From NCBI GenBank assembly GCA_028821265.1, contig JAPPGU010000008.1, positions 108,716 through 172,715 of the forward strand: a stretch of 64,000 nucleotides of DNA, in the 5' to 3' direction. The notes under the pieces are model-generated. The model worked only from the letters and a program-made list of their open reading frames with translations, was not told the DNA's origin and did not search any database. This DNA is from a bacterium (lineage in GTDB: Bacteria > Actinomycetota > Acidimicrobiia > Spongiisociales > Spongiisociaceae). How positions within the stretch are numbered: position 1 is the first letter of the stretch; every line of letters starts with the position of its first letter. Of this stretch, positions 1 through 64,000 are shown piece after piece. The position numbers and the translations under genes are program-made.

Positions 1-403
1 CGGGGTACCACCAGAAGTTCTCGGCGATCATGAACTTGATCCCGCTGTCCTCCACCACCTGGACGAGTTCCGCTACCTCCTCCGGTGAGGCGGCCATCGG
101 CTTCTCGCAGATGACATGCACACCGGCCGCGGCGGCCGCCTTGGTGACCGCCAGGTGGAGGAAGGGCGGCACGCAGACGGAAACGATGTCGAGGTCGGCC
201 TGCTCGATCATCTCCTCGAACGGACCGTAGACCTCGGGGATGCCATACTCGTCCGCTCTCTGCCGGGCCAGGTCGAGGTCGAGGTCGGCGATGGCCACCG
301 TCTCGACACCTTCTACGCGTTGCTGGACGGGCAGGTGGTAGACCGAGGCGGCGAAACCCGCCCCCACGCATCCGACCCTGTAGTTACCGTTGCGTTCGGC
401 CAC
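1..403 (-). CDS. Gfo/Idh/MocA family NAD(P)-dependent oxidoreductase, N-terminal part (runs off window start)
   Basis: Manual translation from GTG at 403 (RBS GAGGAG upstream): MAERNGNYRVGCVGAGFAASVYHLP...HVICEKPMA...ENFWWYP. Has the Rossmann GxGxxA and the EKP motif. Not in the ORF track because no stop lies in the window. Confidence 0.9.
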   Translation of the reverse strand, partial: MAERNGNYRVGCVGAGFAASVYHLPVQQRVEGVETVAIADLDLDLARQRADEYGIPEVYGPFEEMIEQADLDIVSVCVPPFLHLAVTKAAAAAGVHVICEKPMAASPEEVAELVQVVEDSGIKFMIAENFWWYP

Positions 404-423
404 CGGCTCCTCCTCGATACCCG

Positions 424-894
424 CTAGTCGGTCATTTCCTCGTACTTGGCGCTGATGTCATCCCACGGGACCAGAGTGTCGGCCCACCAATGGAGGCGGC
501 CCAGATAGACGCTCAACTCGTGGGTGTAGGCCAGGTACTCCTCGCGCGTCTCCATGTGGTCGAGCGCGTCGAGAGAACCACGCACCAGCGCGACGCTGTC
601 GTCGAGCCCGTACCAGTTGTGGAGTATGCCAAGCTGCGCGTCGCAGAACATCCGTACCACCTGCTTGAGCGTCTCCAGATCGAGCGACTCATCCCGGCCG
701 GCATTGCGTAGCACCGCCATGTCGTCGGCGAAGGCCCTGGTGTTCTCCTCGGCGCAGATGATCATCGGCCATCCGTACCCCTTGGTCCCCCGCCGGGTCG
801 TGAGCCTCCGGACCTCCTCCGGCATCTCGTACCAGATGGCATTGGTGGCGCGGTTCAGCACTTCAACGGTGTTCGCAACCCTGTAGTCCATCAT
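424..894 (-). CDS. Hypothetical helical protein resembling the cucumopine synthase C-terminal helical bundle domain
   Basis: 156 aa ORF between PTE and Gfo genes. Motifs IWYEMPEEVRR, LDLETLK and LDHMETREEY...YLGRLHWW...PW match the remembered pattern of that domain family; HMM check needed. Confidence 0.65.
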   Translation of the reverse strand: MMDYRVANTVEVLNRATNAIWYEMPEEVRRLTTRRGTKGYGWPMIICAEENTRAFADDMAVLRNAGRDESLDLETLKQVVRMFCDAQLGILHNWYGLDDSVALVRGSLDALDHMETREEYLAYTHELSVYLGRLHWWADTLVPWDDISAKYEEMTD

Positions 895-939
895 CCCATC
901 CTATCGGCCTCCGCCGGGGCGGCGCCAGACCCGACCCGG

Positions 940-1986
940 TCAGGCTGCCTTCATGGCGAGGGCGAGAGCGCGCGCCGGGTTGTCGATGACGGTCCCGTAG
1001 AGGGTGTTGACCGGCATGCCCCGCTTCTTGAGCGACGGGAGGATCACATTCATGATGTGGTCCCAGCCCGGGCCTCCGAAGCTCGACAGGCGGGCCTTCA
1101 GACCGATGTCGTGCGCAAAGAGGAGCTTGCCGCCCAGACCGTCCTCGACCATCCACTCGACTGTGGACATCCGGTCCTCGTCGGATACGTATACCCCGTC
1201 GGTCGGGCACGGGTGGCCCCAGTCGTCCAACTCCAGGAAGGTGTCGTAGGTTGCTATCTCCTCCAGATAGGGCCGGTCGTCGGTGCACAGGTCCAGGTGG
1301 CCGGCGATGACCCGGCTGGGATGCACGCCGTGGTCCTCGATCAGGAACCCGAGAATCGACGGCATCAGGCGCTGCTCGTGGAGCGCATGGATCTGGATGG
1401 CCGCACCGGTGGCGTGGTGGGTGATGGCGGCCGCTTCCAGGACCTTCCACTCGTTGCGCGTCACCGGGTCGGAGGTACCGATCTCCCCGATGATCCCGCA
1501 GCGGATGTCGGTCCCGTCGGCGCCGGTGGTGATGTCACCGATCATTCCCTCGGCCAACTCCTCGGCGGTCATCGAATCCACGTACCAGGGATGGGCATGG
1601 TCGACGTAGTACCCGGTGCCCGAGATGATGTTGATTCCGACATCGTCGGCGATCTTGCGCAATCCCCACACGTCCCTACCCAGACCGAGGTTCGAAGAGT
1701 CGACCACGCTGCGGCCCAGGGCCATCTTGAACCGCCTGATCTCCTGCGCGCTGAGCCTCCAGTCGGTGTTGATCAGGTTGTCGCGGCTGCGGTAGGGAAA
1801 CTCCCGGAGCAGCGCCGCGTTGTGGGGGGTCACCGGTACGTAGGAGTCGGACCCCAAGCCCCGATGCGTGCCTTCCAGGAACCACATGAGGCATGTGAAC
1901 AGCAGATGCTCGTGCATCATGGTCACGCCGAGTTGGTGAGGCTCGATGGGACCGTTGACAGTGATGATCTTGCCTGTTTCCTTCAT
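940..1986 (-). CDS. Phosphotriesterase-family (PHP-like) metallohydrolase #1
   Basis: TVNGP start, HEH, GEIG (Glu bridge), IHA, GHLD, HD metal ligands; DNPAR end. Confidence 0.92.
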   Translation of the reverse strand: MKETGKIITVNGPIEPHQLGVTMMHEHLLFTCLMWFLEGTHRGLGSDSYVPVTPHNAALLREFPYRSRDNLINTDWRLSAQEIRRFKMALGRSVVDSSNLGLGRDVWGLRKIADDVGINIISGTGYYVDHAHPWYVDSMTAEELAEGMIGDITTGADGTDIRCGIIGEIGTSDPVTRNEWKVLEAAAITHHATGAAIQIHALHEQRLMPSILGFLIEDHGVHPSRVIAGHLDLCTDDRPYLEEIATYDTFLELDDWGHPCPTDGVYVSDEDRMSTVEWMVEDGLGGKLLFAHDIGLKARLSSFGGPGWDHIMNVILPSLKKRGMPVNTLYGTVIDNPARALALAMKAA

Positions 1987-2051
1987 GGTCCCTCCGTCGC
2001 TTTTCCCGATGACACTAGGAGGGTACTGTGGCGCGGCACGGCGGACAGGCC

Positions 2052-2492
2052 TCAGAACAGGCCGGAGACCTTGACTTTGACGTCCGCCGCATCGGACTCG
2101 ACTATGACCGTGATGTTCTCCACCCCGGGGTTGTACACCCAGATGGCCCGGTCGACGCCCTCCTCCGTCCTCACATCGAGAGGCGGCTCGAGCGCACCCG
2201 TGTAGAAGTCGACGAGCTCGTCGAAACCGGCGGTCACCTCGAAGAAGACATCGTCACCCGCCCCCGTGGGTTCCCAGTAGGCCGAGGTCACGCCGGGCGG
2301 GACCAGCTCGGGCGGAAATCTCGCCGGGAGTCCTTCAGTGGGCGCGGCCACTGTCGTCGGCGGCAGCGTGGTCATGGACGCCGGCTCGGTGGTGGCGGGA
2401 GCGGTGGTCGTGGCGGTGGTGGTCGGGCCGGCGTCACCGCCGCACGCGGCGAAGAGTAGGAGGGCGGTCGCCGGAACTACTAGGCGTTTCAT
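2052..2492 (-). CDS. Small lipoprotein of unknown function with Thr-rich linker
   Basis: ATG at 2492 with GAGGG RBS. MKRLVVPATALLLFAAC lipobox followed by TTTATTTAP. The longer track ORF to 2789 overlaps the opposite-strand permease. Confidence 0.75.
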   Translation of the reverse strand: MKRLVVPATALLLFAACGGDAGPTTTATTTAPATTEPASMTTLPPTTVAAPTEGLPARFPPELVPPGVTSAYWEPTGAGDDVFFEVTAGFDELVDFYTGALEPPLDVRTEEGVDRAIWVYNPGVENITVIVESDAADVKVKVSGLF

Positions 2493-2626
2493 CAACCCTC
2501 CCGGAGACCCGCAATCGATCAGTCTGCGGTTGATCCTAACTCGCGGCCGATGGTGCAGTCGGTTGTAACAGGTGACGGATCGCAGGGCAGTGGGTAGCAT
2601 CCGCGACGCGTCTGTAGAGGAGCCGG

Positions 2627-3535
2627 ATGGCCAGAGGTAGTCGTCGGCGAGGTGTCTCGCCTCCGGCGCGACCTCCGAAGCAGTCGTTGCTGATCGCCCA
2701 GGCCGCCTTCGTCCCGGTGATCCTGGCGATCGTCTGGTTCTTGGTGACCCGGGAGACCACGCTGGACCCCATGAGCCTGCCCTCGTCACTGCGCCTGTTC
2801 TTCACAACCGGCAGTTCGGGTCTTACCCGCATCGACCCGGTGTACCTGCCCCCGCCCGAAGCGGTTTACCACAGCGCCATCGAACTCTCCGATGTTCTCC
2901 CGGGCGCCCTCTGGATCTCGATGCGGATCGTGCTGCTGGGCCTCGCGTTCGGGGGTGTGGCCGGCATCGCCACCGGCCTGATCCTCGGCTACAGCCCGAC
3001 GATCCGGCGGTACTTCGAGGCCACGCTCGACAACCTGGTGCGCCCGGTCCCGTTCATCGCGTTCATCTACCTGTTCATCCTCTGGTTCAGGGTCGAGGCC
3101 GTCCGACTCGTCGTGCTCGTGGCCATCGGGATTTTCCTGCTTCTGAGCCTGACCACTCTCGAGGCGGTACGGAACGTCCCCCAGATCTACGTCAAGGCGG
3201 CCCTGACCGCCGGGGCGGAACGGTTCCGCATCTACCGAACGGTCGTCGTCCCGGCCATTACGCCGCACCTGATCGCATCCGTACGGTTGGGAGCCGCCTA
3301 CGCCTGGGGGCTGCTTGTCGCAGCCGAGCTAGCCGGTAGCCAGCAGGGTCTCGGCTACATCCTGATCAGCCGGGTCAACTTCTACCTGGACACGGCTTCC
3401 GCGGTGCTCATCGTGTTCATCTTCTGCTCCATGGCGGTGGTCTTCGATCAATCGGTACGGTACGCCGCCGGTCGGCTGACCAGGTGGAGCCCTCGGGCGA
3501 GGCGGGGAATGGTCGGCCACATGCTGGGGAATTGA
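2627..3535 (+). CDS. ABC transporter permease, NitT/TauT (SsuC/TauC-like) family
   Basis: GAGGAG RBS, hydrophobic helices, RPVP motif, AALTAGA loop, VAAELAG. Confidence 0.88.
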   Translation: MARGSRRRGVSPPARPPKQSLLIAQAAFVPVILAIVWFLVTRETTLDPMSLPSSLRLFFTTGSSGLTRIDPVYLPPPEAVYHSAIELSDVLPGALWISMRIVLLGLAFGGVAGIATGLILGYSPTIRRYFEATLDNLVRPVPFIAFIYLFILWFRVEAVRLVVLVAIGIFLLLSLTTLEAVRNVPQIYVKAALTAGAERFRIYRTVVVPAITPHLIASVRLGAAYAWGLLVAAELAGSQQGLGYILISRVNFYLDTASAVLIVFIFCSMAVVFDQSVRYAAGRLTRWSPRARRGMVGHMLGN

Positions 3536-3540
3536 CGCGA

Positions 3541-4401
3541 ATGCGGCGACTAGGCCTTCGACGGTCCAGAACGGAGAGGAGGGAGGTTCAACTCCAGATC
3601 CAACCGGTGACCGCCGGACCGGCGCGCCGGCTGGCCGAGGCTTCGGTGGTACCGCTCGTCCTGGTAGCGGTCTGGTATGCGCTGACGCGAAACATCCTCG
3701 ATCCCGGCATTTACCCCGGCCCGGACAAGGTTCTCGCGTCCCTGGTGGAGATCATCGATCTCATCCCCTCCGCTACCTGGGTGTCGCTGCGCATGGTGTT
3801 GCTGGGAATGGCGGTGGGTAGCGTCGCCGGGTTGGCCACGGGCATCGTCTTCGGTTACAGCGCGTTCATCCGTCGGTTCTTCGAGGCAACCCTGGACAAC
3901 CTGGTCCGTCCCGTTCCGTTGTTCGCGCTTATCCCGTTCTTCATCCTCTGGTTCGGGGTCGGGTACGCGCCCCAGGTGTCTCTGGTCGCACTGGCCATGT
4001 TCCTCCTGTGGACGCTCGTCACCTTGGAGGCCATACGCAACGTCCCGCATATCTACATGCAGGCCGCACTCACAACGGGAGCGAGCCGCTTTCACATATA
4101 CAGGACGGTGGTGGTGCCGGCCATCATGCCGCACCTGGTGGGCTCACTCCGCCTGGCCGCAGCCTCTGCCTGGGGCCTCGATGCGGCCGTGGAACTCATA
4201 GGCGGTTCCCGAACCGGACTGGGCTTCATCCTGCTGGTTCGTAACCAGTACCTCGATCCGGCCGGGATGATGATGATCGTGTTCATCTTCTGCACGATGG
4301 CGATAATCTTCGACCAGACGGTTCGCCTCATTTCGGCGCGAATAATTCGCTGGAGCCCACGCAGCGACCGCGGCCTCGTAGGTAGCATGCTCGGTAACTA
4401 A
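3541..4401 (+). CDS. ABC transporter permease, NitT/TauT family (second subunit)
   Basis: Paralog of the upstream permease (FFEATLDNLVRPVP, AALTTGA). Start at 3541 chosen to avoid overlap. Confidence 0.87.
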   Translation: MRRLGLRRSRTERREVQLQIQPVTAGPARRLAEASVVPLVLVAVWYALTRNILDPGIYPGPDKVLASLVEIIDLIPSATWVSLRMVLLGMAVGSVAGLATGIVFGYSAFIRRFFEATLDNLVRPVPLFALIPFFILWFGVGYAPQVSLVALAMFLLWTLVTLEAIRNVPHIYMQAALTTGASRFHIYRTVVVPAIMPHLVGSLRLAAASAWGLDAAVELIGGSRTGLGFILLVRNQYLDPAGMMMIVFIFCTMAIIFDQTVRLISARIIRWSPRSDRGLVGSMLGN

Positions 4402-4486
4402 GTGGGAAGCAGGCTGCCGGCGCGGCCTCCGCAGCCTTAATGATGCCCGGCAGGAGAGTACGCACTCCCACGAGATGGGAGGCAAA

Positions 4487-5842
4487 ATGCGACGCTCACC
4501 CAGGAAATGGCTCTTCATCCCGATCATGATGGTCCTAGCCCTGATGGCGACGGCTTGCGGGAGCGACGAACCTGCCGCCACCACGGCGGCGCCGACCACC
4601 GCCGCGCCGACTACCACGGCCGCGCCCACCACTACGGCCGCGCCGACTACCACGGCCGCGCCCGCGCCTACCACCACCGCTCCCCCGACGACGGTGATCC
4701 GGGAGGTGGTCGAGGTGGTCGAGGTGGTCCGCGAGGTGGTCGTGGAGCCGGAGGAAGAGGAGATGGGCCCGATGATCCCGGATGCGCCGCTGGTGACGGT
4801 GCGGATCAACGGTGGACCTTTCTATCCGTTCAACCTGTGGGCCGCGTCCAAGGAGTTGGGCATCGCCGACGAACTCAACATCGAGTTGGACATCTCGAGC
4901 CAGGGCTTCTTCCCGACCGCCGCACTGAAGCGGGGTGAGTTCGACGTGATCGCCTCGTGCCCGGCCTGCGCGTTCGGCGTGTACGAGAGCATTCCGGAGT
5001 TCCGTAACTGGATCACGTCCTACCAGTGGAGGGGATTCCAGCTGATCGGCCGCGCCGATCCCGAGACCGGCGCCCCGGTACACAAGCCATGGATCGACTT
5101 CTTCGTCGACGCCGGCGGTGACTTGGATCAAGCCAACCGGGAGTTCGCGGCATCGCTCGCCGGACGGAGCTTCGCAATCTGGGATCCCGGTGGCATCGCG
5201 ACGCTCAAGGCCCTGATCGAGCAGGGCGGGTTGACCCTTGACGATATCGAGATCATCGGCTTCGCCGACATCAACGTAGCCTCTACGTCGTTCATCGCCG
5301 GCGAGGGTGACTACCACTCCGGTGACAGCATCCAGATGCACCGGATGCTGACCGCACCCGACCTTAGAGACAGCTTCGTATCGGCTGCCCCGTTCCAAGC
5401 CTACGGGGCGACCGGGTTGTGGTACAGCACCTTCGCGTCCACCCAGGACTGGCTGGACGCCAACGAGGAAACGGCGCTGCGAATGCTGGCAATCTGGTAC
5501 CGGACCACCCGCTACCTGCACAACCGCACCGCCGACGTGCTCCCGCCCATGCACGAGGCAGTGCGCCGGGCCGGCGGAGTCCTGGTGGACGACGAGACGC
5601 TCAAGGCCGAGTTGTTCAACATCGAGGACTTCGTGCGGTACCAGGATGCGTGGGATCACTACTTCGCCGACGGTTCGCCCACCAACATGGACCTGTCCAT
5701 CGCCCTCACCCACAAGAACGCGGTGGAGGCCGGGACCGTGGGGGCCGACTCGGACTGGCGGGTCTTCGAGGTCGAGAAGGAATGGTTCCAGAAACTGATG
5801 GCCAGACAGGACCTGGTCAACTGGATCATGAAGCCGCTGTAG
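4487..5842 (+). CDS. ABC substrate-binding lipoprotein, SsuA/THI5-like
   Basis: GGGAGG RBS, ALMATAC lipobox, (TTAAP)n linker, follows two permeases. Confidence 0.82.
   Translation: MRRSPRKWLFIPIMMVLALMATACGSDEPAATTAAPTTAAPTTTAAPTTTAAPTTTAAPAPTTTAPPTTVIREVVEVVEVVREVVVEPEEEEMGPMIPDAPLVTVRINGGPFYPFNLWAASKELGIADELNIELDISSQGFFPTAALKRGEFDVIASCPACAFGVYESIPEFRNWITSYQWRGFQLIGRADPETGAPVHKPWIDFFVDAGGDLDQANREFAASLAGRSFAIWDPGGIATLKALIEQGGLTLDDIEIIGFADINVASTSFIAGEGDYHSGDSIQMHRMLTAPDLRDSFVSAAPFQAYGATGLWYSTFASTQDWLDANEETALRMLAIWYRTTRYLHNRTADVLPPMHEAVRRAGGVLVDDETLKAELFNIEDFVRYQDAWDHYFADGSPTNMDLSIALTHKNAVEAGTVGADSDWRVFEVEKEWFQKLMARQDLVNWIMKPL
4580..4750 (+). repeat. Coding low-complexity repeats: about five TT(T)AAP units followed by V/E-rich EVVEVVEVVREVVVE
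   Basis: Directly visible ACC/ACG/GCC/GCG/CCG tandem codons and repeated GAGGTGGTC. Confidence 0.85.
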
Positions 5843-5856
5843 CGACAAGCAACCTA

Positions 5857-5890
5857 GAGCAGGCCCCGGACCGGAGCCCGGGGCCTGCTC
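5857..5890 (+). terminator. GC-rich hairpin after the SBP gene (terminator or mRNA-stabilising stem)
   Basis: GAGCAGGCCCCGG-8 nt-CCGGGGCCTGCTC, perfect 13-bp stem 14 nt after the stop; no U-tract. Confidence 0.65.
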
Positions 5891-5922
5891 CGCGCACCGT
5901 GCCGCCCATAGGAGAGAAGGAA

Positions 5923-7101
5923 GTGACCGACGTCAGCGGGAGGGTGGCCGCCGGGTTCGAGCCGGTGGTGGAGGCCTTCGAGGAGAACTTCGCCGTCCGG
6001 GGCGAGGTCGGGGCCGAGTTCTGCGCCTACGTCGGGGGCGAGCCGGTGGTCGACATCTGGGCCGGGATGGCCGCCCCCGGGAGGCCATGGCTCGAGGACA
6101 CGTTGGTGCCCGTGTTCTCGGTCACCAAGGGGCCGACCGCCTTGGTAGCCCAGATGCTGGTTGACCGCGGCCTTATGGACCTGGACACCCCGGTGTGCGA
6201 GTACTGGCCGGCGTTTGCGGCCCGGGGCAAGGGTGATGCCCGGGTGCGGGAGGTTCTCGGCCACACCCTGGGGCTTCCGTCCTTCCCCGACTACTGGAAC
6301 CTGGTGAGCTTCGACGCTGCGGAGGGATGGCACCGGTATGGGGAGATCTCGTCGAGGCTGGCCGCCGCTCCCCTCGCCTGGGAACCGGGGACCCGGGTGG
6401 GTTACCACTCCATCACCTACGGCTGGCTGGTGGCGGAGCTGGTGCGGCGGATCGACGGCCGGACCGTGGGCGCCTTCTTCGCCGAGGAGGTGGCCGACCC
6501 GTTGGGACTCGACTTCTGGATCGGGCTTCCTACCGAACATCGCGATCGGGTCGCCAGGCTGTGGCACGATCCCGACCCCGCGTTCGACCTCGTCGAGGCG
6601 CTGGGAGGACCCGAGAGGGCGGCCGGCGCGGCCCTGTTCATCGGCCCGGAGCGCGGATCCCCGATCGACCTCGCCAACGACCCCGACTTCTGGACGGCCG
6701 AGATGCCGGCCGTGAACGGCGTCGGCACCGCCCGTAGCGTGGCGCGGATGTACGCCATGCTGGCCGCGGGCGGGGAACTGGACGGTGTGCGCCTGGTGTC
6801 CGAGGAGTCGGTGGCCGCACACGGTGCTGAGGAAGCCAGGGGTACCGACGCCGTCTTCGGGGGCGAGACCCGCGTGGCGCTCGGGTACGGGCGTTCGACG
6901 CCCGGAGGGCTGTCGTTCGGACCGAACGACGAGGCGTTCGGGATGCAGGGGATCGGAGGATCGGTTGGCTACGCGGATCCGGTCGCCGAGGTCGGCTTCG
7001 GCTACGCCATGAACCAGACCCACATGGAGGTCGGCACCGACCGCCGGCCCCGAGTCCTCTCAGCCGCCCTCTACCGAGCGATCGCCCGCCAAGGCGGTTG
7101 A
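5923..7101 (+). CDS. Serine hydrolase, beta-lactamase class C/EstB-like family
   Basis: GTG at 5923 after AGGAAG/GGAG; FSVTKG (SxxK), YHSITY, LGLDFWIGLP. Confidence 0.9.
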   Translation: MTDVSGRVAAGFEPVVEAFEENFAVRGEVGAEFCAYVGGEPVVDIWAGMAAPGRPWLEDTLVPVFSVTKGPTALVAQMLVDRGLMDLDTPVCEYWPAFAARGKGDARVREVLGHTLGLPSFPDYWNLVSFDAAEGWHRYGEISSRLAAAPLAWEPGTRVGYHSITYGWLVAELVRRIDGRTVGAFFAEEVADPLGLDFWIGLPTEHRDRVARLWHDPDPAFDLVEALGGPERAAGAALFIGPERGSPIDLANDPDFWTAEMPAVNGVGTARSVARMYAMLAAGGELDGVRLVSEESVAAHGAEEARGTDAVFGGETRVALGYGRSTPGGLSFGPNDEAFGMQGIGGSVGYADPVAEVGFGYAMNQTHMEVGTDRRPRVLSAALYRAIARQGG

Positions 7102-7117
7102 TACCGATCAACAGGGA

Positions 7118-7894
7118 TCAGACCGGGTTGTCCTTGCCCTCTGGACCCATGGCTGTGTACCCGCCGTCCACCTTGAGATCGATGCCGGTGATGAACGAGG
7201 CGTCGTCGCTGCAGAGAAACAGGATCGCCCTGGCCACATCCATCGTCTCGCCACAGCGGTCGAGCATGAGGCGCGGGATGATGTAGTCCTCGAATGCCTG
7301 GCGCTCCATGACGTTGGCGGTGGCTTCGGTCCAGGTCCATCCCGGGCTGACCGTGTTGGCCCGGATGCCGTAGGCGCCCAGGTCGAGGGCCATGCACTTC
7401 GTCATCGCCACCAGCGCCCCCTTGGTGCTGTGATAGGTCCAGGCGCCCGGCTTGGCGACTCCCGCCACCACGCTCGCCACGTTCACGATGGCGCCGTTGC
7501 CCGCCTGCTTCAGCGGCTCGAAGGCGGCCCGGACCATGTTGGTAGCGCCCAGAACGTTGGTGGACCAGCTGGCCTCCCACTCCTCCCTGGTCACATCCAG
7601 CCCCGCGACCACGAAGCTGGCTGCATTGTTGACCAGGCAATCGACCCGGCCGAACGTGTCGACCGCAGCCGCCACCGCCCGGCGGCAGTCTTCCACTCGT
7701 GCCACGCTGCCGCGCACCGACCGCAGTGCGTCGGGCGAGCAGTCGAGGCCTCGAACGAGGGTGTCGTGGTCCACCGGCCGACGATCGAGCACCACCACCC
7801 GGGCGCCCTCCCGGAGGAATTCGCCGGCGGTTGCCCGGCCGATCCCGGACGCCCCCCCGGTAACCAGCACCACCCGATTCTCGAAGCGCATCAT
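7118..7894 (-). CDS. Short-chain dehydrogenase/reductase
   Basis: TGGASGIG, NNA, YHSTK, IRANTVSPG. Confidence 0.92.
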   Translation of the reverse strand: MMRFENRVVLVTGGASGIGRATAGEFLREGARVVVLDRRPVDHDTLVRGLDCSPDALRSVRGSVARVEDCRRAVAAAVDTFGRVDCLVNNAASFVVAGLDVTREEWEASWSTNVLGATNMVRAAFEPLKQAGNGAIVNVASVVAGVAKPGAWTYHSTKGALVAMTKCMALDLGAYGIRANTVSPGWTWTEATANVMERQAFEDYIIPRLMLDRCGETMDVARAILFLCSDDASFITGIDLKVDGGYTAMGPEGKDNPV

Positions 7895-8023
7895 GAGGGT
7901 CTCCATTCCCGAGGAGCCATGGCCTGAGACCTCACCCGGTGAGGGTCCCACGCCGCCTGCCCGCAAGCGTATGGCCGGCCCGGGTGGGCGTCAACATCGT
8001 GGTGCTCGCAGGCGTCACGCCGG

Positions 8024-8245
8024 CTAGATGGTTGTATCCCGCTCGATGGCCTGCCAGCGGCCGCAGCCTCCGGCGTGGAACCAGCGCTCCTGCTTCGCTC
8101 CCTCCGTGTTGCTCATCATGAAGCCACGGTCCACATCACGTTCGTCGGCTCCGGTCAGGTGGTCGGGAGGGTCGGGAACCTCGCCGTACACCCACTCGTC
8201 GACCGGGCGGACACCACAATGCGGGCAGTGGAGACGCAGGGCCAT
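8024..8245 (-). CDS. soxD: Sarcosine oxidase delta-subunit-like Zn protein
   Basis: CPHCGxRPxxEW and ERWFHAGGCGRW; start overlaps the beta-subunit stop. Confidence 0.85.
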   Translation of the reverse strand: MALRLHCPHCGVRPVDEWVYGEVPDPPDHLTGADERDVDRGFMMSNTEGAKQERWFHAGGCGRWQAIERDTTI

Positions 8246-9459
8246 CAGTGCGTCGTCCCGGTCGAACCGGGGTCGAACATCAGCCGGTCCTCCTTGAAGC
8301 GGTTCAGGGAGAAAGGGGCGATCAGCTCGGGCGTGCGATCCGTGGCTATGAGCTCCGCCATTTGCTCGCCGCCGGCGGGGATCCCCTTGAATCCCCACGT
8401 TCCCCAGCCTGTCGTGACCAGGAAGCCGTCCACCCCCGTGTATCCCATTATCGGGGACAGGTCGACCGACATGTCACAGACGCCGGCCCACTGGCGCAGG
8501 ATCGTCAGGTTCCTCAGGAACGGGAGAAGGGTGACGGCGGGAAGCGAGCAATGCGAGAGGAACTCGTAGCTGGAACGGTACGAGTAGCTCGGCTGGCTGT
8601 CGATGCCGGCGCCCAGGAGCATCTCTCCTCTCGGCGTCTGGCTTACGTAGAAACCCATCTCCGCCGATGCGACGATGGGGCGGAAGGAACCGGCGTAGTG
8701 GTTGGTGACGAACGCCTGGAGGGGATGGGTGCGGATCGGTAGCCGCACTCCTGCCATGGCCGCCAGGGTCGAGACATGGCCCCCCACCGCGCTCACGACG
8801 ACTCCGGCCGACACCGGTCCCCGGTCGGTCAGCACACCCGTGACCCGGTCTCCGGGCTTGAGCAGGCCGGTCACGGCGGTTCGCTGGTGGACGTGGACCC
8901 CGAGCTTCATAGCGCCCTCCGCCAGCGCCCACACCACCCGGTCATGGCGCGCCGTGGCGGCGTGGGGACTGTACGTGCCCCCCGTTACCCGGTACTCGCC
9001 ACCCCCGGCGTTCAGGTCCACCTCCGGACAGATCCGGCCCACCTCCTCCGGAGTCACGTACACCGTGTCGGCTCCGAAGGCCTGGTTGACGATGGACCGC
9101 GCCCGCTCGTGGCGGGTACCGGGAGTCCCGTGGACCAACCACAGGAGACCCTTGCGGTCGTGCATGATCCAGCGCCCGGTCTCCTCCTCCAACCTGGAGT
9201 AGAGGTCGACGCTCCGCTGGTAGAAGCGGACCGCCTCGGGGATTCCGTAGTTCGCCCGGATGATGGTGGTGTTACGACCGGAGTTGCCCGATCCGATGTA
9301 GCCACGTTCCAGAACCGCCACGTTCGTCATCCCGTGGCGGGTAGCCAGGTGATAGGCGGTCGACAGGCCATGCCCGCCTCCCCCGACGATCACCACGTCG
9401 TAGGACGATCGGAGGTCCTCCCACCCGAAGGCCACCTGGGCTTCGATGAACTCGTTCAT
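8245..9459 (-). CDS. soxB: Sarcosine oxidase beta-subunit-like FAD oxidoreductase
   Basis: YDVVIVGGGGHGLSTAYHLA, GRNTTIIRANY, GWGTWGFKG. Confidence 0.88.
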   Translation of the reverse strand: MNEFIEAQVAFGWEDLRSSYDVVIVGGGGHGLSTAYHLATRHGMTNVAVLERGYIGSGNSGRNTTIIRANYGIPEAVRFYQRSVDLYSRLEEETGRWIMHDRKGLLWLVHGTPGTRHERARSIVNQAFGADTVYVTPEEVGRICPEVDLNAGGGEYRVTGGTYSPHAATARHDRVVWALAEGAMKLGVHVHQRTAVTGLLKPGDRVTGVLTDRGPVSAGVVVSAVGGHVSTLAAMAGVRLPIRTHPLQAFVTNHYAGSFRPIVASAEMGFYVSQTPRGEMLLGAGIDSQPSYSYRSSYEFLSHCSLPAVTLLPFLRNLTILRQWAGVCDMSVDLSPIMGYTGVDGFLVTTGWGTWGFKGIPAGGEQMAELIATDRTPELIAPFSLNRFKEDRLMFDPGSTGTTH

Positions 9460-9863
9460 TCCCGCCTATCCCCCAGACCGAGACGCTCCTCCAGGTGGTG
9501 CGCCAGCACGGCCGGCACTAGGACCCGAACCCCGCCCTCGTCGAAGAGCATCTTGACCGGTATGCCGGCAAGGTGCCCCTGGGCGACCGCCGGACGGTGC
9601 CGGGGAAACTCCCAGGCCGACACGGCTTGCAGACGAGCCAGTTGGGAGCGGCCGAACCAGGCCGCCGAGAAGCCGGCCTCGGGCTCGATGATGGCGTACC
9701 GGTCGGCTACGTCGACCCGCGCCAGGGCCGGTAGCACGAGCAGGTCGTCAGGGGCCAGACGCATCAAGCGCCCGTCGTCCGGCGATTCGATCCCGTCGAG
9801 CGCCCCGGGGTCGGCGACGATCCTGGTGGCCTCCAACCGCTCGAAGCGTTCAGGCACGGACAC
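9456..9863 (-). CDS. Sarcosine oxidase gamma-subunit-like protein
   Basis: GTG at 9863 with GGAGGG RBS; LAPDDLLV and WEFP..RPAVAQGHLAG resemble the GcvT/SoxG fold; lies between alpha and beta. Confidence 0.6.
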   Translation of the reverse strand: MSVPERFERLEATRIVADPGALDGIESPDDGRLMRLAPDDLLVLPALARVDVADRYAIIEPEAGFSAAWFGRSQLARLQAVSAWEFPRHRPAVAQGHLAGIPVKMLFDEGGVRVLVPAVLAHHLEERLGLGDRRE

Positions 9864-12072
9864 GTGAACCCTCCGGATCGTAGAAAGGCACGGCCACCTT
9901 CCGAGCCGGGCGTCCATCGATCAGGATGTCGCCGGCAAACGCCCCGTCCCGGGCGTACAGCCAGGCCAGCATCACCGAGCGGCCCAGCACGCGGGACCAG
10001 GTGGTGGAGGTCACGAACCCGGCGTAGTCGCCTTTCACCCGCAGGATGGCGCCCTGGGGCGGCGGACCGCCATCCATCTCCAAGCCCACCAGGAGCCTGT
10101 CCAACTCCATCCGGGAGGTCCGGGCCACCGCGGGCTTACCCAGGAAGTCCGCCTTGTCCATCCGGACCGCCCAGCCGTGACCCAACCGGCGGGGCGTGGA
10201 GTCCGGCAGGCTGTCCACCCCGACCAGAATGTGGCCCTTCTCGAGACGCAACTCTTCCAGCACCTCCAGCCCGTGCGGCCACACGCCCAGGTCCGCGCCG
10301 GACTCCATCAAGGCATGCCAGAGGTGGCGCGATTCACTCGCCTGGTGGTGGAGTTCGTAGGAGATCTCGCCCGTGAAGCTGAGCCTCATGACCCGGCACG
10401 CGACACCCGCCACCTCCATCTCCGTGTGGCCCATGAAAGGAGGCAGCCAATCAGCGGCGCCGAGCCGGGAGAGGAGCTCACCGGACCGGGGTCCGGTCAC
10501 GTTGATCGCCCCCCAAGAGGCGGTGCGGTCCAGGATCCTCACGTCCACCTTCCAGGCCTCGGCCCAGTCGCTCAGCCACATCTCGAAGTGGCCGGCGCCG
10601 GCGGACGTGGAGGTGAGCAGGAACCGGTTCGCGCCCTCGCGGCACACCAGCCCGTCGTCGAACACGTAGCCGCGCTCGTCGAGAACCAGTACGTACTTCG
10701 CCCGGCCGGGGCGGAGCGGGCTGATGCATGTCGGGTAGATACGCTCGAGGAACGCGTCCGCGTCGGGACCTGACACCAGGATCTTCCCCAGGGTGCTCAC
10801 GTCGCAGATGGACACCCCGGACCGGACCGCCCAGTACTCGCGGTCCGCGTCTCCGTAGGTCCAGGGCCTGAGCCAGCCTCCGGAGCGTTCCATCCTGGCC
10901 CCCAGAGCAAGATGCTCGTCATGGAGAGCGGTCCGCCGGTCGGGATGGTGGTACCAGCCCGCCGCGGCCTCCCCCATCGTGATCTGGGTGACCACCGGAC
11001 GAGCGGTGAACGACGGAGGCAGTTCCTGCCCCCCTGCGGCCACGAAGCTGCGCACGTGCGGCATGCAGACGGCGCCCTGGCAGGCACCCGTACCCGCCAA
11101 CGTGGACCGCTTGATCAACTCCAATTCGTGAAATCCGCGGTCCCACACCGACCGAAGATCGTCCACCGTGACCTCGGAACACGGGCAGACGACGCCCGCC
11201 TCGGGTACGGGCGGCCGGTCAAGATGTCCGGCGGCGCTGCCCACCGCGCGCGCTCCCGGCAAGCCGTGGGCCATCCGGGCGAGCGTGTCCCGCGGACCCG
11301 ATCCGAGACCGACCACGGCGGTATCGCATGGATATGCGCGTTCGGCGCCGGTCTCCTCGTCCCGGGTAACCACCCGCCGCACCACTCCTTCCCCCTCGAA
11401 GCCGACCAACCTGCCCTGGGCCGGCTCGTGGCCCACTCCCTCCGGTGGCCTACCGACCGATACCACCCTTCCCAGATCCACTCCGGAAGCTGCCAGCCCC
11501 TCGGCTGCCCGCCTGGTCAGGATGCCGGCCAGCTGGTTCCCGGGACATACGGGCTGCACCTCGACCGACCCGGTCGCCACCACGACCTCCTCGCTGAAGA
11601 TCCTCGCCATGCCTTCAGGTGTCCGGGCCACCACCTCCGGACCGGGATATACGCCGACCGCTTCCGTGCCGGCCCGCGCGTCGAGGGTGACCACCCTGCG
11701 TCCTCTCTCCTCGGCCTCGGCAGCCGCCTCCCTCCCCGAACGACCCTGGCCGATCACCACGGTGTCGCAATGGACCATCTCGAAGCCGACCGCACTCTCG
11801 CCGGTGGGCGCTCGGGTGGACGATGGAAGGGGCGGGTACCCGCCGGACGGATGCGAGGCGACCTTCATGCCTTCGACGGCCGAAGTCCGGCAGGCGCGAA
11901 CGTACGAGACTCCCCCGAGGGTGACCAGGCAGTAGGGGCAGTCGCCGTCGGCGCACAGGCATCCGCCCCACGGCCTCAGACCGGCTCGGAAAACAGCTGT
12001 CAGGACCGTGTCACCCGCCTCGAACGGGACCTGCGTCCCGTCGAAGTCGATCACCTTGCCCGGGCGAGTCAT
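9850..12072 (-). CDS. Sarcosine oxidase alpha-like protein: 2Fe-2S domain, BFD-like cluster and GcvT (THF-binding) domain
   Basis: ATG at 12072 overlaps the upstream stop (ATGA). CLCADGDCPYC, CPCSEV...GTGACQGAVC, DVSTLGKI.VSGPDA, LRLEKGHI. 740 aa. Confidence 0.85.
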   Translation of the reverse strand: MTRPGKVIDFDGTQVPFEAGDTVLTAVFRAGLRPWGGCLCADGDCPYCLVTLGGVSYVRACRTSAVEGMKVASHPSGGYPPLPSSTRAPTGESAVGFEMVHCDTVVIGQGRSGREAAAEAEERGRRVVTLDARAGTEAVGVYPGPEVVARTPEGMARIFSEEVVVATGSVEVQPVCPGNQLAGILTRRAAEGLAASGVDLGRVVSVGRPPEGVGHEPAQGRLVGFEGEGVVRRVVTRDEETGAERAYPCDTAVVGLGSGPRDTLARMAHGLPGARAVGSAAGHLDRPPVPEAGVVCPCSEVTVDDLRSVWDRGFHELELIKRSTLAGTGACQGAVCMPHVRSFVAAGGQELPPSFTARPVVTQITMGEAAAGWYHHPDRRTALHDEHLALGARMERSGGWLRPWTYGDADREYWAVRSGVSICDVSTLGKILVSGPDADAFLERIYPTCISPLRPGRAKYVLVLDERGYVFDDGLVCREGANRFLLTSTSAGAGHFEMWLSDWAEAWKVDVRILDRTASWGAINVTGPRSGELLSRLGAADWLPPFMGHTEMEVAGVACRVMRLSFTGEISYELHHQASESRHLWHALMESGADLGVWPHGLEVLEELRLEKGHILVGVDSLPDSTPRRLGHGWAVRMDKADFLGKPAVARTSRMELDRLLVGLEMDGGPPPQGAILRVKGDYAGFVTSTTWSRVLGRSVMLAWLYARDGAFAGDILIDGRPARKVAVPFYDPEGSRVRA

Positions 12073-13394
12073 CGCAGCCCGAGAGGGTAGCCGGAGAGCA
12101 GCTCGGCTCCGCGATCGGTCACCAACACCTGCTGCTCCAGCTTGACGCCCTCCCCCCGGCCCCACCGACCCACGAAGGACTCTACGCACAGCACCATTCC
12201 GGCCTCCACCACGCCGTCCCAACCGGACTGGTCCCAGGTGTCGGGATAGACGATCATCGGCCACTCGTCCGCCATGCCCACCCCGTGGAACTGCGTGGTG
12301 TAGTGACGGAACCGCTCCACATCCGGCACGTAGGTGTCGAAGGTCAGTTCGCGGAAGGTAATGCCGGGACGGAGCATCGCCATGTTGCGGTGGATCATCT
12401 CCTCCGCCCGCCCGAACACATCGAGTTGGTGGGCATTCGGAGGTTTGTCACCGGCGATCCACGTTCTCGAGATGTCCACGCACATCCCGAACGGGCCGAT
12501 CAGGTCGGTGTCGAAGGCCACGAGGTCACCGTCCTCGATCACCCGGGCGGACGCCTCCTGGAACCACGGGTTGGTGCGGGGGCCGGAGGACAGCAGGCGG
12601 GTCTCTAGCCACTCTCCACCCCGGCGCACGTTCTCCGAGTGGAGCACAGCCCAGAGCTCCAGCTCAGTGACACCCGGTTCGAGAGCCGCACGCATAGCGT
12701 CCAGGGAGCGATCGGTCACTACGGTCGCCGCCCTTATCAGCGTGATCTCCTCGGGGCTCTTGACGGATCGGGCGACCTCCATGACCTCCCCGCCGTTGCG
12801 GAGTTCGAGTCCGCGCCCCTCCAGGGCGTGGATGGCGTCGGGACTCGCCCGATCGATAGCGACCCGACGGTTCCCATCACCGTGTTCCTCCACCACGGAG
12901 GCCAGTTCGGCGGACCACCGGCGCAGGTTCCGGTCCATCTCGATCCCGGACAACTCGTACATCCACTGGGTGGCGGGCCGTACCTCCTCGACCAGTCGGG
13001 CGTGCCCGGCCAGGAAGGCCGCATCGCCGTAGTCGAACAGGATCATGGGACCCTCGGCGCCGACCCACAGGTACCGGCAGGGGTTGTGAGCGGTCCACAG
13101 GGACATGTTGGTGGTGTCGGAGGCGTAGCGGATGTGAACCGGGTCGTAGAGAACGATCCCCGCGTAGTCGAGTTCCCGCAACCGGTCTCGCACCCGGCCC
13201 AAGCGGTAGCGGCGCACCACGTCCAAGTCGGGAAGAACGATCCCGGCAGCCGCTATCTCCGCGAGGGCGTCCGGTGGCAGGCCGATCGAGTGCCAGTTGT
13301 CTGCCACGGCCCGCCGGTATTCCGCGCCACCGACTCCTCGGGGGCCGATCCGGCTACCGACCCGTGGTCCGAATGCGTCGGGACCGGTTTTCAT
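12069..13394 (-). CDS. dddP: DddP-like M24B metallo-enzyme (DMSP lyase family), copy 2
   Basis: LPDL..R..R, NM.LW.AHNP, HSENVRRGGEWLETRLLSSGPRTNPWFQE, AFDTDLIG, CVDISRTW, HGVG.ADEWP, GMVLCVE, KLEQQV match remembered roseobacter DddP; all metal ligands present. Activity unproven. Confidence 0.78.
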   Translation of the reverse strand: MKTGPDAFGPRVGSRIGPRGVGGAEYRRAVADNWHSIGLPPDALAEIAAAGIVLPDLDVVRRYRLGRVRDRLRELDYAGIVLYDPVHIRYASDTTNMSLWTAHNPCRYLWVGAEGPMILFDYGDAAFLAGHARLVEEVRPATQWMYELSGIEMDRNLRRWSAELASVVEEHGDGNRRVAIDRASPDAIHALEGRGLELRNGGEVMEVARSVKSPEEITLIRAATVVTDRSLDAMRAALEPGVTELELWAVLHSENVRRGGEWLETRLLSSGPRTNPWFQEASARVIEDGDLVAFDTDLIGPFGMCVDISRTWIAGDKPPNAHQLDVFGRAEEMIHRNMAMLRPGITFRELTFDTYVPDVERFRHYTTQFHGVGMADEWPMIVYPDTWDQSGWDGVVEAGMVLCVESFVGRWGRGEGVKLEQQVLVTDRGAELLSGYPLGLR

Positions 13395-13470
13395 CGGCGG
13401 TGGTAAACGCCCGGTCTCGCCACCGGAGAGGAGGCTCCCTCAATCGGACCGTCGAACTCAAGAAACGCGA

Positions 13471-14799
13471 TCATCGGAGGCCGATCGGAAACCGGGACAG
13501 AAGCTCGTGACCATGCTCGGTCACCAGCACCTGCTGCTCGAGTTTGACCCCCTCGCCCCAACCCCTCCTGCCCACGAAGGACTCGACGCACAGTACCATT
13601 CCAGGCTCCACCACACCGTCGTAGCCAGCCTGGTCCCACGTTTGCGGAAGGCCGATCATCGGCCACTCGTCGGCCATACCGACCCCGTGGAACTGGTTCG
13701 AGTAGGAGTTGAACTCGTCGATGTCGGGAAGCCAGGCATCGAAGGTGAGCTCCCGGAAGGTGACACCCGGGCGCACCATCTCGATATTGCGCCGGATCGT
13801 CTCCTCGGCGCGGGCAAAGACATCCTGCTGGTTGGCATTGGGACGCCGGGAGCCGGCGATCCAGGTGCGCGAGATGTCGACGCACATCCCGAAGATGCCT
13901 ATCAGGTCGGTGTCGAACGCCACCAGATCCCCGTCCTCGATCACCCGCCCGGCGGCCTCGTGGAACCAGGGGTTGGTCCGCGGACCGGAACAGAGGAAAC
14001 GATTCTCGATCCACTCACCTCCACGGCGGATGTTCTCCGCGTGGAGGATCGCCCACAAGTCCAGTTCGGTCATGCCGGGCTCGAGTGAAGCCCTCATCGC
14101 TTCCACGGAATGCTCGGCCGCCACCAGCGCGGCTCGCATCAGGGTGACCTCCTCCGGGCTCTTCACCGAGCGAGCCACCTCCATGACCTCGCCCCCGTTG
14201 CGGAGCTCGAGTCCCCGCTGATCCAGGGCGTGAATGGCATCAGGACTGGCCCGATCGATTGCCACCCGCCGGTTGCCCGACCCGTGCTCCGCTACCACGG
14301 AGGCCAACTCGGAGGACCACCTACGCAGATAGCGCTCCATCTCGATCCCCGCGAGTTCGTACATCCACTGGGTAGCCGGCCGTACCTCGTCCACCAGGGG
14401 GTTGTGTCCTGCCAGGAATGCGGTCTCCGAGAAGTCGAAGAGAATCATGGGCCCCTCGGCTCCCACCCAGAGGTATCGGCAGGGGTTGTGCGCGCTCCAC
14501 AGAGTCATGTTGGTGGCATCGCACGCGTAACGGATGTGTACCGGGTCGTAGAGGATTATGCCCGCATAGTCGAGATCTCTCAGGCGATCTCGCACCCGTT
14601 GAAGGCGGTACCGCCTCACCACATCCAGGTCGGGGAGGACGATGCCCTCGGCCTCGATCTCCGCGAGCGTCTGGGCGGGCAATCCTACCGAGTGCCGGTT
14701 GTTCGCCACGTCCGACCGGTACCCTGCGGATCCGCTCCGGCCGGGTCCGATTCGGCGGCCGGAGGGCGGGCCTCCCAAGTGATGGGTCATATCAGCCAT
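13471..14799 (-). CDS. dddP: DddP-like M24B metallo-enzyme (DMSP lyase family), copy 1
   Basis: Same motifs as the adjacent copy (HAENIRRGGEWIENRFLCSGPRTNPWF, FDTDLIG, CVDISRTW, HGVGMADEWP, CVE, KLE). Confidence 0.78.
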   Translation of the reverse strand: MADMTHHLGGPPSGRRIGPGRSGSAGYRSDVANNRHSVGLPAQTLAEIEAEGIVLPDLDVVRRYRLQRVRDRLRDLDYAGIILYDPVHIRYACDATNMTLWSAHNPCRYLWVGAEGPMILFDFSETAFLAGHNPLVDEVRPATQWMYELAGIEMERYLRRWSSELASVVAEHGSGNRRVAIDRASPDAIHALDQRGLELRNGGEVMEVARSVKSPEEVTLMRAALVAAEHSVEAMRASLEPGMTELDLWAILHAENIRRGGEWIENRFLCSGPRTNPWFHEAAGRVIEDGDLVAFDTDLIGIFGMCVDISRTWIAGSRRPNANQQDVFARAEETIRRNIEMVRPGVTFRELTFDAWLPDIDEFNSYSNQFHGVGMADEWPMIGLPQTWDQAGYDGVVEPGMVLCVESFVGRRGWGEGVKLEQQVLVTEHGHELLSRFPIGLR

Positions 14800-15118
14800 G
14801 GCTCAGCGGCGGGATCGGGTTTGGTCGCCGGCGTGCCAGGTTACAGCCGTACTCACAGGCCGGCAGCCAAGGCACGGCCCTCTCCCGGACAAACCGCAGA
14901 ACGTGGTGAGCCTCCAGTCAGGTAGCAGCGGATCGTGATCCTTGACAGATGGCTCGAGCGGCGATCGGTGGATGCCTGCTGGCAAGCGATCCGCGACCGG
15001 TTTTCCGGACAAATCGCGTGGCTGACCGGGGCGGGAGCACCCGTTTCGTTCTAGGGTGATCACACCGGCGTGATGCTTCGCAGCAGGTCCGGGAGAGGCC
15101 GGAAGGAAAGGGGAGACC

Positions 15119-16009
15119 ATGATCATCGACAGCCACGTGTGGCTCTCGAAGCCGGAGCACTGGGGCGGCAAGGGCGTGATGGACGACGCCATGTACAAGG
15201 CGGGTTGGGCCGCCCGGGGTCTTGGTACCAAGACGGGGCTCTTGAAGGGCATGAGCGCCGAGCAGATGGTGGAGATCATGGACGAGGCGGGCGTCGACAT
15301 GGCGGTCTGCCATGCCAGCAAGGTACCCCACCTGAACTCGGAGGTGCCACCGTCGTTCGTGGCTGCGGCCGTTGACAAGTACCCCGACCGGTACATCGGG
15401 CTGGGGAGCGTCGACCTGTTCGGGGGGCTCAGCGCGTTGCGCGAGATGGAGGAGATCGTGGACATGGGCCTGGTGGGAATGAAGATCTCGCCCGCCACCA
15501 GCTTTGACATACCTCTCAACGACCCCTCGATCATGCCCATCTACGAGAAGGCCCAGGAACTCGGGATGGTCATCTTCGTCCACACCGGGTGGTCCGGGTA
15601 CTTCCTCCTCAAGAACCAGCACCCGATCCTCCTGGACGACGTGGCCGTGGAGTTTCCCGATCTGAAGCTGGTGGTGGTCCACGCCGGGGAGAACTACTAC
15701 GAGGAAGTAGTGATGATGATGCTGAAGAACCCCAACGTGTATGCCAACACGGGCTGGTGGGGCTTCCTCCAGCCAGTGGAGACCAACGTCCGGTTCCTCA
15801 AGTACGCCAAGCACTTCATGGTCCTCGACAAGGTCCTTTGGGGTACGGACAACTACGACTGCCGGGAGGATGTCCCGTTCGTGAAGTCCCTGCCCGCCCA
15901 GGCCGCCGAGCACAACATCGCCCCCGGACTGCCCGAGCTCACCGACGATGACATCGCCGACTACATGGGGAACAACGCCGCCCGCCTCTTCGGCGTGGAC
16001 ACCGGCTGA
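15119..16009 (+). CDS. Amidohydrolase_2 family protein, copy A
   Basis: AAGGGGAG RBS; IIDSHVW, HTG, VVHAG, LWGTD, GNNAARLF. Confidence 0.85.
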   Translation: MIIDSHVWLSKPEHWGGKGVMDDAMYKAGWAARGLGTKTGLLKGMSAEQMVEIMDEAGVDMAVCHASKVPHLNSEVPPSFVAAAVDKYPDRYIGLGSVDLFGGLSALREMEEIVDMGLVGMKISPATSFDIPLNDPSIMPIYEKAQELGMVIFVHTGWSGYFLLKNQHPILLDDVAVEFPDLKLVVVHAGENYYEEVVMMMLKNPNVYANTGWWGFLQPVETNVRFLKYAKHFMVLDKVLWGTDNYDCREDVPFVKSLPAQAAEHNIAPGLPELTDDDIADYMGNNAARLFGVDTG

Positions 16010-16038
16010 TCCCGATCCGGGCTCGATAACCTCCGCGC

Positions 16039-16971
16039 ATGCGGGCTGCCGTCATGCACTCGCCCGGTTCGCCGCTCGTGATCGAGGAACGGCCACGGCC
16101 CCGCACCGGGTCGGGTCTGATGGTGGAGGTGCTGGCCTGCGGTGTCTGCCACACCGACCTCGACCTGCTCGGCAGCGAGCTCACCAGGACCCCGCACGTG
16201 CTCGGCCATGAAGTGGTGGTGGCCGGCCCGGACGGGGAACCGTGCCTGGTGTACGGCAGCTGGGGGTGCCGGCGATGCTTGCACTGCCGGTCGGGGGACG
16301 AGGCGATGTGCCCGGACGTGGTCATCGTGGGGGTGCACGCGGACGGCGGCTACGCGGAGGCTCTGGTGGTCCCCGACGAGAGCTACCTGTACCCGATCGG
16401 TGACCTCGACCCGGCCGAGGCCGCGCCGCTCGCCGACGCGGGCGCCACCTCGTACCGGGCGGTTCGCAGGGCCATGCCGGCCACCCGGGCCGTGGTGATC
16501 GGGGTCGGCGGTCTTGGCCAGTTCGCCATCCAATGGCTGAGGCTGGTGGCGGACTGCTCGGTCGCAGCGGTGGATACGGCTCCTGACAAGCTCCACCGAG
16601 CCCTCGAACTCGGCGCGGACGAGGCCTGTCCACCCACGGCCGAGATGGAGCCCGCGCCGGTCGTGCTGGACTTCGTCGGTACTACGGAGTCGTTGCAGTT
16701 GGCCAGGTCGCTGGTCGAGCGGCAGGGAAGGATCGTGCTCGTGGGAGGCGGCGGAGGGACGATCGCGGTGGGCATGGAGGCAATCCCCTACGAGACGTGG
16801 GTAACCAACTCCATTATGGGATCCCGGTCAGACGTGACGACCGTGCTGGAACATGCGCAGCGGGGGAACGTGGATTGCCATGTCGAAGAACTTCCGCTGG
16901 ACGATGCCGACACGGCTCTGGGACGGTTACGCGAGGGCGGGGTCACGGGCCGGCTGGTCCTGAAGCCTTAG
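16039..16971 (+). CDS. Zinc-dependent alcohol dehydrogenase (MDR)
   Basis: CGVCHTD, GHE, structural Zn CxxCxxC...C, GVGGLG. Confidence 0.92.
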   Translation: MRAAVMHSPGSPLVIEERPRPRTGSGLMVEVLACGVCHTDLDLLGSELTRTPHVLGHEVVVAGPDGEPCLVYGSWGCRRCLHCRSGDEAMCPDVVIVGVHADGGYAEALVVPDESYLYPIGDLDPAEAAPLADAGATSYRAVRRAMPATRAVVIGVGGLGQFAIQWLRLVADCSVAAVDTAPDKLHRALELGADEACPPTAEMEPAPVVLDFVGTTESLQLARSLVERQGRIVLVGGGGGTIAVGMEAIPYETWVTNSIMGSRSDVTTVLEHAQRGNVDCHVEELPLDDADTALGRLREGGVTGRLVLKP

Positions 16972-17001
16972 GAGGCACCAGATCGTGGACGAGTCGAGCA
17001 G

Positions 17002-18651
17002 TCAGGAGTGGTAGGCCACGTAAGGCGCTTCGACGCTCGGGACTTTGACCTGGACCACCGCCGGCAATCCTGACTCCATGGCCCGGCGCAGTGCATGGCC
17101 AAGGTCAGCCTCATCGTCCACGTACTCGCCGTGCCCGCCCATCGCCTCCATTACTTGCCACCACGGCCGGCGGGGCAGGTCGAGCTCGATCTCGGTGCCG
17201 TAGGCCCGCTGCTGGGGCAGGGCGATGGCGCCCCACTTCTCATCGTCGTAGATCACCACGATGATCGGTGCCCCGTACCGGAGCGCGGTCTCCATCTCGA
17301 ATCCGTGGAACGCGAACCCGCCGTCGCCGACGATCACGACCACGGTGCTCGCCGGGGAAGCAAGCTTGGCCGCCACCCCGAAGGGGATCTCGGCGCCGAG
17401 GGCTCCCGACTGGCCCGCCCGCAGGTAGCGGCCCGGAGGCCGGACCCTCAGCACGGGATCCGCCCAGAAGTCGATGTTCCCGTGCGAGGTCACGAAGGTG
17501 GTGTCGCTCGGCATCGCCTGCTCCAGCAGAGCGGTGAGCCGGGCGGGGTGTATCCCCTCGCCCTCGACCTGCGGCTCCACGGCCGCACGATCCCGCCACG
17601 AGCGCCAATCCTCGGCGACCCGGCGGCACCAGGCGCGATCAAGGCCTCCGGGATCGACGTTCGCCAGAACGCCCAGCACGATGTCTGAGCCGGCCACCAG
17701 CCCGAGGTCCGGTTGCAGGAACTTGCCTACTACGGCCGCGTCCGGATGCGATTGGATCACCACCGCGTCATCGGCCACCGAGCCGCCGTACCCCAGGTCC
17801 GCCTCGAATTCGTGACCTACGACCAATACGAGGTCCGCATCGGCAATGGTGTGGCGGAGCTGGGGGTTGGATCCGAGGTAGCCCACCCCGGCGTAGTACG
17901 GATGATGCTCGTCCACCAGACCGCGGCCGAGCCGGAGGGTGACGAACGGGATCCGGAGGTGATCGACCGCATCGGCCAGGACATCGTCGGCGGTCGACCA
18001 AAGGACATCGTCTCCTGCCACCAGGAGGGGTCGCCGGGAACCGGAGACGAGGTGCACGAGGCGCTCCGCCTGCTCCGGCACCAGCCCCGGGCCGCGCCGC
18101 CCGCCTTTGGCCCGCTTCGCCGTCGGAGGGGGCGCCGACCCGGCCAGTACATCCACCGGAATCTCGAGGAACGCCGGACCAGGCCGTCCCGAGGTCATGG
18201 CGGTCCAGGCGGCATCCAGGTACTCCTCGATCCGGTCAGGGTCCACGACCCGGGCCGCGTACTTGGTGACCGGCATCATCACCGGGAGAGGATCGAAGGA
18301 CATGACCGACTCCTTGTCCAGCACGCTCACCGGGGCCTGCCCGCCAAGGATCAGGAACGGCACGCCGGCCCGGACGGCTGTCAGCGCGGGCGTGACCGTG
18401 TTGGTGACGCCTGGCCCCAGGGTCACCGCGCATACTCCGGGAGACCTGGTGACCCGGGCGGTGCCCTCCGCCATGAAGGCGGCGGCTGCTTCGTGGCGGG
18501 TGTGGACTATCCGGACAGGGGCCCGCCGCGTGGCGTGGTAGATGGGGTTGAGCGGCCCGCCGGACACCGAGAAGACATGCCGGATTCCCCGGGCGGCCAG
18601 TAGGTCTACTACCAGATCACCGCCGGAATAGGGGACGTCGGCGGCGGTCAC
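17002..18651 (-). CDS. Thiamine-diphosphate-binding enzyme (acetolactate synthase/POX superfamily)
   Basis: RHEAAAAFMAEG catalytic Glu, TLGPGVTN, GDGGF ThDP motif. Confidence 0.9.
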   Translation of the reverse strand: MTAADVPYSGGDLVVDLLAARGIRHVFSVSGGPLNPIYHATRRAPVRIVHTRHEAAAAFMAEGTARVTRSPGVCAVTLGPGVTNTVTPALTAVRAGVPFLILGGQAPVSVLDKESVMSFDPLPVMMPVTKYAARVVDPDRIEEYLDAAWTAMTSGRPGPAFLEIPVDVLAGSAPPPTAKRAKGGRRGPGLVPEQAERLVHLVSGSRRPLLVAGDDVLWSTADDVLADAVDHLRIPFVTLRLGRGLVDEHHPYYAGVGYLGSNPQLRHTIADADLVLVVGHEFEADLGYGGSVADDAVVIQSHPDAAVVGKFLQPDLGLVAGSDIVLGVLANVDPGGLDRAWCRRVAEDWRSWRDRAAVEPQVEGEGIHPARLTALLEQAMPSDTTFVTSHGNIDFWADPVLRVRPPGRYLRAGQSGALGAEIPFGVAAKLASPASTVVVIVGDGGFAFHGFEMETALRYGAPIIVVIYDDEKWGAIALPQQRAYGTEIELDLPRRPWWQVMEAMGGHGEYVDDEADLGHALRRAMESGLPAVVQVKVPSVEAPYVAYHS

Positions 18652-18655
18652 CGGG

Positions 18656-18889
18656 TCAGGCTTCTCGGATCTCGGCGATCACTGCCCCGACATCCACCGT
18701 GTCATCCTCCGAGACGTATACCTGGGTGAGGATGCCCGAGGCCGGGGACTCCAGCTCGACCTCCACCTTGTCGGTCTCGAACTCGGCCAGGGGCTCGCCC
18801 TTGACGACCGGCGCGCCCACCGCTTTCAGCCAGCGGATCAGCACCGCATCCTGCATCGACACGCCCCACTTGGGAAGTATCACCTGCAT
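18656..18889 (-). CDS. Stand-alone lipoyl-domain protein
   Basis: 77 aa, PKWGVSM...W.K..G..V..GEPLAEFETDKV (lipoyl Lys). Confidence 0.88.
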   Translation of the reverse strand: MQVILPKWGVSMQDAVLIRWLKAVGAPVVKGEPLAEFETDKVEVELESPASGILTQVYVSEDDTVDVGAVIAEIREA

Positions 18890-18905
18890 ACCGGCCTGCC
18901 TCCCT

Positions 18906-19904
18906 TCATGCCCGGCCGACCGCCACCCGGTCGGCGAGTGTCGCCCTGATGGCCCGTTCCAGGTCGTCGGCGCCCACGTCGAGCCTTCCCTCGAGCACGG
19001 GGCTGAACGGCACTGGTATGTCCGGCCAGGTGACTCTCTGAGGTTGGGACCGCAGGGAATCCCAGGCCCTGTCCGACACGCCGGCGATCACCTCCGCCGC
19101 CAGGCCGCACAGGCGGCGGGCCGGATCGGCCACCACCAGCCGGCCGGTCTTGCGAACCGAGGCGACGATCGTGTCCCAGTCGAGCGGCACGAGGCTGCGC
19201 GGATCCACCACCTCGACCGAGATCCCGTCGGCCTCGAGCTTGGCCGCCACGTCGACTGCCGTGTGGACCAGCGACGCCAGCGCCACCACCGTCACGTCCT
19301 TGCCCTGCCGCTTGACGTCCGCCACGCCCAGCGGGATCTCGTAGGGATCCCCCGGGACGGGCTCGCGGCGGCGGGAGAGGCGCAGATCGGCCAGGAAGAC
19401 GACCGGGTTGGGATCCCGTATGGATGCGATCATCAGGCCCTTGGCATCGTGGGGGGTGCTCGGCATCACCACCTTGAGGCCGGCCGTGTGCATCAGGATC
19501 GAGTGGGGGTTCTCCGAGTGCTGGGCGGCGGCGGAGCCCGACGGCCCGGTCCCGGCGAAGTAGACGATGGGAAGTTCCACCTGGCCGCCGGACATGTAGC
19601 GGAGGCGGGCGGCCTGGTTGGCCACCTGGTCCATGGCCACGTAGAAGAAGCTGGAGAACATCACGTGGGCGAACGGCTTCAGACCGGCGGCTGCGGCGCC
19701 GACCGCCCCGCCGACGAACGCCGCCTCCGAAATGGGGGTCTTGCGGATCCGGTTGGCGCCGAACGTGTCGATCAGGCCCCTGGTGACGCCGAAGACGCCC
19801 TGGTCCACATCCTCGCCCATCACAATTACCGTCTCGTCCTCCTCCATGGCGGCGCGTAGCGCCTGGTGGATGGCCGCCATGAAGTACACCCTCGCCACCG
19901 TCAT
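18906..19904 (-). CDS. 2-oxoacid/acetoin dehydrogenase E1 beta subunit
   Basis: GEDV, TPISEAAFVGGA, AAQHS, EVVDPRSLVPLD. Confidence 0.92.
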   Translation of the reverse strand: MTVARVYFMAAIHQALRAAMEEDETVIVMGEDVDQGVFGVTRGLIDTFGANRIRKTPISEAAFVGGAVGAAAAGLKPFAHVMFSSFFYVAMDQVANQAARLRYMSGGQVELPIVYFAGTGPSGSAAAQHSENPHSILMHTAGLKVVMPSTPHDAKGLMIASIRDPNPVVFLADLRLSRRREPVPGDPYEIPLGVADVKRQGKDVTVVALASLVHTAVDVAAKLEADGISVEVVDPRSLVPLDWDTIVASVRKTGRLVVADPARRLCGLAAEVIAGVSDRAWDSLRSQPQRVTWPDIPVPFSPVLEGRLDVGADDLERAIRATLADRVAVGRA

Positions 19905-20872
19905 CCTCCTGCGGGGGCGAATACGTGGTCGAGCGCCTCGTCGGGCGACGGGAGGGGGCTGGCCTCGGCAAAGTCCACGGCCCGGCGGACCGCCTCCTGC
20001 TCCTCAGCGTCAGTGGAGTCGAGTTGCCCGGCCGTGATCCCGGCTTCGGTCTGGAGGAGGTCACGGAAGCGGGTAATGGGGTCGCGGGCCTTCCAGCTCT
20101 CCACCTCCTCATCCGTGCGGTAGGCGGACACGAAGGCGCTCTCGCCCTCGCTGTGACCCGAGAATCGGTAGGTGATCGCCTCGATCAGGGAGGGCCCCTC
20201 CCCGCGCCGGGCCCGGTCGACCGCCTCGCCGACCACCCGGCGGACCTCCAGGACATCGTTGCCGTCCACCTCCAGGCTGGCGACCCCGAAGGGTTCGCCC
20301 CGGCGGAAGATCCTCCCCGCGGTGAGGTCGGCGGTGGGAGTGAACTCCATGTACTGGTTGGACTCGCACAGGTAGATGACCGGGAGCTTCCAGATGGCGG
20401 CCAGGTTGAGGGACTCGAGCAGGACGCCCTGGTTGGCGGCGCCGTCACCGAAGAAGCAGATCGTCACCCCGTCCCGGCCCAGCACCGAGTCGGCGATGCC
20501 CGACCCGGTGGCCATCGGGATCCCGCCGCCGACGATGCCGTTGGCGCCCAGGATCCCCAGGCTGGTGTCGATGATGTGCATCGAGCCGCCCTTGCCCCGG
20601 CAATAGCCGTCCTCGCGCCCGAAGAGTTCGGCCATCATCGGCGCGACATCGGCCCCCTTGGCAATGCAGTGGCCGTGACCCCGGTGGGTGCTGGTGATGT
20701 GATCGGTGTCGCGCAGCACGCTGCAGGCGCCCACCGCCACCGCCTCCTCGCCCACGTAGACATGCACGAATCCGGGCAGCTTTCCGAGCCTGTGGAGTTC
20801 CTGGACCTTCTCCTCGAAGACCCGGATGCGTACCATCCGCCGGTAGAGGCGCAGGAGGGTATCGGGCGACAT
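19901..20872 (-). CDS. 2-oxoacid/acetoin dehydrogenase E1 alpha subunit
   Basis: THRGHGH, GKGGSMH, FFGDGAANQG, TYRFSGHS; ATG at 20872. Confidence 0.92.
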   Translation of the reverse strand: MSPDTLLRLYRRMVRIRVFEEKVQELHRLGKLPGFVHVYVGEEAVAVGACSVLRDTDHITSTHRGHGHCIAKGADVAPMMAELFGREDGYCRGKGGSMHIIDTSLGILGANGIVGGGIPMATGSGIADSVLGRDGVTICFFGDGAANQGVLLESLNLAAIWKLPVIYLCESNQYMEFTPTADLTAGRIFRRGEPFGVASLEVDGNDVLEVRRVVGEAVDRARRGEGPSLIEAITYRFSGHSEGESAFVSAYRTDEEVESWKARDPITRFRDLLQTEAGITAGQLDSTDAEEQEAVRRAVDFAEASPLPSPDEALDHVFAPAGG

Positions 20873-21077
20873 AGTGACCGATCCTAACGGCACTCCTCCC
20901 GGCGTCCCCAGTGGCACGGAGAACGCGAAAATCGCGCGGCCCGGGCTTCGCCCGTTGGGCCCGCCCCCTCCGCCACCACCTTGGTGTCGAGCGCGTTCCG
21001 TCCCTCCCCCGGCGGGGCTGCTCGACGATATGTTCCCGGCGCGGTCCGGTCGACGTCGGAGCCGGACCGCAGGTGCT

Positions 21078-21116
21078 TACGGTATCCAACACCGTATAGC
21101 GGGGCTATGACACATA
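21078..21116. promoter_or_regulatory. Two short palindromes upstream of the E1 operon (possible operator sites)
   Basis: TACGGT-N7-ACCGTA (21078-21096) and TATG-ACA-CATA (21106-21116) in the locally AT-richer part of the spacer. Confidence 0.35.
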
Positions 21117-21170
21117 CAACCCCCTTGTTCGTGGGGGCGTCTGCGGGTGGGATGACGGATCCGCGCGCTG

Positions 21171-22556
21171 CTAGAGCAACCCTTCCGAGCGCAGGTCGGA
21201 TTCCACCCGGTCGAGGCTGCGTTCGATCACGCCCACCACCCAGTCGCCCTCCTCGGCGGTCATGATCAGGGGCGGTGACAGGATGATGTGCTGGCGGAGG
21301 GGTCTCACGATCAGGCCTTCATCCCGGCATTTGGCCTCCACCCGCCCGGAAATCCCTACCTCCGCGGGAAACAATGCCTTGGTGTCCTTGTTCGCCACCA
21401 ACTCGACCGCGGCCATGAACCCCAGACCCCTCACCTCTCCGACCAGCGAGGAGCCGGACAGCTCCCGGAGCCGGGCCTGGAACCGGGCGCCCACCCGGGC
21501 GACGTGGCCGCAGAGATCCTCGCGCTCAATGATGTCGATGTTGGCCAGACCGGCCGCGCAACACACCGGGTGGCCGGAGTGGGTGAACCCGTGGGCGTAG
21601 ATCCGGTCCGGGTCCTCGGAGGCGCTGATGACTTCCTGGATACGGTCCGACACCAGGGTTGCTGATAGGGGCTGGTATCCGGAGCTGATCCCCTTGCCCA
21701 GCGTGATGAGATCGGCCTGCATTCCGAAGACCGGCTCGGCTGCCATGAAGTGGCCCAGCCGGCCGAACCCGGTCACGACCTCGTCGGCGATCACGAATAT
21801 GTCGTTGGCGTGGCACACCTCCGCCATGCGGGCGTGGTATCCCTCGGGAGGAACGATCACTCCCCCGGCGCCCAGGACCGGCTCCAGGATGAAGCAGGCG
21901 ATGTTGTCGGCCCCAAGGCGAGTGATCAGGCGTTCCAGGTCGTCCACCAGGTAGTCCACGAACAGATCCCCCTCCATCCCGTCCGGAGCGCGGTAGGGGT
22001 AGGGGGAGCGGAGCTCGTGGACCACATCCACCACATGGAACGTCTCGTGATAGTTGCCCGAGAAGGTCAGCGACGCGGCCAGATACGTGGATCCGTGGTA
22101 CGACTGATCGACGCTGAGGACGAACCGTTTGCTGTCCCGGCCCTGGAGTCGGAAGTAGTGATGGACGGTCCGTATCGCTGTCTCGTTGGCGATCGACCCG
22201 CCCGTGCCCAGGAAGACGCGGTTCAAACCCTCGGGCGCCAACCGGGCGATCCGGGCGGCCAGCTCGGCGGAGGGCAGGTTGGCGTTCCGGGCGAAGATCT
22301 GCCCGTAGCTCATCCGGCCCGCCTGCTCCCGGATCGCCTCCACCATCTCGTCCCGCCCGTAGCCGACGTTGACGCACCAGAGACCGGCGTTGGCGTCGAA
22401 CAGTCGATTACCGCGGGCGTCCTCCAGATAGCACCCGGCGCCCCCCACGTACATGTCGTCCGGGGTGATCTCGGTGGTGGCCAGCTGGCTGAACGGATGG
22501 ATGACGTGGGAACGGTCATGCCCGATCGCCGCGCGGTAGGTCTCCTCGACGCTCAT
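21171..22556 (-). CDS. Class III (omega) aminotransferase
   Basis: GLWCVNVGYGR, SYHGST, EPVLGAGG, DEVVTGFGR, LGKGISSGY. Confidence 0.92.
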   Translation of the reverse strand: MSVEETYRAAIGHDRSHVIHPFSQLATTEITPDDMYVGGAGCYLEDARGNRLFDANAGLWCVNVGYGRDEMVEAIREQAGRMSYGQIFARNANLPSAELAARIARLAPEGLNRVFLGTGGSIANETAIRTVHHYFRLQGRDSKRFVLSVDQSYHGSTYLAASLTFSGNYHETFHVVDVVHELRSPYPYRAPDGMEGDLFVDYLVDDLERLITRLGADNIACFILEPVLGAGGVIVPPEGYHARMAEVCHANDIFVIADEVVTGFGRLGHFMAAEPVFGMQADLITLGKGISSGYQPLSATLVSDRIQEVISASEDPDRIYAHGFTHSGHPVCCAAGLANIDIIEREDLCGHVARVGARFQARLRELSGSSLVGEVRGLGFMAAVELVANKDTKALFPAEVGISGRVEAKCRDEGLIVRPLRQHIILSPPLIMTAEEGDWVVGVIERSLDRVESDLRSEGLL

Positions 22557-22780
22557 GCGAGTACCCGGATCGCCCGTTCGCCCCGCTCACGGGGAGAACG
22601 GGGCTTGCAGGCGGCGCCTATCGCCGGCGCCGTACGCGAGCGCTTCTGGAGCCGGTCGGCCATGGACCGCACACTACACCGACCGATCCACGAAACGGCC
22701 GGGCCGCCCCATCCATTTTGCGCCCCTTCGGACCGACCCGGGACGCCCGGCAGCCCCGGTACGGGGGTAGTTAGCCTTGG

Positions 22781-23977
22781 ATGGACCAGGAAGTCGAAGG
22801 AGGCCGCGTGGTGCTGGGAGCAACCAAGAACCGCCCTCTCGCCACCACGACCACCGGCGGCATGCCCCGCCCTGGTTGGTACACCGAGTCACTCTCCGGG
22901 AGATCGTTCTCGGTGGCGATGGCAGGGCGCGGTTTCCGCGAGCAGTACCGCGACCTGGTCGCCGCCCTGGTGGCCGACCAGAACCGGGCCGGCATCGACA
23001 TCCTGGTCGACGGGGACGCCCGGTTTGACGACGACGTGGCAGGGAGGCAGTGGATCACCTACCCGGAGGAACGTCTGGCCGGTCTCGGACCTCCGGAACT
23101 GCGGAGCTATCCCATCCACCAAGGCAAGCAGCCCGGCGAGTTCATGTACGAGGTCATGGAGACGAGGATGCCGCGCGCCGTCATCGGCAGGGTCGGCCCG
23201 GGCCCGCTCGAGTACGACCGGATCTGGCAGACCGCGCAGGCCTCGACGGACAAGCCGGTGAAGTTCGGCGCCATCTCGGCCCAACTCCTCGAAGCCTCCA
23301 TCAACAACGACTTCTACCCTGACCGGCGTCGCCTGGTCATGGATCTGTCCGAGATCATGAACGAGGAGTACCACCGCCTCGCCGACGCCGGCTGCCCGGT
23401 TATCCAGGTGGAGGAGCCCGCCATCCACGGGATCGCCGGAACGGAACCGGGCACCATGCTCGACGCCGGTTTCTACGTGGAGGCCTTCAACAGAGAGGTG
23501 GCCGGCCTGCGTGACAAGACCGAGGTGTGGTGCCACACCTGCTGGGGAAGTCCCGGCGCCCAGCGGACCCGCTCGCAGCAATTCTCCTACGAAGCCACCC
23601 TGCCCTTCCTCAACGAGCTGGACGTCGACGTGCTGACCTTCGAGGCGAAGGAGACCTCGGGCGCGGAGATACCGATGATCGCCTCCGGAATCGGACCGGA
23701 CAAGAAGATCGCCCTGGGGGTGGTGAGCCACCGCACGCTCCAGATCGAGCCTCCGGAAGAGGTCGCGGACCTGGTGCGGAGGGCGCTGGACCACATCGGT
23801 CCCGAGCGGTTGATCCTGTCGACGGATTGCGGGTTCGGACGCCAGGGGATGAGCCGCATGCACGCGTTCTACAAGATGGTCTCGCTGGTGCGTGGCGTGA
23901 ACCTGGTACGGGCCGAGCTCGGCCTGGAGGAGGCCGACGTCCCCGCTGCGTCGCCCCGCCTGACCATGCTCGACTGA
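22781..23977 (+). CDS. Single-domain MetE-like (cobalamin-independent methionine synthase catalytic domain) Zn enzyme
   Basis: D...DG, IQVEEP, HTCWG, TFEA, STDCGFG Zn ligands; about 390 aa. Exact start uncertain. Confidence 0.82.
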   Translation: MDQEVEGGRVVLGATKNRPLATTTTGGMPRPGWYTESLSGRSFSVAMAGRGFREQYRDLVAALVADQNRAGIDILVDGDARFDDDVAGRQWITYPEERLAGLGPPELRSYPIHQGKQPGEFMYEVMETRMPRAVIGRVGPGPLEYDRIWQTAQASTDKPVKFGAISAQLLEASINNDFYPDRRRLVMDLSEIMNEEYHRLADAGCPVIQVEEPAIHGIAGTEPGTMLDAGFYVEAFNREVAGLRDKTEVWCHTCWGSPGAQRTRSQQFSYEATLPFLNELDVDVLTFEAKETSGAEIPMIASGIGPDKKIALGVVSHRTLQIEPPEEVADLVRRALDHIGPERLILSTDCGFGRQGMSRMHAFYKMVSLVRGVNLVRAELGLEEADVPAASPRLTMLD

Positions 23978-24051
23978 CCGTCCGGAACTCGGGCACGTTG
24001 CCCGCCTCGGCGGTACGCTCAGCTCGTTCTCAGACTTGACAGGAGCACCCC

Positions 24052-24906
24052 ATGACCGGACACGGCGCGGACGTACTCGATCTCGGCGGCCGGGTGGCGG
24101 TGATCACCGGCGCCGCCTCGGGACAGGGGAGGGCAGCAGTCCGCCGTCTGCAACGGGCGGGAGCGACGGTGGCCGCACTGGATCTGAATACGGAGGGCCT
24201 CGCCACGTTGGGGGACGACATCCTGACGCTGCCGGTGGACACCTCGGATCCTGATCGGGTCGCAGAAGCCTTCGAGGAGATCGAGAGCTCGCTGGGACCG
24301 GCCTACATCCTGGCGTCGGCGGCGGCCGTCTGGGCAGGCTGGAACAGCATCGTCGACATGGACTACGGCGACGTGGAGCGGATCTTCCGGATCAACACCT
24401 TCGGAACGCTCTACTGCGTCAAGAATGCCGCCCGCCAGATGATCCGTGAAGCCGAGGGTGGCCGGATCATCATGTGGTCGTCCATCGCAGCCGCCCGCGG
24501 CCAGGCCGGCGACATCCCGTACAGCGGCAGCAAGGCCGCCCTCGAGGGCATGGCCCGACCGCTGGCCGCCGAACTGGCCCGGCACGAGATCACCGTCAAC
24601 GTGATCGCGCCGGGCGCTATCGACACCCCGATGCTGGGCGGCACCGACCTGAGCTTCTACGACACGGTACTGCCCGGACGGCGGATCGGAACCCCGGACG
24701 AGATCGCCGAACTGGTCGCCTGGCTCTGCTCGCCCCTTTCACGGTTCGTCACCGGAGCGGTGATCCCCATAAACGGAGGTGTCGCGTCGATCAACGGACC
24801 GTGGGCACTGGCCCACACTTTCCACCAGTTGGAGCCGGATCTGGTCGACCGGATGAAGGCAGCCCTGTACGGCGAGGACCAGCCAGCCAGCACCAGTTAC
24901 AGCTAA
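24052..24906 (+). CDS. Short-chain dehydrogenase/reductase
   Basis: TGAASGQG, YSGSK, ITVNVIAPG. Confidence 0.9.
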   Translation: MTGHGADVLDLGGRVAVITGAASGQGRAAVRRLQRAGATVAALDLNTEGLATLGDDILTLPVDTSDPDRVAEAFEEIESSLGPAYILASAAAVWAGWNSIVDMDYGDVERIFRINTFGTLYCVKNAARQMIREAEGGRIIMWSSIAAARGQAGDIPYSGSKAALEGMARPLAAELARHEITVNVIAPGAIDTPMLGGTDLSFYDTVLPGRRIGTPDEIAELVAWLCSPLSRFVTGAVIPINGGVASINGPWALAHTFHQLEPDLVDRMKAALYGEDQPASTSYS

Positions 24907-24916
24907 CAGCTAGGTC

Positions 24917-25876
24917 TCAGTAGGGCCGGGATCCCTTCGGCCGGTCAGCCAGGTAGGGCTGGGTGATCTTGCGAGCCTGCTCGATTGGATGCACCCCTAC
25001 CTGCTGGGCGAAGGCGTCGATCAGCCGATCCACCACCGGACCGGGAGTCCCGGTCCCGATCTCCATGCCGTCGATGCTGGTGACCGGCATCACGAAGAAG
25101 GGGGTGGAGGCGAAGAAGGCCTCATCGGCCGTCATCACGTCGTAAGGCTCGAGGTTGGTCTCCACGAACTCCAAACCGAGCTGCGGCGCCAGATCCCGCA
25201 CGTCCTCGCGGGTGATTCCCCGCAGGATGTTCCGCCCCTCCGGTGAGATGATGGCGCCGTCCTTCACGATCAGGAAGTTGGCCCCGCCCCCTTCGGTGAT
25301 GTAACCGTCGTCATCCACGAACAGTGCCTCGGCCCGGGGGTCCACCTTCTGGGCCTCCCTCATGCCCTGCCCGTAGTGGATGCGGTTGCGGTTCTTCATC
25401 TTCGGGTCGAGGTAGCGGGCCGGGATGTTCTTGGTCGGCGGTATGACGGCCGGAACTCCGTTCTCCAGCCCGTCGAGGAACCCGACCAGCGACGGTCCCA
25501 GCGGGATCACCATCATGAACACGGTCCGCTCGTAGGAGTCGTACGGTCCGGGATCGAACGGTTTGGCGATGCCCCTCGAGCAGTCGTTGTTCCACATCAG
25601 GTCGTCGTAGGGCTCGATGGTGGCCCTGTTGCGCTCGATGAACTCGTGGGTGACCTCCTCCATCTCCGCGATCGACATGCCGCAGTCGATGTCCAGAGCC
25701 TTCATCGAGGCGTAGAGGCGGTCCAGGTGGTCACGGAGACGGTGAGGACGCAGGTCATAGGTCCGGACCGTCTCGAAAACGAACTCCCCGATCCGCACCC
25801 CCACGTCGAATGGCGCCAGCCTCAACTCCGACTCGGGGATGAAATGACCATTGAAATAGGCGGTACGTTCGTTCAT
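24917..25876 (-). CDS. Class IV PLP enzyme (D-amino-acid/branched-chain aminotransferase family)
   Basis: YFNG, FETVRTY, K at PKMKNRN, TEGGGANF, ILRGITR, DEAFFAST; ATG at 25876 with GGAGG RBS. Confidence 0.88.
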   Translation of the reverse strand: MNERTAYFNGHFIPESELRLAPFDVGVRIGEFVFETVRTYDLRPHRLRDHLDRLYASMKALDIDCGMSIAEMEEVTHEFIERNRATIEPYDDLMWNNDCSRGIAKPFDPGPYDSYERTVFMMVIPLGPSLVGFLDGLENGVPAVIPPTKNIPARYLDPKMKNRNRIHYGQGMREAQKVDPRAEALFVDDDGYITEGGGANFLIVKDGAIISPEGRNILRGITREDVRDLAPQLGLEFVETNLEPYDVMTADEAFFASTPFFVMPVTSIDGMEIGTGTPGPVVDRLIDAFAQQVGVHPIEQARKITQPYLADRPKGSRPY

Positions 25877-25970
25877 GTCCCCTCCTCCCGGCCGCCGCAG
25901 GCCCTCCCCCGCGCGACCGTTGTCGTCCATAATGGCACGGGGCAGACTCGGACGGTCGGTAGGAGGGCTG

Positions 25971-26945
25971 ATGGCGAATCAGGTAATGACGGTTGCCGGT
26001 CCGGTCGATGTGGAGGATCTGGGCCTCACACTCATGCACGAGCACATCTTCCTCGACCTGATGCGGGATGCCTGGATCTTCACGAACATCCTCAACGACC
26101 CGGAGTTGGCGGACATCGAACTCGACATGCTCCGCCATGCCGGTGGCGCCACCGTCGTCGACCTCACATCCGGAGGCCTCCGGGAGTACGACAACCCCAT
26201 CATGTTCCACCAGGACGATCTCTCGCCGCTGCCACCGCCCCTAGCGGTTCGCCGCGCCGCCGAGCGGAGCGGGCTCAAGGTCATCATGGGCGCCGGCTGG
26301 TACCACGAGAACTACTACAAGCCCCGGTTGTGGGACCTCTCCACCGACCAGCTGGCGGCCGAGATCGTCGGGGAACTCCGCCAAGGCATGGAGGGAACCG
26401 ACGTGAGAGCGGGGATCATCGGGGAGATCGGCGCCCAGTACAACCGCCTGTCAGCTATCGAGGAACGGGTGTTGCGGGCCGCCGCCCGCGCCCAGATGGA
26501 GACCGGCGTCGGCCTGACCACCCACACCACGAGAGGGGTCGGCGGGTTGGAGCAGCTGGACGTCCTGGAGCAGGAGGGCGTCGATCTCTCACGGGTGGTG
26601 CTCGCCCACTCCGGAGGCCAGCCCTACCCGGAGTACCACGCCCGGATCGCCCGGCGCGGCGCCTGCGTCTCGTTCGACCGCATGGGGAGCCTGCCGGACA
26701 TGACCGGCTTCCACCGCAACCGTGTCCTGCGCAGCATCAAGCGCCTGATCGATGACGGCCATACGGACAGGATCGTCCTGTCTCATGATGTGTGCTATGC
26801 CGATGATCTGGCCACCAACGGCGGCCCCGGCTACGCCTGGCTCCCCGTGGCCGGCCGGGAGATGCTCGCACAGGAGATCGGTCTTACCGACCACCAGTGG
26901 CACACCATCATGGTCGAGACCCCCAAACGCATCCTGGCCGGCTGA
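25971..26945 (+). CDS. Phosphotriesterase-family protein #2
   Basis: AGGAGG RBS; TVAGP, HEH, GEIG, TH, AH, SHD. Confidence 0.9.
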   Translation: MANQVMTVAGPVDVEDLGLTLMHEHIFLDLMRDAWIFTNILNDPELADIELDMLRHAGGATVVDLTSGGLREYDNPIMFHQDDLSPLPPPLAVRRAAERSGLKVIMGAGWYHENYYKPRLWDLSTDQLAAEIVGELRQGMEGTDVRAGIIGEIGAQYNRLSAIEERVLRAAARAQMETGVGLTTHTTRGVGGLEQLDVLEQEGVDLSRVVLAHSGGQPYPEYHARIARRGACVSFDRMGSLPDMTGFHRNRVLRSIKRLIDDGHTDRIVLSHDVCYADDLATNGGPGYAWLPVAGREMLAQEIGLTDHQWHTIMVETPKRILAG

Positions 26946-26983
26946 CCACCCCACCCGAGCCGTCGCCGGTAGCCGGCACCACG

Positions 26984-28114
26984 TCAGAGGCTGGCGGCCT
27001 CGTCGATCACGGCCAGGAACCGGTCGATGTCCTCCCGGTTGTTGAACACGTGCGGATCCACCCGGAGCACGTCCGCGTAGTGCCAGCCGTCAACACCTCT
27101 CCTCCGCATCAGGTCGCACACCTCTCTGGGGCGTTCCATTCGCACGGCCACTATCCCGGCCCTCGCATCGGCATCGGGCAGCGTGTGGAGGTCGAGACCG
27201 CGGGATAGCAACCCGTCGATGCAGTACCCGGCCAGATCCAGCACATACTGCTCGACCTCGGCCATGCCGACGCCCGTCAGAATTTCGAGCCCCGGGAGGG
27301 TGGCGGCCAGCCCGAGAAGCGGCGGAGCGCCCAGGCGGAACCGATCCGCGCCGGGCTTGGGATCCAACCCGCCTCCGGGCCACGACGGGTAGTCGTACGA
27401 GAACCCGGTGATCCCGGCTCGGGGAGGGAGGCGGTCGGCGTAGCGCCGGTCGGCATACAGGAACCCGACCCCGGCCGATCCCAGCAGCCATTTCATGGCG
27501 CCGCAGGCGAGGAAGTGGACCCCCGACCGATGCACGTCTATCTCCACGGCGCCGGCCGACTGCATGGCGTCCACGATGAGTGCCGCGCCGTGCTCGGCTG
27601 CCAGCGTCCCCAGCGCGTCCAGATCGTGGCGGAACCCCGTCATGTGACACACATGTGACACGCTCACCGCGATGGTGTCGTGGTCGATGGCCTCGGCCAG
27701 GTCGTCGATGTGGACCGCTCCGTCCCGTGGCGCCACGAAGCGGCAGTCGATCGACTCGCGTGCCGGCAGCATCCATGGATACACCGAGGAGGGGTAGGTG
27801 AGGGTGTCGAAGACCACATTGGATCCGGGGAACCCGTCGAGTATCTCCACCGCCAGGTTGGAGCCGGCGCCTGTGCAATCGGTGACGACCACCTCGTCGG
27901 GTTCGGCCCCGATCAGCGACCCGAACAGATCCTGTACCCGGCGGTACTCCTGGTCGAGCCGGTCATAACGGTCCTTGGGGTCGTACGTGACCTCCTCTAC
28001 GAACCGCGCCACGGCTTCGCGGGCGGGGATCGAGGCGGGCGCCAGGCCGCCGCTGAACAGGTAGGCGCGCTCGGCCAGCACCGGGAACAGCGCGCGGATC
28101 TCCGACTGGTTCAT
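26984..28114 (-). CDS. Class V aminotransferase-fold PLP enzyme
   Basis: IRALFP, DAMQSAG, CGAMKWLLG.AG.GFLY; no obvious desulfurase catalytic Cys loop near the C-terminus. Confidence 0.85.
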   Translation of the reverse strand: MNQSEIRALFPVLAERAYLFSGGLAPASIPAREAVARFVEEVTYDPKDRYDRLDQEYRRVQDLFGSLIGAEPDEVVVTDCTGAGSNLAVEILDGFPGSNVVFDTLTYPSSVYPWMLPARESIDCRFVAPRDGAVHIDDLAEAIDHDTIAVSVSHVCHMTGFRHDLDALGTLAAEHGAALIVDAMQSAGAVEIDVHRSGVHFLACGAMKWLLGSAGVGFLYADRRYADRLPPRAGITGFSYDYPSWPGGGLDPKPGADRFRLGAPPLLGLAATLPGLEILTGVGMAEVEQYVLDLAGYCIDGLLSRGLDLHTLPDADARAGIVAVRMERPREVCDLMRRRGVDGWHYADVLRVDPHVFNNREDIDRFLAVIDEAASL

Positions 28115-28198
28115 GGGCCAACCTTCAAGCGGTCTCTGTGTGCCGGACGCGGTGGCGGACACCGGTCGGACGACGCCCACACCGCGCCTGCCACACCT

Positions 28199-28957
28199 CT
28201 ACCCGCTGTTCCGGGCGCCGCGCCGCCGGCCTATCTCCAACCGCAACCGGGCGACGACCGAGCGAAACTCGGACGATGCCTCCGAGAACCCCTTCCCGGT
28301 CTTGGCGCCGGGTCCGTTCAGGTAGTCCAGGACGATCGCCTCGGCGGCGACGAATTCGGCGGCGGCCTCCGCCACCTCGGTTGCGATGTTCCGGGGGATG
28401 CTGGTCACTCCGTTCAAGTCGCCGTGCAGCAGGTCGCCCTGGTTGACGACCAGGCCACCCACGCGGACCTGCTGCCCGACATGGAGGGTGCGGCAGTAAC
28501 CGTGGGCGCTGATGGTCGACCCGGTGAAGACCGGGAAGTCCAGAGCCCTTACCTGGTCCAGGTCCCGCCCGGCGCCGTTGGTCACCAGCCCCACAGCCCC
28601 GAAGGTCCGGTAGGTGGTGCACATGATCTCCCCGAACACCGCCGCGGCCGGCGGATCGTCGAGGTCCTGGTAGACGACCACCGGGGGACCTCCGAGTCCT
28701 TCGAACAGTTCGATCTGATCCTCAAGAGATCCGTAGACGTCGGTTGCCGACGGCTCGCCCGCCGAGCGGAAGGCGGCGGTGGCGGCCAGACCGACCATCG
28801 GCGGCATCTCGGGAAAGGCAGAACGGATCCGATGATCCATGTAGCCCTGGTCCCGGGGTCTGACATCGAACAACTCGATCACGTTGCAGATGGTGGGCGT
28901 GTCGAACCGCCGGAGCAGGTCGAGGGTTGAAGCGGCGACCGGCGTCGAGTCCAGCAT
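28199..28957 (-). CDS. RraA/HMG-aldolase family protein
   Basis: DTPTICN, PMVGLAAT, FGEIM, GAGRDL, GDLLHGDLNGV. Confidence 0.85.
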   Translation of the reverse strand: MLDSTPVAASTLDLLRRFDTPTICNVIELFDVRPRDQGYMDHRIRSAFPEMPPMVGLAATAAFRSAGEPSATDVYGSLEDQIELFEGLGGPPVVVYQDLDDPPAAAVFGEIMCTTYRTFGAVGLVTNGAGRDLDQVRALDFPVFTGSTISAHGYCRTLHVGQQVRVGGLVVNQGDLLHGDLNGVTSIPRNIATEVAEAAAEFVAAEAIVLDYLNGPGAKTGKGFSEASSEFRSVVARLRLEIGRRRGARNSG

Positions 28958-29062
28958 CTCTACTCCCTATCTCTATCGGAGGCCCGGCCCCGGCGAGCGG
29001 AGCGCCATTCCCGGCCCATCAGGACTGCTCCACTGGTCTGTGCCTGCGCATCGGCTCGGTTG

Positions 29063-30112
29063 TCAGGCGGGTGACTCTTCGGCAAGAGTCAGCACCCGGC
29101 GCGGGTTCTCGATCAGAATCTTGTTGATGATGTCGCGGGGTACGCCATCCCTGCTCAGCGTGGGGATGATCACGTTCATGATGTGGTCGTAGCCGGGCCC
29201 TCCGAAGCTGGACAGCCGCGCCTTGAGCCCGATGTCATGGGAGAACAGCAACTGGTCTTCGTGACCCTCGGAGATCATCCACTCGACGGCTCCGACCCGA
29301 TCGGCGTCGGAGACGTAAACCCCTTCGGTCGGGCATGGGTGCCCGAAGCCATCGAGTTCGAAGAAAGTGCCGTACTCGGCAACCCGCTTCATGTAGCTGC
29401 GGTCGCCGGTGGTCAGGTCCATGTGGCCGGCGATGACCCTGGTGGGATGCACCCCCATCTCCTTGACCAGCAGGTCCAGGATGTCGGGCATCAGCCTCTG
29501 CTCATGCAAGGCGTGGATCTGGATCGCGGCGCCCGTAGCGTGGTGGGTGATGGCGGCGGCTCTCAAGGCCTTCCACTCGGAGGGAGCGACCGGATCTGAC
29601 GTCCCGATCTCCCCGATCAGCCCGCAGCGGATCTCGGTGCCGTCCGCACCCTCGGTGATGTCCCGGATCATGCCCTCCGCCATCTCGTGCTCCGTCATCG
29701 ACTCGACGTACCAGGGCTGGGCGTGGTGGACGTAGTACCCGGTACCCGAGATGATGTTGACCCCGACATCGTCGGCGATCTTGCGCAACCCCCACACGTC
29801 CCTGCCGAGACCGAGGTCCGAGGAGTCCACGACGGTTCCGCCCAGCGCCATCTTGAAACGCCTCACCTCCATGGCGGTGAGGTACCAGTCGGTGTTGATC
29901 AGGTTGTCCCGGTTGTGGTAGGGGAACTCCCTGAGCAGGGCCGCGTTCTGGGCGGTCACCGGCATGTACGCGTCCGATCCCAGGCCGCGATGGCTCTCCT
30001 CCAGGAACCACATCAGGCACGTGAACAGCAGATGCTCGTGCATGAGGGTGATGCCGAGCCGGTCGGGCTCGACGGGGCCGTTGACGGTGATCACCTTGCC
30101 CTGATCCTTCAC
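29063..30112 (-). CDS. Phosphotriesterase-family protein #3 (close paralog of #1)
   Basis: GTG at 30112 with GGGAGG RBS; long identical stretches with 940-1986 (HEHLLFTCLMWFLE, ITHHATGAAIQIHALHEQRLMP, HDIGLKARLSSFGGPG). Confidence 0.92.
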   Translation of the reverse strand: MKDQGKVITVNGPVEPDRLGITLMHEHLLFTCLMWFLEESHRGLGSDAYMPVTAQNAALLREFPYHNRDNLINTDWYLTAMEVRRFKMALGGTVVDSSDLGLGRDVWGLRKIADDVGVNIISGTGYYVHHAQPWYVESMTEHEMAEGMIRDITEGADGTEIRCGLIGEIGTSDPVAPSEWKALRAAAITHHATGAAIQIHALHEQRLMPDILDLLVKEMGVHPTRVIAGHMDLTTGDRSYMKRVAEYGTFFELDGFGHPCPTEGVYVSDADRVGAVEWMISEGHEDQLLFSHDIGLKARLSSFGGPGYDHIMNVIIPTLSRDGVPRDIINKILIENPRRVLTLAEESPA

Positions 30113-30248
30113 GGCAACCTCCCTCGCCACGGTCCTGCCGGCACCAGACGACAATCGACGGTCTGCTTGTCGAATACAGGATCCTGCACCCCGGCGGTAC
30201 TCCTCTCCCGTCGGAGCGTACAGCAATCGGGCAGATCGTGGGCTGCGT

Positions 30249-30402
30249 CTACGGCACTCGGGCTACGACCGCTCGGGCTTCGCCGAGGGTTGCGGTCCGG
30301 TCGGGGTCCTTCGCGATGAGGTCTCTCGTCCCGGTGATGCCGTACCCGATCCAAGGAGCCGATGCCCGGCTGCGCCGGGTAGGCGGGCGCAGCCTCCCGC
30401 AT
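30249..30402 (-). pseudogene. Decayed relic of the 3-prime end of a paralog of the 31463-32278 gene
   Basis: Translates REA..PAYPAQPGIGS, then a frameshift, then WIGYG..RDLIAKDPDRTATLGEARAVVARVP*, versus VREAG..PYYLPRPDIGSMWIGY..REFIAKDPYRPVTLSEARAVLAEVLRP*. Confidence 0.8.
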
Positions 30403-30408
30403 CCGGCT

Positions 30409-31107
30409 TCAGCTACTCGGCCTTCCCACCGCCTCCCGGCCGGTGTGGCGCGGCTCCTTCATGCGAATGAAGGCCAACCCGATCAGAAACACCCAGGCGA
30501 CCTGGAGCAGCAGGATGCCGCTTCCGACCTGATACAGGCGGATCACGTCCCCGCCTCCGAGCAATGCGATCAGCAGGAGGCACGCACCAAGGATGCCCGG
30601 TATCACTCCGAGAACGGTGGCCACCGCCCGATCTGGTCCCAACAAGCGAACGTTCACCGATCCCAGTGCGAACATCCCCACGCCGATCATTGTGAACGAG
30701 ATCCCAAAGGAGACCAGGAGGGTGCCCTCTGTGGTGAACAACTCAGAAACCCCGGATGGCTGTTGCTCGCGGTCAAGATGCGTGGTCAAGAAGTGAGAGA
30801 AAGTCCACGAGATGGCCTCCGACACCAACCCCAGCACCAGTACCACCAGCCCCGCTTGCCTGAGATAGGCGACGCTCTGCCCGTCTCGGAGTACCCGCTC
30901 CATACCGATCATTCCCAGTAGAAAAGCAACAGAAACGAATATGCCGCCATCCGCTATCAGGTGAGACAATGCGGTATCCAAACCCTCATCGGGTTCCAGC
31001 GCAAGAACAACGAGGATACCAAGTGGGACACTTAGGACGGTCCCAATCACCAGTAACCAACCTACGGCTCTTGTGAAGGTTGGTCGGTCGGTGACCCCTG
31101 CCACCAA
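30409..31107 (-). CDS. Integral membrane protein of unknown function (about six TM helices)
   Basis: Several long hydrophobic segments; visibly more A/T in codons than flanking genes; start TTG 31107 or GTG 31104. Confidence 0.7.
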   Translation of the reverse strand: MVAGVTDRPTFTRAVGWLLVIGTVLSVPLGILVVLALEPDEGLDTALSHLIADGGIFVSVAFLLGMIGMERVLRDGQSVAYLRQAGLVVLVLGLVSEAISWTFSHFLTTHLDREQQPSGVSELFTTEGTLLVSFGISFTMIGVGMFALGSVNVRLLGPDRAVATVLGVIPGILGACLLLIALLGGGDVIRLYQVGSGILLLQVAWVFLIGLAFIRMKEPRHTGREAVGRPSS

Positions 31108-31116
31108 GGCCCCCTT

Positions 31117-31383
31117 TCAGAGACCCGCTTCCCCAGAGTCAACCCACATCTGGAGGCTGCGGTTCAAGACCCCTACCAACTCTGCCGACCGGTAAGTATA
31201 GCAACGGGCCACCGCACGCGCCCTGGCCGATCCGGCTGCGGCGTCCTCGAACCGAGGTTTGGTGGAGTTACACGACCCTGGTGCCTGAACAGGACACCCG
31301 CGATGGCCGCATGGGCACCTTCCGGCTTGGCCATGGCCGGACATCGTGTAGATGGATCCACAACACCCGTAGTAACTGGACAA
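31117..31383 (-). CDS. Possible small Cys-rich protein
   Basis: TTG start 7 nt after GGAGGG, 7 Cys in 88 aa, fills the gap upstream of the membrane gene; may be spurious. Confidence 0.3.
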   Translation of the reverse strand: MSSYYGCCGSIYTMSGHGQAGRCPCGHRGCPVQAPGSCNSTKPRFEDAAAGSARARAVARCYTYRSAELVGVLNRSLQMWVDSGEAGL

Positions 31384-31429
31384 GCCATGTCCCTCCGCAC
31401 AGGTAGGGCGAGTGGTCTCTTCCGACCCC

Positions 31430-31453
31430 CCTCCGCCGAGAGGTAGGCGGAGG
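31430..31453 (-). terminator. Hairpin just after the 31463-32278 gene
   Basis: CCTCCGCC-8 nt-GGCGGAGG, 8-bp stem about 10 nt past the stop. Confidence 0.4.
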
Positions 31454-31462
31454 TCTGCAGCA

Positions 31463-32278
31463 CTAAGGCCTGAGCACCTCCGCGAGCACGGCCCGCGCCT
31501 CGCTGAGCGTTACAGGTCGGTAGGGATCCTTGGCGATGAACTCCCGCAGTTGGGAAATGGTGAAGCCGTCGCCGCCGTAAGCCCGGTCGGCGTCGGTGAG
31601 CTCCTGGGGCTCCAGGACCGCTCCCGGGGTGTGGGTTGCCACGAACTCCATGGACTTGGTGCCCGGCGGGGCGTAACCGATCCACATCGAGCCGATGTCG
31701 GGCCTCGGCAGGTAGTAGGGCTCGACCTCCCCATAACCGGCCTCCCGGACGGCGTCGGAACAGCGTTCGGCCAGGTCATAAGGGTGGATCTCGGTCAGCA
31801 GGAAGTCATGGAAGTGCTCGATGTCCGGATCTCGCATCTTCCCGAGCATCTCCTGCCAGTGTTCCGAGGCGAAGTAGCGGTCGATGGCGTCGTGGTCGGA
31901 GTCGTTGATCCGCCTCGGGGCCACCTCTCCGAGGTAGGACCGCTCGCCGGCGTCGCCGAGCAGGACGGTGCTGCCGTCGGGATCAGGCCCGATGAGTGCG
32001 TCGTCCCCGTACGTCCACATCAGGAAGAAGGAGGGGCGGTCGGCGGTGTAGTACTTGACGAGTCCCCGGTTGCCCACCACGGCGTGGCCCACGTTGACCA
32101 CATCCTTTCCCATGGCGGCCAGGTACCGGTCGAACAGGAACTCCAGGGTCACCGGGTGGACACTCGTGGAGAGCATCACCTCATGGAGGGTCAGGTCGGA
32201 TCGGTGCATCAAGTCGATGTTCTCCGCCCAGTAGTCGGAACGGAAGAAGGTGATCAGCTCCTCGACCGTGGATGTCAT
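31463..32278 (-). CDS. Hypothetical protein with an internal two-fold repeat
   Basis: GC3-rich coding pattern, GAGGAG RBS region, last gene of a long operon; residues about 12-57 align with about 136-181. Confidence 0.8.
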   Translation of the reverse strand: MTSTVEELITFFRSDYWAENIDLMHRSDLTLHEVMLSTSVHPVTLEFLFDRYLAAMGKDVVNVGHAVVGNRGLVKYYTADRPSFFLMWTYGDDALIGPDPDGSTVLLGDAGERSYLGEVAPRRINDSDHDAIDRYFASEHWQEMLGKMRDPDIEHFHDFLLTEIHPYDLAERCSDAVREAGYGEVEPYYLPRPDIGSMWIGYAPPGTKSMEFVATHTPGAVLEPQELTDADRAYGGDGFTISQLREFIAKDPYRPVTLSEARAVLAEVLRP

Positions 32279-32302
32279 CTCAACTGCTCCTCGCGCGCCC
32301 GG

Positions 32303-33520
32303 TCACTGCCCGGACATCAGCCCGTCTAGGACGGCTTGCCCCGGGTTGACGAGTTCCTCCCCGGGAACTCTGCCCGACAATACTTCGGGCCACTTCGGCC
32401 CGGCGCCCGTTATGCAGCAAACCACGAAGTCGCCGGGTTCGATCACTCCCTGGCGCGCCAACTCCCAGGCGCCGGCGAGGGCGGCGGCCGAGGCCAGCTC
32501 GGGGCTCACCCCCACCCTGGCAGCCCGATGGAGGGCCTCGAAGATGGCCGCGTCGGTGACTTCGACCGCGGTCCCGCCCGAGTCGCGGATCGCCTGGAGC
32601 GCGATCCGCCCGCCGGTGTCGTCAGCAATGGAGAGGGCCGCTGTGTCGGGACCAGGATGTACCGGAACGTCGTCCAACCCCTTCTCGATGGCCTCCACGA
32701 TCGGGTTGGCGCCCGCCGCCTGTACCCCGTGCACGCGGGGAAGCGACTCGGTCAGACCGAGGCGGTATAGCTCCTGGAAGCCCTTCCAGGGGCCGTACAG
32801 GCCATCGCCGGCGGCCACGGGGAACAGGTAGTGATCCGGCGCCCGTCCCAGAGACAGCACCGCGTCATAGGCCATGGTCTTGTATCCCTCCACTCCGTAC
32901 GGCGTCGATACGGGCATGGGAGTCATGTAGGTCGAGGGGTACCAGCCGTGTTCTTCTACGAAGGCCTGGAGCGGAGGCTTGCGGTTCATCTCCACGACCA
33001 CGGTCGCCCCGAACAGGCGCATCCAGTCCCTTTGTGTCTTGGGTGCCCGAGGGTCGGCCAGTACCACGCAGCGCATTCCGGCCCGGGCCGCGTAGGCGGC
33101 GGCGCTCATGCCGTGGTTGCCGGTGGTGGAGCACACCACCCCGTCGAAGCCGAGCTGCCGGGCCATGGATATCGAGACCGAATGGAAGCGGTCCTTGAAT
33201 GCGTAGGTGGGGTTGACGGTCTCGTTCTGGAGGTAGAGGAAGGGCAGCGGGTTCCCGCCCGAACGAGGAACCCGGATCATGGGCGTGCCGCCCTCCCCGA
33301 GCGTGATCCTCTCGGCGCCAGCGGGGAGCGGGAGGAGTTCGGCGTAGCGCCACACTGACGCCGACCGCCGGGCCCACCTTTCCAGGGACACGACCGAGCG
33401 GACCGCCGCCTCGTTGTACATCACCTCGAGGGCCTCGCCACATGCCGGGCAGCCCCGGAAATAGGCGCCCAGGTCGTAGTCGACCGCGCACCTGATGCAC
33501 CGCAGGCCTTTTGCGAACAT
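32303..33520 (-). CDS. Threonine-synthase-like PLP enzyme (fold type II)
   Basis: N-terminal CxxC...CxxC, TLGEGGTP, NPTYAFKDR (PLP Lys), STTGNHG, EGYKTMAY. Confidence 0.88.
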   Translation of the reverse strand: MFAKGLRCIRCAVDYDLGAYFRGCPACGEALEVMYNEAAVRSVVSLERWARRSASVWRYAELLPLPAGAERITLGEGGTPMIRVPRSGGNPLPFLYLQNETVNPTYAFKDRFHSVSISMARQLGFDGVVCSTTGNHGMSAAAYAARAGMRCVVLADPRAPKTQRDWMRLFGATVVVEMNRKPPLQAFVEEHGWYPSTYMTPMPVSTPYGVEGYKTMAYDAVLSLGRAPDHYLFPVAAGDGLYGPWKGFQELYRLGLTESLPRVHGVQAAGANPIVEAIEKGLDDVPVHPGPDTAALSIADDTGGRIALQAIRDSGGTAVEVTDAAIFEALHRAARVGVSPELASAAALAGAWELARQGVIEPGDFVVCCITGAGPKWPEVLSGRVPGEELVNPGQAVLDGLMSGQ

Positions 33521-33581
33521 CCTCAGCCCCCGTGACGAACGGCTACGGCGAGGATCGTGGGGCCCGGCGGCAGCGGAAACC

Positions 33582-34538
33582 TCAGCCCGAGGCGGTTGCC
33601 CACGGCTCGACGTTGATCTGGTCGTCCCCCAGGGTGAGCACCGCGTCGGAGGAAAAAGCGTCGATCGGGGTCTCCTGGGTGGAGTACGCGTCCAGCCACG
33701 GAGTCCGGTAGCCGTCCTCCGACCAGAGGACCGGGAAGAAGTTGTCGTCGAAGTCCTGCTGTCCGGGCGCGAAGTAGCGGCTGTAGGCCCGGTGGCGGAT
33801 CCGGGGGTGGTGCCGGGAGCTGGCCGGAATCATATGGATGCTGTAGGACCGCCGGATGTTCCCGGGCCGGGTGTTGGGCCCGCTCCCGTGCCATATCCAG
33901 CCGGTGTGGAAAGCGGCCGACCCGGCCCCGAATACCAGCGACACCAGTTCGACCTCCTCCCCCTCGGGGGCGTACTGCTGGACGTAGTCGGTCCATCCCT
34001 CCATCGTGTCGCGGGCGATCTGGGTGGTGCCGGGCGCCGGCTGCGGACCCCACTTGTGGCTTCCCCGCACGTAAACGAGGGTCCCCCCGTCGGCGTAGGT
34101 GTCGTCGAGCGCGATCCAGCAGGTCCAGTTCCACACCGGATCGACCCAGCACATGAAGGCCGCGTCCTGGTGGATGTCGAAGGGCTTGCCGCCCTCCGGC
34201 TTGTACATGGCGACATCGGCCCAGAGTCGGGCGCTCGACGCCCCCTCCAGCTGGCAGGCCAGCTTGCCGAACGGCCCCCCGAAGGTGTGCTTGGCCACCA
34301 CCGGATCGGCCCGCCACAAGCCGGCCAGCACCCGATGGGCGTCCACGGGGTCCCTTCCCTTCTGCCAGTAGTACTCGTCCGGCCAATTGACCAGGTCATG
34401 CTGCCCGTCGAAGATTCGGTCGTACCTCTCCCGCAGCTCCATCACCGCGTCCATGTCGATCAGGTCCTCCACGATCAGGAACCCGTCCTCGCGATATTGC
34501 TGTATCTGCGCTTCGGTGAACTGCTCGATCACTACCAA
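33582..34538 (-). CDS. PhyH-family Fe(II)/2-oxoglutarate dioxygenase
   Basis: QYREDGFL, HQD, WIALDD, WHGSGPN..R. Confidence 0.9.
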   Translation of the reverse strand: MVVIEQFTEAQIQQYREDGFLIVEDLIDMDAVMELRERYDRIFDGQHDLVNWPDEYYWQKGRDPVDAHRVLAGLWRADPVVAKHTFGGPFGKLACQLEGASSARLWADVAMYKPEGGKPFDIHQDAAFMCWVDPVWNWTCWIALDDTYADGGTLVYVRGSHKWGPQPAPGTTQIARDTMEGWTDYVQQYAPEGEEVELVSLVFGAGSAAFHTGWIWHGSGPNTRPGNIRRSYSIHMIPASSRHHPRIRHRAYSRYFAPGQQDFDDNFFPVLWSEDGYRTPWLDAYSTQETPIDAFSSDAVLTLGDDQINVEPWATASG

Positions 34539-34656
34539 TCCTCCCCGGGACCGCCGCCGCTCGCGACTATACCCAGCCGGGCTGGGCGAAGTACCTGGAA
34601 AACGCCTGGTCTGCTGTGGAGAGCAAATGTACGGCTCTCCGGCTCGGCCGCCAGGT

Positions 34657-35034
34657 TCAGCCGGCCACCTGGAAGATGACCAAGGGATTGTTCTCGGGGT
34701 CGGTCAACTCCACGTAGCGGCCCCACTTCCTGTTCACGAGCTCGCCCACCTCGACGCCGCGAGCGACGAGGCCGTCGCGGGCGGCTTCGAGGTCGTCCAC
34801 GTGGAAGCCGGCTGCGACCGATCCGCCGACGGCCATGGGCAACTCGGTGGGATGGACCGAGCGGTCGAAGATCTCGACTCCGGGCCCGCCGGCGTCGAGG
34901 TAGACGAAGTCCACCCCCTCGTCGTACTCGGGGCCGGGGCTGATCTCGACCACCTTCAACCCGAGGACGTCCCGGTAGAAGGCCAGCATCGCCTCGAAAT
35001 CATCCGCGTAGAGCAGTACCGCTCCCAGATTCAC
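34657..35034 (-). CDS. VOC/glyoxalase family protein
   Basis: FYRDVLGL, FHVDDL, DPENN. Confidence 0.88.
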   Translation of the reverse strand: MNLGAVLLYADDFEAMLAFYRDVLGLKVVEISPGPEYDEGVDFVYLDAGGPGVEIFDRSVHPTELPMAVGGSVAAGFHVDDLEAARDGLVARGVEVGELVNRKWGRYVELTDPENNPLVIFQVAG

Positions 35035-35065
35035 GTCGCCTCCCTTCTCAGCAAGCCATCCTGGT

Positions 35066-36118
35066 TCAGACCGCGAAGATGCGCCGGGGGTTCTTCACCA
35101 GCATGTCGTCGACCTGGTCCTCGGTGACCCCCAGCTCGCGCAGCTGCGGCACGATCTCGTTGAGGATGTAGGCATAGCCCTTGCCGCCGTACTCCACGAA
35201 GTGGATCTTGAGGCAGTTGTCGTGGGCGAGCATGATCTGATTGCTGTAGCCGTCGGCGCACATGCGGGCGAGGGTCTCCACCCGCTCCCGGTCGGAGATC
35301 CAGTGGTCGCCCCCGAACAGCAGGTGGGAGTCGTTCCAAGGAGTCCCCCGGAACAGGTCGTAGTCGATTGAGACGCCCCGGTCCATCACCGACTCGTGAT
35401 ACTCGTAGTCAGGGCAGCTCCCGTCCATATGGCTCATGTAGACCTTGTCGAGGTTGGCGCCCTCCTCCTCCAAGATGTCGATGTAACGGTGAGCCTCCTT
35501 CATGAACACCATCGGATGCACGGTGAGCGGAACCCCGGTGGCCGCCTGGGCCCTACCCCCGGCCCGGAGGACCTTCTCCTCCTGGGGGTGCAGGGGCTCG
35601 CACATGCCCAACTCGCCGATGACGCCCGCCCGAATGTCGGTCCCCTGGATACCCACCTCGATGTCGCTGATCAACATCTCGGCCAACTCTCCCACCGATG
35701 CCGTGGCGTGGCCGGAAGGATGGGACGGAGCGATGTACCAACCGGTCGAGGCGACGACATTGAGCCCGGTGGCGCGGCTGGCCTCCGCCAAGGCGTCCGG
35801 CCACCAGCCCGGTATCTTGCCGCTCACATCGATGATGCTCTTCCCGCCGGCGTCGGCGTACAGCTGCAGCTCCCGGATGGCAACGTCGAGTTCGGTCATG
35901 TTGAGGTTGTCCCGGGAGATGTAGGGCCGCTCGGCCAGTATCTCGTACGCGTCCAGGGTGACGGGCGCCTCCGCCAGGGCCTGGACCTCTGGGGGGTCGT
36001 CGGGGCCGGGCGGCTCCCAGAACAGGTCGCCGCTGTCGATGATGATGTGTTCGTGGCTGAGGGTGACTCCCAGATCCTCCGGCTCTATCTCTCCCAGAAC
36101 GGTCCGGACCTTCGGCAT
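35066..36118 (-). CDS. Phosphotriesterase-family protein #4
   Basis: TVLG, HEH, GELG, VH, SH, AHD, NPRR. Confidence 0.92.
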   Translation of the reverse strand: MPKVRTVLGEIEPEDLGVTLSHEHIIIDSGDLFWEPPGPDDPPEVQALAEAPVTLDAYEILAERPYISRDNLNMTELDVAIRELQLYADAGGKSIIDVSGKIPGWWPDALAEASRATGLNVVASTGWYIAPSHPSGHATASVGELAEMLISDIEVGIQGTDIRAGVIGELGMCEPLHPQEEKVLRAGGRAQAATGVPLTVHPMVFMKEAHRYIDILEEEGANLDKVYMSHMDGSCPDYEYHESVMDRGVSIDYDLFRGTPWNDSHLLFGGDHWISDRERVETLARMCADGYSNQIMLAHDNCLKIHFVEYGGKGYAYILNEIVPQLRELGVTEDQVDDMLVKNPRRIFAV

Positions 36119-36146
36119 CGTTGCCTCCTCTCGCGCTACGGCCGGA

Positions 36147-36929
36147 TCAGAACTGTGCCCCCGCCCGATGGAGCGCGTCGATCAACTCGGCCCGGTGATC
36201 CTGGAACTCGGTGCTGGTGCGGAGCGATTCCTCCCTCGGGTGGGGGAACGGGACATCCGTCAGGTGGAACAACTGGCCCGGTCCGGTGGACATCACGAAG
36301 ACCCGCTCGCTCAGGTACAGGGCCTCCTCGACGTCGTGGGTGACGAACAGCACGGTGGCGCGCGAGTCCTCCCAGATCTTCAGGAACTCAGCCTGCAGAC
36401 GCGTCTTGGTCATGGCGTCCAGGGAGGCGAAGGGCTCGTCCATCAGCAGGACGTCGGGCTCGGCGGCTAGGGCACGGGCCACATCCACGCGCTTTCGCAT
36501 ACCGCCCGACAGCTGGTACGGGTAGGCGTCCTCCCGGCCTGACAGGCCGACCAGGTCGATGAAGCCCTGTGCCTTCTGGCGTCGTTCTCCCTTCTCGACT
36601 CCCTTGACCCGCAGGCCGTACTCGACGTTCTGGGCCACCGTGTACCAGGGGAACACCGCGTCGTCCTGAAAGACCATGCTGCGGTCCGGGCCGGGAGCGG
36701 TCACCTCGATCCCATCCCGGGCGATCGTGCCGCTGGTCGGGACCAGCAGTCCGGCCACCAGGTTGAGCAGGGTCGACTTGCCGCACCCGCTCGGACCGAG
36801 CAATGACACGAAGTCACCCTCGGTGAGTTGGAAGGAGATGTTGTCGAGGACATGCAGGTCGTCGAAGTAGATGGAGAGATCCCGTACGTCCAGCTTGACT
36901 GCGCCGCCGCTGCCCATGTCCATCGTCAT
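36147..36929 (-). CDS. ABC ATPase, NitT/TauT (TauB/SsuB-like)
   Basis: GPSGCGKS, LSGGMRKR, LLMDEPF, VTHD. Confidence 0.95.
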   Translation of the reverse strand: MTMDMGSGGAVKLDVRDLSIYFDDLHVLDNISFQLTEGDFVSLLGPSGCGKSTLLNLVAGLLVPTSGTIARDGIEVTAPGPDRSMVFQDDAVFPWYTVAQNVEYGLRVKGVEKGERRQKAQGFIDLVGLSGREDAYPYQLSGGMRKRVDVARALAAEPDVLLMDEPFASLDAMTKTRLQAEFLKIWEDSRATVLFVTHDVEEALYLSERVFVMSTGPGQLFHLTDVPFPHPREESLRTSTEFQDHRAELIDALHRAGAQF

Positions 36930-36993
36930 CCTTCTCCTCGATAAGCAGGCAACCTACCCCCGTGAGGTCGGTTGGCGCAACAGGCTGCCATGG

Positions 36994-39900
36994 TCACTGC
37001 TCTTTCTCGACCTTCATCTTCCGGCGGTTGAAGGCCGTCGCCTCGGTCTCCACCACCAGATCCTCGTCCAGTATCACCCCGTAGTCTCGTAGGGCCGCCT
37101 CACGTCCGATCTTGCCGTTCCTCACGTCCTCGGCGACGTGCCGCGGGTCCCGTTCCAACGGATTACCCCAGCCGCCGCCGCCCGCCTGAACGTGGTGGTA
37201 CAGCTCGCCCGCAGCCAGGCCGTCGCTGAACATAGGCGGGAACTCCTCGTCCTCGCCGGACAGCCTCGAAACGGTGTTGGCGGACAATCCGCCCGGCGCG
37301 CCGCCCATCAGACCGAAGGGCGGGTGCCGCTGGCGGTCGGAGCGGATCAGCAGGGAGGTGGGCACCAGCGGCCGCCATGACTTCTCCAGACCGAGACCAC
37401 CGCGGTGGCGCCCCGCCCCGCCGCTGTCGGGCACCAGGCCATAGCGTTCGATAATGATCGGGAATTCGGCTTCGGCCACCTCGATGGGGACGTTGGCTGC
37501 AGTGGCTATGGGGTTGCTGAGCCCGTCGTTCCCGTCGCCCTCAGGAGTGGCTCCCCAGGTCCCGACCAGTAGCTCGAAGTAGACGAAGGGCTCGCCGTCA
37601 TCGTGATGACCTCCAAGAATGACGACGGTGTTGCCACCCTCTCCGGCCGCGGGCACGCGGTCCGGGACCAGTTGGGCTAGGGCGCCGTTGATGGCGTCGA
37701 AGGCGCGGAACCCGGTGACGCCCCTCATCGAGTTGGCGCCCGGATAGACGGCGTGGGTGACCGTCCCCGGTTTTGTAACGATGCGGACCGGGCGGAAGGC
37801 ACCGGCGGTGTTGGGGAACTCCGAGGCGGCGGCCGACATGACGCAGTGGTATGCGGTCGCCACGATGAACGAACGGGTGGCATTGAGAGACCCCGCCACC
37901 ATGGGATCCGAATCCGAGAGGTCGACCATCACCTCATCCTCCTGGATCGTCACCTTCACCCTTATGGCCACGTCCCGGCTCTCGATCCCGTCCGAGTCCA
38001 TGTAGTCGGTGAAGGTGGCGGTCCCGTCCGGCCAGGTGGAGATCTCCTTGCGCATCAGGACCTCGGTGTAGTCGATAAGCCCGTCCATCAGCTCGGTCAG
38101 CCGCCCGATCCCGTACCGCTCGGCCATCGCCTGCAACGCCCTTTCCCCGACCGAGCAGGCCGCCACCTGGGCGCCGAGATCGCCGAAGAGCATGTGGGGA
38201 ACCCGTACGTTGGCCCTGATGAGGGCGTGGACCTCCTCCACGGGCCGGCCCTCCTTGTACAGGTGCATCCACGGTATCCGGAGACCGTCCTGGAACACCT
38301 CGGTGTTGTCGGTGGCCGAGCTCCCGAGCAGCCTTCCGCCGATGTCACCGTGGTGGGCGGTGGCCACGCCGTAGCCGATCAGGGTGTCCTCGTAGTAGAC
38401 GGGCTTTATGACGAACACGTCGGGTAAGTGCATGCCGCCGTCGAACGGATCGTTCATGATGAAGACGTCACCGGGGCGCATCCTGTCGCGGAAGCGGGCG
38501 AGGAGGGCATCCACGGCCGTGGGGACCGCCCCGAGATGGAAGGGAATGGTCACGGCCTGGGCAACGGTCTGGGCGTCCGGACCGAGCAGGGCGGCGGAGA
38601 AGTCCATGGCGTCCCGAACCACGGTCGAGTGGGCGGTCCGGAAGATGGTGGTGGCCATCTCGTCGGCGGCGGAAGCCAGGGCGTTGGCGACTATCTGGCG
38701 GGTCACGACATCGGCATGCTGTACCTCGGTCTTGCCGCCTTCCTCGTGGCTGAGGAAGAGGGCGCCCGATGCATGCCGGCGGGCGACCCAGCCGGGCGGC
38801 ACCACGATCGTGGTGTCGTATTCGTCGACGAGCAGCGGACCGGTCATCCCGTCCGGTCCCACGCCGGTCCTCCGTGCCAGCACCGGAGCGTCCAGGTAGC
38901 CACCGGCCAGGCTGAAGAGGGCGGGACGCGAGCCGTCGGATGGCTCGGCTCCGTCGGCGTGGCCGCTAAGCGTGGCTTCCTGCGACACCTGCCTGGTTCG
39001 GGGCAGGGGCCCGAGGGCGGCGAGTCGGACCGCTCGCACCTCGATCGGGTCGTCCGGATCCTTGCGTACGCCGTACAACTGCTCGTGGCGGTCCTCGAAG
39101 TCCGCCACCAGCTTCGCCAGCCCGGTAACCGTCATCTCGGTCTCCGCAATGGTCACCTCGATGTCGAAGCTCTGGCCCTTGTAGCGCACGTCGGCGGATC
39201 GGACCCACTCGGTAACGCCGCCGGAGATGCTCGACTCCAGTCGGGACTCCAGCTCGGCCAGCAGTCGGGACATGGTGGGGATCACCGAGGAGTCCCTGGC
39301 GTCGAGTTCGCAGAACCGGACATCGTGGTACTCCGGCCGGGCGTAGAGGAGACCAGCCGCAGAGAAGACCCCGGCATTGGGGGGCACGACCACCGTGTCG
39401 ATCCCCAGTTCGGTCGCCAGGCTGGCCGCGTGGATAGGACCTGCCCCGCCGAAGGCGATCAGGGCGAACTCCCGCGGATCACGCCCGCGTTCTGACGAGA
39501 CCGCGCGCAGGGCGCGCATCATCCGGGCGTTGGCCAGATCGTGGACACCCCGGGCGGCCTCCGCCACCGGAATCCCCAGTGGGGTGGCCACCGACTCCAG
39601 GGCGGACCTCGCCAGACCCGGTTTGATCGATACGGCATCCCCGGCGAGCGGTCCGGACCGGACGTAGCCCAGCACCACGTTGGCGTCGGTCACGGTGGGA
39701 TCGTCCCCGCCGAGGCCGTAGCAGGCGGGACCGGGAACCGCCCCCGCGCTGCGAGGACCCACCTGGAGGCCTCCGGCGGAGTCCACCCAGGCGATGCTCC
39801 CGCCACCGGCCCCCACCTCGGCGATGTCGATGCTCGGCACCCTCAGCAGCTCTCCGGAACCACGCAGCAACCGGGTCCCCACCGATAGGTCGGCGCCCAC

Positions 39901-40863
39901 CTCGTATTCCCTGCTGAGGGTCACCCGCCCTTCCTCGATCAGCGACGCCTTGGCCGTGGTGCCGCCCATGTCGAACGAGATGGCGTTCGCTATGCCCAGT
40001 TCCCTGGCCAATCCCTGCGCGGCCACCACCCCGGCCGCCGGACCGGACTCGAGGGCGTAGACCGGCCGGTGGGCCGCGTCGGCGGCGGTCATGGCGCCGC
40101 CGGACGACTGCATGATCAGTACCGGAGCATCTACCCCGACTCCTTCCAGACCGTCCACGAGATCGCGCACGTAGGCGCCCATGATCGGGATCACGTAGGC
40201 ATTGAGGGCGGTGGTGGCGGATCGCTCGTACTCGTTCTGCTCCCTGAGAACCTCGTTCGACAGCACGACATGGACGCCCGGGAGTTCGCGTCTCAGGATC
40301 CGCGCCACCTGCTCCTCATGGGCCGGGTACTTGTGGGCGTGCAGCAGGCAGACCGCCACCGCCTCCACATGCTCGTCGCGCAGTCGGGCGGCCACGTCCG
40401 CCACTTCGGCCTCGTCAACCGGACGGTGGGACGTCCCGTCGGCCAGCATGCGCTCGCCGATCTCGAACCGGAGGCGCCTCTCGACAATCGGCGGCGGCTT
40501 GCGCCAGAACGGGTTGTAGAGGTGGGGCATCCTGACTCTGCGGAGCTCCAGCACGTCGCGGAACCCCTCCGTGGTCACCAGGGCCAGGTGGGCGCCCCGG
40601 CGCTCCAGGATGGCGTTGGTCGCCACCGTGGTCCCGTGGATCACCTCCTGGACCAGGGTTGGCGCCGCCCGGGGAGAGTCACCCAGCAAGGTGTCGATGG
40701 CGACGGTGACCGCCTTGTCGAAGGAGGGAGGTGTGGACAGCACCTTGCGCGTGGTGGTGCGGCCGTCGGGTTCCTGGACGATGACGTCGGTAAAGGTGCC
40801 GCCTACATCCGCGCCTACCCGGCTACCCACGCCAACCCCACTCTTCGCGACAGACGTCGACAC
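36994..40863 (-). CDS. Fused hydantoinase A+B / oxoprolinase-family ATP-dependent cyclic amide hydrolase
   Basis: DVGGTFTD, HGTTVATN, SGPAAG, DMGGTT in the A half; NDPFDGGMHLPD, HHGDIGG, GGAGRHRGG, GGGGWG in the B half. Confidence 0.92.
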   Translation of the reverse strand: MSTSVAKSGVGVGSRVGADVGGTFTDVIVQEPDGRTTTRKVLSTPPSFDKAVTVAIDTLLGDSPRAAPTLVQEVIHGTTVATNAILERRGAHLALVTTEGFRDVLELRRVRMPHLYNPFWRKPPPIVERRLRFEIGERMLADGTSHRPVDEAEVADVAARLRDEHVEAVAVCLLHAHKYPAHEEQVARILRRELPGVHVVLSNEVLREQNEYERSATTALNAYVIPIMGAYVRDLVDGLEGVGVDAPVLIMQSSGGAMTAADAAHRPVYALESGPAAGVVAAQGLARELGIANAISFDMGGTTAKASLIEEGRVTLSREYEVGADLSVGTRLLRGSGELLRVPSIDIAEVGAGGGSIAWVDSAGGLQVGPRSAGAVPGPACYGLGGDDPTVTDANVVLGYVRSGPLAGDAVSIKPGLARSALESVATPLGIPVAEAARGVHDLANARMMRALRAVSSERGRDPREFALIAFGGAGPIHAASLATELGIDTVVVPPNAGVFSAAGLLYARPEYHDVRFCELDARDSSVIPTMSRLLAELESRLESSISGGVTEWVRSADVRYKGQSFDIEVTIAETEMTVTGLAKLVADFEDRHEQLYGVRKDPDDPIEVRAVRLAALGPLPRTRQVSQEATLSGHADGAEPSDGSRPALFSLAGGYLDAPVLARRTGVGPDGMTGPLLVDEYDTTIVVPPGWVARRHASGALFLSHEEGGKTEVQHADVVTRQIVANALASAADEMATTIFRTAHSTVVRDAMDFSAALLGPDAQTVAQAVTIPFHLGAVPTAVDALLARFRDRMRPGDVFIMNDPFDGGMHLPDVFVIKPVYYEDTLIGYGVATAHHGDIGGRLLGSSATDNTEVFQDGLRIPWMHLYKEGRPVEEVHALIRANVRVPHMLFGDLGAQVAACSVGERALQAMAERYGIGRLTELMDGLIDYTEVLMRKEISTWPDGTATFTDYMDSDGIESRDVAIRVKVTIQEDEVMVDLSDSDPMVAGSLNATRSFIVATAYHCVMSAAASEFPNTAGAFRPVRIVTKPGTVTHAVYPGANSMRGVTGFRAFDAINGALAQLVPDRVPAAGEGGNTVVILGGHHDDGEPFVYFELLVGTWGATPEGDGNDGLSNPIATAANVPIEVAEAEFPIIIERYGLVPDSGGAGRHRGGLGLEKSWRPLVPTSLLIRSDRQRHPPFGLMGGAPGGLSANTVSRLSGEDEEFPPMFSDGLAAGELYHHVQAGGGGWGNPLERDPRHVAEDVRNGKIGREAALRDYGVILDEDLVVETEATAFNRRKMKVEKEQ

Positions 40864-40875
40864 CTGACGCCGGCG

Positions 40876-41775
40876 TCATCGCGATCCGAGCATCTCACCA
40901 ACCATGCTGGCCGAGGCCGCGCCCCTCGAACTCCAGCGGGTGAACCGCTTGGCGACCGCCCGCAGCAGGAAGTCGCTCAGTACCGCCAGTACCGCCAGGA
41001 TCAACACGATCACGATGATCCCCGCGTTGTCGAGATACCGGACTCTGCCGAACATCAGGGCGCCCAGGCCCACACCCGTACCCATGTACTCGGCCGCCAC
41101 CACCAAACCCCACGACACCACCACGGCCAAGCGGAAACCGGCCATCATGTGGGGCACGATGGCCGGGATCACCACCGTCCGGTACACGTGGAATCGCGAG
41201 GCCCCCGCAGTCAGCGCCGCCCTCACGTAGACGTGAGGCACGTTGCGGACCGCTTCGGTGCCCGCGATGGTCAGAATCAGGAACACGCCAAAGCTGATCA
41301 GCCGGACTCCCGTCGACATCTCCGTACCGAACCACAGCATGAGCATCGGGAGAAGCGCGATCAAAGGGGTCGGGCGGATCGCGTCCAGGGAGAATTCGAA
41401 AAGATCCCGGAACACGCGGCTGTACCCGAACAACAAACCGACCACCAGCCCGGGCGGAGTACCGATCGCCACCGAAATCAGAACCATCTGAAGTGACACC
41501 CAGGTCGCACCGGGTATGCCCTCGACGAACGGGACCCGGCTGCCGGCCAGGTAATGGAACCCGGTGCTCAGATTCTCCCACAGTCGCTGGGGCGTCGGTA
41601 GGTACGCCGCATCCACCCAACCGAGGTTGGTGACCGCGAACCATAGAGCCGCGACGGCAACAGGCACGAGCAGGGCCCTTACTACCGCGAGGATCCTTGT
41701 TCCGCTGAGAACCCGTTGATCCCCAAGCCGAGCTCGGGATCCGGTCGCGGCGGCGCCTCCGCTTTTTGCAGTCAT
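40876..41775 (-). CDS. ABC permease, NitT/TauT family
   Basis: RPTP, VRAALTAGA, VAAEYMG; start at ATG 41775 uncertain. Confidence 0.87.
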   Translation of the reverse strand: MTAKSGGAAATGSRARLGDQRVLSGTRILAVVRALLVPVAVAALWFAVTNLGWVDAAYLPTPQRLWENLSTGFHYLAGSRVPFVEGIPGATWVSLQMVLISVAIGTPPGLVVGLLFGYSRVFRDLFEFSLDAIRPTPLIALLPMLMLWFGTEMSTGVRLISFGVFLILTIAGTEAVRNVPHVYVRAALTAGASRFHVYRTVVIPAIVPHMMAGFRLAVVVSWGLVVAAEYMGTGVGLGALMFGRVRYLDNAGIIVIVLILAVLAVLSDFLLRAVAKRFTRWSSRGAASASMVGEMLGSR

Positions 41776-41782
41776 GTAGTGG

Positions 41783-42664
41783 TCACGCGGTGCCGAGCAT
41801 TTCCGCAACCAGACCGCTCCCGGCCGAACGCTGCGTCCATCTCATGGTCCGCTTGATCAACGCCCTCAACAGGAAGTCGGACGCGATAGCGAGGCCGAGG
41901 AAGACGAGCGTCATGGCAAGGATCCGAGCCGAGTCCAGGTTTGTCAACCCGGCGATCAGCAGGTTCCCGAGGCCTCTAACCGATCCCATGAACTCCGCCG
42001 CCACCTCCAAACCCCACGCGGAGATAACCGCCAATCGGAGTCCCACCAGTATGTGGGGAATGATCGAAGGAACCACCACCGTCCGGTAGATGTGGAACCG
42101 AGACGCGCCCATCGTCAGCGCCGCCTTCACATGGATATGCAGGACGTTGCGCACTGCCTCGGTCGTGACGATCGTCAGGATCAGCATCACGCCCAGGGTC
42201 ACCAGAGCGATCTGGGGCCGCATCCCTATCCCGAACCAGAGCAGGAACAGCGGTATCAGGGCGAACATGGGAACCACACGCAGCCAATCGAACGAGAACT
42301 CCAGGAGATCCCGTGCCCAGCGGCTGTACCCGAACATCAAACCGAACCCGAGGCCTGCCAGCCCACCGACGACTATGCCGGTTACGACCATCTGAAGGGT
42401 GATCCAGAACGCCCCTGGTATCAGGTCCCCGATCGCCCACCAGACCGAGACGAGCTTCTGCGGTGTGGGCAGCTTGATCGCCTGAACCATTCCGCGGTTG
42501 GTGATTATGGCCCAGATCGCGAACGCGAGTGCAGGGACGAGTAGCGCCCGTACGATCCTGCTCGCGGGCCCCGGCTTTCGTAACCAGGCCAGGGCGCGAT
42601 CAGCCAGGTTGCCGATGGAGCGTGGACCGCCTCGGATCCAGTCTGGTCCGACCATTCGTCGCAT
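41783..42664 (-). CDS. ABC permease, NitT/TauT family
   Basis: RVVP, VKAALTMGA, VAAEFMG; start at ATG 42664. Confidence 0.87.
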   Translation of the reverse strand: MRRMVGPDWIRGGPRSIGNLADRALAWLRKPGPASRIVRALLVPALAFAIWAIITNRGMVQAIKLPTPQKLVSVWWAIGDLIPGAFWITLQMVVTGIVVGGLAGLGFGLMFGYSRWARDLLEFSFDWLRVVPMFALIPLFLLWFGIGMRPQIALVTLGVMLILTIVTTEAVRNVLHIHVKAALTMGASRFHIYRTVVVPSIIPHILVGLRLAVISAWGLEVAAEFMGSVRGLGNLLIAGLTNLDSARILAMTLVFLGLAIASDFLLRALIKRTMRWTQRSAGSGLVAEMLGTA

Positions 42665-42788
42665 CCTCGCCTCGACAGTCCGATCTGAGGTCTTGCCTAA
42701 CGGATGGCCGGAGGATACACACGCGGGCACCGGGACGACGGGCCACACATAGAACTACGCCCGTCCGTCTTCCGCACACCCCCTGGCT

Positions 42789-42794
42789 TACAAT
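42789..42794 (+). promoter_or_regulatory. Candidate -10 element for the lipoprotein gene
   Basis: TACAAT located 27 nt upstream of the GTG start, with an AAGGAG RBS in between. Confidence 0.35.
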
Positions 42795-42820
42795 GGCTCA
42801 GGCCACCAAGGAGCGTGAGC

Positions 42821-43336
42821 GTGCGGTTTCGAGACTTGCCGGTGTGCTTGGTTGCCGCGACCCTTCTCTTCGCCGCCTGTGGGGGAGACGGAGGTGGCGG
42901 GGGCGAAGGGGGTGGCGACGAATCGGAAACGACCGTCTCCACTTTCGGGCAGTTCGCAGATCGGGCCGATTTGCCCACGGTGGTGTACGACGGCGAAGCC
43001 TGCACCTACATCGGTCCGGAGACCGTCGCCCCCGGCCCGGTCCGGATGACGCTGGACAACCGGAGCGACATTCGGGCCCGCATCGACATCCTCCGCTTCC
43101 CCGAGGGCAGGACGTTCGAGGACCTGGCCGCCTACGTGGATAGTGGCGACGCGGCAGCCAACCAGGACTCCCCCGACTGGGTGGATCAGACCCGCAAGAT
43201 CCGCGCTCCCGCCAACCAGTTGATGGGGGCCAACCGCACCCTGTTCGACAATACCTACGGCATCCTCTGTTACATAGGAGAGTCGGCACCGTTCGAGATC
43301 CAGGCGGTCGCCACCTTCGAAGTGTTGGAGGAATAG
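42821..43336 (+). CDS. Small lipoprotein of unknown function
   Basis: GTG with AAGGAG RBS; AATLLFAAC lipobox, Gly-rich linker. Confidence 0.75.
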   Translation: MRFRDLPVCLVAATLLFAACGGDGGGGGEGGGDESETTVSTFGQFADRADLPTVVYDGEACTYIGPETVAPGPVRMTLDNRSDIRARIDILRFPEGRTFEDLAAYVDSGDAAANQDSPDWVDQTRKIRAPANQLMGANRTLFDNTYGILCYIGESAPFEIQAVATFEVLEE

Positions 43337-43382
43337 CCGGCCGGCTGCCGGGTGAGCACGGATCACGCCAGGAGCCACCAGC

Positions 43383-43553
43383 CTACGGGCGTACTGCGAA
43401 TGCTCGCCTTCGCTGGGGACCGTAGCGGTATGTGCGGATGTCGGCGTCCAGAGCAAGCGGGTCGGCAATGCCGCGACGCTCCATGAGCGCCCAACCGGTA
43501 CGGTCGGTCAGGGAGAATGCCCGATCGGGGAACTCCCAGGACGTAGGGGGCAC
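43383..43553 (-). pseudogene. N-terminally truncated VapC/PIN toxin remnant
   Basis: Manual translation VPPTSWEFPDRAFSLTDRTGWALMERRGIADPLALDADIRTYRYGPQRRRAFAVRP* matches the PIN C-terminal FS..D..S.A.M....I.....D.D pattern; only 56 codons. Confidence 0.75.
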
Positions 43554-43556
43554 TGA

Positions 43557-43808
43557 TCAAATACCTCTGGCTTCGAACTGCTTGTCGATTGCCTCGCTGA
43601 TCATCGCCTGCTTACCGTCGGCGATTCTTGATCCGCCAGAATCGAATAGTCCGAAGATGGCAGATGGATCGTTCGAGGACGTGCCCTGCCCCAGGTCGTG
43701 AGCTACGAGACGACGTATGTGCTCGGACAACGAGACTCCTCGGCGAGCCGCCTTCCGCTTGGTTTCGGCATCGTGGTGGTCCGGGAGCACGAACGAAACA
43801 CCAATCAC
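43557..43808 (-). CDS. Ribbon-helix-helix (CopG/VapB-like) antitoxin
   Basis: KAARRGVSLSEHIRRLV RHH pattern; lies directly upstream of the PIN remnant. Confidence 0.72.
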   Translation of the reverse strand: MIGVSFVLPDHHDAETKRKAARRGVSLSEHIRRLVAHDLGQGTSSNDPSAIFGLFDSGGSRIADGKQAMISEAIDKQFEARGI

Positions 43809-45547
43809 CGGGGGATCACAGGGAGGGTGAGACGGCTTCGGTGCCGTGCATCGTGGTACACGGTCTGGCGGGCTGACCGGAAGCCGGACTCTCGACCGAC
43901 GTCGCCTCCCAGGTTGGTGTTGCGGTCGAAGCGGGGGAAGTTACTGCTCGACACCTCGAGACGGATCCGGTGCCCGGCTTTGAACACCCACGAGACCTCC
44001 CACAGATCGATCCGGTACTCGTAGACCTGTCCGGGCTCGATCAGGGAGGGGGACTGGCGGCTCTCCCGGCACCTCGCCCTGACGATCCCTTCGGTGACGT
44101 TGATGGCCCGGCCGTCGGGGAACACATCTACGAGCGTGGCCGTGAAGTCGGTATCAGGCGCCGACGAGGCCGCGAAGAGGACTGCCTTCACCCGCCCGGT
44201 GCACTCGAGGTCGGAAGGGAGCAGATCACCGGTGTACACCAGGACATCGGACCGGTCCTCGACCGTCGACCGGTCACGGGGTCCACTCTGGTCCACGTAA
44301 GCCACCTGGCCGCCCAGCGTGGGAACCGGGGCGGAGGGGTCGTACACGTACGTGTCGGGCGGCTCATCGCCGGCCGGCGGTTCCCAACCGAGGCTTCCGT
44401 CTCCCTGCCGCGTGTTCGCTGATCCTTGCCCGTGCAGGAACAAGTCCCGGTACTCGGTGCGCGCCAGCGGCCACTCGTATTCCCCCCGCCACACGTTGTC
44501 GCCGCACACGAAGAGTTGGAGCGGCGCCTCGTCGTCGACCCCGGTCGCGATTCCCTTGAGGCGCTGGTCGTACCAGTGGCGGTGCAGGGCGAAGATGTCG
44601 AGTTCGGCATCCGGGCCGAACTGGACATCCTGACCCCAGTCGGCCACCCCGATACGGGTGTGGGTCCAGGGACCGCACATGATCTTGGTCCTGGCCCGAG
44701 CCTCGGGCCCGGCGTCCCGTGTCCAGTTCTCGAACGCCTCGAACATGTGCCGCACGGTGCAATCCCACCACCCGGTCAGGAAATAGGCGGGCGCCTCGAT
44801 CGTCCCGTACCGGCCGTTCACGATCCGCTTCTCCCAGTACGCGTCGTAGGTGTTGTGGTCGAGGAGCTCCTTCCATATCGTCACGTCGTCGTACTCGTCG
44901 AACGCCGAGTAGAGGGGCATCCGCTCGTAGAGGTACGAGAGGTCACCGGGGGGATCGCCGGCCTTGCCGCCGCCCACGCCCATCGTCCCGCCGGGCAAAC
45001 CGGCCAGCATGGCCATCCCTTGCGCGTGGCTGGTCCGCCGACCGATCTGGAGAAAATGGCTGGCCTGCTGCATCAGGAATGCTCCCTGCTGCCAGAACAT
45101 GTCGTAGCCGTCCGGCGTCGCCGCGATCGGCAGGATGGCCTTGAGTCCCTCCGAGGCCAGCGGGGCGGGATGCATCTGGGTGAAGCCCAGATAAGAGATA
45201 CCGAACATGCCGACGTTCCCGTCGCACCACGGTTGGCGGATCAGCCACTCCACGGTGTCGTGACCGTCCTCGTCCTGGACATAGACCTCCCAGACCCCGT
45301 CGGAGTCGTAGCGCCCCCGGCAGTCCTGTATGACGACGGCATAACCGTCCTCCATGAAGCGCTCCCCCCAGCCCACGTAACCGTTCGGGCGAGCCCCGTC
45401 GGTCTCGGGGTAGCTCTCTTTGCTGTAGATGGTCCGGGTGAGCAGGACGGGAAACCGATCCCCCTCCGGCGGCAGGTACACATCGGCCGACAACAGGGTC
45501 CCATCCCTCATCGGCACCCGCACATCGAGCATGATCTTCTGTCTCAT
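43805..45547 (-). CDS. CocE/NonD family serine hydrolase, copy A
   Basis: VPMRDG..L.ADVY.P, QDCRGRYDS, GISYLG, GWWD, GPWTH, SSSNFPRFDRN. Confidence 0.93.
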   Translation of the reverse strand: MRQKIMLDVRVPMRDGTLLSADVYLPPEGDRFPVLLTRTIYSKESYPETDGARPNGYVGWGERFMEDGYAVVIQDCRGRYDSDGVWEVYVQDEDGHDTVEWLIRQPWCDGNVGMFGISYLGFTQMHPAPLASEGLKAILPIAATPDGYDMFWQQGAFLMQQASHFLQIGRRTSHAQGMAMLAGLPGGTMGVGGGKAGDPPGDLSYLYERMPLYSAFDEYDDVTIWKELLDHNTYDAYWEKRIVNGRYGTIEAPAYFLTGWWDCTVRHMFEAFENWTRDAGPEARARTKIMCGPWTHTRIGVADWGQDVQFGPDAELDIFALHRHWYDQRLKGIATGVDDEAPLQLFVCGDNVWRGEYEWPLARTEYRDLFLHGQGSANTRQGDGSLGWEPPAGDEPPDTYVYDPSAPVPTLGGQVAYVDQSGPRDRSTVEDRSDVLVYTGDLLPSDLECTGRVKAVLFAASSAPDTDFTATLVDVFPDGRAINVTEGIVRARCRESRQSPSLIEPGQVYEYRIDLWEVSWVFKAGHRIRLEVSSSNFPRFDRNTNLGGDVGRESGFRSARQTVYHDARHRSRLTLPVIPR

Positions 45548-45627
45548 GTCACCTCCCGCATGTTCTCGTGGTCGAGGCTTATCTTCCCGAATCGAGTCGA
45601 TTCACAGTGGAAGGCGCCCACTACCTG

Positions 45628-45656
45628 TTGACACACCGCGCCTCTCTAAGCATCAT
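45628..45656 (+). promoter_or_regulatory. Sigma70-type promoter for the SBP gene
   Basis: TTGACA (45628-33), 17-nt spacer, CATCAT (45651-56), upstream of the AGGGAGG RBS. Confidence 0.5.
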
Positions 45657-45723
45657 AAGCCCAAGCGGGCGGCGACCGACGGGCGAGAGACGCGCGGGCC
45701 GCCCAGACCAAAAGGGAGGGAAT

Positions 45724-47013
45724 ATGCGCAATCGCTGGTGGAAAGGAACACTCCTTCTAGCCATCCTGGCGATGTTGGCGGTCGCCTGCGGTGACGCCGA
45801 GGAGGAGGCGCCCACGACCACTCAGGCCCCCGCGACCACTCAGGCCCCGACCACGACGGCTGCCATGGTCGAAGAGGAACCCATGGTGGATCTGAGCGCT
45901 CCGCCTGACGAGCCCAAGGGCGGCGTGATCCGGATCGGCGCTACCCCGTCCTACGACGACCGTCTGTGGTCTTATGCCGCATCGATCGGCATGGACACGC
46001 GGATCGGCCTCGACCTGGAGATCATCCCATTCGTCAGCATCCCGTACACGCAGTTGCAGACCGACGAGATCGACATGCTGTTCTCGTGCCAGATCTGCTA
46101 CGGGACGATCATCGGCGAGTTCCCCGAGTACCGGAACTACCTGATCACCAACCAGTACCAGGGCTTCGTGCTCATCGGCAGGGCCGGCGAGACGGTGGTG
46201 TACGAGGAGGCGCTCGAGCGATTGGGCGACGAGGAGGCTGCCATGGCCGAACTCGCCGAGTCCATGCGGGGCAAGGAGTTCGTCAAGACCGAGGGATTCC
46301 CCACCACCTTCGAGCGTGGGCTACTGGAGAACATCGGCCTGACCTTCGACCCCGACGACACGGCAAACCAGGACGTGGTGTTCAAGTACTACCCGAGCAT
46401 GGAGGCGATGAACTTCGGCTACCTGAGCGGTGAAGCCGACTATTACACCGGCAACCTCTCCGCCCAGGCCAGGATGCTCTACTCCGAGGAACTGGCGGGC
46501 GAGTACGTGGTTGCGGCGCCGCTGGAGTTGTTCGGGGCCTCGGCGATCCTCTACTCGACCGAGGGCGTGCGGGCCGACTGGCTCGAGGAGAACCCCGAGA
46601 CGGTGCTCCGTTCCCTGGCCATCTGGTACCGGGCCTCGCGCTATCTCGACGCGTACCCCGAGATCGTGGGCGAATTCGTGGGCGAGGAAGCCAAGGACCA
46701 GACCGGCGGCACCAGCCTGGGCGCCTTCGTGACCTCCAGGATCATGACGGAACTCAACTACTTCCCGCTGCTCGATGATGCCAAGGACTACATGTTCACG
46801 CCGGGTGAGCTCACCTACTTCGGCAACGTGGTGGCCGACAGCTTCGCGTCCGGACGGGAGGAGGGCTACATCGCCGAGGGCGTTGACTGGCAGGACCACG
46901 AGGTCCAGGAAGTCTGGTTCAACCGCCTCCTCGAACGCGAGGATCTGGTCGCCTGGATCAACGCGCCGCTCGGAACCGGCGTAGGCCCCAACGGCGACGA
47001 GCCCCAGGGCTAA
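45724..47013 (+). CDS. ABC substrate-binding lipoprotein, SsuA/THI5-like (paralog of 4487-5842)
   Basis: LAVAC lipobox, TTTQAP repeats; shares SCxxC, GF.LIGRA and LAIWYR..RYL with the first SBP. Confidence 0.82.
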   Translation: MRNRWWKGTLLLAILAMLAVACGDAEEEAPTTTQAPATTQAPTTTAAMVEEEPMVDLSAPPDEPKGGVIRIGATPSYDDRLWSYAASIGMDTRIGLDLEIIPFVSIPYTQLQTDEIDMLFSCQICYGTIIGEFPEYRNYLITNQYQGFVLIGRAGETVVYEEALERLGDEEAAMAELAESMRGKEFVKTEGFPTTFERGLLENIGLTFDPDDTANQDVVFKYYPSMEAMNFGYLSGEADYYTGNLSAQARMLYSEELAGEYVVAAPLELFGASAILYSTEGVRADWLEENPETVLRSLAIWYRASRYLDAYPEIVGEFVGEEAKDQTGGTSLGAFVTSRIMTELNYFPLLDDAKDYMFTPGELTYFGNVVADSFASGREEGYIAEGVDWQDHEVQEVWFNRLLEREDLVAWINAPLGTGVGPNGDEPQG

Positions 47014-47037
47014 TCCCCTACAGCAACCGAGTTAACA

Positions 47038-47068
47038 GTGTGGCTCCCGGCCCGTCCGGGAGCCACAC
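47038..47068. terminator. Hairpin between convergent genes (likely bidirectional terminator)
   Basis: GTGTGGCTCCCGG-5 nt-CCGGGAGCCACAC, 13-bp stem flanked by GTTAAC on both sides. Confidence 0.7.
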
Positions 47069-47087
47069 CTCGTTAACCCGCCAGGCT

Positions 47088-48197
47088 TCAGTACCCGCGG
47101 GCGTCGACGGCCCAAACCTCCTCCACCACGCCGTTGCGGAGGCCGACGAGGTGGTCGTAGAGGTTGACGGTGGGGTCGCAGTTGACCGGTATCAGGCGGA
47201 CCTGTTGGCCGAGATCGGGTAGCGGACCGTCGGACGGCGCCAGAACCCCGTGCTCGTCGGCGAATCTCTTGTAGGTAGCTCCGCCACCCAGCACGACCGG
47301 AAGCCCGTTCCCCAATGAGATTGCCTTGAGGCCGGCGTCGACGATTGCTATGCCTGTACGGCGGCTCATCACGGTGGCCAGGACGTAGAGACTCACGTCG
47401 AAGTCCCGGAACGGCCCGCCGAACCGGTCCCGGTTGGCCAGGTAGTCGGCGTCCATGAACACGTAGGTGCCCGGCTGGATCTCGCTGTAGACCTTCGACG
47501 CCGCTTCGAGGTCATAGGTTCCCGTCCCACCGCCGCTGACCACTTCGCACCGGATGCCGTTACGGGCCAGCAGGTCGACCGATTCCTGCACCAGGGCGGT
47601 GTTGCGCTCGGTAGCGGCCCGGCGTGACGGATGGTCCCTGATGTGCTGGGCGACCCCGTTGTAGGCCTGCAACCCGACGAATCGCAAAGACGGAGTCGTC
47701 TGAACCCGCTGGGCCAGCTGCAGGAACGGTTCCCCCGGAGGCACCCCGGCCCGGTTTTCGGCGGTGTTCATCTCCACCATCACTCCGACGGACGACCCGG
47801 CCCGGCGAACGGTGCGTCCCAGGTCGTCGAGGTTGCCGGGGTCGTCCACGCACACGGTGACGGTGGCCTCACGCGCCAATCGAGCCAGGCGGCGGAGTTT
47901 CCCGGCGCCTACCACCTCGTTGGCTACGAAGACATCCCGGATGCCGCCCGCCACCATGGCCTCCGCCTCCGAGACCGTCTGCACGCAGACCCCGACCGCG
48001 CCTCGCTGCAGCTGCATCCGGGCGATCGTGACGCTCTTGTGGGTCTTGACATGCGGCCGGAGGGCAACATCGGCCGTTCGCGCCGCCTCGGCCATGCGAT
48101 CGAGATTGCGCTCGAGGGAGTCGAGATCCACCACCAGAGCCGGCGTGTCGAGGTCGGCCTCGCGCAGGCCGCGTGACGGCAGACCGGCTCGGGTCAT
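47088..48197 (-). CDS. DSD1/D-threonine-aldolase family PLP enzyme (fold type III)
   Basis: ATG at 48197; LDTPALVVD, RPHVKTHK, SGGGTGT, EIQPGTYVFMD, DEHG, CDPTVNL. Confidence 0.9.
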   Translation of the reverse strand: MTRAGLPSRGLREADLDTPALVVDLDSLERNLDRMAEAARTADVALRPHVKTHKSVTIARMQLQRGAVGVCVQTVSEAEAMVAGGIRDVFVANEVVGAGKLRRLARLAREATVTVCVDDPGNLDDLGRTVRRAGSSVGVMVEMNTAENRAGVPPGEPFLQLAQRVQTTPSLRFVGLQAYNGVAQHIRDHPSRRAATERNTALVQESVDLLARNGIRCEVVSGGGTGTYDLEAASKVYSEIQPGTYVFMDADYLANRDRFGGPFRDFDVSLYVLATVMSRRTGIAIVDAGLKAISLGNGLPVVLGGGATYKRFADEHGVLAPSDGPLPDLGQQVRLIPVNCDPTVNLYDHLVGLRNGVVEEVWAVDARGY

Positions 48198-48214
48198 CGG
48201 GCGCCCTCGGCTGA

Positions 48215-49105
48215 TCAGTCCTTCTCGACCCCGTACAGCTTGGCGGCGTTGCCGCCCAGGTAGGCATCGATGTCCTCGTCCGTCAACTCCGGCAACCCCG
48301 GAGCGATGTTCAGTTCCCGGGCCAGCCTCGGGAAGGACCGGGTGTACGGCACGTCCTCGCGGCAGTCGAAGTTGTCGGTACCCCACAGGCACTTGTCCAG
48401 CACCATGAAGTGCTTGGCGTATTTGAGGAACCGCACGTTGGTCTCGAGCGGCTGCAGGAACCCCCACCAGCCGGTGCCGGCGTACATGTTGGGGTTCTTC
48501 AGCATCATCATCACCACTTCCTCGTAGTAGTTCTCCCCGGCGTGCACCACGATCAGCTTCAACTCGGGGACGCGCACCGCCACGTCGTCCAGGAGGATGG
48601 GATGCTGGTCGGCGAGCCGGCCGAACCCGGACCATCCGGTATGGATCTGGATGATCATCCCAAGCTCGGCCGCCTTCTCGTAGATCGGCATGAGGCGCTC
48701 GTCGTTGAGGGGGATCCCGTAGCTCGGCGCGGGGGTCATCTTCATGCCGACGCCACCCATGGCGGTGATCTCCTCCATCTCCCGCAGGGATTTGACGCCG
48801 CCGAGCAGGTCGACGCTGCCCATCGGGATCAGGCGGTCGGGGAACTTGGCACACTCCGAAATCACCCATTCTGTCGGGACGTGGGTGTTGAGGCGGGGCA
48901 CCTTCACCGAGTGGCAGACAGCCATGTCGACCCCCGCCTCGTCCATGATCTCCACCATCTGCTCGGCGTTGATGCCCTTGGTGAGCCCGGTCTTCGTACC
49001 GAGACCCCGTGCTGCCCAACCCGCCTTGTACATGGCGTCGTCCATGATGTCCTGGTCGCCCCAGTGCTCCGGCTTCGACAGCCAGACATGCGTGTCGATG
49101 ATCAT
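48215..49105 (-). CDS. Amidohydrolase_2 family protein, copy B
   Basis: ATG at 49105; same length (296 aa) as 15119-16009 with long identical stretches. Confidence 0.87.
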   Translation of the reverse strand: MIIDTHVWLSKPEHWGDQDIMDDAMYKAGWAARGLGTKTGLTKGINAEQMVEIMDEAGVDMAVCHSVKVPRLNTHVPTEWVISECAKFPDRLIPMGSVDLLGGVKSLREMEEITAMGGVGMKMTPAPSYGIPLNDERLMPIYEKAAELGMIIQIHTGWSGFGRLADQHPILLDDVAVRVPELKLIVVHAGENYYEEVVMMMLKNPNMYAGTGWWGFLQPLETNVRFLKYAKHFMVLDKCLWGTDNFDCREDVPYTRSFPRLARELNIAPGLPELTDEDIDAYLGGNAAKLYGVEKD

Positions 49106-49270
49106 CCCGACCTCCCCATCCTCGCCTTGTGCGGTCTCCACCCCACCGTACACCCCTAGTGGACATCCTCGCCACCGCCGAAATGGGTCCCGGCTAGCGT
49201 TGGGCGCAGCGTGGAGCACGGCCGCGGGGCGGGCTTCGCCGATCGACCACCGTCCCGGAGGGAGGCAAGG

Positions 49271-50971
49271 ATGACCGCCATACAGGAGGTTCGGGCCGGG
49301 GTATCGGTCATGATCGACGTGATGGTCTCTATGCGGGACGGGGTCAACTTGTCGGCCGATGTTTACTTGCCGCCCGGCGACGGGCCCTTCCCAACCCTCC
49401 TGTGCCGCACGAAATACGGCAAGCAGAGCGGCGAGGTATGTACCGACCTGGCCTACTTGCAGGAATGGGTGCCCCGCTTCCTCGGAGGCGGATACGCGGC
49501 GGTGATGCAGGACTGCCGGGGACGTTACGACTCGGGTGGCGAATTCGTTCCCTACATCCACGAAGCTTCGGACGGGGCCGACACGCTGGCATGGCTGGCC
49601 TCCCAGCCCTGGTGCGACGGCAACATCGGTATGTTCGGGCAGTCCTACGTCGCCTTCACCCAACTGCAGGCGGCCCTGTCCGGCCACGCCTCGCTCAGGG
49701 GCATCCTGCCGGTAGGCAACCAGGAAGACAATTTCGGTTACTTCCTGATGGACGGCGGAGTCCTCCAGTTGCAGAATTTCGTGTGGGGTATCAATAGCGG
49801 TCGGCGGACCATGAACTGCACCAGCTTCGAATTCCTCGACGTGGAGGCGCTTTACCGTCACATGCCCCTAAGAGGAGCCGTGTCAGGCATCTTCCGGCCC
49901 GCGTACTGGGGATTTCTGGACCATCCCACCTTCGACGAGTCGTGGCAGACCTACGGATTGAAGGACAAGTACGGGATGATCGAGACGCCCGCCCACTTCG
50001 TGACCGGCTGGTACGACAACCTGTCACGCGAGGTCTTCAAGGCCTACGCCGGCCTCAAGCGAGGGGGAGGGTCTGAGGCGGCCCGTGACCTGACCCGGAT
50101 CATCATCGGCCCGTGGTCGCACGACCTCGACCGGGCCGACCGCAACGGCGACATCGACCTCGGGCCCGGCGTGCAGTTCGACCTCCCCGGCCTCCACCTC
50201 GATTGGTACGACCGCCGCCTGAAGGGTATCGACAACGGCGTGGACGGGGAGCCGCCGGTGAGGATCTACGTGATGGGCGACGCCGAATGGCGCAGCGAGA
50301 ACGAGTGGCCCTTAGCCCGCACCGACTACCGGCCCCTCTACCTGCACGGCGGAGGCGACGCCCGCTCGCTCTCCGGAAACGGAAGCGCGTCCTTCGACCC
50401 TCCCTCCGACGAACCGGCCGATCGCTTCGAGTACGACCCCGAGAACCCGGTTCCTACCCTCGGAGGATGCGACGTGATGCTCGACAACGCCGGGCCGAAG
50501 GACCGTTCCGAGCTGCAGGAGCGGACCGATGTCCTCGTGTACACCAGCAAACCGCTCGACGGCGATCTGGAGGTCACCGGCCCGGTCACGATGACCCTCT
50601 ACGCCGCCAGTTCGGCGCCCGACACCGACTTCACCGCCACCCTCTGCGACGTCCATCCGGACGGCCAGTCCATCATCGTGTGCGAGGGGATCCGCCGCGC
50701 CCGGTACCGCAACTCGGTCACCGACCCGGCGCTCATGGAACCGGGCACCCCCTATGAGTTCACCATCGACATGTGGCAGACCAGCCAGGTATTCAAGGCC
50801 GGTCACCGGCTCCGGGTGGAGGTTTCGAGCAGCAACTTCCCGCGCTTCGATCGCAACCCCAACATGGGTGGGGAACTCTGGAACGAGACCTCGATGCAAT
50901 CCGCCACCCAGACGGTGTTCCACGACCGGGATCGGCCCAGCCACGTGCTCCTACCTGTCATCCCCCGTTGA
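49271..50971 (+). CDS. CocE/NonD family serine hydrolase, copy B
   Basis: GGAGG RBS; GQSYVA nucleophile motif, GWYD, GPWSH, SSSNFPRFDRN, LPVIPR. Confidence 0.93.
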   Translation: MTAIQEVRAGVSVMIDVMVSMRDGVNLSADVYLPPGDGPFPTLLCRTKYGKQSGEVCTDLAYLQEWVPRFLGGGYAAVMQDCRGRYDSGGEFVPYIHEASDGADTLAWLASQPWCDGNIGMFGQSYVAFTQLQAALSGHASLRGILPVGNQEDNFGYFLMDGGVLQLQNFVWGINSGRRTMNCTSFEFLDVEALYRHMPLRGAVSGIFRPAYWGFLDHPTFDESWQTYGLKDKYGMIETPAHFVTGWYDNLSREVFKAYAGLKRGGGSEAARDLTRIIIGPWSHDLDRADRNGDIDLGPGVQFDLPGLHLDWYDRRLKGIDNGVDGEPPVRIYVMGDAEWRSENEWPLARTDYRPLYLHGGGDARSLSGNGSASFDPPSDEPADRFEYDPENPVPTLGGCDVMLDNAGPKDRSELQERTDVLVYTSKPLDGDLEVTGPVTMTLYAASSAPDTDFTATLCDVHPDGQSIIVCEGIRRARYRNSVTDPALMEPGTPYEFTIDMWQTSQVFKAGHRLRVEVSSSNFPRFDRNPNMGGELWNETSMQSATQTVFHDRDRPSHVLLPVIPR

Positions 50972-51426
50972 GGACCGCTCGTCTCACCCTATGGATGCTG
51001 GTAGCCGTCGTCCTGTCATCGGGGTGTCACAGCACGCCGACCGATGTCGAGCAGCAGGCGTCCACCACCGCCATCGAGGTCGAGGATCCGACCTCCACCA
51101 CCGCCAAGGTCGAGGAATGCTCCTGGTGTCCAGCGCCGGGCACTTCGGAGACCACGGTGGGGCAACCGGCATCCTCTTCGCCCGACCTGATGGAACGCCT
51201 GGCGTCCGAGGCCGCCGGTACTCCCTTCGCCGGCCTGACCGAGGACGAGGTTCGCTCGGACATCTCCGGTATCTGCGGCGCCGGTGAGGGCGGCGCCTCC
51301 CGCCGGGGCCCGGCCGCCGAGGCGGCCCGACTCCGGGCGGAGCGGCTGGGGGTGTCCGAATCGGCGCCCGGGGTAGCGTCCTACGGGCAGCTACTCGAAA
51401 CCGAAGCGGACCGGCGCTGCCCCTGA
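50968..51426 (+). CDS. Putative lipoprotein
   Basis: TTG overlapping the CocE stop; MRTARLTLWMLVAVVLSSGC signal/lipobox, Thr-rich region, CSWC. Confidence 0.55.
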   Translation: MRTARLTLWMLVAVVLSSGCHSTPTDVEQQASTTAIEVEDPTSTTAKVEECSWCPAPGTSETTVGQPASSSPDLMERLASEAAGTPFAGLTEDEVRSDISGICGAGEGGASRRGPAAEAARLRAERLGVSESAPGVASYGQLLETEADRRCP

Positions 51427-51482
51427 CCCTTTTGCAGAGACATTGCTGACAGCCCGAACCTAGGTGTGCCCACTCTACTTGT

Positions 51483-51509
51483 CATATGCATGATAAAGTA
51501 TGCATTATG
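51483..51509 (+). promoter_or_regulatory. Extended -10 promoter with an overlapping imperfect palindrome; probable leaderless transcript
   Basis: TG-A-TAAAGT (51491-99) 7 nt before ATG 51507, no RBS; CATATGCAT-N8-ATGCATTATG inverted repeat. Confidence 0.55.
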
Positions 51510-52103
51510 GACTTGACCCATCCGATCAGCGCAGTTGCGCCCGGTCTGACTGGCGCGGTGCTCGAAGTACTGGCCGGGGCCACCTACCCGCTCACGGGTC
51601 GGGCGGTGCAGAGACTCGTCTCGAGGCCTGCCAGCCAGGCAGGAGTCCAGAATGCCCTGAACAGGCTGGCGGATACCGGCCTGGTGAGCCAGACCGGAGC
51701 GGGTCGCGCCTTGTTGCACCGCTTGAACCGAGCCCACGCCCTGGCCCCCGCCATCCTCGAAGTGGTCGCGATGGGAGAGACGATACCGACCAGTATCTCC
51801 GAAGCGGTTCGGGCCCACGCCCCAGGCGCGTCTCGGGCCCTACTCTTCGGCTCCGTCGCGCGCCGCGAGGCGACATCCCGGAGTGACATCGACCTGCTGG
51901 TGGTCTGGCCGGATACCACCGAAGAGTCAGCCCGATGGTCGGCGGCCGCAGACATCGCGGTCGCCGTGACGCGACTGACCGGCAACCCCTGTACCCCGTT
52001 GGTCTACACCGAAGGGGAGTATGCCGGCCTGCCTGAACGGGCACCGGGGTTCGCGGCGTCTCTGGAGCGAGACGCCATCGACCTTCTCGCTCTTCGCGCT
52101 TGA
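51507..52103 (+). CDS. wHTH-fused minimal nucleotidyltransferase (MNT antitoxin)
   Basis: N-terminal helix-turn-helix-like region; LFGSVAR...SDIDLLV NTase motif. Confidence 0.88.
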   Translation: MDLTHPISAVAPGLTGAVLEVLAGATYPLTGRAVQRLVSRPASQAGVQNALNRLADTGLVSQTGAGRALLHRLNRAHALAPAILEVVAMGETIPTSISEAVRAHAPGASRALLFGSVARREATSRSDIDLLVVWPDTTEESARWSAAADIAVAVTRLTGNPCTPLVYTEGEYAGLPERAPGFAASLERDAIDLLALRA

Positions 52104-52504
52104 GACGGGGAACTGCCCGGCGGGCCGGCTGTAATGACGCCTACGCCGATGCGCGCCTGAACAAGGCCGAGGCGTTCGCGTTGGCCGCCGGTCTCGACCC
52201 CCTCTCGAATGACGGTCCTACCCGTTCGGTGGCGGTGAGCAACGCCGTCCTCGCCGGAATCGCCGCGGCTGATTCGATCACCTGCCGAACCCTCCGGCAA
52301 CGCTCGGCGAGCGGGAACCACGCAGATGCCATAGACCTGCTCAGGCAAGCCCCGGGCCAAGCCCAAGACACCGGCACCTACCTGATCGCACTAGTGAACG
52401 TGAAGAACAAGGCCCAGTCCGAGGATCGGAACCCGTCGGTGCCGGAGACGAAGCGGGCGCTGCGAGCGATGGAGTCACTCATACGGATCGCTCGCGCGAC
52501 CTGA
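52100..52504 (+). CDS. HEPN-domain protein (toxin of an MNT-HEPN pair)
   Basis: TTGA coupling to MNT; AGIAAAD..C, RSASGNH (Rx5H), KNKA. Confidence 0.72.
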   Translation: MRRGTARRAGCNDAYADARLNKAEAFALAAGLDPLSNDGPTRSVAVSNAVLAGIAAADSITCRTLRQRSASGNHADAIDLLRQAPGQAQDTGTYLIALVNVKNKAQSEDRNPSVPETKRALRAMESLIRIARAT

Positions 52505-52557
52505 CCTGACCCGGCCCGTGCCGGATGGATCGGCCGGGGGTAACTGCCCCTGACTTC

Positions 52558-56202
<3,645 letters not shown>

Positions 56203-56248
56203 CCGACCGGCCGCGGTCCGGGGTTAGTTGTCTCCGGCTCGATGACGC

Positions 56249-57325
56249 TCATCGAGCCGGGGCCGGAGTCAGAATGCGCCTGGGGTTCTCGACCAGCATA
56301 TTGTGGATCTGCGATTCGGTCACCCCCCGGGCGCGCAGCATCGGCACCGCCCATTCGAGCACCAGCGAGTAACCGGATCCGCCGTAGCGCTTCCAGAACA
56401 TCCGCATTCCCACATCCTGAGCCATCACGATCTGGCGGTCATAGCCCTCATGGCAGAGAACGGCGATGGCGTCGACCCGCTCGATGTCGCCGGGCATGCG
56501 GCATCCTCCCAGGAACGCGGGCAGGTTGAAGCCTTCGTACCCGAAGGTGTCGTAGGAGATGGTGATTCCCCGGTCCAGCAGTCTGCGGTGGTAGTCAAGG
56601 TGGTCGAGGCTGAGATCGCAATGACTCAGGTAGAAGCTCTCGAGGTCGGCCCCCTCCTGCTCGATCAGGTCCACGTATGCCTCCCCGACCGTGGCGATGC
56701 CGCCCCGGAGCGCATCGAATATCGAGGGATGGATGGTGAAACCCACCCCGGTCCTGATCTGCGCCCGGCAGGCCGCCCGGAGGACCTTCTCCTCCTCCGG
56801 GTGGTAGGGCAAAGGCTCCTCCGAGCAGGCACACTCTCCGATGGACCCGGCCCTGATCCCGGTGCCGTCTATCCCTTCCGTTATCTCGGTCACCATCAGC
56901 TCGGCCACCTGGTCGGTGGTCATCTTCGCCACCCAGGGAGGGTGCATCCCGTGCTTGTAGAAACCGGTGGTGGTGATGATGTTCACCCCGGTCGCCTCGG
57001 CGATCCGCCGCAAAGCCACCGGATCCCGGTTGAGGCCCACCCCCGTGTTGTCGACCACCGTCGTGCCTCCGTAGGCGGCGAAGTGCCCCAACTCCTCCGC
57101 GGCGATTCCCTCGTCATCGAGCGAACTGTTCTGCCGGTTGGGCGCCCCGCGCCGGAGAGCACTGAGGATGTCGATGGTGATCGGTAGATCCCAGTACGGG
57201 AAGTCGGAATGGTCCTCCCCGTCCGCGTCCGGATCAGGCCCGCTGGAGTACACATGCTCGTGAAGCAAAACGATGCCCAGATCGTCCGGGTGTATCGGTC
57301 CGGTAACCGTCTGGATCAAGTTCAT
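56249..57325 (-). CDS. Phosphotriesterase-family protein #5
   Basis: ATG at 57325; QTVTGP, HEH, IGE, IH, SH, QD, ENPRR. Confidence 0.9.
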   Translation of the reverse strand: MNLIQTVTGPIHPDDLGIVLLHEHVYSSGPDPDADGEDHSDFPYWDLPITIDILSALRRGAPNRQNSSLDDEGIAAEELGHFAAYGGTTVVDNTGVGLNRDPVALRRIAEATGVNIITTTGFYKHGMHPPWVAKMTTDQVAELMVTEITEGIDGTGIRAGSIGECACSEEPLPYHPEEEKVLRAACRAQIRTGVGFTIHPSIFDALRGGIATVGEAYVDLIEQEGADLESFYLSHCDLSLDHLDYHRRLLDRGITISYDTFGYEGFNLPAFLGGCRMPGDIERVDAIAVLCHEGYDRQIVMAQDVGMRMFWKRYGGSGYSLVLEWAVPMLRARGVTESQIHNMLVENPRRILTPAPAR

Positions 57326-57528
57326 ACGCCCGAGCCTTTGTGGTCCAGCCCTGATCTTATCGTTCGGCGCACCTCGCAGCGTGCGGTCCGGTCCTCGTCG
57401 ACCGGCTCGACCACACGGCGGAAACCAGTTGAAGGGCCATATGACCTGGGCTAACCTCGACGACGGGTACCGGATTCCCATGTTGAGTTCATCGACCAGG
57501 AATCGTGATCGGGCGGGAGGAGAGCGCC

Positions 57529-58890
57529 GTGGTAGTCAGAAGCAGGAGAGAGTTCCTAAAGGCTTCGTTGCAGGTCGGTGGAGGTCTGGCCGTCTTCGGA
57601 TTGGCTGCCTGTGGCGACGACGAGCCGGCCGCCACCACATCCCCACCAACGACGGCGGCGGCCACGACAGCCGCTCCCACCACTATGGGCAAGGAACCGG
57701 TCACTATCACGATCCTGACCGCCGACCAGTCGGCCGTCCAGTTCTTCACCGATATCGGACCGGATTTCGCCGCCATGCACCCGAACTACGACATCACGTT
57801 CGACATCCCGGCCGAGCAACCGGCGGAGGTACGGCAGCGGGTTCTCGACCAGCTGGCAGCCGGCGAGAAGATAGCCGACAGCACCGACCTCGACAGCGAG
57901 GACACGTGGAATTCGGCTCTGGCAGCCGGTCTCCACGAGTCGGGTCTCTACGACTTCACCGACGCCGCCCAACCGTGGGTCGACCAGATAGCCGGAGGGA
58001 TGCGCGAGGGCAAGTTCAAGGGCCGGTATTACGGCATTCCGGGACTCCTCTCGGCGGTCACCTACTACTACCGGGCCGACCTCTTCGAGCAGGCCGGTAT
58101 CAGTGCCGACTTCGCGTCCTGGGACGACTTCATCGAGGGCGGGAAGAAGCTCAAGGCCGCGACCGGCGCCAACATCATGATCATCGAGGACAGCACGTCA
58201 AGGCACTTCAACTACATGATGCCCCATGCGGGCGGGAACGTCTTCGACGAGGAAGGTGCCGTCAATCTCGATGCTGATGAGAACCTGGAGGCCCTCGAGA
58301 CCCTCGTCCGGATGGTTCGTGAGGACATTGCCTTCACGACCAGCGAGTTCTACGGCGCCGGGACCTTCGAGGCCTACCGTGATGACACCATCGGCGGCGC
58401 GTACATGCCCAACTGGTACGGCGATCTGCTGCTGCCCCCGAACCTGCCCGAGCACCAGGGCAAGTTCAAGATGGCGCCGCCCCCGAAGTTCGAGGCCGGC
58501 TACACGAGCGCGCGGGGCGGAGCCCCCATCTACCCGGTACTGGCCGGACCGCACCAGGAGTTGGTGTTCGACTTCCTCGCCTTCGGGTTCCTGTCGGTGG
58601 AGAACAACGTCAAGAGGTTCGAGGACTTCGCGACGCCGCCCATGAACCTGGCGGCCTACGACGATCCGGCGCTGGCCGAGGCCGTACATCCGTACCTGGA
58701 GCAGCCCGTGGCCCCGGTCTATACGGCGATGATCGAGAACTTCGCCACCGTCAACACCCATCCGCTCCTCATCCGGGCCCTGGACCATCTCACCACCAAC
58801 ACGGTGCCGCCCGTGCTGGCGGGAGACAAGGAACCGGCAGCCGCCCTCAAGGAGGCCGCGGACGCTATCCGGGCGATGGCCGGAGAGTGA
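57529..58890 (+). CDS. Carbohydrate-type (CUT1) ABC substrate-binding protein, Tat-exported lipoprotein
   Basis: GTG with GGAGG RBS; SRREFLK twin-arginine motif, LAAC lipobox, YYRADLF, SWDDF. Confidence 0.87.
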   Translation: MVVRSRREFLKASLQVGGGLAVFGLAACGDDEPAATTSPPTTAAATTAAPTTMGKEPVTITILTADQSAVQFFTDIGPDFAAMHPNYDITFDIPAEQPAEVRQRVLDQLAAGEKIADSTDLDSEDTWNSALAAGLHESGLYDFTDAAQPWVDQIAGGMREGKFKGRYYGIPGLLSAVTYYYRADLFEQAGISADFASWDDFIEGGKKLKAATGANIMIIEDSTSRHFNYMMPHAGGNVFDEEGAVNLDADENLEALETLVRMVREDIAFTTSEFYGAGTFEAYRDDTIGGAYMPNWYGDLLLPPNLPEHQGKFKMAPPPKFEAGYTSARGGAPIYPVLAGPHQELVFDFLAFGFLSVENNVKRFEDFATPPMNLAAYDDPALAEAVHPYLEQPVAPVYTAMIENFATVNTHPLLIRALDHLTTNTVPPVLAGDKEPAAALKEAADAIRAMAGE

Positions 58891-58996
58891 TACACACGGC
58901 ACCGTAGTCCGGATCGACAGAACCGCGGTGCGGTACGACAACTTGCTCCGGTGATGAAGTGTGGGCTGAGCCGCCGCTGGTCATAACCAACGATCG

Positions 58997-60028
58997 TTGC
59001 CCTGTGGCGGCCGGCCGTTCATCGTCGAGCGCCGCGAACGGAGCCGGCCACTGAGCGTGGAATCCCGATCCGACCCACCACGTGCACGCTCGGGGCATAT
59101 CGTGCGAGGATCGCGTGAGTCGCGATTCGCCCCCTACCTGTTCCTGTCGCCCTTCCTGATCCTCTTCAGCATCTTCACGATCTACCCGGCCGCGCTGGGG
59201 ATCTACCTGAGCCTGACCAAATGGACCGGCGCGGTCGGCCAGGAGCCCGAGTTGATCGGCCTGTCCAACTACCGGCGAATGCTCAAGGACCCCTCTTTCC
59301 TGAAAGCCCTCACCAACACGGGCTGGCTGGCGGTCGCGGCGGTAATCGTCATCGTCCCGACCGCACTGTTCCTGGCGATGATTCTGAACACCCACTGGAT
59401 CCGACTCCGCACCTTCCTAAGAACTGCGTTCTTCCTGCCGATCGGCACCCCGACCGTGGTGATCGCCATGGTGTTCATCGTCATCTACAGCGAGCACTAC
59501 GGAGCGCTGAATTGGTTGCTGGGCCTCGTCGGGCTCGGCCCCTTCGACTTCACAGGAACACCGGCCTTCGTCAAACCCGCCATCGTCGGGCTCCTGCTGT
59601 GGCAGTGGACCTCGGTCCCCATGATCTACTTCCTGGCCGGTCTGCAGGGCATCCCGCCCTCCCTGTACGATGCCGCCCTGGTCGACGGGGCGGGGCCCTG
59701 GGCCTCGTTCCGGAGAGTGACCCTCCCCCTGCTGCGGCCCGTGTCCCTCCTGGTGCTGGTCCTGCTCGTCAACGACGCCATCCGGATCTTCGACCAGATA
59801 TTCATCCTCCTGTTCTTCACCGGCGCTCCCTACCAGACCAGCGGGGGACCGGGAGAGCAGGGTCTGACCCTCGTCCTTTACATGTACCGCTCGGCGTTCC
59901 GGTTCAGGGAGTTGGGCTTCGGCGCGGCGGTGGGCGTCTCGATCTTCGTGCTCGGTCTGGGGATCGCCCTGGTGCAGTTGTGGAGGTTCGGCGCGCTGAG
60001 AAAGGAGGGCGGCGGTGCCGGCCACTGA
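58997..60028 (+). CDS. CUT1 ABC permease (MalF-like)
   Basis: FLSP, NYRRML.DP.F, YDAALVDGA, VTLPLLRP; true start may be GTG 59102. Confidence 0.9.
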   Translation: MPCGGRPFIVERRERSRPLSVESRSDPPRARSGHIVRGSRESRFAPYLFLSPFLILFSIFTIYPAALGIYLSLTKWTGAVGQEPELIGLSNYRRMLKDPSFLKALTNTGWLAVAAVIVIVPTALFLAMILNTHWIRLRTFLRTAFFLPIGTPTVVIAMVFIVIYSEHYGALNWLLGLVGLGPFDFTGTPAFVKPAIVGLLLWQWTSVPMIYFLAGLQGIPPSLYDAALVDGAGPWASFRRVTLPLLRPVSLLVLVLLVNDAIRIFDQIFILLFFTGAPYQTSGGPGEQGLTLVLYMYRSAFRFRELGFGAAVGVSIFVLGLGIALVQLWRFGALRKEGGGAGH

Positions 60029-60905
60029 TACCGAGCGCCGCCCGGCGGCTCCTCCCGCAGGATCGCGTGACCTGTCCCTGTACCGGAGAAGGGCCGTCCG
60101 CATCCTCCTTCAGGTGCTGCTCGTGGTCGCGGCGCTTCTGGCTCTCTACCCGCTGATCTTCATGGTTTCCGGCTCCTTCAAGCGGGTGTCCGAACTCACG
60201 TCCCTGCCCCCCACCCTCATCCCGAGAGCCTTCGACCCGGGAGGCTACGAGCAACTGGCGACAACCGGATTCCCCCGATGGTTCGCCAACAGCATCTTCG
60301 TGACCGTCCTCCGGGTGAGCCTCACGATCCTGGTGTCGTCGATGGCGGCCTTTGCGTTCGCGGTCTACCGCTTCCCGTTCCGGCGAACGCTGTTCATCAT
60401 CGTGGTCGGGTCGCTCCTGCTGCCCTTCGAAGTGCTCTACCTGCCCCTGCTGTCGCTGATGATCGACCTGGACTGGATGAACACCTACCAGGCCCTGATC
60501 CTCCCGTTCGTCGCCAGCGGCTTCTCCGTGTTCGTGATCCACCAGTACATGGTCAGCCTCCCGTCCGAACTCATCCAGGCGGCCCGGGTCGACGGCGCTT
60601 CGGAGTGGCGCATCTACTGGAACGTCGCCATGCCGCTGGCGCGGCCCATCCTCGGTGCGATCAGCGTGATCCTCTTCATCCAGACCTGGAACAGCTTCTT
60701 CTGGCCGCTTATAGTCCTCCAGGACACCGACCTGTTCGTCCTACCGGTCGGTCTGACCGCCCTGCTCGCCCGCGTGTTCCACGAGCAGGACATGTGGACC
60801 GCCGTTCTAGCAGGAAGCACCCTGATGACGATTCCCATGGTGATCGTCTTCCTGGTGATGCAACGCCAACTGGTCGCGGGCCTGACGGAAGGCTTCAAAG
60901 CCTGA
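60015..60905 (+). CDS. CUT1 ABC permease (MalG-like)
   Basis: NSIFV, ELIQAARVDGA, WNSFFWP. Confidence 0.9.
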   Translation: MPATDTERRPAAPPAGSRDLSLYRRRAVRILLQVLLVVAALLALYPLIFMVSGSFKRVSELTSLPPTLIPRAFDPGGYEQLATTGFPRWFANSIFVTVLRVSLTILVSSMAAFAFAVYRFPFRRTLFIIVVGSLLLPFEVLYLPLLSLMIDLDWMNTYQALILPFVASGFSVFVIHQYMVSLPSELIQAARVDGASEWRIYWNVAMPLARPILGAISVILFIQTWNSFFWPLIVLQDTDLFVLPVGLTALLARVFHEQDMWTAVLAGSTLMTIPMVIVFLVMQRQLVAGLTEGFKA

Positions 60906-60938
60906 GCCTGAGTAACGGGCGGAGCCGCTGCAGTCCTC

Positions 60939-61758
60939 CTAGACGTCGAAGTAGGAGACCGGACCCTGAACGAAGCCCATCAACCGTTGGTAGGTCTGTG
61001 TGACCTGCCGCTCTGTCATACTCGCTAACAGATCGGACGCCAGCCGCTGTGAACTGTCACCGCTGTACCTCCGGTCCTGTATGGCTTGTGGAAGCAGAGC
61101 CCGATGCCGATGCTTCCTACTGCCGATCACCTCCACGTAGATCCCAAACAGTCTTCTCAGCATCCTTCGTTGACCAACTCTGACACTCACAACTCGGGGA
61201 TGCCCGATCACGTAATATTTTGTCAACTCCTTTAGAATAGTGACTTCAGTTCGGGCTAGCTCTTCGATCTTGACCCACCTTGGATCGTCCGCGGTGGGCT
61301 CGCGGAGGGAAATGGCTCCGATGAATCGGGAAATTAGATACGAGGTTCCCGCTCGCAGTGTGTCACGCTGCTTTGTTCCGCCATCGAACGGGGCGTCCAG
61401 CGAAGAGAAGTTAGGATCGATCAGAGATACCAGCATCTCGCCTAGTTCGGCTTCGTCATTCGCTAGTTCCGGCGCCGCCCACTACACCCGAAATCGAGCG
61501 GGTGGCGGAAGAAGTGCAACGCGAGAAGTCCTCTATAAGGCGCTCTGCCATCCGACGTCCGACTTGCGCTACCTTCAGAGAGTGCGTCAGCCGGTTGTGG
61601 AAGACATCCCCTTCAGTGGCTGACACGACCTGGGTGATACCGCTGAGCCGCCGGAACTCGTCCGAGTACAGGACCCGATCGCGGTCACGTTGGAACTCCG
61701 TGCGGTACTCGTGCTCATTGGATTCGGACCCAGATGCACGCTCAGACCGAGCGCTCAT
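60939..61758 (-). pseudogene. dgt: dGTP triphosphohydrolase (Dgt-like HD protein) pseudogene
   Basis: [18 protein letters not shown]...TQV...[15 protein letters not shown], then a jump to EDF, a frameshift and an in-frame TAG, then the C-terminal ...ASDLLASMTE region. The central HD segment is absent. Confidence 0.82.
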
Positions 61759-61955
61759 CGGCGAACAAGCCGAATGCCTTCTATCGACGAGGCGAGGTGT
61801 CCACGACTCATGAGTTCGGAAACCGCTATGCACACGTGCGAGTGACTGAAGTCCGGATCATCGAGCCGACGCAGAATCCCCCTCACATTCAAGATTACTG
61901 GCTCGTGCTCAAAGAGCATCAGTACCCGTTCTCTACGCTCCTCGCGCTCGGCCAC
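61755..61955 (-). CDS. Small hypothetical protein, possibly winged-helix
   Basis: 66 aa; its stop overlaps the dgt start (ATGA); helix-helix-wing-like pattern [18 protein letters not shown]. Confidence 0.45.
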
Positions 61956-62084
61956 TGCTTTCTTTAACTGGATGCCTGCGCTCGCGGGCGGCAGCGTGTT
62001 GCATGGTGGTCCCCTATCCCTTAATTCGAGTTACACCAATGTAATAACAGATGGGTGGGACATGAGCCGAAATCGCGGAAATGT

Positions 62085-63122
62085 TCAGGCGCACCGGATG
62101 TCGTCGGGATCCCACCGGAAGGAGACCGGCGGTTCGCGGGAAATGCGGTCCCTGGTGTCTAGCCACATCTCCCGCCACTCGTCAGCGCCGATCACGACCG
62201 ACTCGGGGGCGCAGCGGCTCCGGGCGACGAAGCTGGGCGCCCAGTCCCTGCCGGTGGGCGCGCCGACCGGGGAGTAACGGAGGTCGAAACTCCAGCGCAG
62301 ATCGTCGCTCAGGTTCGGTAGGGACGAGTGCACGGTCCGCCGGTGCATGAACAGGACATCGCCCGGATCCATCTCCACCGGGATCGCTCCCGGAGGCACC
62401 CGCTCCTCCGGGATGTGCAGCCCCTTGGTCCGCCGCGTGTCAAGGCAGTGCAGTATCAGGTCGTCCCGGTGGCTGCCGGGAACCACTACGACACACCCTG
62501 TCTCGATATTGGCGACGGTGAGCGGGATCCAGACCGTGAGGATGTCTGTGGCGTCCCCGGCCTCGTGAACCACGCTTTGATCCTGGTGCCAGACGGTCCG
62601 GGAGATCATCGTGTTGAAGAACAGCTCGTCGGGAACCAGGTGCTGGGGCGGCTTCATCCGCGCATGCTGCACCGGATGGACGAGAATCTCGGGACCTATG
62701 AAGTGCTCCACCGCATCCAGCAGTTTCGGGTTGGTGAGCAGGCCGAACACCGCCGGACCGAGGTGGATCGGGGTGTCGACCGTCGTGCGCGCGCCGGGAA
62801 GGCAGATGTCCGTGTAGCGGAAGATGTCCCCGCGCGTCTCGACGCCGAGGCGCACCACCCTGCGACCGAGGGGCAGGTCGGTGTAACGATCCTCGATCGC
62901 GCCATCGGCCTCCAGCCGGGCGGATACGTCGTCGATAAGAGCGTCGTACTCTTCGAAGAGAGGCAGGAGATCCACCGGGGGATCGAACAGATCCTTCCAG
63001 ACAACGTAGCCGACTTCGTCGAGGGTTCGCTTACGGGTAGTACCGGTGACGATCATCGGCGACCTCGTTTCCTGTGGACCGGTGAAACGCATCGCCGTAG
63101 TCGGCGTATCCACCTTGTCCAC
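62085..63122 (-). CDS. PhyH-family Fe(II)/2-oxoglutarate dioxygenase
   Basis: WHQD, TVWIPL, GC..VVPGSH, GDVLFMH..TVHSSLPN...RWS; start uncertain (63056, 63092 or 63122). Confidence 0.9.
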   Translation of the reverse strand: MDKVDTPTTAMRFTGPQETRSPMIVTGTTRKRTLDEVGYVVWKDLFDPPVDLLPLFEEYDALIDDVSARLEADGAIEDRYTDLPLGRRVVRLGVETRGDIFRYTDICLPGARTTVDTPIHLGPAVFGLLTNPKLLDAVEHFIGPEILVHPVQHARMKPPQHLVPDELFFNTMISRTVWHQDQSVVHEAGDATDILTVWIPLTVANIETGCVVVVPGSHRDDLILHCLDTRRTKGLHIPEERVPPGAIPVEMDPGDVLFMHRRTVHSSLPNLSDDLRWSFDLRYSPVGAPTGRDWAPSFVARSRCAPESVVIGADEWREMWLDTRDRISREPPVSFRWDPDDIRCA

Positions 63123-63252
63123 ACTTCTGGACCGTTACGATGGTACTCGTCGCCGTCCGGACGCGGCGGAACCGACGCCGGAGATCTTCGCCGGAGACGC
63201 CGGTCCATCACAGGAAGCCACCAACTTGATCCCAGCCTCCACAGCCCGACAC

Positions 63253-64000
63253 TTGGACAGTCACCTACACGGCCGGTCTAGGGCGGACGTACTTGTGGTA
63301 GGCGGCGGAACGGCGGGCTTCGTCGCGGCGACCGCCGCCGCCAGGAACGGCGCCGAAACCATCCTGGCGGAGTACCTGCCCTTCCTGGGCGGAACTCATG
63401 GCGGCGGAGCCATGGTGATGGGGACCATCGGCTTCCGGCCCACCGGGGAGAGCAGCCACCGGGTCGACGCGGCGGGTCAGCTGATGGTGGGCGGCATCCC
63501 CTTGGAGTACTACGACCGGATGCTGGCGGCGCGAGCCACGTCGGGAGACCCCGGCGATCCCAGCAATGCCTGGCCGAAGGACCTCGAGATCAGCAAGGTC
63601 GTCATCGAGGAGATGGTCTCCGAAGCCGGGGCGGATATCTGGTTCATGACCCAGTTGGTGGATGTCATCGTCGACGACGGGGCGGTGGTGGGCGCCCTGG
63701 TGACCAGGGGCGGCGGCCTGGTCCGCATCGACACTCAGATCATCGTCGACGCCAGCGGCGACGGGATCGCCGCGGTCCAAGCCGGTGCGTGCTACGAGGT
63801 GGGCCGGCCCAGCGACAACAAAGCGGAAGCTGCCACCCTCTACTTCGAGATGGCCGGGATCGACCTCGGGCGCCTCCTCGATCATCTGGCGGACCACCCT
63901 GAGGACATCAGCCACCACCACCGCGACCGCGGGGTCTCGGCCGCCACCCTGCGACGCGACTGGGAGGCCAGCGGTCCCTTCGTGGTCCGTCTGGGCGTGA
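63253..64000 (+). CDS. FAD-dependent oxidoreductase (FAD_oxidored-type), runs off window end
   Basis: Manual translation from TTG 63253: DVLVVGGGTAGFVAATAAARNGA...E..PFLGG...IIVDASGDG; open to the end of the window. Confidence 0.85.
   Translation, partial: MDSHLHGRSRADVLVVGGGTAGFVAATAAARNGAETILAEYLPFLGGTHGGGAMVMGTIGFRPTGESSHRVDAAGQLMVGGIPLEYYDRMLAARATSGDPGDPSNAWPKDLEISKVVIEEMVSEAGADIWFMTQLVDVIVDDGAVVGALVTRGGGLVRIDTQIIVDASGDGIAAVQAGACYEVGRPSDNKAEAATLYFEMAGIDLGRLLDHLADHPEDISHHHRDRGVSAATLRRDWEASGPFVVRLGV

Follow-up and report, generated by a model that had tools for sequence, protein, structure and literature searches.

The window, meaning the whole 64,000-nt stretch analysed, comes from a sponge-symbiont member of the Acidimicrobiia (Ca. 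Spongiisociaceae). It opens on three minus-strand genes, in which a short gene encoding a Cucumopine_C protein (here CucC) lies between a phosphotriesterase (PTE)-family gene and a Gfo/Idh/MocA gene, with gaps of 45 and 20 nt. This is the arrangement described by the first-pass annotation, which placed CucC in a PTE/Gfo operon; a self-contained operon of these three genes is refuted, as they are the head of a microcompartment operon that continues past the window edge. The genes discussed first are as follows:

940..1986, (-) strand: PTE-family gene (phosphotriesterase-like lactonase/amidohydrolase), operon gene 1, 348 aa (PF02126, E 6e-61)
424..894, (-) strand: CucC, stand-alone Cucumopine_C helical-bundle protein, 156 aa (PF18631 profile, AF2 model)
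2..403, (-) strand: Gfo/Idh/MocA oxidoreductase, 5' part, N-terminal 134 aa, cut by the window edge (PF01408, E 3e-27)
G000:C9:108060-109118: the full Gfo/Idh/MocA gene, 352 aa, also matching PF22725 and PF02894
G000:C9:103575-104117: DUF3830 gene, outside the window at the 3' end of the operon, six genes downstream of CucC

The complete operon extends off the left edge of the window and has nine genes in the order PTE-CucC-Gfo-unk271-Aldedh-BMC-H-BMC-P-BMC-T-DUF3830, an order kept in 15/15 long loci from sponge-associated Acidimicrobiia. The expectation that PTE and Gfo genes would recur beside CucC homologues held in part: both are present in all 15 close loci, where PTE adjoins CucC, but PTE is missing beside distant homologues while Gfo is kept. 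Gfo and unk271 accompany CucC/DUF3830 in every context, distant and shell-less ones included. The PTE of the operon scores below all NCBIfam equivalog cut-offs, and the aldehyde dehydrogenase (Aldedh) belongs to the CoA-independent betaine-aldehyde/HpaE/StyD type (533 bits to TIGR01804). An alignment of unk271, the 271-aa protein encoded after Gfo, contains the invariant motifs NVGHA, EHFH, RPD, and YGGD; the alignment-based AF2 model of the operon copy has a pLDDT of 95, and a fold search with it returned only weak VOC/glyoxalase-like matches (TM <=0.22).

CucC matches the PF18631 (Cucumopine_C) profile with an E value of 2e-13 and 51.2 bits (curated gathering cut-off, 27) over positions 3-138 of 141, and it contains the two motifs, AIWYEMPEEVRRL and METREEYLAYTHELSVYLGRLHWWADTLVPW, that had been quoted for it earlier. 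Its best PDB sequence match (phmmer) is McbB (3x27, residues 184-325, E 2e-4). The AF2 model comprises seven helices (pLDDT 89.3), and a Foldseek search of the PDB returned the KslB helix bundle as all top 21 matches (TMq 0.62-0.70, with an rmsd of ~3 A for most chains and ~22% identity), after which matches drop to TMq <=0.3. Profile and fold thus bear out the cucumopine-synthase-type helical domain recognised in the first-pass annotation, and the findings whose absence had been named beforehand as refuting it, a profile or structural match and a conserved neighbourhood, are present. In a tentative alignment, KslB Phe89 falls opposite the invariant Trp94 of CucC. Comparison with three orthologues gives dN/dS values of ~0.08-0.10, which places the gene under purifying selection. 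Because orthologues begin at the second Met (MDY...), a 155-aa product is probable.

In McbB and KslB, a helix bundle is combined with a beta-barrel, and the order of the two domains is swapped between them (PMC12012969). No such single-polypeptide architecture is present in CucC, which consists of the bundle alone, the barrel protein DUF3830 being encoded by a separate gene. Among the top 150 sequence clusters of the family, 117 have lengths of 121-200 aa, corresponding to stand-alone bundles, and 20 have lengths of 260-400 aa. In single-chain relatives of 290-340 aa, the domain fused to Cucumopine_C is Cyclophil_like, Cyclophil_like2, or DUF3830, at either the N or the C terminus, and fusion in either order argues that CucC and the barrel form one functional unit. 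Searched against the PDB, the DUF3830 of the operon gave no direct McbB or KslB match and hit only the stand-alone cyclophilin-like proteins 2nnz, 3kop, and TM1367, so we draw its homology to the barrels through the fused family members and hhalign. By that route, operon-clade DUF3830 aligns to the fused-family barrels with a probability of 99.8% (E 4e-29, 124 columns), and the two groups have in common the motif LP...HA.(L/V)(A/S)G.E.

The stand-alone homologues, presented in the first-pass annotation as proteins without known function, are uncharacterised but not orphans: they appear as one member of a two-gene pair, in which they contribute the helices and a DUF3830/cyclophilin-like protein the barrel. 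For 6/6 distant stand-alone homologues (P0013, P0014, P0015, P0018, P0020, and P0025), the gene immediately upstream encodes DUF3830, the two genes overlapping by up to 4 nt or lying at most 17 nt apart, and two further loci (L005 and L006) carry DUF3830 in the same locus as the CucC homologue. Counting against the pairing, six genes separate CucC from DUF3830 in the operon, versus adjacent genes elsewhere. Judging from these sequence and gene-order comparisons, we think it probable, with moderate confidence, that CucC supplies the helical subunit of a split DUF3830/CucC enzyme, which would be microcompartment cargo.

The shell genes of the operon are identified by PF00936 (E 2.8e-26), PF03319 (E 9e-23), and a CcmP-like match of a 211-aa protein (E 4e-41), and this BMC-H/BMC-P/BMC-T operon is the sole shell locus in the genome. 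It does not encode a canonical metabolosome core with a CoA-acylating aldehyde dehydrogenase, its Aldedh being CoA independent, and neither a phosphotransacylase (PduL/Pta) nor an alcohol dehydrogenase was found among the operon ORFs. In combining BMC-H/P/T with a pfam00171 Aldedh and no obvious classical signature enzyme, it resembles the MIC/MUF metabolosomes (incomplete core/unknown function; PMC8217296). We considered the ARO type (Sutter et al. 2021, PMC8217296) because the dehydrogenase is CoA independent and the host actinobacterial, and ARO loci likewise encode an Aldedh related to CoA-independent semialdehyde dehydrogenases in actinobacterial hosts. The shell composition and the enzyme set led us to reject this assignment: ARO loci, found in Micromonosporales and Pseudonocardiales, encode two pfam02900 ring-opening oxygenases, lack BMC-T, and have no detectable targeting signal. 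Unlike the types described in the available parts of the microcompartment catalogue (PMC8217296), the operon contains PF18631, DUF3830, Gfo, and PTE genes; those parts of its text and supplements contain no mention of pfam18631, pfam12903, pfam02126, pfam01408, or Acidimicrobiia. A literature search returned no mention of DUF3830/PF12903 and no source that combined Acidimicrobiia, sponge, and microcompartment.

The N termini (~47 aa) of DUF3830 and Aldedh share 51% identity (E 3e-10), and the genome encodes no third domain of this kind; positions T6, D9, G17, and E20 are invariant. Among the orthologous N termini, 10/15 align with the EutQ model NF012001 over its positions 1-48 (best E value, 2.5e-6), although the domains are short and the E values moderate; the 47-aa domain had no match in Pfam or the PDB, and the NCBIfam EutQ model alone recognised it. 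Helices H1-H2 of EutQ bind the shell, at the EutM/EutL interface in Salmonella (bioRxiv 10.1101/2024.05.17.594633). Because both carry this EutQ H1-H2-like domain, DUF3830 and Aldedh are likely cargo. EutQ of the ethanolamine-utilisation microcompartment differs in that its module is part of a distinct protein that acts as a bridge and takes up cargo peptides via H3-H4, whereas here the module is fused to the enzymes themselves, on which no classical amphipathic encapsulation peptide was seen. DUF3830 orthologues outside microcompartment loci are without the N-terminal extension.

CucC carries no EutQ-like or other encapsulation extension, and we suggest that it would enter the shell bound to DUF3830. 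A small, all-helical protein without a recognisable catalytic motif, tightly spaced between PTE and Gfo, might instead be a noncatalytic structural or adaptor protein that helps to assemble the microcompartment or that serves one of the flanking enzymes, PTE or Gfo, as a partner or chaperone; the bundle residues tested in KslB (F89 and N93) are likewise dispensable for catalysis (PMC12012969). We judge this improbable, since homologues occur in loci with neither shell genes nor PTE, where DUF3830 is always present, and since both the lack of an extension and the barrel fusions described above speak against it.

The operon is one half of a larger catabolic island. We assigned the second half, which spans 32303..40863 on the (-) strand, by Pfam, NCBIfam, and synteny, and list it here with two nearby paralogues of island genes:

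29063..30226, (-) strand: PTE3, the third PTE-family paralogue of the island (PF02126, E 1.4e-62; synteny in L015, L017, and L018)
31463..32278, (-) strand: unk271 paralogue, 46% identical to the operon copy (tblastn), with no Pfam or NCBIfam match
32303-33520, (-) strand: threonine-synthase-like PLP enzyme
33582-34538, (-) strand: PhyH dioxygenase
35066-36118, (-) strand: PTE2
36147-36929, (-) strand: ABC ATPase
36994-40863, (-) strand: fused caprolactamase-like hydantoinase A/B

In the relatives L001 and L022, the second half directly adjoins the CucC/microcompartment block, and the ~27-kb segment that lies between the two halves here is absent from that place in relatives. Creatinase-like and sarcosine-oxidase-like genes at 7-15 kb of the window led us to consider a creatinine or N-methylhydantoin pathway. 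We did not adopt it, as these genes sit within the ~27-kb segment missing between the halves in relatives and the closest NCBIfam model to the hydantoinase A/B is caprolactamase, with a score below the cut-off.

The chemistry of the putative DUF3830/CucC enzyme is less easily predicted. The catalytic Glu of the Pictet-Spenglerases (McbB E97, KslB E274) is essential by mutagenesis (PMC12012969) and invariant in the fused set, and it aligns to Gly (FYGDTGGVG) in the DUF3830 of the operon. Across 13 sponge-clade loci, this position is Gly in 10, Asp in 2 (L001 and L022), and Glu in 1 (L004), and L016 had no match to the motif. The columns of KslB Arg256 and Lys264 hold Ala and a hydrophobic residue in DUF3830 (MAFFT), in gapped loops where the alignment is uncertain. 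Barrel residues that are conserved include H40, R42, D46, E47, R53, and E59. The loss of the Glu means that DUF3830/CucC is not a proven Pictet-Spenglerase, and because all three residues seem unconserved, its chemistry may differ from the Pictet-Spengler reaction in either direction.

Of the closest known systems, KslB of Kitasatospora setae (PDB 9ns6, 9nst, and 9k0a), whose helix bundle is the sole confident structural match for CucC, has an aromatic residue at what is tentatively the same substrate-stacking position (KslB F89/CucC W94) and a cyclophilin-like barrel homologous to DUF3830. It differs in being one 317-aa chain in which the bundle precedes the barrel, where the operon has two genes six genes apart; in its catalytic E274, absent from DUF3830, with R256/K264 seemingly unconserved in a gapped alignment; and in its biosynthetic role (kitasetaline), as opposed to the catabolic, shell-associated context of CucC. 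McbB of Marinactinospora thermotolerans (3X27, deposited as "cucumopine synthase") is the best PDB sequence match and the source of PF18631, and its barrel-then-bundle order is that of the DUF3830-then-CucC genes in the distant pairs; it is a single chain with no microcompartment, and its Glu97 motif reads YGPLTE, versus FYGDTGG in the operon DUF3830. The Ri-plasmid cucumopine synthase was grouped with McbB as a closest known system.

Given that the characterised relatives McbB, KslB, and cucumopine synthase all carry out condensations (PMC12012969), DUF3830/CucC could itself be a true biosynthetic Pictet-Spenglerase that joins His or Trp with an aldehyde or 2-oxo acid into an opine- or beta-carboline-type product, and aldehyde trapping would be another possible use of such a condensation. 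We regard this as very unlikely, as the catalytic Glu is missing, the gene context is catabolic (ABC importers, Aldedh, shell genes, an ATP-dependent ring opener, and hydrolases), and tailoring and export genes are absent from it.

We hypothesize that CucC and DUF3830 together restore, as two separate chains, the bundle-plus-barrel architecture of McbB and KslB, with the bundle, by analogy to KslB, acting as the oligomer interface and closing the substrate pocket of the barrel. The resulting complex would be the signature enzyme of the organelle, cleaving a ring adduct of an amino acid and a carbonyl compound, either imported or formed in the pathway, in a reaction of the retro-Pictet-Spengler or retro-Mannich type and freeing a reactive aldehyde that the co-targeted Aldedh would oxidise to the acid. 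Outside the shell, Gfo, unk271, the PTE paralogues, the caprolactamase-like ATP-dependent ring opener, the PLP enzyme, and the PhyH dioxygenase may prepare or finish the substrate. Co-targeting with Aldedh is the sole basis of the aldehyde-releasing role, and from it DUF3830/CucC possibly frees an aldehyde from such an adduct. The turnover of an opine-like amino-acid/carbonyl conjugate suggested in the first-pass annotation is a reasonable guess at the role of CucC.

DUF3830/CucC is the best candidate for the core enzyme of this uncatalogued organelle. A fuller assignment, in which it would be a "retro-Pictet-Spenglerase" (C-C/C-N lyase) that opens a tetrahydro-imidazopyridine- or tetrahydro-beta-carboline-type amino-acid adduct, such as a sponge-derived alkaloid or opine-like compound, and would supply the aldehyde in an uncatalogued actinobacterial metabolosome class whose cargo is tethered by an EutQ-H1/H2 module fused to the enzymes, is offered tentatively and is on balance doubtful. 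The heteromer could also be real and catalyse something else, for instance by hydrolysing, isomerising, or cyclising a ring-opened nitrogen compound, with the aldehyde coming from another enzyme, e.g., Gfo, the unk271 metal-site protein, or the PLP enzyme. The apparent loss of the catalytic Glu, Arg, and Lys (uncertainly aligned for Arg and Lys) would fit this, as would the constant company of Gfo and unk271, with or without a shell. We nevertheless consider it unlikely, given that the shell-binding-type domain is found on DUF3830 and Aldedh only and that the enzyme enclosed with an aldehyde dehydrogenase is, in the metabolosome paradigm, normally the aldehyde producer (PMC8217296). Substrate and chemistry are in either case candidate assignments made from sequence.

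The proposed split enzyme bears on a family of which most (~80% of the sequence clusters seen) are uncharacterised stand-alone bundles, and in all 8 contexts examined, out of roughly 200 PF18631 clusters, a DUF3830 gene is adjacent or near. To our knowledge, only a few enzymes, all single-chain and biosynthetic, are known to have the bacterial Pictet-Spenglerase fold. The stand-alone members of PF18631 and part of PF12903, both families of "unknown function," would gain a testable quaternary model, one that puts forward candidates for the signature enzyme and the targeting module of a microcompartment type missing from the parts of the published catalogue that were available. A shell-binding tag fused directly to enzymes would also be of interest for microcompartment engineering. 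The host lineage comprises abundant, uncultured sponge symbionts, and the organelle model bears on what these symbionts may take from their host. Within 401 sampled genomes of the phylum, PF18631 was detected in one, the genome described here.

The first-pass annotation placed the CucC gene in a PTE/Gfo operon. Its co-orientation between a PTE-family gene and a Gfo/Idh/MocA gene in window positions 1-1986 is borne out by the ORFs and the Pfam matches alike, with intergenic gaps of 45 and 20 nt, but these three genes are merely the head of a bacterial-microcompartment operon, since genes for three shell proteins (BMC-H, BMC-P and BMC-T), an aldehyde dehydrogenase (Aldedh) and a DUF3830 protein lie further along the same strand, in the 16 kb left of the window, which itself spans G000:C9:108716-172715. 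In operon order, the genes are as follows:

Window 940-1986, minus strand: PTE-family gene, 348 aa (PF02126, E 6e-61)
Window 424-894, minus strand: CucC gene, 156 aa (PF18631)
Window 2-403, minus strand: first 134 codons of the Gfo/Idh/MocA oxidoreductase gene (PF01408, E 3e-27; 352 aa at full length)
G000:C9:107187-108002, minus strand: operon copy of unk271, a 271-aa protein with no Pfam or NCBIfam match
Left of the window, minus strand: Aldedh, 594 aa (PF00171, E 1.6e-169, domain from residue 121)
Left of the window, minus strand: BMC-H (PF00936)
Left of the window, minus strand: BMC-P (PF03319)
G000:C9:104122-104757, minus strand: BMC-T, 211 aa, CcmP-like (NCBIfam CcmP, E 4e-41)
Left of the window, minus strand: DUF3830/cyclophilin-like protein, ~180 aa

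From unk271 through DUF3830 the gaps are only 1-71 nt, and genes for a solute-binding protein, two permeases, an S15 hydrolase and an ABC ATPase follow on the same strand. A whole-genome search found this shell locus to be single in the source genome. Its BMC-T has no Pfam match at E ≤0.1, and BMC-T orthologues carry a precomputed CsoS1D_N (PF27545) annotation. The best NCBIfam matches of Aldedh are betaine-aldehyde dehydrogenase, HpaE and StyD, each under its equivalog cut-off; its active-site motifs read ELGGKSP and GQVCSAG, and its sequence places it in the CoA-independent class.

CucC itself is a Cucumopine_C-type protein, as had been proposed from its motifs. It matches PF18631 (Cucumopine_C) over almost the entire profile (E 2e-13, 51.2 bits; curated cut-off, 27 bits) and no NCBIfam model, and a phmmer search of the PDB aligned it with residues 184-325 of McbB (E 2e-4), whose structure 3x27 carries the deposited name cucumopine synthase (PDB), and weakly with KslB. 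An AlphaFold2 model from an input alignment of 11 sequences is a seven-helix bundle (pLDDT 89.3, pTM 0.84). Against the PDB, KslB chains take all of its first 21 Foldseek places (TMq 0.62-0.70, ~22% identity, rmsd ~3 Å in most chains); matches ranking below these drop to TMq ≤0.3. Substitution rates indicate purifying selection on the gene (dN/dS ~0.08-0.10 against three orthologues), and because its second Met is the start of the orthologues, a 155-aa product is likelier.

The Pictet-Spenglerases McbB and KslB combine a helix bundle with a β-barrel, in swapped order (PMC12012969). An exhaustive HMM search recovered 211 PF18631 clusters at E ≤1e-3; of the 150 best, 117 fall in the 121-200 aa range and 20 in the 260-400 aa range. 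Ten longer members were scanned against Pfam for a second domain, which was Cyclophil_like, Cyclophil_like2 or DUF3830 in six, at the N terminus of P0041, P0051, P0082, P0144 and P0135 and at the C terminus of P0098; the scan gave no second domain in the other four. This fused architecture is the arrangement described in the KslB structure paper (PMC12012969). P0098 matches Pictet-Spenglerase structures as well as two stand-alone structures of cyclophilin-like type, 2nnz and TM1367, and the operon DUF3830 likewise matches the latter two. Profile-profile comparison of operon-clade DUF3830 with the fused-member barrels gave a probability of 99.8% (E 4e-29, 124 columns). A DUF3830 gene lies immediately upstream of all six distant stand-alone CucC homologues examined, overlapping by 4 nt at the closest and separated by 17 nt at the widest (neighbours on cut contigs were identified by translation). 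Together, the cluster lengths, fused domains and upstream genes suggest that the two-gene DUF3830-CucC pair is the usual state of the family and that single-chain Pictet-Spenglerases are a minority fused form. No other CucC-like gene was detected in the source genome; a weak second DUF3830-like stretch lies at G000:C19:20445-20591 (41% identity over 49 residues).

The link to the shell comes from a 47-aa N-terminal domain shared by Aldedh (MRRFVTTEDIRELAEVGEFELMMREGTVLTDAALDEAHRLGVRLVEG; G000:C9:107034-107174) and DUF3830 (MRRILTTEDIRTVARQGKTELVVEPPTVITAAAREEAGLAGIRIIEG; G000:C9:103977-104117), both left of the window, which are 51% identical (E 3e-10), with no third copy in the source genome. 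It is conserved on both proteins in all relatives, and DUF3830 orthologues lack it at loci with no shell genes detected (131-136 aa versus 180-182 aa). It has no match in Pfam or the PDB; in NCBIfam it matches positions 1-48 of the EutQ model, which 10 of 15 orthologous domains match individually (best E 2.5e-6), and, weakly, the C-termini of PduM and the eut-locus family TIGR02536. EutQ of Salmonella binds the EutM/EutL shell interface through helices H1-H2 and cargo peptides through H3-H4 (bioRxiv 10.1101/2024.05.17.594633). By homology to the shell-binding H1-H2, we infer that Aldedh and DUF3830 are tethered directly to the shell. CucC has no extension and would enter as the partner of DUF3830.

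We hypothesize that CucC and DUF3830 form a heteromer that is encapsulated together with Aldedh. Since the enzyme enclosed alongside an aldehyde dehydrogenase in metabolosomes is normally the aldehyde producer (PMC8217296), the pair is the best candidate for signature enzyme, and in its putative reaction an amino-acid/carbonyl ring adduct would be cleaved by reverse Pictet-Spengler or Mannich-type chemistry, releasing an aldehyde. The essential KslB residues Glu274, Arg256 and Lys264 sit in the barrel; F89, Y92 and N93, which belong to the bundle, line the dimer partner's pocket and are non-essential (PMC12012969). Against a literal Pictet-Spenglerase assignment, the Glu shared by all members of the fused set (McbB E97, KslB E274) aligns with Gly in the operon DUF3830 (FYGDTGGVG). 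Arg256 and Lys264 also appear not to be conserved, in an alignment whose loops are gapped. FYGDTGGVG occurs in 10 of 13 sponge-clade loci examined, with Asp at this position in two and Glu in one; a motif search of L016 was empty. The operon-clade barrel conserves NHARLAGDE(L/I)MFP.R, EN and GN(I/V)(A/S)YWP(D/E)RM, and the bundle RRGTKGY.WP...CAEENTRAFAD, NWY and GRLHWW.DTLVPW; CucC W94 aligns, weakly, with the substrate-stacking F89 of KslB.

A word-index search yielded only 11 close relatives, and a GTDB scan gave 12 genomes (88-98% identity), of which nine are named Acidimicrobiia or Candidatus Spongiisocius/Spongiisociaceae, which from the name we take to be a sponge-symbiont lineage. PF18631 occurred in 1 of 401 sampled genomes of the phylum, the source genome itself. 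The order PTE-CucC-Gfo-unk271-Aldedh-BMC-H-BMC-P-BMC-T-DUF3830 is kept in all 15 long loci, so the expected recurrence of PTE and Gfo beside homologues holds there; among distant homologues (43-51% identity) it holds for Gfo but not for PTE, neither PTE nor shell genes being seen, though L031 is just a 3.9-kb contig. These distant loci retain DUF3830, Gfo and a member of the 271-aa family, and vary in whether they have hydantoinase A and B and the PLP enzyme; CucC, DUF3830, Gfo and unk271 are an evolutionarily stable module.

In two loci, L001 and L022, the PTE-to-DUF3830 block comes straight after a gene set encoding a fused caprolactamase-like hydantoinase A/B, an ABC ATPase, a PTE paralogue, a PhyH dioxygenase, a threonine-synthase-like PLP enzyme, a paralogue of the 271-aa protein and another PTE paralogue, with extra glyoxalase, Amidohydro_2 and Aminotran_3 genes in L001. 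The source genome has this set at window 29-41 kb, ~27 kb of other genes away from the operon. That spacer (window ~2000-29000) encodes a NitT/TauT-like ABC importer, an SDR, a DAO flavoprotein, a sarcosine-oxidase-alpha/GcvT-like protein with Fe-S motifs and two creatinase-fold M24 proteins; it seems that a different catabolic module was inserted or rearranged here. The caprolactamase-like ATP-dependent ring opener, three PTE paralogues, PhyH, PLP enzyme and S15 hydrolase suggest that the substrate is a small nitrogen heterocycle or a cyclic amide. Distant DUF3830-CucC pairs on metagenome contigs have differing neighbours: genes for a nitroreductase and a membrane dipeptidase (M19) in L025, for an amidohydrolase and a dihydroorotate-dehydrogenase-like protein in L027, and a GLUCM-like_C gene in L031. 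It seems that the pair is portable, serving as a module in several nitrogen-compound pathways.

KslB and McbB, the closest enzymes, share fold and barrel partner with CucC/DUF3830, which departs from them in three ways: it is split, it has no catalytic Glu, and its setting is catabolic and shell-associated. Among organelles, those nearest to it are the ARO type of actinobacteria and the catalogued metabolosomes that have no known signature enzyme; the operon's shell composition and enzyme set are unlike both. The metabolosome catalogue text and searched supplements (PMC8217296) do not mention the PF18631, DUF3830, Gfo or PTE families, and the literature searched mentions neither DUF3830 nor a microcompartment in sponge Acidimicrobiia. 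Relative to known systems, what is new would be that an enzyme of Pictet-Spenglerase fold is split and that a metabolosome uses an EutQ-type tether in fused form.

The 271-aa family comes after Gfo in every CucC context, and its second copy in the source genome (window 31463-32278, minus strand) is 46% identical to the operon copy. The family has no Pfam or NCBIfam match and invariant NVGHA, EHFH, RPD and YGGD motifs. Its AlphaFold2 model (pLDDT 95) has two similar β-α-β-β-β halves with weak Foldseek matches to VOC enzymes (glyoxalase, HPPD, DUF1338/3lho; TM ≤0.22), and it is possibly a new 2-His-1-carboxylate metalloenzyme. Directly upstream of the PTE gene lies a 245-aa ORF (window 2052-2789, minus strand) with no Pfam match, which probably starts at an internal Met (MKRLVVPATALLLFAACGG...), giving a predicted small lipoprotein with a Thr/Pro-rich linker.

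Follow-up and report, generated by a model that had tools for sequence, protein, structure and literature searches.

DddP-related M24 proteins coupled to a sarcosine-oxidase-like complex in a sponge symbiont: a possible route for N-methyl amino acid demethylation

The operon identified in the window, i.e. the whole stretch of 64,000 nucleotides that was analysed, joins two DddP-like M24 metalloenzymes (P1 and P2) to the four subunits of a sarcosine-oxidase-like complex. Our preferred, still tentative reading is that it forms a two-step route, in which P2 and P1 would free an N-methyl amino acid from a zwitterion of the sponge host and the oxidase complex would demethylate it, with the formation of DMS not being the likeliest role. 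The second step, carried by the oxidase, is better supported than the putative cleavage by the M24 proteins. Collectively, our data suggest that the DddP-like genes of this operon serve a pathway for N-methyl amino acids and make no DMS.

Operon structure and conservation among sponge symbionts

The initial annotation described seven co-oriented genes, and all of them were found on the minus strand with unchanged coordinates when the sequence and its ORFs were checked. The order begins with P1 (13471..14799, 442 aa), an accessory tandem copy, and P2 (12069..13394, 441 aa), the copy that is always linked to the oxidase, both with Peptidase_M24 and Creatinase_N domains. They are followed by a short sarcosine-oxidase-alpha-like subunit (alpha, 9850..12072, 740 aa), a short SoxG-like subunit (gamma, 9456..9863, about 133-135 aa), a SoxB-type flavoprotein (beta, 8245..9459, 404 aa), a SoxD-type small subunit (delta, 8024..8245, 73 aa) and, as an accessory gene, an SDR-family oxidoreductase (7118..about 7894; adh_short_C2, 195.7 bits). 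The overlaps reported before between P2 and alpha and among the oxidase subunits could likewise be read in the sequence, namely ATGA at 12072-12069 for P2/alpha, GTGCCTGA for alpha/gamma with the gamma start being a GTG at 9857 or 9863, ATGA at 9459-9456 for gamma/beta and TGATG for beta/delta. P1 and P2 are separated by 76 nt, and delta is separated without overlap from the SDR gene by 129 nt if the start of the latter is set at the ATG at 7894. A divergent intergenic region of 319 nt (14800..15118) between P1 and an Amidohydro_2 gene is the presumed promoter region; a consensus sigma-70 promoter was not found in it, and promoter and terminator scans of the locus revealed nothing above chance. 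Beside the operon, neither a urea-handling gene nor any other gene naming the substrate was found.

The linkage of M24 and oxidase genes is not unique to one genome. It was detected at ten loci in nine sponge-symbiont genomes (Ca. Spongiisociaceae), which show two paralogous arrangements, and nowhere else among those searched. In 10/10 loci, P2 is the gene immediately before alpha, while the tandem copy P1 occurs in five genomes and is missing at L107, a locus that is otherwise 95-96% identical. An SDR gene after delta is restricted to the type-B loci (the window, L107, L109 and L114); the type-A loci are without it and have a 13-nt gap between P2 and alpha in place of the ATGA overlap. A class-III omega-aminotransferase is encoded near the operon in both locus types. 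In the surveyed relatives from groups other than Spongiisociaceae, the partnership was seen neither for the M24 clade nor for the oxidase. The 4-nt start/stop overlap, the conserved tight spacing and the fact that the pair stayed together when the whole module was duplicated argue for one pathway comprising M24 proteins and oxidase.

The oxidase complex and its probable substrate

Alpha, gamma, beta and delta form a true relative of heterotetrameric sarcosine oxidase, as had been proposed; beta, alpha and delta are recognized by domains and scores and gamma by its fold, with all four subunits scoring below the NCBIfam cut-offs. Beta, besides which the genome encodes no strong SoxB homolog, has a DAO domain, reaches 378.9 bits against TIGR01373 (cut-off 529 bits) and 342 bits against TSOX beta (1vrq_B), to which it is about 45% identical. 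Its 'arHD' aligns with 'akHD' of 1vrq_B and keeps the His, which we take to be the covalent-FMN site of TSOX beta. Delta matches PF04267 (SoxD, 56.8 bits) and shows CPHC ... H..GGC, presumably corresponding to the Cys3His zinc site of TSOX. Alpha obtains 312 bits against TIGR01372 (cut-off 1164 bits), has a THF-binding GcvT domain (GCV_T 229.7 bits, GCV_T_C 34.1 bits) and aligns with TSOX alpha mainly over residues 302-737, its C-terminal half. Its Fer2_4 and BFD-like (Fer2_BFD) matches go along with two Cys4 motifs, C40/C45/C48/C61, kept in 19-20/21 homologs, and C296/C298/C331/C336, kept in 21/21, which are of the 2Fe-2S type as judged from their sequence. Gamma gave no Pfam or NCBIfam match; however, its AlphaFold (AF2) model (pLDDT 90.7) has the TSOX gamma chains 1vrq_C (TMq 0.66, E 3e-4) and 2gag_C as top Foldseek matches, and its position between alpha and beta is conserved in relatives.

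The complex thus shares with TSOX (SoxBDAG; 1X31/1VRQ, 2GAG) the joint encoding of four subunits, the FMN histidine of beta, the GcvT/THF domain of alpha, the zinc-ribbon-type motif of delta and the predicted gamma fold. It differs in its A-G-B-D gene order (B-D-A-G in TSOX), in the shorter gamma (about 135 aa vs about 195-200 aa) and especially in alpha, which has 740 aa instead of about 965 aa, a reduced nucleotide-binding region and the two conserved Cys4 motifs that TSOX alpha does not possess. We assume a resemblance to Fe-S flavoenzymes of the HcnABC or opine oxidase type, in which N-terminal Fer2_4 and BFD-like 2Fe-2S motifs are combined with a DAO-type partner; to our knowledge, those enzymes contain neither a GcvT/THF domain nor SoxD or SoxG subunits. 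As far as we found, a short-alpha oxidase with two 2Fe-2S-type motifs and A-G-B-D order has no earlier description in the literature.

In three other Acidimicrobiia loci (L125, L126, L144), MttB-like and then DAO-GCV_T (dimethylglycine-dehydrogenase-like) genes come first, immediately followed by the short-alpha A-G-B-D operon, behind which L126 has a gamma-butyrobetaine-hydroxylase-like gene. The locus L124 is partial, because the contig start leaves only the dimethylglycine-dehydrogenase-like (DAO-GCV_T) gene visible upstream. Based on this genomic association, the substrate of the complex is probably sarcosine. The genome containing the window also harbors two MttB genes and several ORFs of 830-865 aa matching GcvT-type or SoxB-type models, which is consistent with DAO-GCV_T fusions.

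The M24 proteins in relation to DddP

The best NCBIfam match of P1 and P2 is the DddP equivalog NF043017 with 448.7 and 445.2 bits, both below the curated cut-off of 600 bits, while true DddPs of other sponge-symbiont genomes reach 542-866 bits. Both proteins, mutually about 76-78% identical, share the two-domain M24 architecture and about 47% identity over the full length with RlDddP (4RZY; P1 370 bits in a full-length alignment), and they have the nine hallmark residues also present in RdDddP (4B28). The binuclear-metal ligands D295, D297, D307, H371, E406 and E421 do not vary within the clade, P1 and P2 included, and W95 and Y366 (sulfonium binding) as well as D377 (catalytic base) are kept in all P1/P2 copies except one aberrant row of the alignment; the roles of these residues in DddP are taken from PMC4108388 and PMC5395565. 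P1 and P2 also share a DddP-specific loop deletion and a His-to-Asp change, which set them apart from the prolidase-type M24 proteins of the same genome. However, 31 positions that are invariant in true DddP are altered, for example F142E, W42I, N82H and LC375-376MA. In a tree built without the fungal and Oceanimonas validated sequences, the P1/P2 clade is the sister of validated DddP and lies outside it (SH-aLRT 100 for true DddP, 93 for the window clade and 99 for the sister grouping). Hence, the initial naming as DddP-like is justified by residues, loop deletion, His-to-Asp change and sister position, but the proteins fall below the cut-off and outside the validated clade, the latter being one half of what the initial annotation itself had set against its model. 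With dN/dS values against orthologs of 0.13-0.14 for P1 and 0.12-0.13 for P2, purifying selection acts on both copies. The surrounding family is large, with at least 7,935 proteins matching the M24 query at E <= 1e-20 and up to eight DddP-like paralogs per sponge-symbiont genome; some relatives bear the database name 'Xaa-Pro aminopeptidase', and members of the P1/P2 clade were found in soil-type taxa such as Paraburkholderia.

Since the residues for DMSP beta-elimination (W95, Y366, D377, D297 and the metal ligands) are kept and the clade is sister to DddP, lyase chemistry on DMSP-like onium propionates appears fully possible from the sequence. It might therefore be considered that P1 and P2 belong to a divergent clade of lyases for DMSP (or DMSOP), and that the operon co-expresses their activity in parallel with the sarcosine step in the degradation of betaine or creatine, without a shared metabolite. 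We regard this as rather unlikely, despite the complete set of catalytic and sulfonium-binding residues, the shared loop deletion and His-to-Asp change, the sister position and the identity to RlDddP. Validated DddPs have Km values of 14-17 mM (PMC5395565), pointing to a loose specificity of the family, which would also favor such an activity. Moreover, a deep-sea sponge in which DMSP was measured hosts a symbiont with an expressed pathway for DMSP cleavage (PMC11525543). On the other hand, P1 and P2 are coupled to a sarcosine-oxidase-type complex and not to acrylate genes; the absence of acuI noted before extends to the whole genome, in which no ortholog of AcuI/YhdH for acrylate detoxification or of DmdA scored above the cut-off. 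Together with the sub-threshold scores, the separate clade and its occurrence in soil-type taxa, this disfavors DMSP enzymes, and the overlap, tight spacing and pair retention already favor a single pathway.

The same catalytic apparatus could alternatively act on a nitrogen-containing DMSP analogue, such as beta-alanine betaine, by Hofmann-type beta-elimination, after which the oxidase would demethylate the freed methylated amine. This model of the initial annotation fits a quaternary-amine theme, because M24 homologs of 55-56% identity in other Acidimicrobiia adjoin gamma-butyrobetaine hydroxylase, BKACE and carnitine-dehydrogenase-type genes, and it agrees with the richness of the genome in methylamine-type demethylases and with the omega-aminotransferase near both locus types. 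Nevertheless, we consider it quite improbable. As leaving group, trimethylamine or dimethylamine would be expected, whereas N-methyl amino acids are the substrates of SoxB-type enzymes and the relatives of the complex sit at the sarcosine step. The proposed handling of a beta-onium product by the oxidase is therefore unlikely, as neither DMS nor trimethylamine would be a substrate. Furthermore, acrylate-handling genes were not found, and the homologs P0030 and P0037 share no operon with their betaine-cluster neighbours, which have a divergent orientation.

Finally, P1 and P2 might be ordinary prolidase-like Xaa-Pro or Xaa-Sar dipeptidases that free an imino acid for the oxidase. The M24 fold with its Creatinase/Prolidase N-terminal domain, the intact binuclear-metal ligands, the database naming of relatives and the Opp/Dpp-type peptide ABC transporter that precedes one related oxidase operon from Chloroflexi are in line with this function, but it is very improbable. 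The His of the M24 peptidases from the same genome at the DddP Asp377 position is Asp in P1/P2, the His-bearing loop ahead of the ligand His is missing through exactly the same deletion as in DddP, and prolidase structures reach at most about 70 bits compared with 370 for DddP. In addition, RlDddP is inactive on Val-Pro (PMC5395565).

The proposed route and its implications

Genes for creatinase, an M24 protein, cluster with those for heterotetrameric sarcosine oxidase and hydantoinase in Pseudomonas (putida), Arthrobacter and Roseobacter (denitrificans) (PMC8864220). The statement that no characterised operon combines such enzymes had overlooked these clusters, which represent the closest precedent for the operon in the window. 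Both place an M24-fold gene beside a heterotetrameric sarcosine oxidase, and the logic of sarcosine release followed by THF-linked demethylation would be shared, in a host environment rich in creatine. Together with betaine and DMSP, creatine was among the compounds measured in one deep-sea sponge, in a paper that cites it as common in sponges (PMC11525543). They differ in gene order and alpha architecture, and P1 and P2 are related to creatinase by fold only. Creatinase is metal-free, whereas the metal ligands are kept in P1/P2. No creatinase chain was among the PDB matches of P1/P2 at E <= 1e-5, and P1 and C85, the M24 proteins compared with solved structures (the other four non-window M24 proteins being outside this comparison), showed no creatinase likeness. 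The apparent lack of specific creatinase similarity at the sequence level counts against a creatinase-like step.

In the two-step route that we prefer, the translationally coupled binuclear-metal enzyme P2 would cleave a small carboxylate zwitterion from the sponge, with P1 acting as a second homodimer or as heterodimer partner of P2. The product would be a sarcosine-type N-methyl amino acid, and creatine or another N-substituted sarcosine are candidate substrates, a logic that would mirror the sequence of creatinase and sarcosine oxidase. Subsequently, the beta flavoprotein would oxidatively demethylate sarcosine or a closely similar N-methyl amino acid, and tetrahydrofolate bound by the GcvT domain of alpha would take up the one-carbon unit. 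Because the short alpha keeps two 2Fe-2S-type cysteine motifs, the electrons may go to an acceptor other than O2, which would make the complex a dehydrogenase. In a broader and somewhat less probable version, the DddP sister clade as a whole would consist of metal-dependent enzymes cleaving C-N (or C-onium) bonds rather than DMSP lyases. Those of sponge symbionts would then act on a zwitterion of the host, for example as a metal-dependent creatinase of convergent origin or as a lyase of some betaine not yet described, and provide sarcosine or a different N-methyl amino acid to an Fe-S sarcosine dehydrogenase complex.

The short-alpha A-G-B-D oxidase appears to be the form used by Acidimicrobiia and Chloroflexi for the last step of betaine demethylation. 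As dddP serves as a marker of DMS production, surveys of sponges and metagenomes would have misassigned many of the genes counted as 'dddP' if the sister clade is indeed a non-DMSP family. Its conserved translational coupling to a sarcosine-type oxidase provides a concrete and testable lead, and it suggests that part of the DddP-like family acts on nitrogen osmolytes supplied by animals to their symbionts and not on DMSP.

Gene order and the oxidase complex

In the window, whose G+C content is about 66%, seven co-oriented ORFs lie on the minus strand between 7118 and 14799, and they show the bias in third-position G+C that is typical of real genes. P1 (13471-14799, 442 aa) and P2 (12069-13394, 441 aa), both with Peptidase_M24 and Creatinase_N domains, are followed by alpha (9850-12072, 740 aa; Fer2_4, weak Pyr_redox_2, BFD-like 2Fe-2S, GCV_T and GCV_T_C), the gamma ORF between alpha and beta, the DAO/SoxB protein gene beta (8245-9459), the SoxD gene delta (8024-8245, 73 aa) and finally an SDR gene (7118 to about 7894). 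Read directly from the sequence, P2 and alpha as well as gamma and beta overlap by ATGA, alpha and gamma by GTGCCTGA, and beta and delta by TGATG, which bears out the seven-gene run with overlapping P2/alpha and oxidase genes described in the initial annotation. Gaps of 76 nt and 129 nt separate P1 from P2 and delta from SDR, and the region upstream of P1 spans 319 nt and is divergent. A promoter and terminator scan yielded matches at chance level only.

The gamma ORF is kept in all relatives, and searches with Pfam and NCBIfam profiles gave zero matches for it. Its AlphaFold model, built on the relatives' alignment, reached a pLDDT of 90.7, and the Foldseek top four included the gamma chains of both solved heterotetrameric sarcosine oxidases (1vrq_C first, 2gag_C fourth); hence, the label gamma had been chosen correctly. 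The beta protein shares about 45% identity (342 bits) with TSOX beta, the subunit of the known heterotetrameric sarcosine oxidase, and retains the His of its akHD motif, which we take to be the covalent-FMN site. The match of alpha to TSOX alpha comes chiefly from residue 302 on, the THF-binding half, and its first 300 residues are reduced in comparison and bear two cysteine motifs. Of 21 homologs, 19-20 retain C40/C45/C48/C61 and all retain C296/C298/C331/C336, whereas TSOX alpha lacks cysteines at the alignment position of the first motif. Both motifs agree with Fer2_4-type and BFD-type 2Fe-2S sites. If they bind clusters, the complex might be a dehydrogenase rather than an oxidase.

The genomic context that proved decisive is that of relatives of the complex with 49-60% identity. 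At two loci of other Acidimicrobiia (L125, L126) and on a metagenome contig (L144), the genes alpha-gamma-beta-delta form a compact operon with two genes directly before them, one for an MttB-family methyltransferase and one for a DAO-GCV_T fusion (832 aa) like dimethylglycine dehydrogenase. This arrangement is partly found at L124; only L126 has a gamma-butyrobetaine-hydroxylase-like gene after the oxidase genes (operon region 5937-15199). Together, the MttB-like, DAO-GCV_T and short-alpha oxidase genes apparently form a complete betaine demethylation route. Because this gene order mirrors the path from betaine via dimethylglycine and sarcosine to glycine, the complex is predicted to act at the sarcosine step. 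Two MttB genes are present in the window's own genome (84.6% complete), as are several ORFs of 830-865 aa with matches to GcvT-type or SoxB-type models, as expected for DAO-GCV_T fusions. Beta is the sole strong SoxB homolog of this genome (379 bits, runner-up 147). Two weaker SoxB/DAO-like genes with one in-frame TGA each lie on its contigs C85 (16880-18013) and C42 (23295-24368).

The entire window (1-64000) represents a catabolic island. Besides several ABC importers and Amidohydro_2 genes, it also encodes three aminotransferases, five phosphotriesterase-family proteins (at 940, 25860, 29063, 35066 and 56249), two hydantoinase A+B fusions (36994-40875 and 52558-56223) and two S15 X-Pro dipeptidyl-peptidase-like proteins. 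The 1293-aa hydantoinase fusion at 36994-40875 was considered as an N-methylhydantoinase link but gave no such connection, its best match being to caprolactamase subunits, below the cut-off.

Relationship of P1 and P2 to DMSP lyases

The best model for P1 and P2 is NF043017, the NCBIfam equivalog of DddP, with 448.7 and 445.2 bits at a cut-off of 600 bits. Among twelve other genomes, a DddP from Rhodobacteraceae reached 866 bits with this model, several sponge symbionts each had one copy at 542-636 bits, and many further paralogs scored 110-446 bits, up to eight per genome. P1 aligns over its full length with the validated lyase RlDddP (370 bits). In the tree, the high-scoring DddPs and RlDddP form a single clade (SH-aLRT 100), and P1 and P2 belong to a second clade of 39 proteins together with other Acidimicrobiia, Chloroflexota, Competibacterales and one Paraburkholderia protein. 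When rooted on M24 peptidases of the own genome, the two clades are sisters with a support of 99 in a rapid tree search without the validated fungal and Oceanimonas enzymes, in which the outgroup branches were long. P1, P2 and all other members of their clade keep the residues that have been reported to be essential, namely the six metal ligands (among them D297, which is specific to DddP), D377, Y366 and W95. In DddP, D377 is the proposed base, and Y366 and W95 hold the sulfonium group (PMC4108388; PMC5395565). The prolidase-type and aminopeptidase-P-type proteins of the own genome have a His at the D377 position and keep a His-bearing loop that is missing from DddP, P1 and P2. Furthermore, 31 positions invariant in true DddP are changed in P1/P2, among them F142E and the two residues preceding D377.

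From these clade, residue and loop comparisons, P1 and P2 are classified as DddP-type enzymes rather than peptidases, yet they fall outside the validated DMSP-lyase clade. Their identity as DddP thus holds for catalytic residues, full-length likeness and the sister position to the validated enzymes, but not for the score, which is below the cut-off, or for clade membership. A characterised member of the P1/P2 clade was not found in the papers on DddP homologs that were consulted. A large expansion of DddP-like genes is seen in the sponge-symbiont Poriferihabitaceae genome G003 (locus L014) with eight paralogs at 289-636 bits, and some paralog clades carry G or N in place of the D377 base.

A role of P1 and P2 simply in DMSP cleavage would agree with their complete set of catalytic residues, with their placement as sisters of true DddP and with the occurrence of DMSP in sponges. 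We do not favour this explanation, given the sub-threshold scores, the non-marine taxa in the clade, and an own genome in which neither an AcuI/YhdH-type acryloyl-CoA reductase nor DmdA was found above cut-off; moreover, DMS and acrylate are of no use to a sarcosine oxidase. An adjacent MDR dehydrogenase was rejected as AcuI (50 bits against an archaeal acryloyl-CoA reductase model with a cut-off of 500), and the NCBIfam search of the neighbouring genes returned no specific names.

Distribution and evolution of the linked locus

All close relatives of P1 come from MAGs of sponge-associated Acidimicrobiia (Candidatus Spongiisocius/Spongiisociaceae). Searches with the window proteins by tblastn revealed P2 directly followed by alpha-gamma-beta-delta at ten loci in nine genomes, hence the linkage is not unique to this genome. 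It was seen neither in about 70 DddP-like loci of other taxa nor in 18 short-alpha oxidase loci of other Acidimicrobiia, Chloroflexi and metagenomes; among the loci compared it is confined to the Spongiisociaceae, so that the pairing proposed in the initial annotation extends beyond one genome within a single family. More distant clade members (P0023, P0115, P0053, P0056, P0104) have variable contexts giving no hint to the substrate.

Two arrangements occur, which are both present on the complete chromosome OZ241858. Type A combines tandem P1-P2 and the oxidase with a class-III aminotransferase, PLP enzymes, a PhyH dioxygenase and a GNAT protein as neighbours; type B consists of a lone P2, the oxidase, SDR, a beta-lactamase-fold esterase and an ABC binding protein with permeases. 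The window has the flanks of type B plus P1. Its locus is read as a mosaic of both paralogous operon types, because the P1-bearing 1.5 kb at 13454-14984 are inserted in comparison with L107 (MAG CO36387bin_10), which is otherwise 95-96% identical, and match the P1 region of the type-A-like L108 (RHO1_bin_3) at 93% identity. This difference could stem from recombination, from loss in L107 or from the assembly. A chimeric assembly of two paralogous operons may have given the combination of P1 with type-B flanks; however, the P1-bearing segment directly abuts the type-B flank upstream, which does not fit a simple collapse inside the repeat. Both M24 copies are under purifying selection (dN/dS 0.12-0.14), and the P1/P2 split (dS about 1.1) is older than the species splits (0.45-0.6).

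The 5-Mb Spongiisociaceae genome G002 (loci L012 and L115) contains at C1:1157900-1159182 a DddP-like gene split over two frames, 74% identical to P1, where either pseudogene formation or a frameshift error in long reads may be the reason, and elsewhere a short-alpha oxidase operon without M24 neighbour. This M24-less operon (L115) and a 63%-identical M24 gene (L083) each adjoin the same divergent LOG-like/MDMPI_N/BtpA trio, hinting at a formerly common site.

Possible role of the M24-oxidase pair

Another explanation, put forward in the initial annotation, is that the M24 enzymes catalyse elimination from a nitrogen-onium compound, the product passing to the oxidase. At L084 (715-9332), L085 and L086 of other Acidimicrobiia, DddP-like homologs with 55-56% identity adjoin a GBBH-like/BKACE/3HCDH-thioesterase/acyl-CoA dehydrogenase cluster of the carnitine and gamma-butyrobetaine catabolism type, with IclR regulators and a GcvT-type gene close by, a slight gain for this model. 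Nevertheless, we do not favour it, because trimethylamine as its product is unsuited to a SoxB-type enzyme, the same mismatch of product and oxidase as with DMSP.

To our knowledge, creatinase catalyses the only known M24 reaction yielding sarcosine. Gene clusters encoding creatinase, heterotetrameric sarcosine oxidase and hydantoinase are known from several bacteria (PMC8864220), so that a pairing of M24 proteins with sarcosine oxidases is in general not new. Judging from the literature searched, a DddP-sister enzyme in the M24 position beside sarcosine oxidase is new, as is the oxidase form with a short Fe-S alpha and the order alpha-gamma-beta-delta; reports on creatinase plus sarcosine oxidase in sponges were not found. 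P1 and P2, however, are related to creatinase by fold only.

In the simplest reading, the M24 enzyme supplies the substrate of the oxidase, because their genes overlap at stop and start and the pair stayed together when the whole module was duplicated. We favour a creatinase-like logic on the grounds of the M24 creatinase precedent, the clustered genes, sponge creatine and the own-genome M24 proteins, two of which (P1 and a protein of contig C85, the ones compared with solved structures out of seven, of which four further ones lie outside the window) showed no creatinase likeness. In one deep-sea sponge, creatine, betaine, choline, taurine and DMSP are present and their pathways are expressed by a symbiont (PMC11525543). 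Hence, it might well be possible that the P2-type enzyme makes the substrate for the sarcosine-type oxidase in Spongiisociaceae, whereby sarcosine or a near relative would be released from a host-derived zwitterion at a DddP-type metal centre, by hydrolysis or elimination, which are both conceivable.

Follow-up and report, generated by a model that had tools for sequence, protein, structure and literature searches.

A conserved gene island of sponge-symbiotic Spongiisociaceae, proposed to import and open a small nitrogen ring compound

Introduction

Do nine neighbouring genes for transport, hydrolysis, oxygenation and PLP chemistry in a sponge symbiont belong to one pathway, and in which direction would it run? 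The genes lie in the window analysed here, a 64-kb stretch (64,000 nt) of a metagenome-assembled genome of an uncultured Ca. Spongiisociaceae member (Acidimicrobiia). A sequence-only reading had taken them for an eleven-kb operon for the uptake and ring-opening of a cyclic amide or amino acid and knew of no described pathway with this gene set; we likewise found none in the literature searched. Its account of gene content, binding protein and absent marker genes could be kept, while the extent of the unit and the proposed PLP chemistry had to be revised. With a probability of about 0.55, we regard the genes as one half of an accessory island that serves catabolism and is particular to a lineage of Acidimicrobiia living in symbiosis with sponges.

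Gene content and layout

Nine co-directional genes occupy the minus strand at 31463-42748, with gaps of 12-118 nt apart from one 26-nt overlap (-26, 12, 64, 28, 31, 118, 61 and 24 nt from perm2 through unk271a). The genes were assigned by Pfam and NCBIfam profile searches, and all nine assignments hold; the minus-strand string with mostly short gaps is confirmed. A small lipoprotein ORF on the plus strand (approximately 42824-43336; lipobox LFAACGG) is situated directly upstream of perm2, hence the co-directional string begins there. The GC content across the block is uniform (0.64-0.69), so that it is not an obvious recent import. An ORF at 33523-34386, overlapping the PhyH gene in another frame, gave no domain match, and a consensus scan for promoter and terminator patterns yielded none that was convincing.

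The string is headed by two permeases of a NitT/TauT-type ABC importer, perm2 (41783-42748; Pfam BPD_transp_1, 1.5e-28) and perm1 (40876-41808; BPD_transp_1, 2.8e-25), which overlap by 26 nt. The perm2 orthologues are 74-99% identical apart from the first ~6%, which is not conserved, and its start is probably the ATG at 42664 chosen in the sequence-only reading. The best NCBIfam matches were SaoP, SsuC and TauC for perm2, all under cut-off, and TauC, SaoP and SsuC for perm1. The ABC ATPase of the same type (36147-36929, minus; ABC_tran, 6e-33) matched best to SaoA, TauB and NtrCD.

The lipoprotein at 45724-47013 (plus strand), already named as binding protein (SBP) from the letters, showed no Pfam match and no PDB sequence match, and only 25 homologues were found. 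Its AF2 model (pLDDT 77) has a TauA/SsuA-like fold, with TauA (1e-9, TMt ~0.7), Thi5, PqqT, NrtA and SsuA among the Foldseek matches, and one paralogue at 34% meets the NMT1 cut-off. Of the 29 family genomes, the 14 with the PhyH gene, and no others, encode an orthologue, which is located 10-30 kb upstream in divergent orientation. Given this binding-protein fold and its 14/14 co-occurrence with the cluster, the lipoprotein is predicted to be the missing SBP and to represent a new NitT/TauT-type subfamily.

The ring-opening enzyme

HyuAB (36994-40863, minus; 1289 aa) is a fusion of HyuA_N, Hydantoinase_A and Hydantoinase_B (E 1.9e-162 and 6.6e-89). Its nearest solved structure is N-methylhydantoinase (EC 3.5.2.14; PDB 7hk5/9h03), likewise a HyuA-HyuB fusion of ~1288 aa, with a full-length match of 713 bits to 7hk5 at ~40% identity by eye, a level that does not establish orthology. 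Matches to carboxylases reached at most 237 bits, far below this value. Ketone carboxylases also belong to the HyuA/B family, and their membership counts against a catabolic reading of the island.

With residue roles taken from PMC8453981, the ATP motifs of N-methylhydantoinase (D19VGGTFTD, D298MGGT and G374AVPGP in HyuAB) and most of its metal tetrad can be recognized. Three of the four tetrad residues were located by motif in the B-part (H812, D815, H837/838), while the first Asp lies within an RDAMDFS stretch, its exact position not being fixed by alignment. We therefore propose HyuAB as an ATP-dependent hydrolase of the hydantoinase/oxoprolinase family and candidate ring-opening enzyme, for which N-methylhydantoinase, in using ATP to open a cyclic ureide with a five-membered ring, is the best mechanistic model.

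None of the known routes compared here fits the complete gene set. The creatinine/N-methylhydantoin pathway differs by creatinine deaminase and N-carbamoylsarcosine amidase, both absent from the cluster, and offers no role for the PhyH, ThrC-like, VOC and PTE genes. In caprolactam/valerolactam catabolism (CapAB of Pseudomonas jessenii, OplBA of P. putida), an ATP-dependent HyuA/B-type lactamase is followed by an omega-aminotransferase, which resembles cluster versions with a class-III aminotransferase (see below). However, these lactamases consist of two subunits and their gene neighbourhoods are unlike, and CapA and CapB, the best NCBIfam matches of HyuAB, reached about half and about a third of their cut-offs (510 and 306 of 1000 bits). 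Ectoine/hydroxyectoine catabolism (DoeAB, EutABC) has in common with the proposed route a PhyH-family enzyme distantly like EctD, a PLP enzyme of fold-type II and, as substrate, a cyclic amino-acid derivative, but neither a DoeA/M24 hydrolase nor EutC is present in the cluster. The earlier observation that characteristic ectoine and creatinine genes are missing is borne out by the NCBIfam scores in the cluster for EutB (34 bits vs. a cut-off of 413) and EctD (27 vs. 336) and by the lack of any creatinine marker.

Downstream enzymes

PTE1 (35066-36118, minus; PTE, 5e-69) is a PTE-family binuclear metallohydrolase, assigned by sequence to the Rsp3690/PTER subgroup with Glu as bridging ligand. 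It matches Rsp3690 (3k2g, 2e-64) and the sponge PTER (9efa, 5e-54), retains the metal ligands H22, H24, E169, H201, H230 and D300, and the matched region includes the helical insertion that follows the first beta/alpha unit. This subgroup, to which Pmi1525 also belongs, includes N-acetyltaurine hydrolase and promiscuous esterases. However, PTER binds the taurine sulfonate through Arg209 and Arg238 and uses His305 as proton donor (roles from PMC12873775), whereas PTE1 has Val, Gly and Cys at these positions, hence it is not an N-acetyltaurine hydrolase orthologue. A second PTE-family hydrolase is PTE2 (29063-30226, minus; PTE, 1.4e-62), whose gene stands right behind unk271a or overlaps with it in the majority of relatives (gap -20 to +88 nt in L003, L007-L011 and L039, larger elsewhere).

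The small VOC/glyoxalase-fold protein (34657-35034, minus; Glyoxalase, 6e-16) is absent and thus dispensable in three species (L013, L014, L016). The PhyH-family Fe(II)/2-oxoglutarate dioxygenase (33582-34538, minus; PhyH, 2e-24) contains the motif H123-Q-D125 by pattern search; the distal His (H217) and the Arg (R229/R230) were read by eye and are not fixed by alignment. In the PDB it comes closest to SnoK (3e-11) and MysH (2.5e-8). Close homologues within the Acidimicrobiia are confined to Spongiisociaceae, and among 300 other sampled Acidimicrobiia genomes there was one 36% relative, outside any such cluster.

The ThrC-like enzyme (32303-33520, minus; PALP, 2e-59) shares fold-type II and the PLP lysine (Lys109) in an FKDR motif with ThrC and ThrC-like cysteate synthase, and matches solved ThrC structures at 1e-46. 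It differs by an N-terminal CxxC..CxxC zinc ribbon and by its phosphate binders: T88, N154, S155, R160 and N188 of Thermus thermophilus ThrC read H, T, P, G and A, changes that are invariant across its family in several phyla. With 137.7 bits it remains below the TIGR00260 cut-off of 167.1, and a canonical thrC is found elsewhere in the genome (C37). We therefore rejected its identity as threonine synthase; the gene represents a distinct family without the ThrC phosphate site. The earlier suggestion of a threonine-synthase-like PLP elimination stands as regards a ThrC-like PLP enzyme, but elimination from a phospho-substrate is not implied since the phosphate-binding residues are missing. Moreover, this family recurs beside D-Ser-dehydratase/BhcC-like genes. 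Such a gene, for a BhcC-like beta-hydroxy-amino-acid aldolase or D-Ser-dehydratase-like PLP enzyme, is located at 47088-48200 (minus; Ala_racemase_N and D-ser_dehydrat; NF045642 390 bits vs. a cut-off of 690), and its 35% paralogue flanks a ThrC-like paralogue at C42.

The last gene, unk271a (31463-32278, minus), encodes an orphan protein of 271 aa with no match in Pfam, NCBIfam or PDB sequences. It has 16 homologues among 5.8e9 proteins and matches at E<=1e-3 to 73 of 1.84e9 representatives; none of the ten matches scanned contained a Pfam domain. Its AF2 model (pLDDT 93.7) displays two internal repeats of a helix-helix-beta-alpha-beta-beta-beta unit, and all top Foldseek matches are glyoxalase/VOC proteins (E 4e-4, probability 0.95, TM <=0.32), so that the protein is modelled with two modules and a possibly VOC-like fold.

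Conservation and extent of the island

Every related locus examined shows the same gene order. Across 12 species representatives the order within the cluster is identical, with protein identities of 72-99% and unlike flanks, and orthologues of HyuAB, PhyH, SBP, unk271a and its paralogue unk271b are all found in one set of 14 genomes, and in none of the others, among 29 of Spongiisociaceae (3/7 genera). The cluster genes are therefore present or absent as one block and the string is more than chance; lack of conservation, named in the sequence-only reading as a ground for giving it up, was not found.

The unit is larger than the eleven kb proposed, which cover the nine-gene core. Upstream genes are conserved in other genera: the small lipoprotein, without Pfam match, is matched by 79-88% orthologues that occupy the corresponding place in seven genomes; between it and the SBP lies a CocE/NonD (S15) family hydrolase (43805-45547, minus; Peptidase_S15 and PepX_C; TIGR00976 445 bits, over cut-off); the BhcC-like gene is retained beside the SBP; and the Amidohydro_2 family protein (48215-49180, start approximate, minus; 3e-30) has 92-97% orthologues at the same position. 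A second S15 family hydrolase assigned by Pfam (49211-50971, plus), which L043, L045 and L046 carry in the same place, marks the upstream edge, hence the conserved island reaches to ~50971.

Less constant is the junction between PTE1/VOC and PhyH, which varies from 51 to 6209 nt and carries inserted genes (a RelB gene in L003/L004, 6.2 kb in L015). Together with the missing VOC genes, this leaves a single 11-kb transcript unproven, and the string may be two transcription units. One could go further and assume two independent neighbouring units, i.e. an uptake and ring-opening operon (perm2-perm1-HyuAB-ATPase-PTE1), acting for example on N-methylhydantoin from creatinine or on 5-oxoproline-type lactams, and a separate amino-acid-modifying operon (PhyH-ThrC-like-unk271-PTE2) for another substrate. 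The kinship of HyuAB with N-methylhydantoinase, a sarcosine-oxidase-like complex within the same window and the location of the halves on different contigs in G002 would agree with such a split. However, none of the 29 family genomes has one half without the other, order and orientation do not vary, the cluster lacks domains of the two creatinine-route enzymes, and in an independent lineage (L020) ThrC-like, CucC, HyuA, HyuB, Gfo and an unk271-like gene stand in one string. Hence, we consider two independent units unlikely.

The island also has a partner module, which begins in the window at 1-1986 (minus strand; PTE 940-1986, Cucumopine_C protein 427-900, Gfo/Idh/MocA N-terminus 2-457) and continues beyond it into unk271b, aldehyde dehydrogenase and microcompartment (BMC) shell genes. 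The island always co-occurs with this module. In the more distant relatives L018 and L040 (70-80% identity) the cluster even runs unbroken into PTE-CucC-Gfo-unk271b-Aldedh-BMC-H/P/T-DUF3830-AspDH and includes an additional class-III aminotransferase and Amidohydro_2. With its BMC-H, BMC-P and BMC-T-like genes and the pfam00171 aldehyde dehydrogenase with N-terminal extension, the module resembles metabolosome-type BMCs with incomplete core (MIC/MUF classes of the BMC catalogue of Sutter et al., 2021; PMC8217296). In contrast to these, the partner aldehyde dehydrogenase belongs to the non-acylating betaine/aminobutyraldehyde type, and neither phosphotransacylase nor alcohol dehydrogenase was seen in the module; a search of the main text of the catalogue gave no mention of Cucumopine_C, Gfo/MocA, unk271 and DUF3830.

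Could the genes merely be paralogous, promiscuous hydrolases and oxygenases that were retained side by side by chance, in a symbiont genome with these families expanded for general scavenging? This window alone contains at least five genes for PTE, two for fused HyuAB and two for S15 proteins, and a Spongiisociaceae genome has up to 14 HyuA/B-family matches, which points this way. But the five tested genes are perfectly co-present or co-absent across 29 genomes, order is retained at the lower identity of L018/L040, and unk271 and SBP, two orphan families, are found almost only in this context, which makes a chance run quite improbable. Secondary metabolism uses ThrC-like and other fold-type II PLP enzymes for replacement reactions, and the nearest PDB PhyH-type dioxygenases are natural-product enzymes (SnoK, MysH, EvdO2). 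Nevertheless, biosynthesis of a modified non-proteinogenic amino acid or small natural product via PhyH, a ThrC-like beta/gamma-replacement enzyme and VOC, with the ABC system supplying a precursor, is the least probable explanation, given the absent NRPS, PKS, ATP-grasp, methyltransferase and exporter genes, the importer-type permeases and SBP at the head of the string, the hydrolase-rich content and the linked NAD-type aldehyde dehydrogenase and microcompartment, which are typical of catabolism.

Discussion

The reading as a catabolic island is favoured by its domain content and intact active-site motifs, by the proximity of HyuAB to N-methylhydantoinase and its distance to carboxylases, by the leading permeases and the SBP fold, by conserved order, phyletic pattern and upstream genes, and by the unbroken L018/L040 and mixed L020 strings. 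However, the strong synteny comes entirely from one bacterial family and part of it could reflect shared ancestry. Furthermore, the genome is rich in paralogous PTE, HyuA/B, S15 and Amidohydro_2 genes, so that adjacency of hydrolases is partly to be expected.

In the suggested order of steps, the importer, consisting of both permeases, the ATPase and the divergent SBP, would import a small polar N-heterocycle derived from the host or holobiont. HyuAB would then act on a stable cyclic amide or ureide of the lactam or hydantoin type with a ring of five or six members, phosphorylating and hydrolysing it at the cost of ATP, and the PTE-family metallohydrolases, probably with the S15 and Amidohydro_2 hydrolases, would take off an acyl, carbamoyl or ester group. 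The released amino-acid-like product may be hydroxylated by the PhyH dioxygenase and dismantled by the non-canonical ThrC-like enzyme and the BhcC-like aldolase, with the two VOC-type proteins as putative isomerases or lyases. An aldehyde-forming branch could be passed to the co-occurring microcompartment module with its PTE, Cucumopine_C, Gfo/MocA, unk271b and aldehyde dehydrogenase proteins. The island most likely enables these sponge symbionts to import a small nitrogen ring compound and to open its ring using ATP, with the help of several enzyme families that are uncharacterised.

Gene content and layout

All nine open reading frames between 31463 and 42748 are encoded on the minus strand and run in one direction, and the gene list of the sequence-only reading was borne out by Pfam as well as NCBIfam searches. 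The co-directional string begins at perm2, because a lipoprotein ORF (approximately 42824-43336) lies directly upstream of it on the plus strand. It comprises the permeases perm1 and perm2 (both Pfam BPD_transp_1), the fused protein HyuAB of 1289 aa (Hydant_A_N/Hydantoinase_A/Hydantoinase_B), an ABC ATPase followed by the PTE-family hydrolase PTE1 (35066-36118), a glyoxalase/VOC protein of 125 aa, a PhyH dioxygenase (33582-34538, the correct frame; an overlapping ORF at 33523-34386 was discarded), a PALP/ThrC-like protein (32303-33520) and unk271a, a protein of 271 aa without family match. The spacing is mostly short, as had been read from the sequence, with gaps of -26, 12, 64, 28, 31, 118, 61 and 24 nt. 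GC content is uniform over the region, in which a scan for promoter and terminator consensus sequences found none exceeding the shuffled background. The initially proposed extent, approximately 31463-42664, holds for the cluster but not for the boundary of the unit, which by conserved synteny is larger both up- and downstream.

Conservation and co-inheritance

A search with PhyH retrieved 12 species-level genomes, which are MAGs labelled Candidatus Spongiisocius, Spongiisociaceae or Acidimicrobiia; several of them come from sponge bins. All 12 keep the order perm2-perm1-HyuAB-ATPase-PTE1-(VOC)-PhyH-ThrC-like-unk271-(PTE2), with protein identities of 72-99%, between flanks that differ. Furthermore, five genes were followed through 29 genomes of the family, namely HyuAB (orthologues with at least 81% identity), PhyH, the lipoprotein at 45724-47013, unk271a and its paralogue unk271b (45-47% identity). 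All five are present in the identical 14 genomes, which belong to three of the seven genera, and are missing from the remaining 15; within the source genus the set occurs in six of 12 genomes. Among 301 sampled Acidimicrobiia genomes, just one outside the family contains a PhyH relative (36% identity), and it is not placed within such a cluster. This shared distribution and the near-absence elsewhere in the class mark the genes as an accessory trait of the symbiont family, acquired or lost all together. Conservation of the gene set elsewhere, one of the points on which the sequence-only reading had made its proposal depend, is found for gene order and for inheritance alike. A metagenome scan with the unk271 profile yielded three loci only.

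The genes upstream of the cluster recur with the same layout in seven genomes from other genera, in which inserts of different lengths occur. They encode an S15/CocE-NonD hydrolase (43805-45547), a small lipoprotein and the substrate-binding protein (SBP) discussed below, a BhcC-like PLP aldolase (47088-48200), an Amidohydro_2 protein and a second S15 protein (49211-50971). Downstream, PTE2 (29063-30226, minus strand) is the usual immediate neighbour of unk271a; in the source genome a membrane-protein gene (30409-31107, minus strand) is inserted between them. The inserted gene encodes a multi-pass protein of 232 aa without family match, otherwise found only in the closest relative (L005). In another family genome (G025:C1:139492-139686), a fragment of 65 aa just downstream of an intact unk271a is 77% identical to the unk271a C-terminus and may be compared with window positions 30249-30402. 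In-frame stops occur within well-conserved orthologues at two related loci, in perm1 and HyuAB of L011 and in perm2 of L013; these stops may be a sign of pseudogenisation in the species concerned, or else errors of long-read assembly.

The junction between PTE1/VOC and PhyH is an insertion hotspot. It contains a RelB antitoxin gene in L003/L004 (7121-7378), a 6.2-kb insert in L015 (3325-9535) and gaps of approximately 830-860 nt, i.e. 0.85 kb of extra DNA, in L008, L011 and L012, and the VOC gene is lost in L013, L014 and L016. This variability, by RelB insertion, the 6.2-kb insertion and VOC loss in some species, is an argument for two operons that lie side by side and are split at this point; we consider such a division unlikely for a string whose order is otherwise kept throughout.

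Predicted import and ring opening

The best NCBIfam matches of perm1 and perm2 are TauC/SsuC/SaoP and those of the ATPase SaoA/TauB/NtrCD, all under the equivalog cut-offs. Judged by these matches, the permeases and the ATPase are a predicted type-I importer of the NitT/TauT family, an assignment valid at the family level only. Sequence searches of Pfam, NCBIfam and PDB gave no match for the lipoprotein at 45724-47013 or for unk271, and the lipoprotein has only 25 homologues. Its structural model (pLDDT 77) shows a binding protein of the TauA/SsuA/NrtA/Thi5 type, with a Foldseek match to TauA at 1.1e-9, probability 1.0 and TMt 0.68-0.72. Hence the SBP suggested from the sequence models with the NMT1/TauA/SsuA fold and occurs in the same genomes as the cluster; by modelled fold, strict co-occurrence and linkage it is the predicted cognate SBP of the importer. 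A second BPD_transp_1 permease pair, followed by a 34% identical SBP paralogue with a weak NMT1/THI5 match that reaches the NMT1 cut-off, is located at 2627-5842 (plus strand) and adjoins the PTE-Cucumopine_C-Gfo module at the start of the window. Thus, each module would have its own NitT/TauT-type importer.

HyuAB matches Hydant_A_N (6e-49), Hydantoinase_A (7e-89) and Hydantoinase_B (2e-162). The ASKHA ATP motifs DxGGTxTD, DxGGT and GxxPGP are present as D19VGGTFTD, D298MGGT and G374AVPGP. In the B-part, three residues of the Asp-His-Asp-His metal tetrad were located by motif (H812-x-x-D815 and H837/H838), and the remaining one, the first Asp, was placed by eye, without alignment, in the expected RDAMDFS stretch; the residue roles for the ATP motifs and the tetrad are taken from PMC8453981. 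The closest solved structure is a fused N-methylhydantoinase of 1288 aa (a full-length match of 713 bits, with an identity of about 40% as judged by eye), whereas carboxylase subunits reach at most 237 bits. These scores point, if only indirectly, to an ATP-dependent cyclic-amide hydrolase and not a ketone carboxylase. Compared to caprolactamase CapA/CapB (NF050156/NF050157), HyuAB stays below the cut-off of 1000 bits each, with 510.5 and 305.9 bits (about half and about a third). The creatinine route, in which the N-methylhydantoinase acts, was rejected and is kept as a mechanistic analogy only, because its partner enzymes are missing: domain searches of 26984-50971 found neither creatinine deaminase nor N-carbamoylsarcosine amidase, as the sequence-only reading had stated for the operon.

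A second fused HyuAB (52558-56202, minus strand; 1214 aa) is 33% identical to the first, scores 497 bits (713 bits for the first) and is paired with another PTE gene (52558-57481, minus strand). Genes of this type also occur in family genomes without the island and are therefore independent of it. The HyuA/HyuB family is greatly expanded in Spongiisociaceae genomes (G000-G032), with up to 14 matches per genome at E<=1e-100, so that these symbionts probably have a wide range of ATP-dependent lactamase or carboxylase activities.

The remaining enzymes of the cluster

PTE1 belongs to the Glu-bridged Rsp3690/PTER/Pmi1525 subgroup, and its binuclear metal ligands (His, His, Glu, His, His, Asp) are present as H22, H24, E169, H201, H230 and D300. 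The match to PTER together with the TauT-type transporter raised the possibility of N-acetyltaurine or N-acyl-taurine hydrolysis. However, Arg209, Arg238 and His305 of the N-acetyltaurine hydrolase PTER are replaced by V204, G233 and C302 in PTE1, and in sponge PTER the two arginines hold the taurine sulfonate (PMC12873775); this activity was rejected for PTE1 because the sulfonate-binding arginines are missing.

The PhyH protein scores 87.4 bits against a Pfam gathering cut-off of 22, and only remote relatives have solved structures. Its HxD motif (H123-Q-D125) was found by pattern search, and candidates for the distal His (H217) and the Arg (R229/230) by reading the sequence by eye without alignment. 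A route via ectoine or hydroxyectoine was dismissed on marker scores far under the cut-offs, EctD with 27 bits (cut-off 336.5) and EutB with 34 bits (cut-off 413) among the cluster proteins, in line with the earlier remark that its characteristic genes are absent from the operon.

The ThrC-like protein retains the PLP-binding lysine (K109 in FKDR) and has a CxxC..CxxC ribbon at its N-terminus. It reaches 137.7 bits against TIGR00260 (cut-off 167.1) and 236.4 bits against NF006050 (cut-off 303); in the genome-wide search it appeared in two pieces only (75.7 and 61.2 bits). In the alignment, T88, N154, S155, R160 and N188 of T. thermophilus ThrC, reportedly the binders of the substrate phosphate (Omi 2003; Murakawa 2011), correspond to H, T, P, G and A, and these are invariant within the ThrC-like family. 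A canonical thrC is located elsewhere in the genome, and cut-offs, active-site residues and this separate true thrC rule out a canonical threonine synthase. The family, characterised by the Zn ribbon, STTGNHG and AAGDxLYGPW, spans several phyla, with approximately 50% identity in Zixibacteria, Latescibacteria and Bryobacterales, and is annotated by JGI as threonine synthase despite the missing ThrC phosphate site. Its context in other phyla is heterogeneous and uninformative, i.e. upstream of a DUF1537 kinase-PdxA fusion (L023) or with IclR regulator and SDR genes (L024). A paralogue in the source genome (L022, on contig G000:C42; 64% identity) lies between a D-Ser-dehydratase/BhcC-like gene and a DAO oxidase.

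For the orphan protein unk271, 16 homologues could be detected in a set of 5.8 billion proteins; its profile matches 73 of 1.84 billion representatives, with a Pfam domain in none of ten scanned. The AlphaFold model (pLDDT 93.7) shows a duplicated unit of helix-hairpin plus beta-alpha-beta-beta-beta; VOC proteins pair two such modules into a metal cup, and a VOC-like fold is possible for unk271. Foldseek lists VOC proteins exclusively among its best matches (E 4e-4, probability 0.95), but TM is at most 0.32. A metal site is suggested by invariant residues of the types His, Glu and Asp, the predicted His/Glu site being E33, H65, E154-H155-x-H157 and E211.

Proposed link to a microcompartment module

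Genes for a PTE and a Cucumopine_C protein, along with the beginning of a Gfo/Idh/MocA gene, occupy the first 2 kb of the window. On the same strand, immediately ahead of window position 1 (G000:C9:103500-108715; positions 11576-16714 of locus L037), the module continues with Gfo/MocA, unk271b, an aldehyde dehydrogenase, BMC-H, BMC-P (EutN), a BMC-T-like protein and DUF3830. The aldehyde dehydrogenase (594 aa) is of the betaine/aminobutyraldehyde type (BADH-like), and in L037 BMC-H, BMC-P and the aldehyde dehydrogenase match PF00936 (2.8e-26), PF03319 (9e-23) and PF00171 (1.6e-169), respectively. The phosphotransacylase and alcohol dehydrogenase of a complete metabolosome core were not seen in L037, L001, L018 and L040. 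Aldehyde dehydrogenase and DUF3830 have a common conserved N-terminal domain of approximately 47 aa (MRRxxTTEDIR...GxRxxEG) followed by a linker, which looks like the encapsulation tag of encapsulated cargo and was found on none of the cluster proteins.

This partner module is located approximately 32 kb downstream of the cluster in the source genus and 4-15 kb away from it in other genera. In the more distant L018 and L040 (70-80% identity), both modules form one unbroken co-directional string of approximately 20 genes, which also includes a class-III aminotransferase, Amidohydro_2 and aspartate dehydrogenase. The window has a class-III aminotransferase at 21171-22556 (minus strand) with 53% identity to this copy, possibly its displaced functional equivalent. 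In L020, from an independent metagenomic lineage, ThrC-like, Cucumopine_C, HyuA, HyuB, Gfo/MocA and an unk271-like gene form a single string, next to which lie DUF3830 and a GntR regulator. That members of both modules are recombined in this way is the strongest indication of a single pathway served by the two.

Proposed pathway and significance

The analysis shows which genes are present, their motifs and folds, their synteny and their co-inheritance; on this footing we infer the direction, step order and substrate of a catabolic island, a reading to which we assign a probability of roughly 0.55. A small N-heterocycle would be imported and its ring opened at the cost of ATP; the product would be deacylated, the released amino-acid-like compound hydroxylated and then dismantled by PLP enzymes, and the aldehyde branch would finally be oxidised in the microcompartment. 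That the same genes work in the direction of biosynthesis, or serve no specific pathway, are less likely explanations.

A far more specific version of the catabolic reading is tentative and, taken as a whole, rather doubtful: island and partner module may represent a new pathway, linked to a microcompartment and restricted to sponge symbionts, that degrades a host-derived N-heterocycle of the hydantoin or lactam type. Here, ATP-dependent ring opening and deacylation would free an amino acid, PhyH would beta-hydroxylate it, and the BhcC-like and ThrC-like enzymes would split it to an amino-aldehyde, which the betaine/aminobutyraldehyde-type dehydrogenase would oxidise in the compartment. If true, unk271, the stand-alone Cucumopine_C protein and the Zn-ribbon ThrC-like enzymes would obtain their first functions.

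Our literature search found no account of this gene set, of Spongiisocius, of a BMC with DUF3830 or of a comparable microcompartment locus, matching the initial impression that no described pathway has this set. HyuA/B-based cyclic-amide catabolism with ABC uptake is of a known kind; the version described here includes several uncharacterised families and an unexpected link to a microcompartment. A new ATP-dependent lactamase or hydantoinase, possibly to be gained here, would be of biocatalytic interest. Moreover, once the substrate is identified, first functions could be assigned to an orphan VOC-like family, to a new SBP subfamily and to the widespread ThrC-like family that is now mis-annotated as threonine synthase.

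Many sponges, Aplysina and Rhopaloeides among them, host Spongiisociaceae as abundant symbionts that are uncultured. With a binding protein of its own and its tie to a microcompartment, the 20-kb island, which comes and goes as a whole, marks a specific nutritional trait in which otherwise close symbiont species differ. To identify the substrate would be to name a currency exchanged between sponge and microbe.
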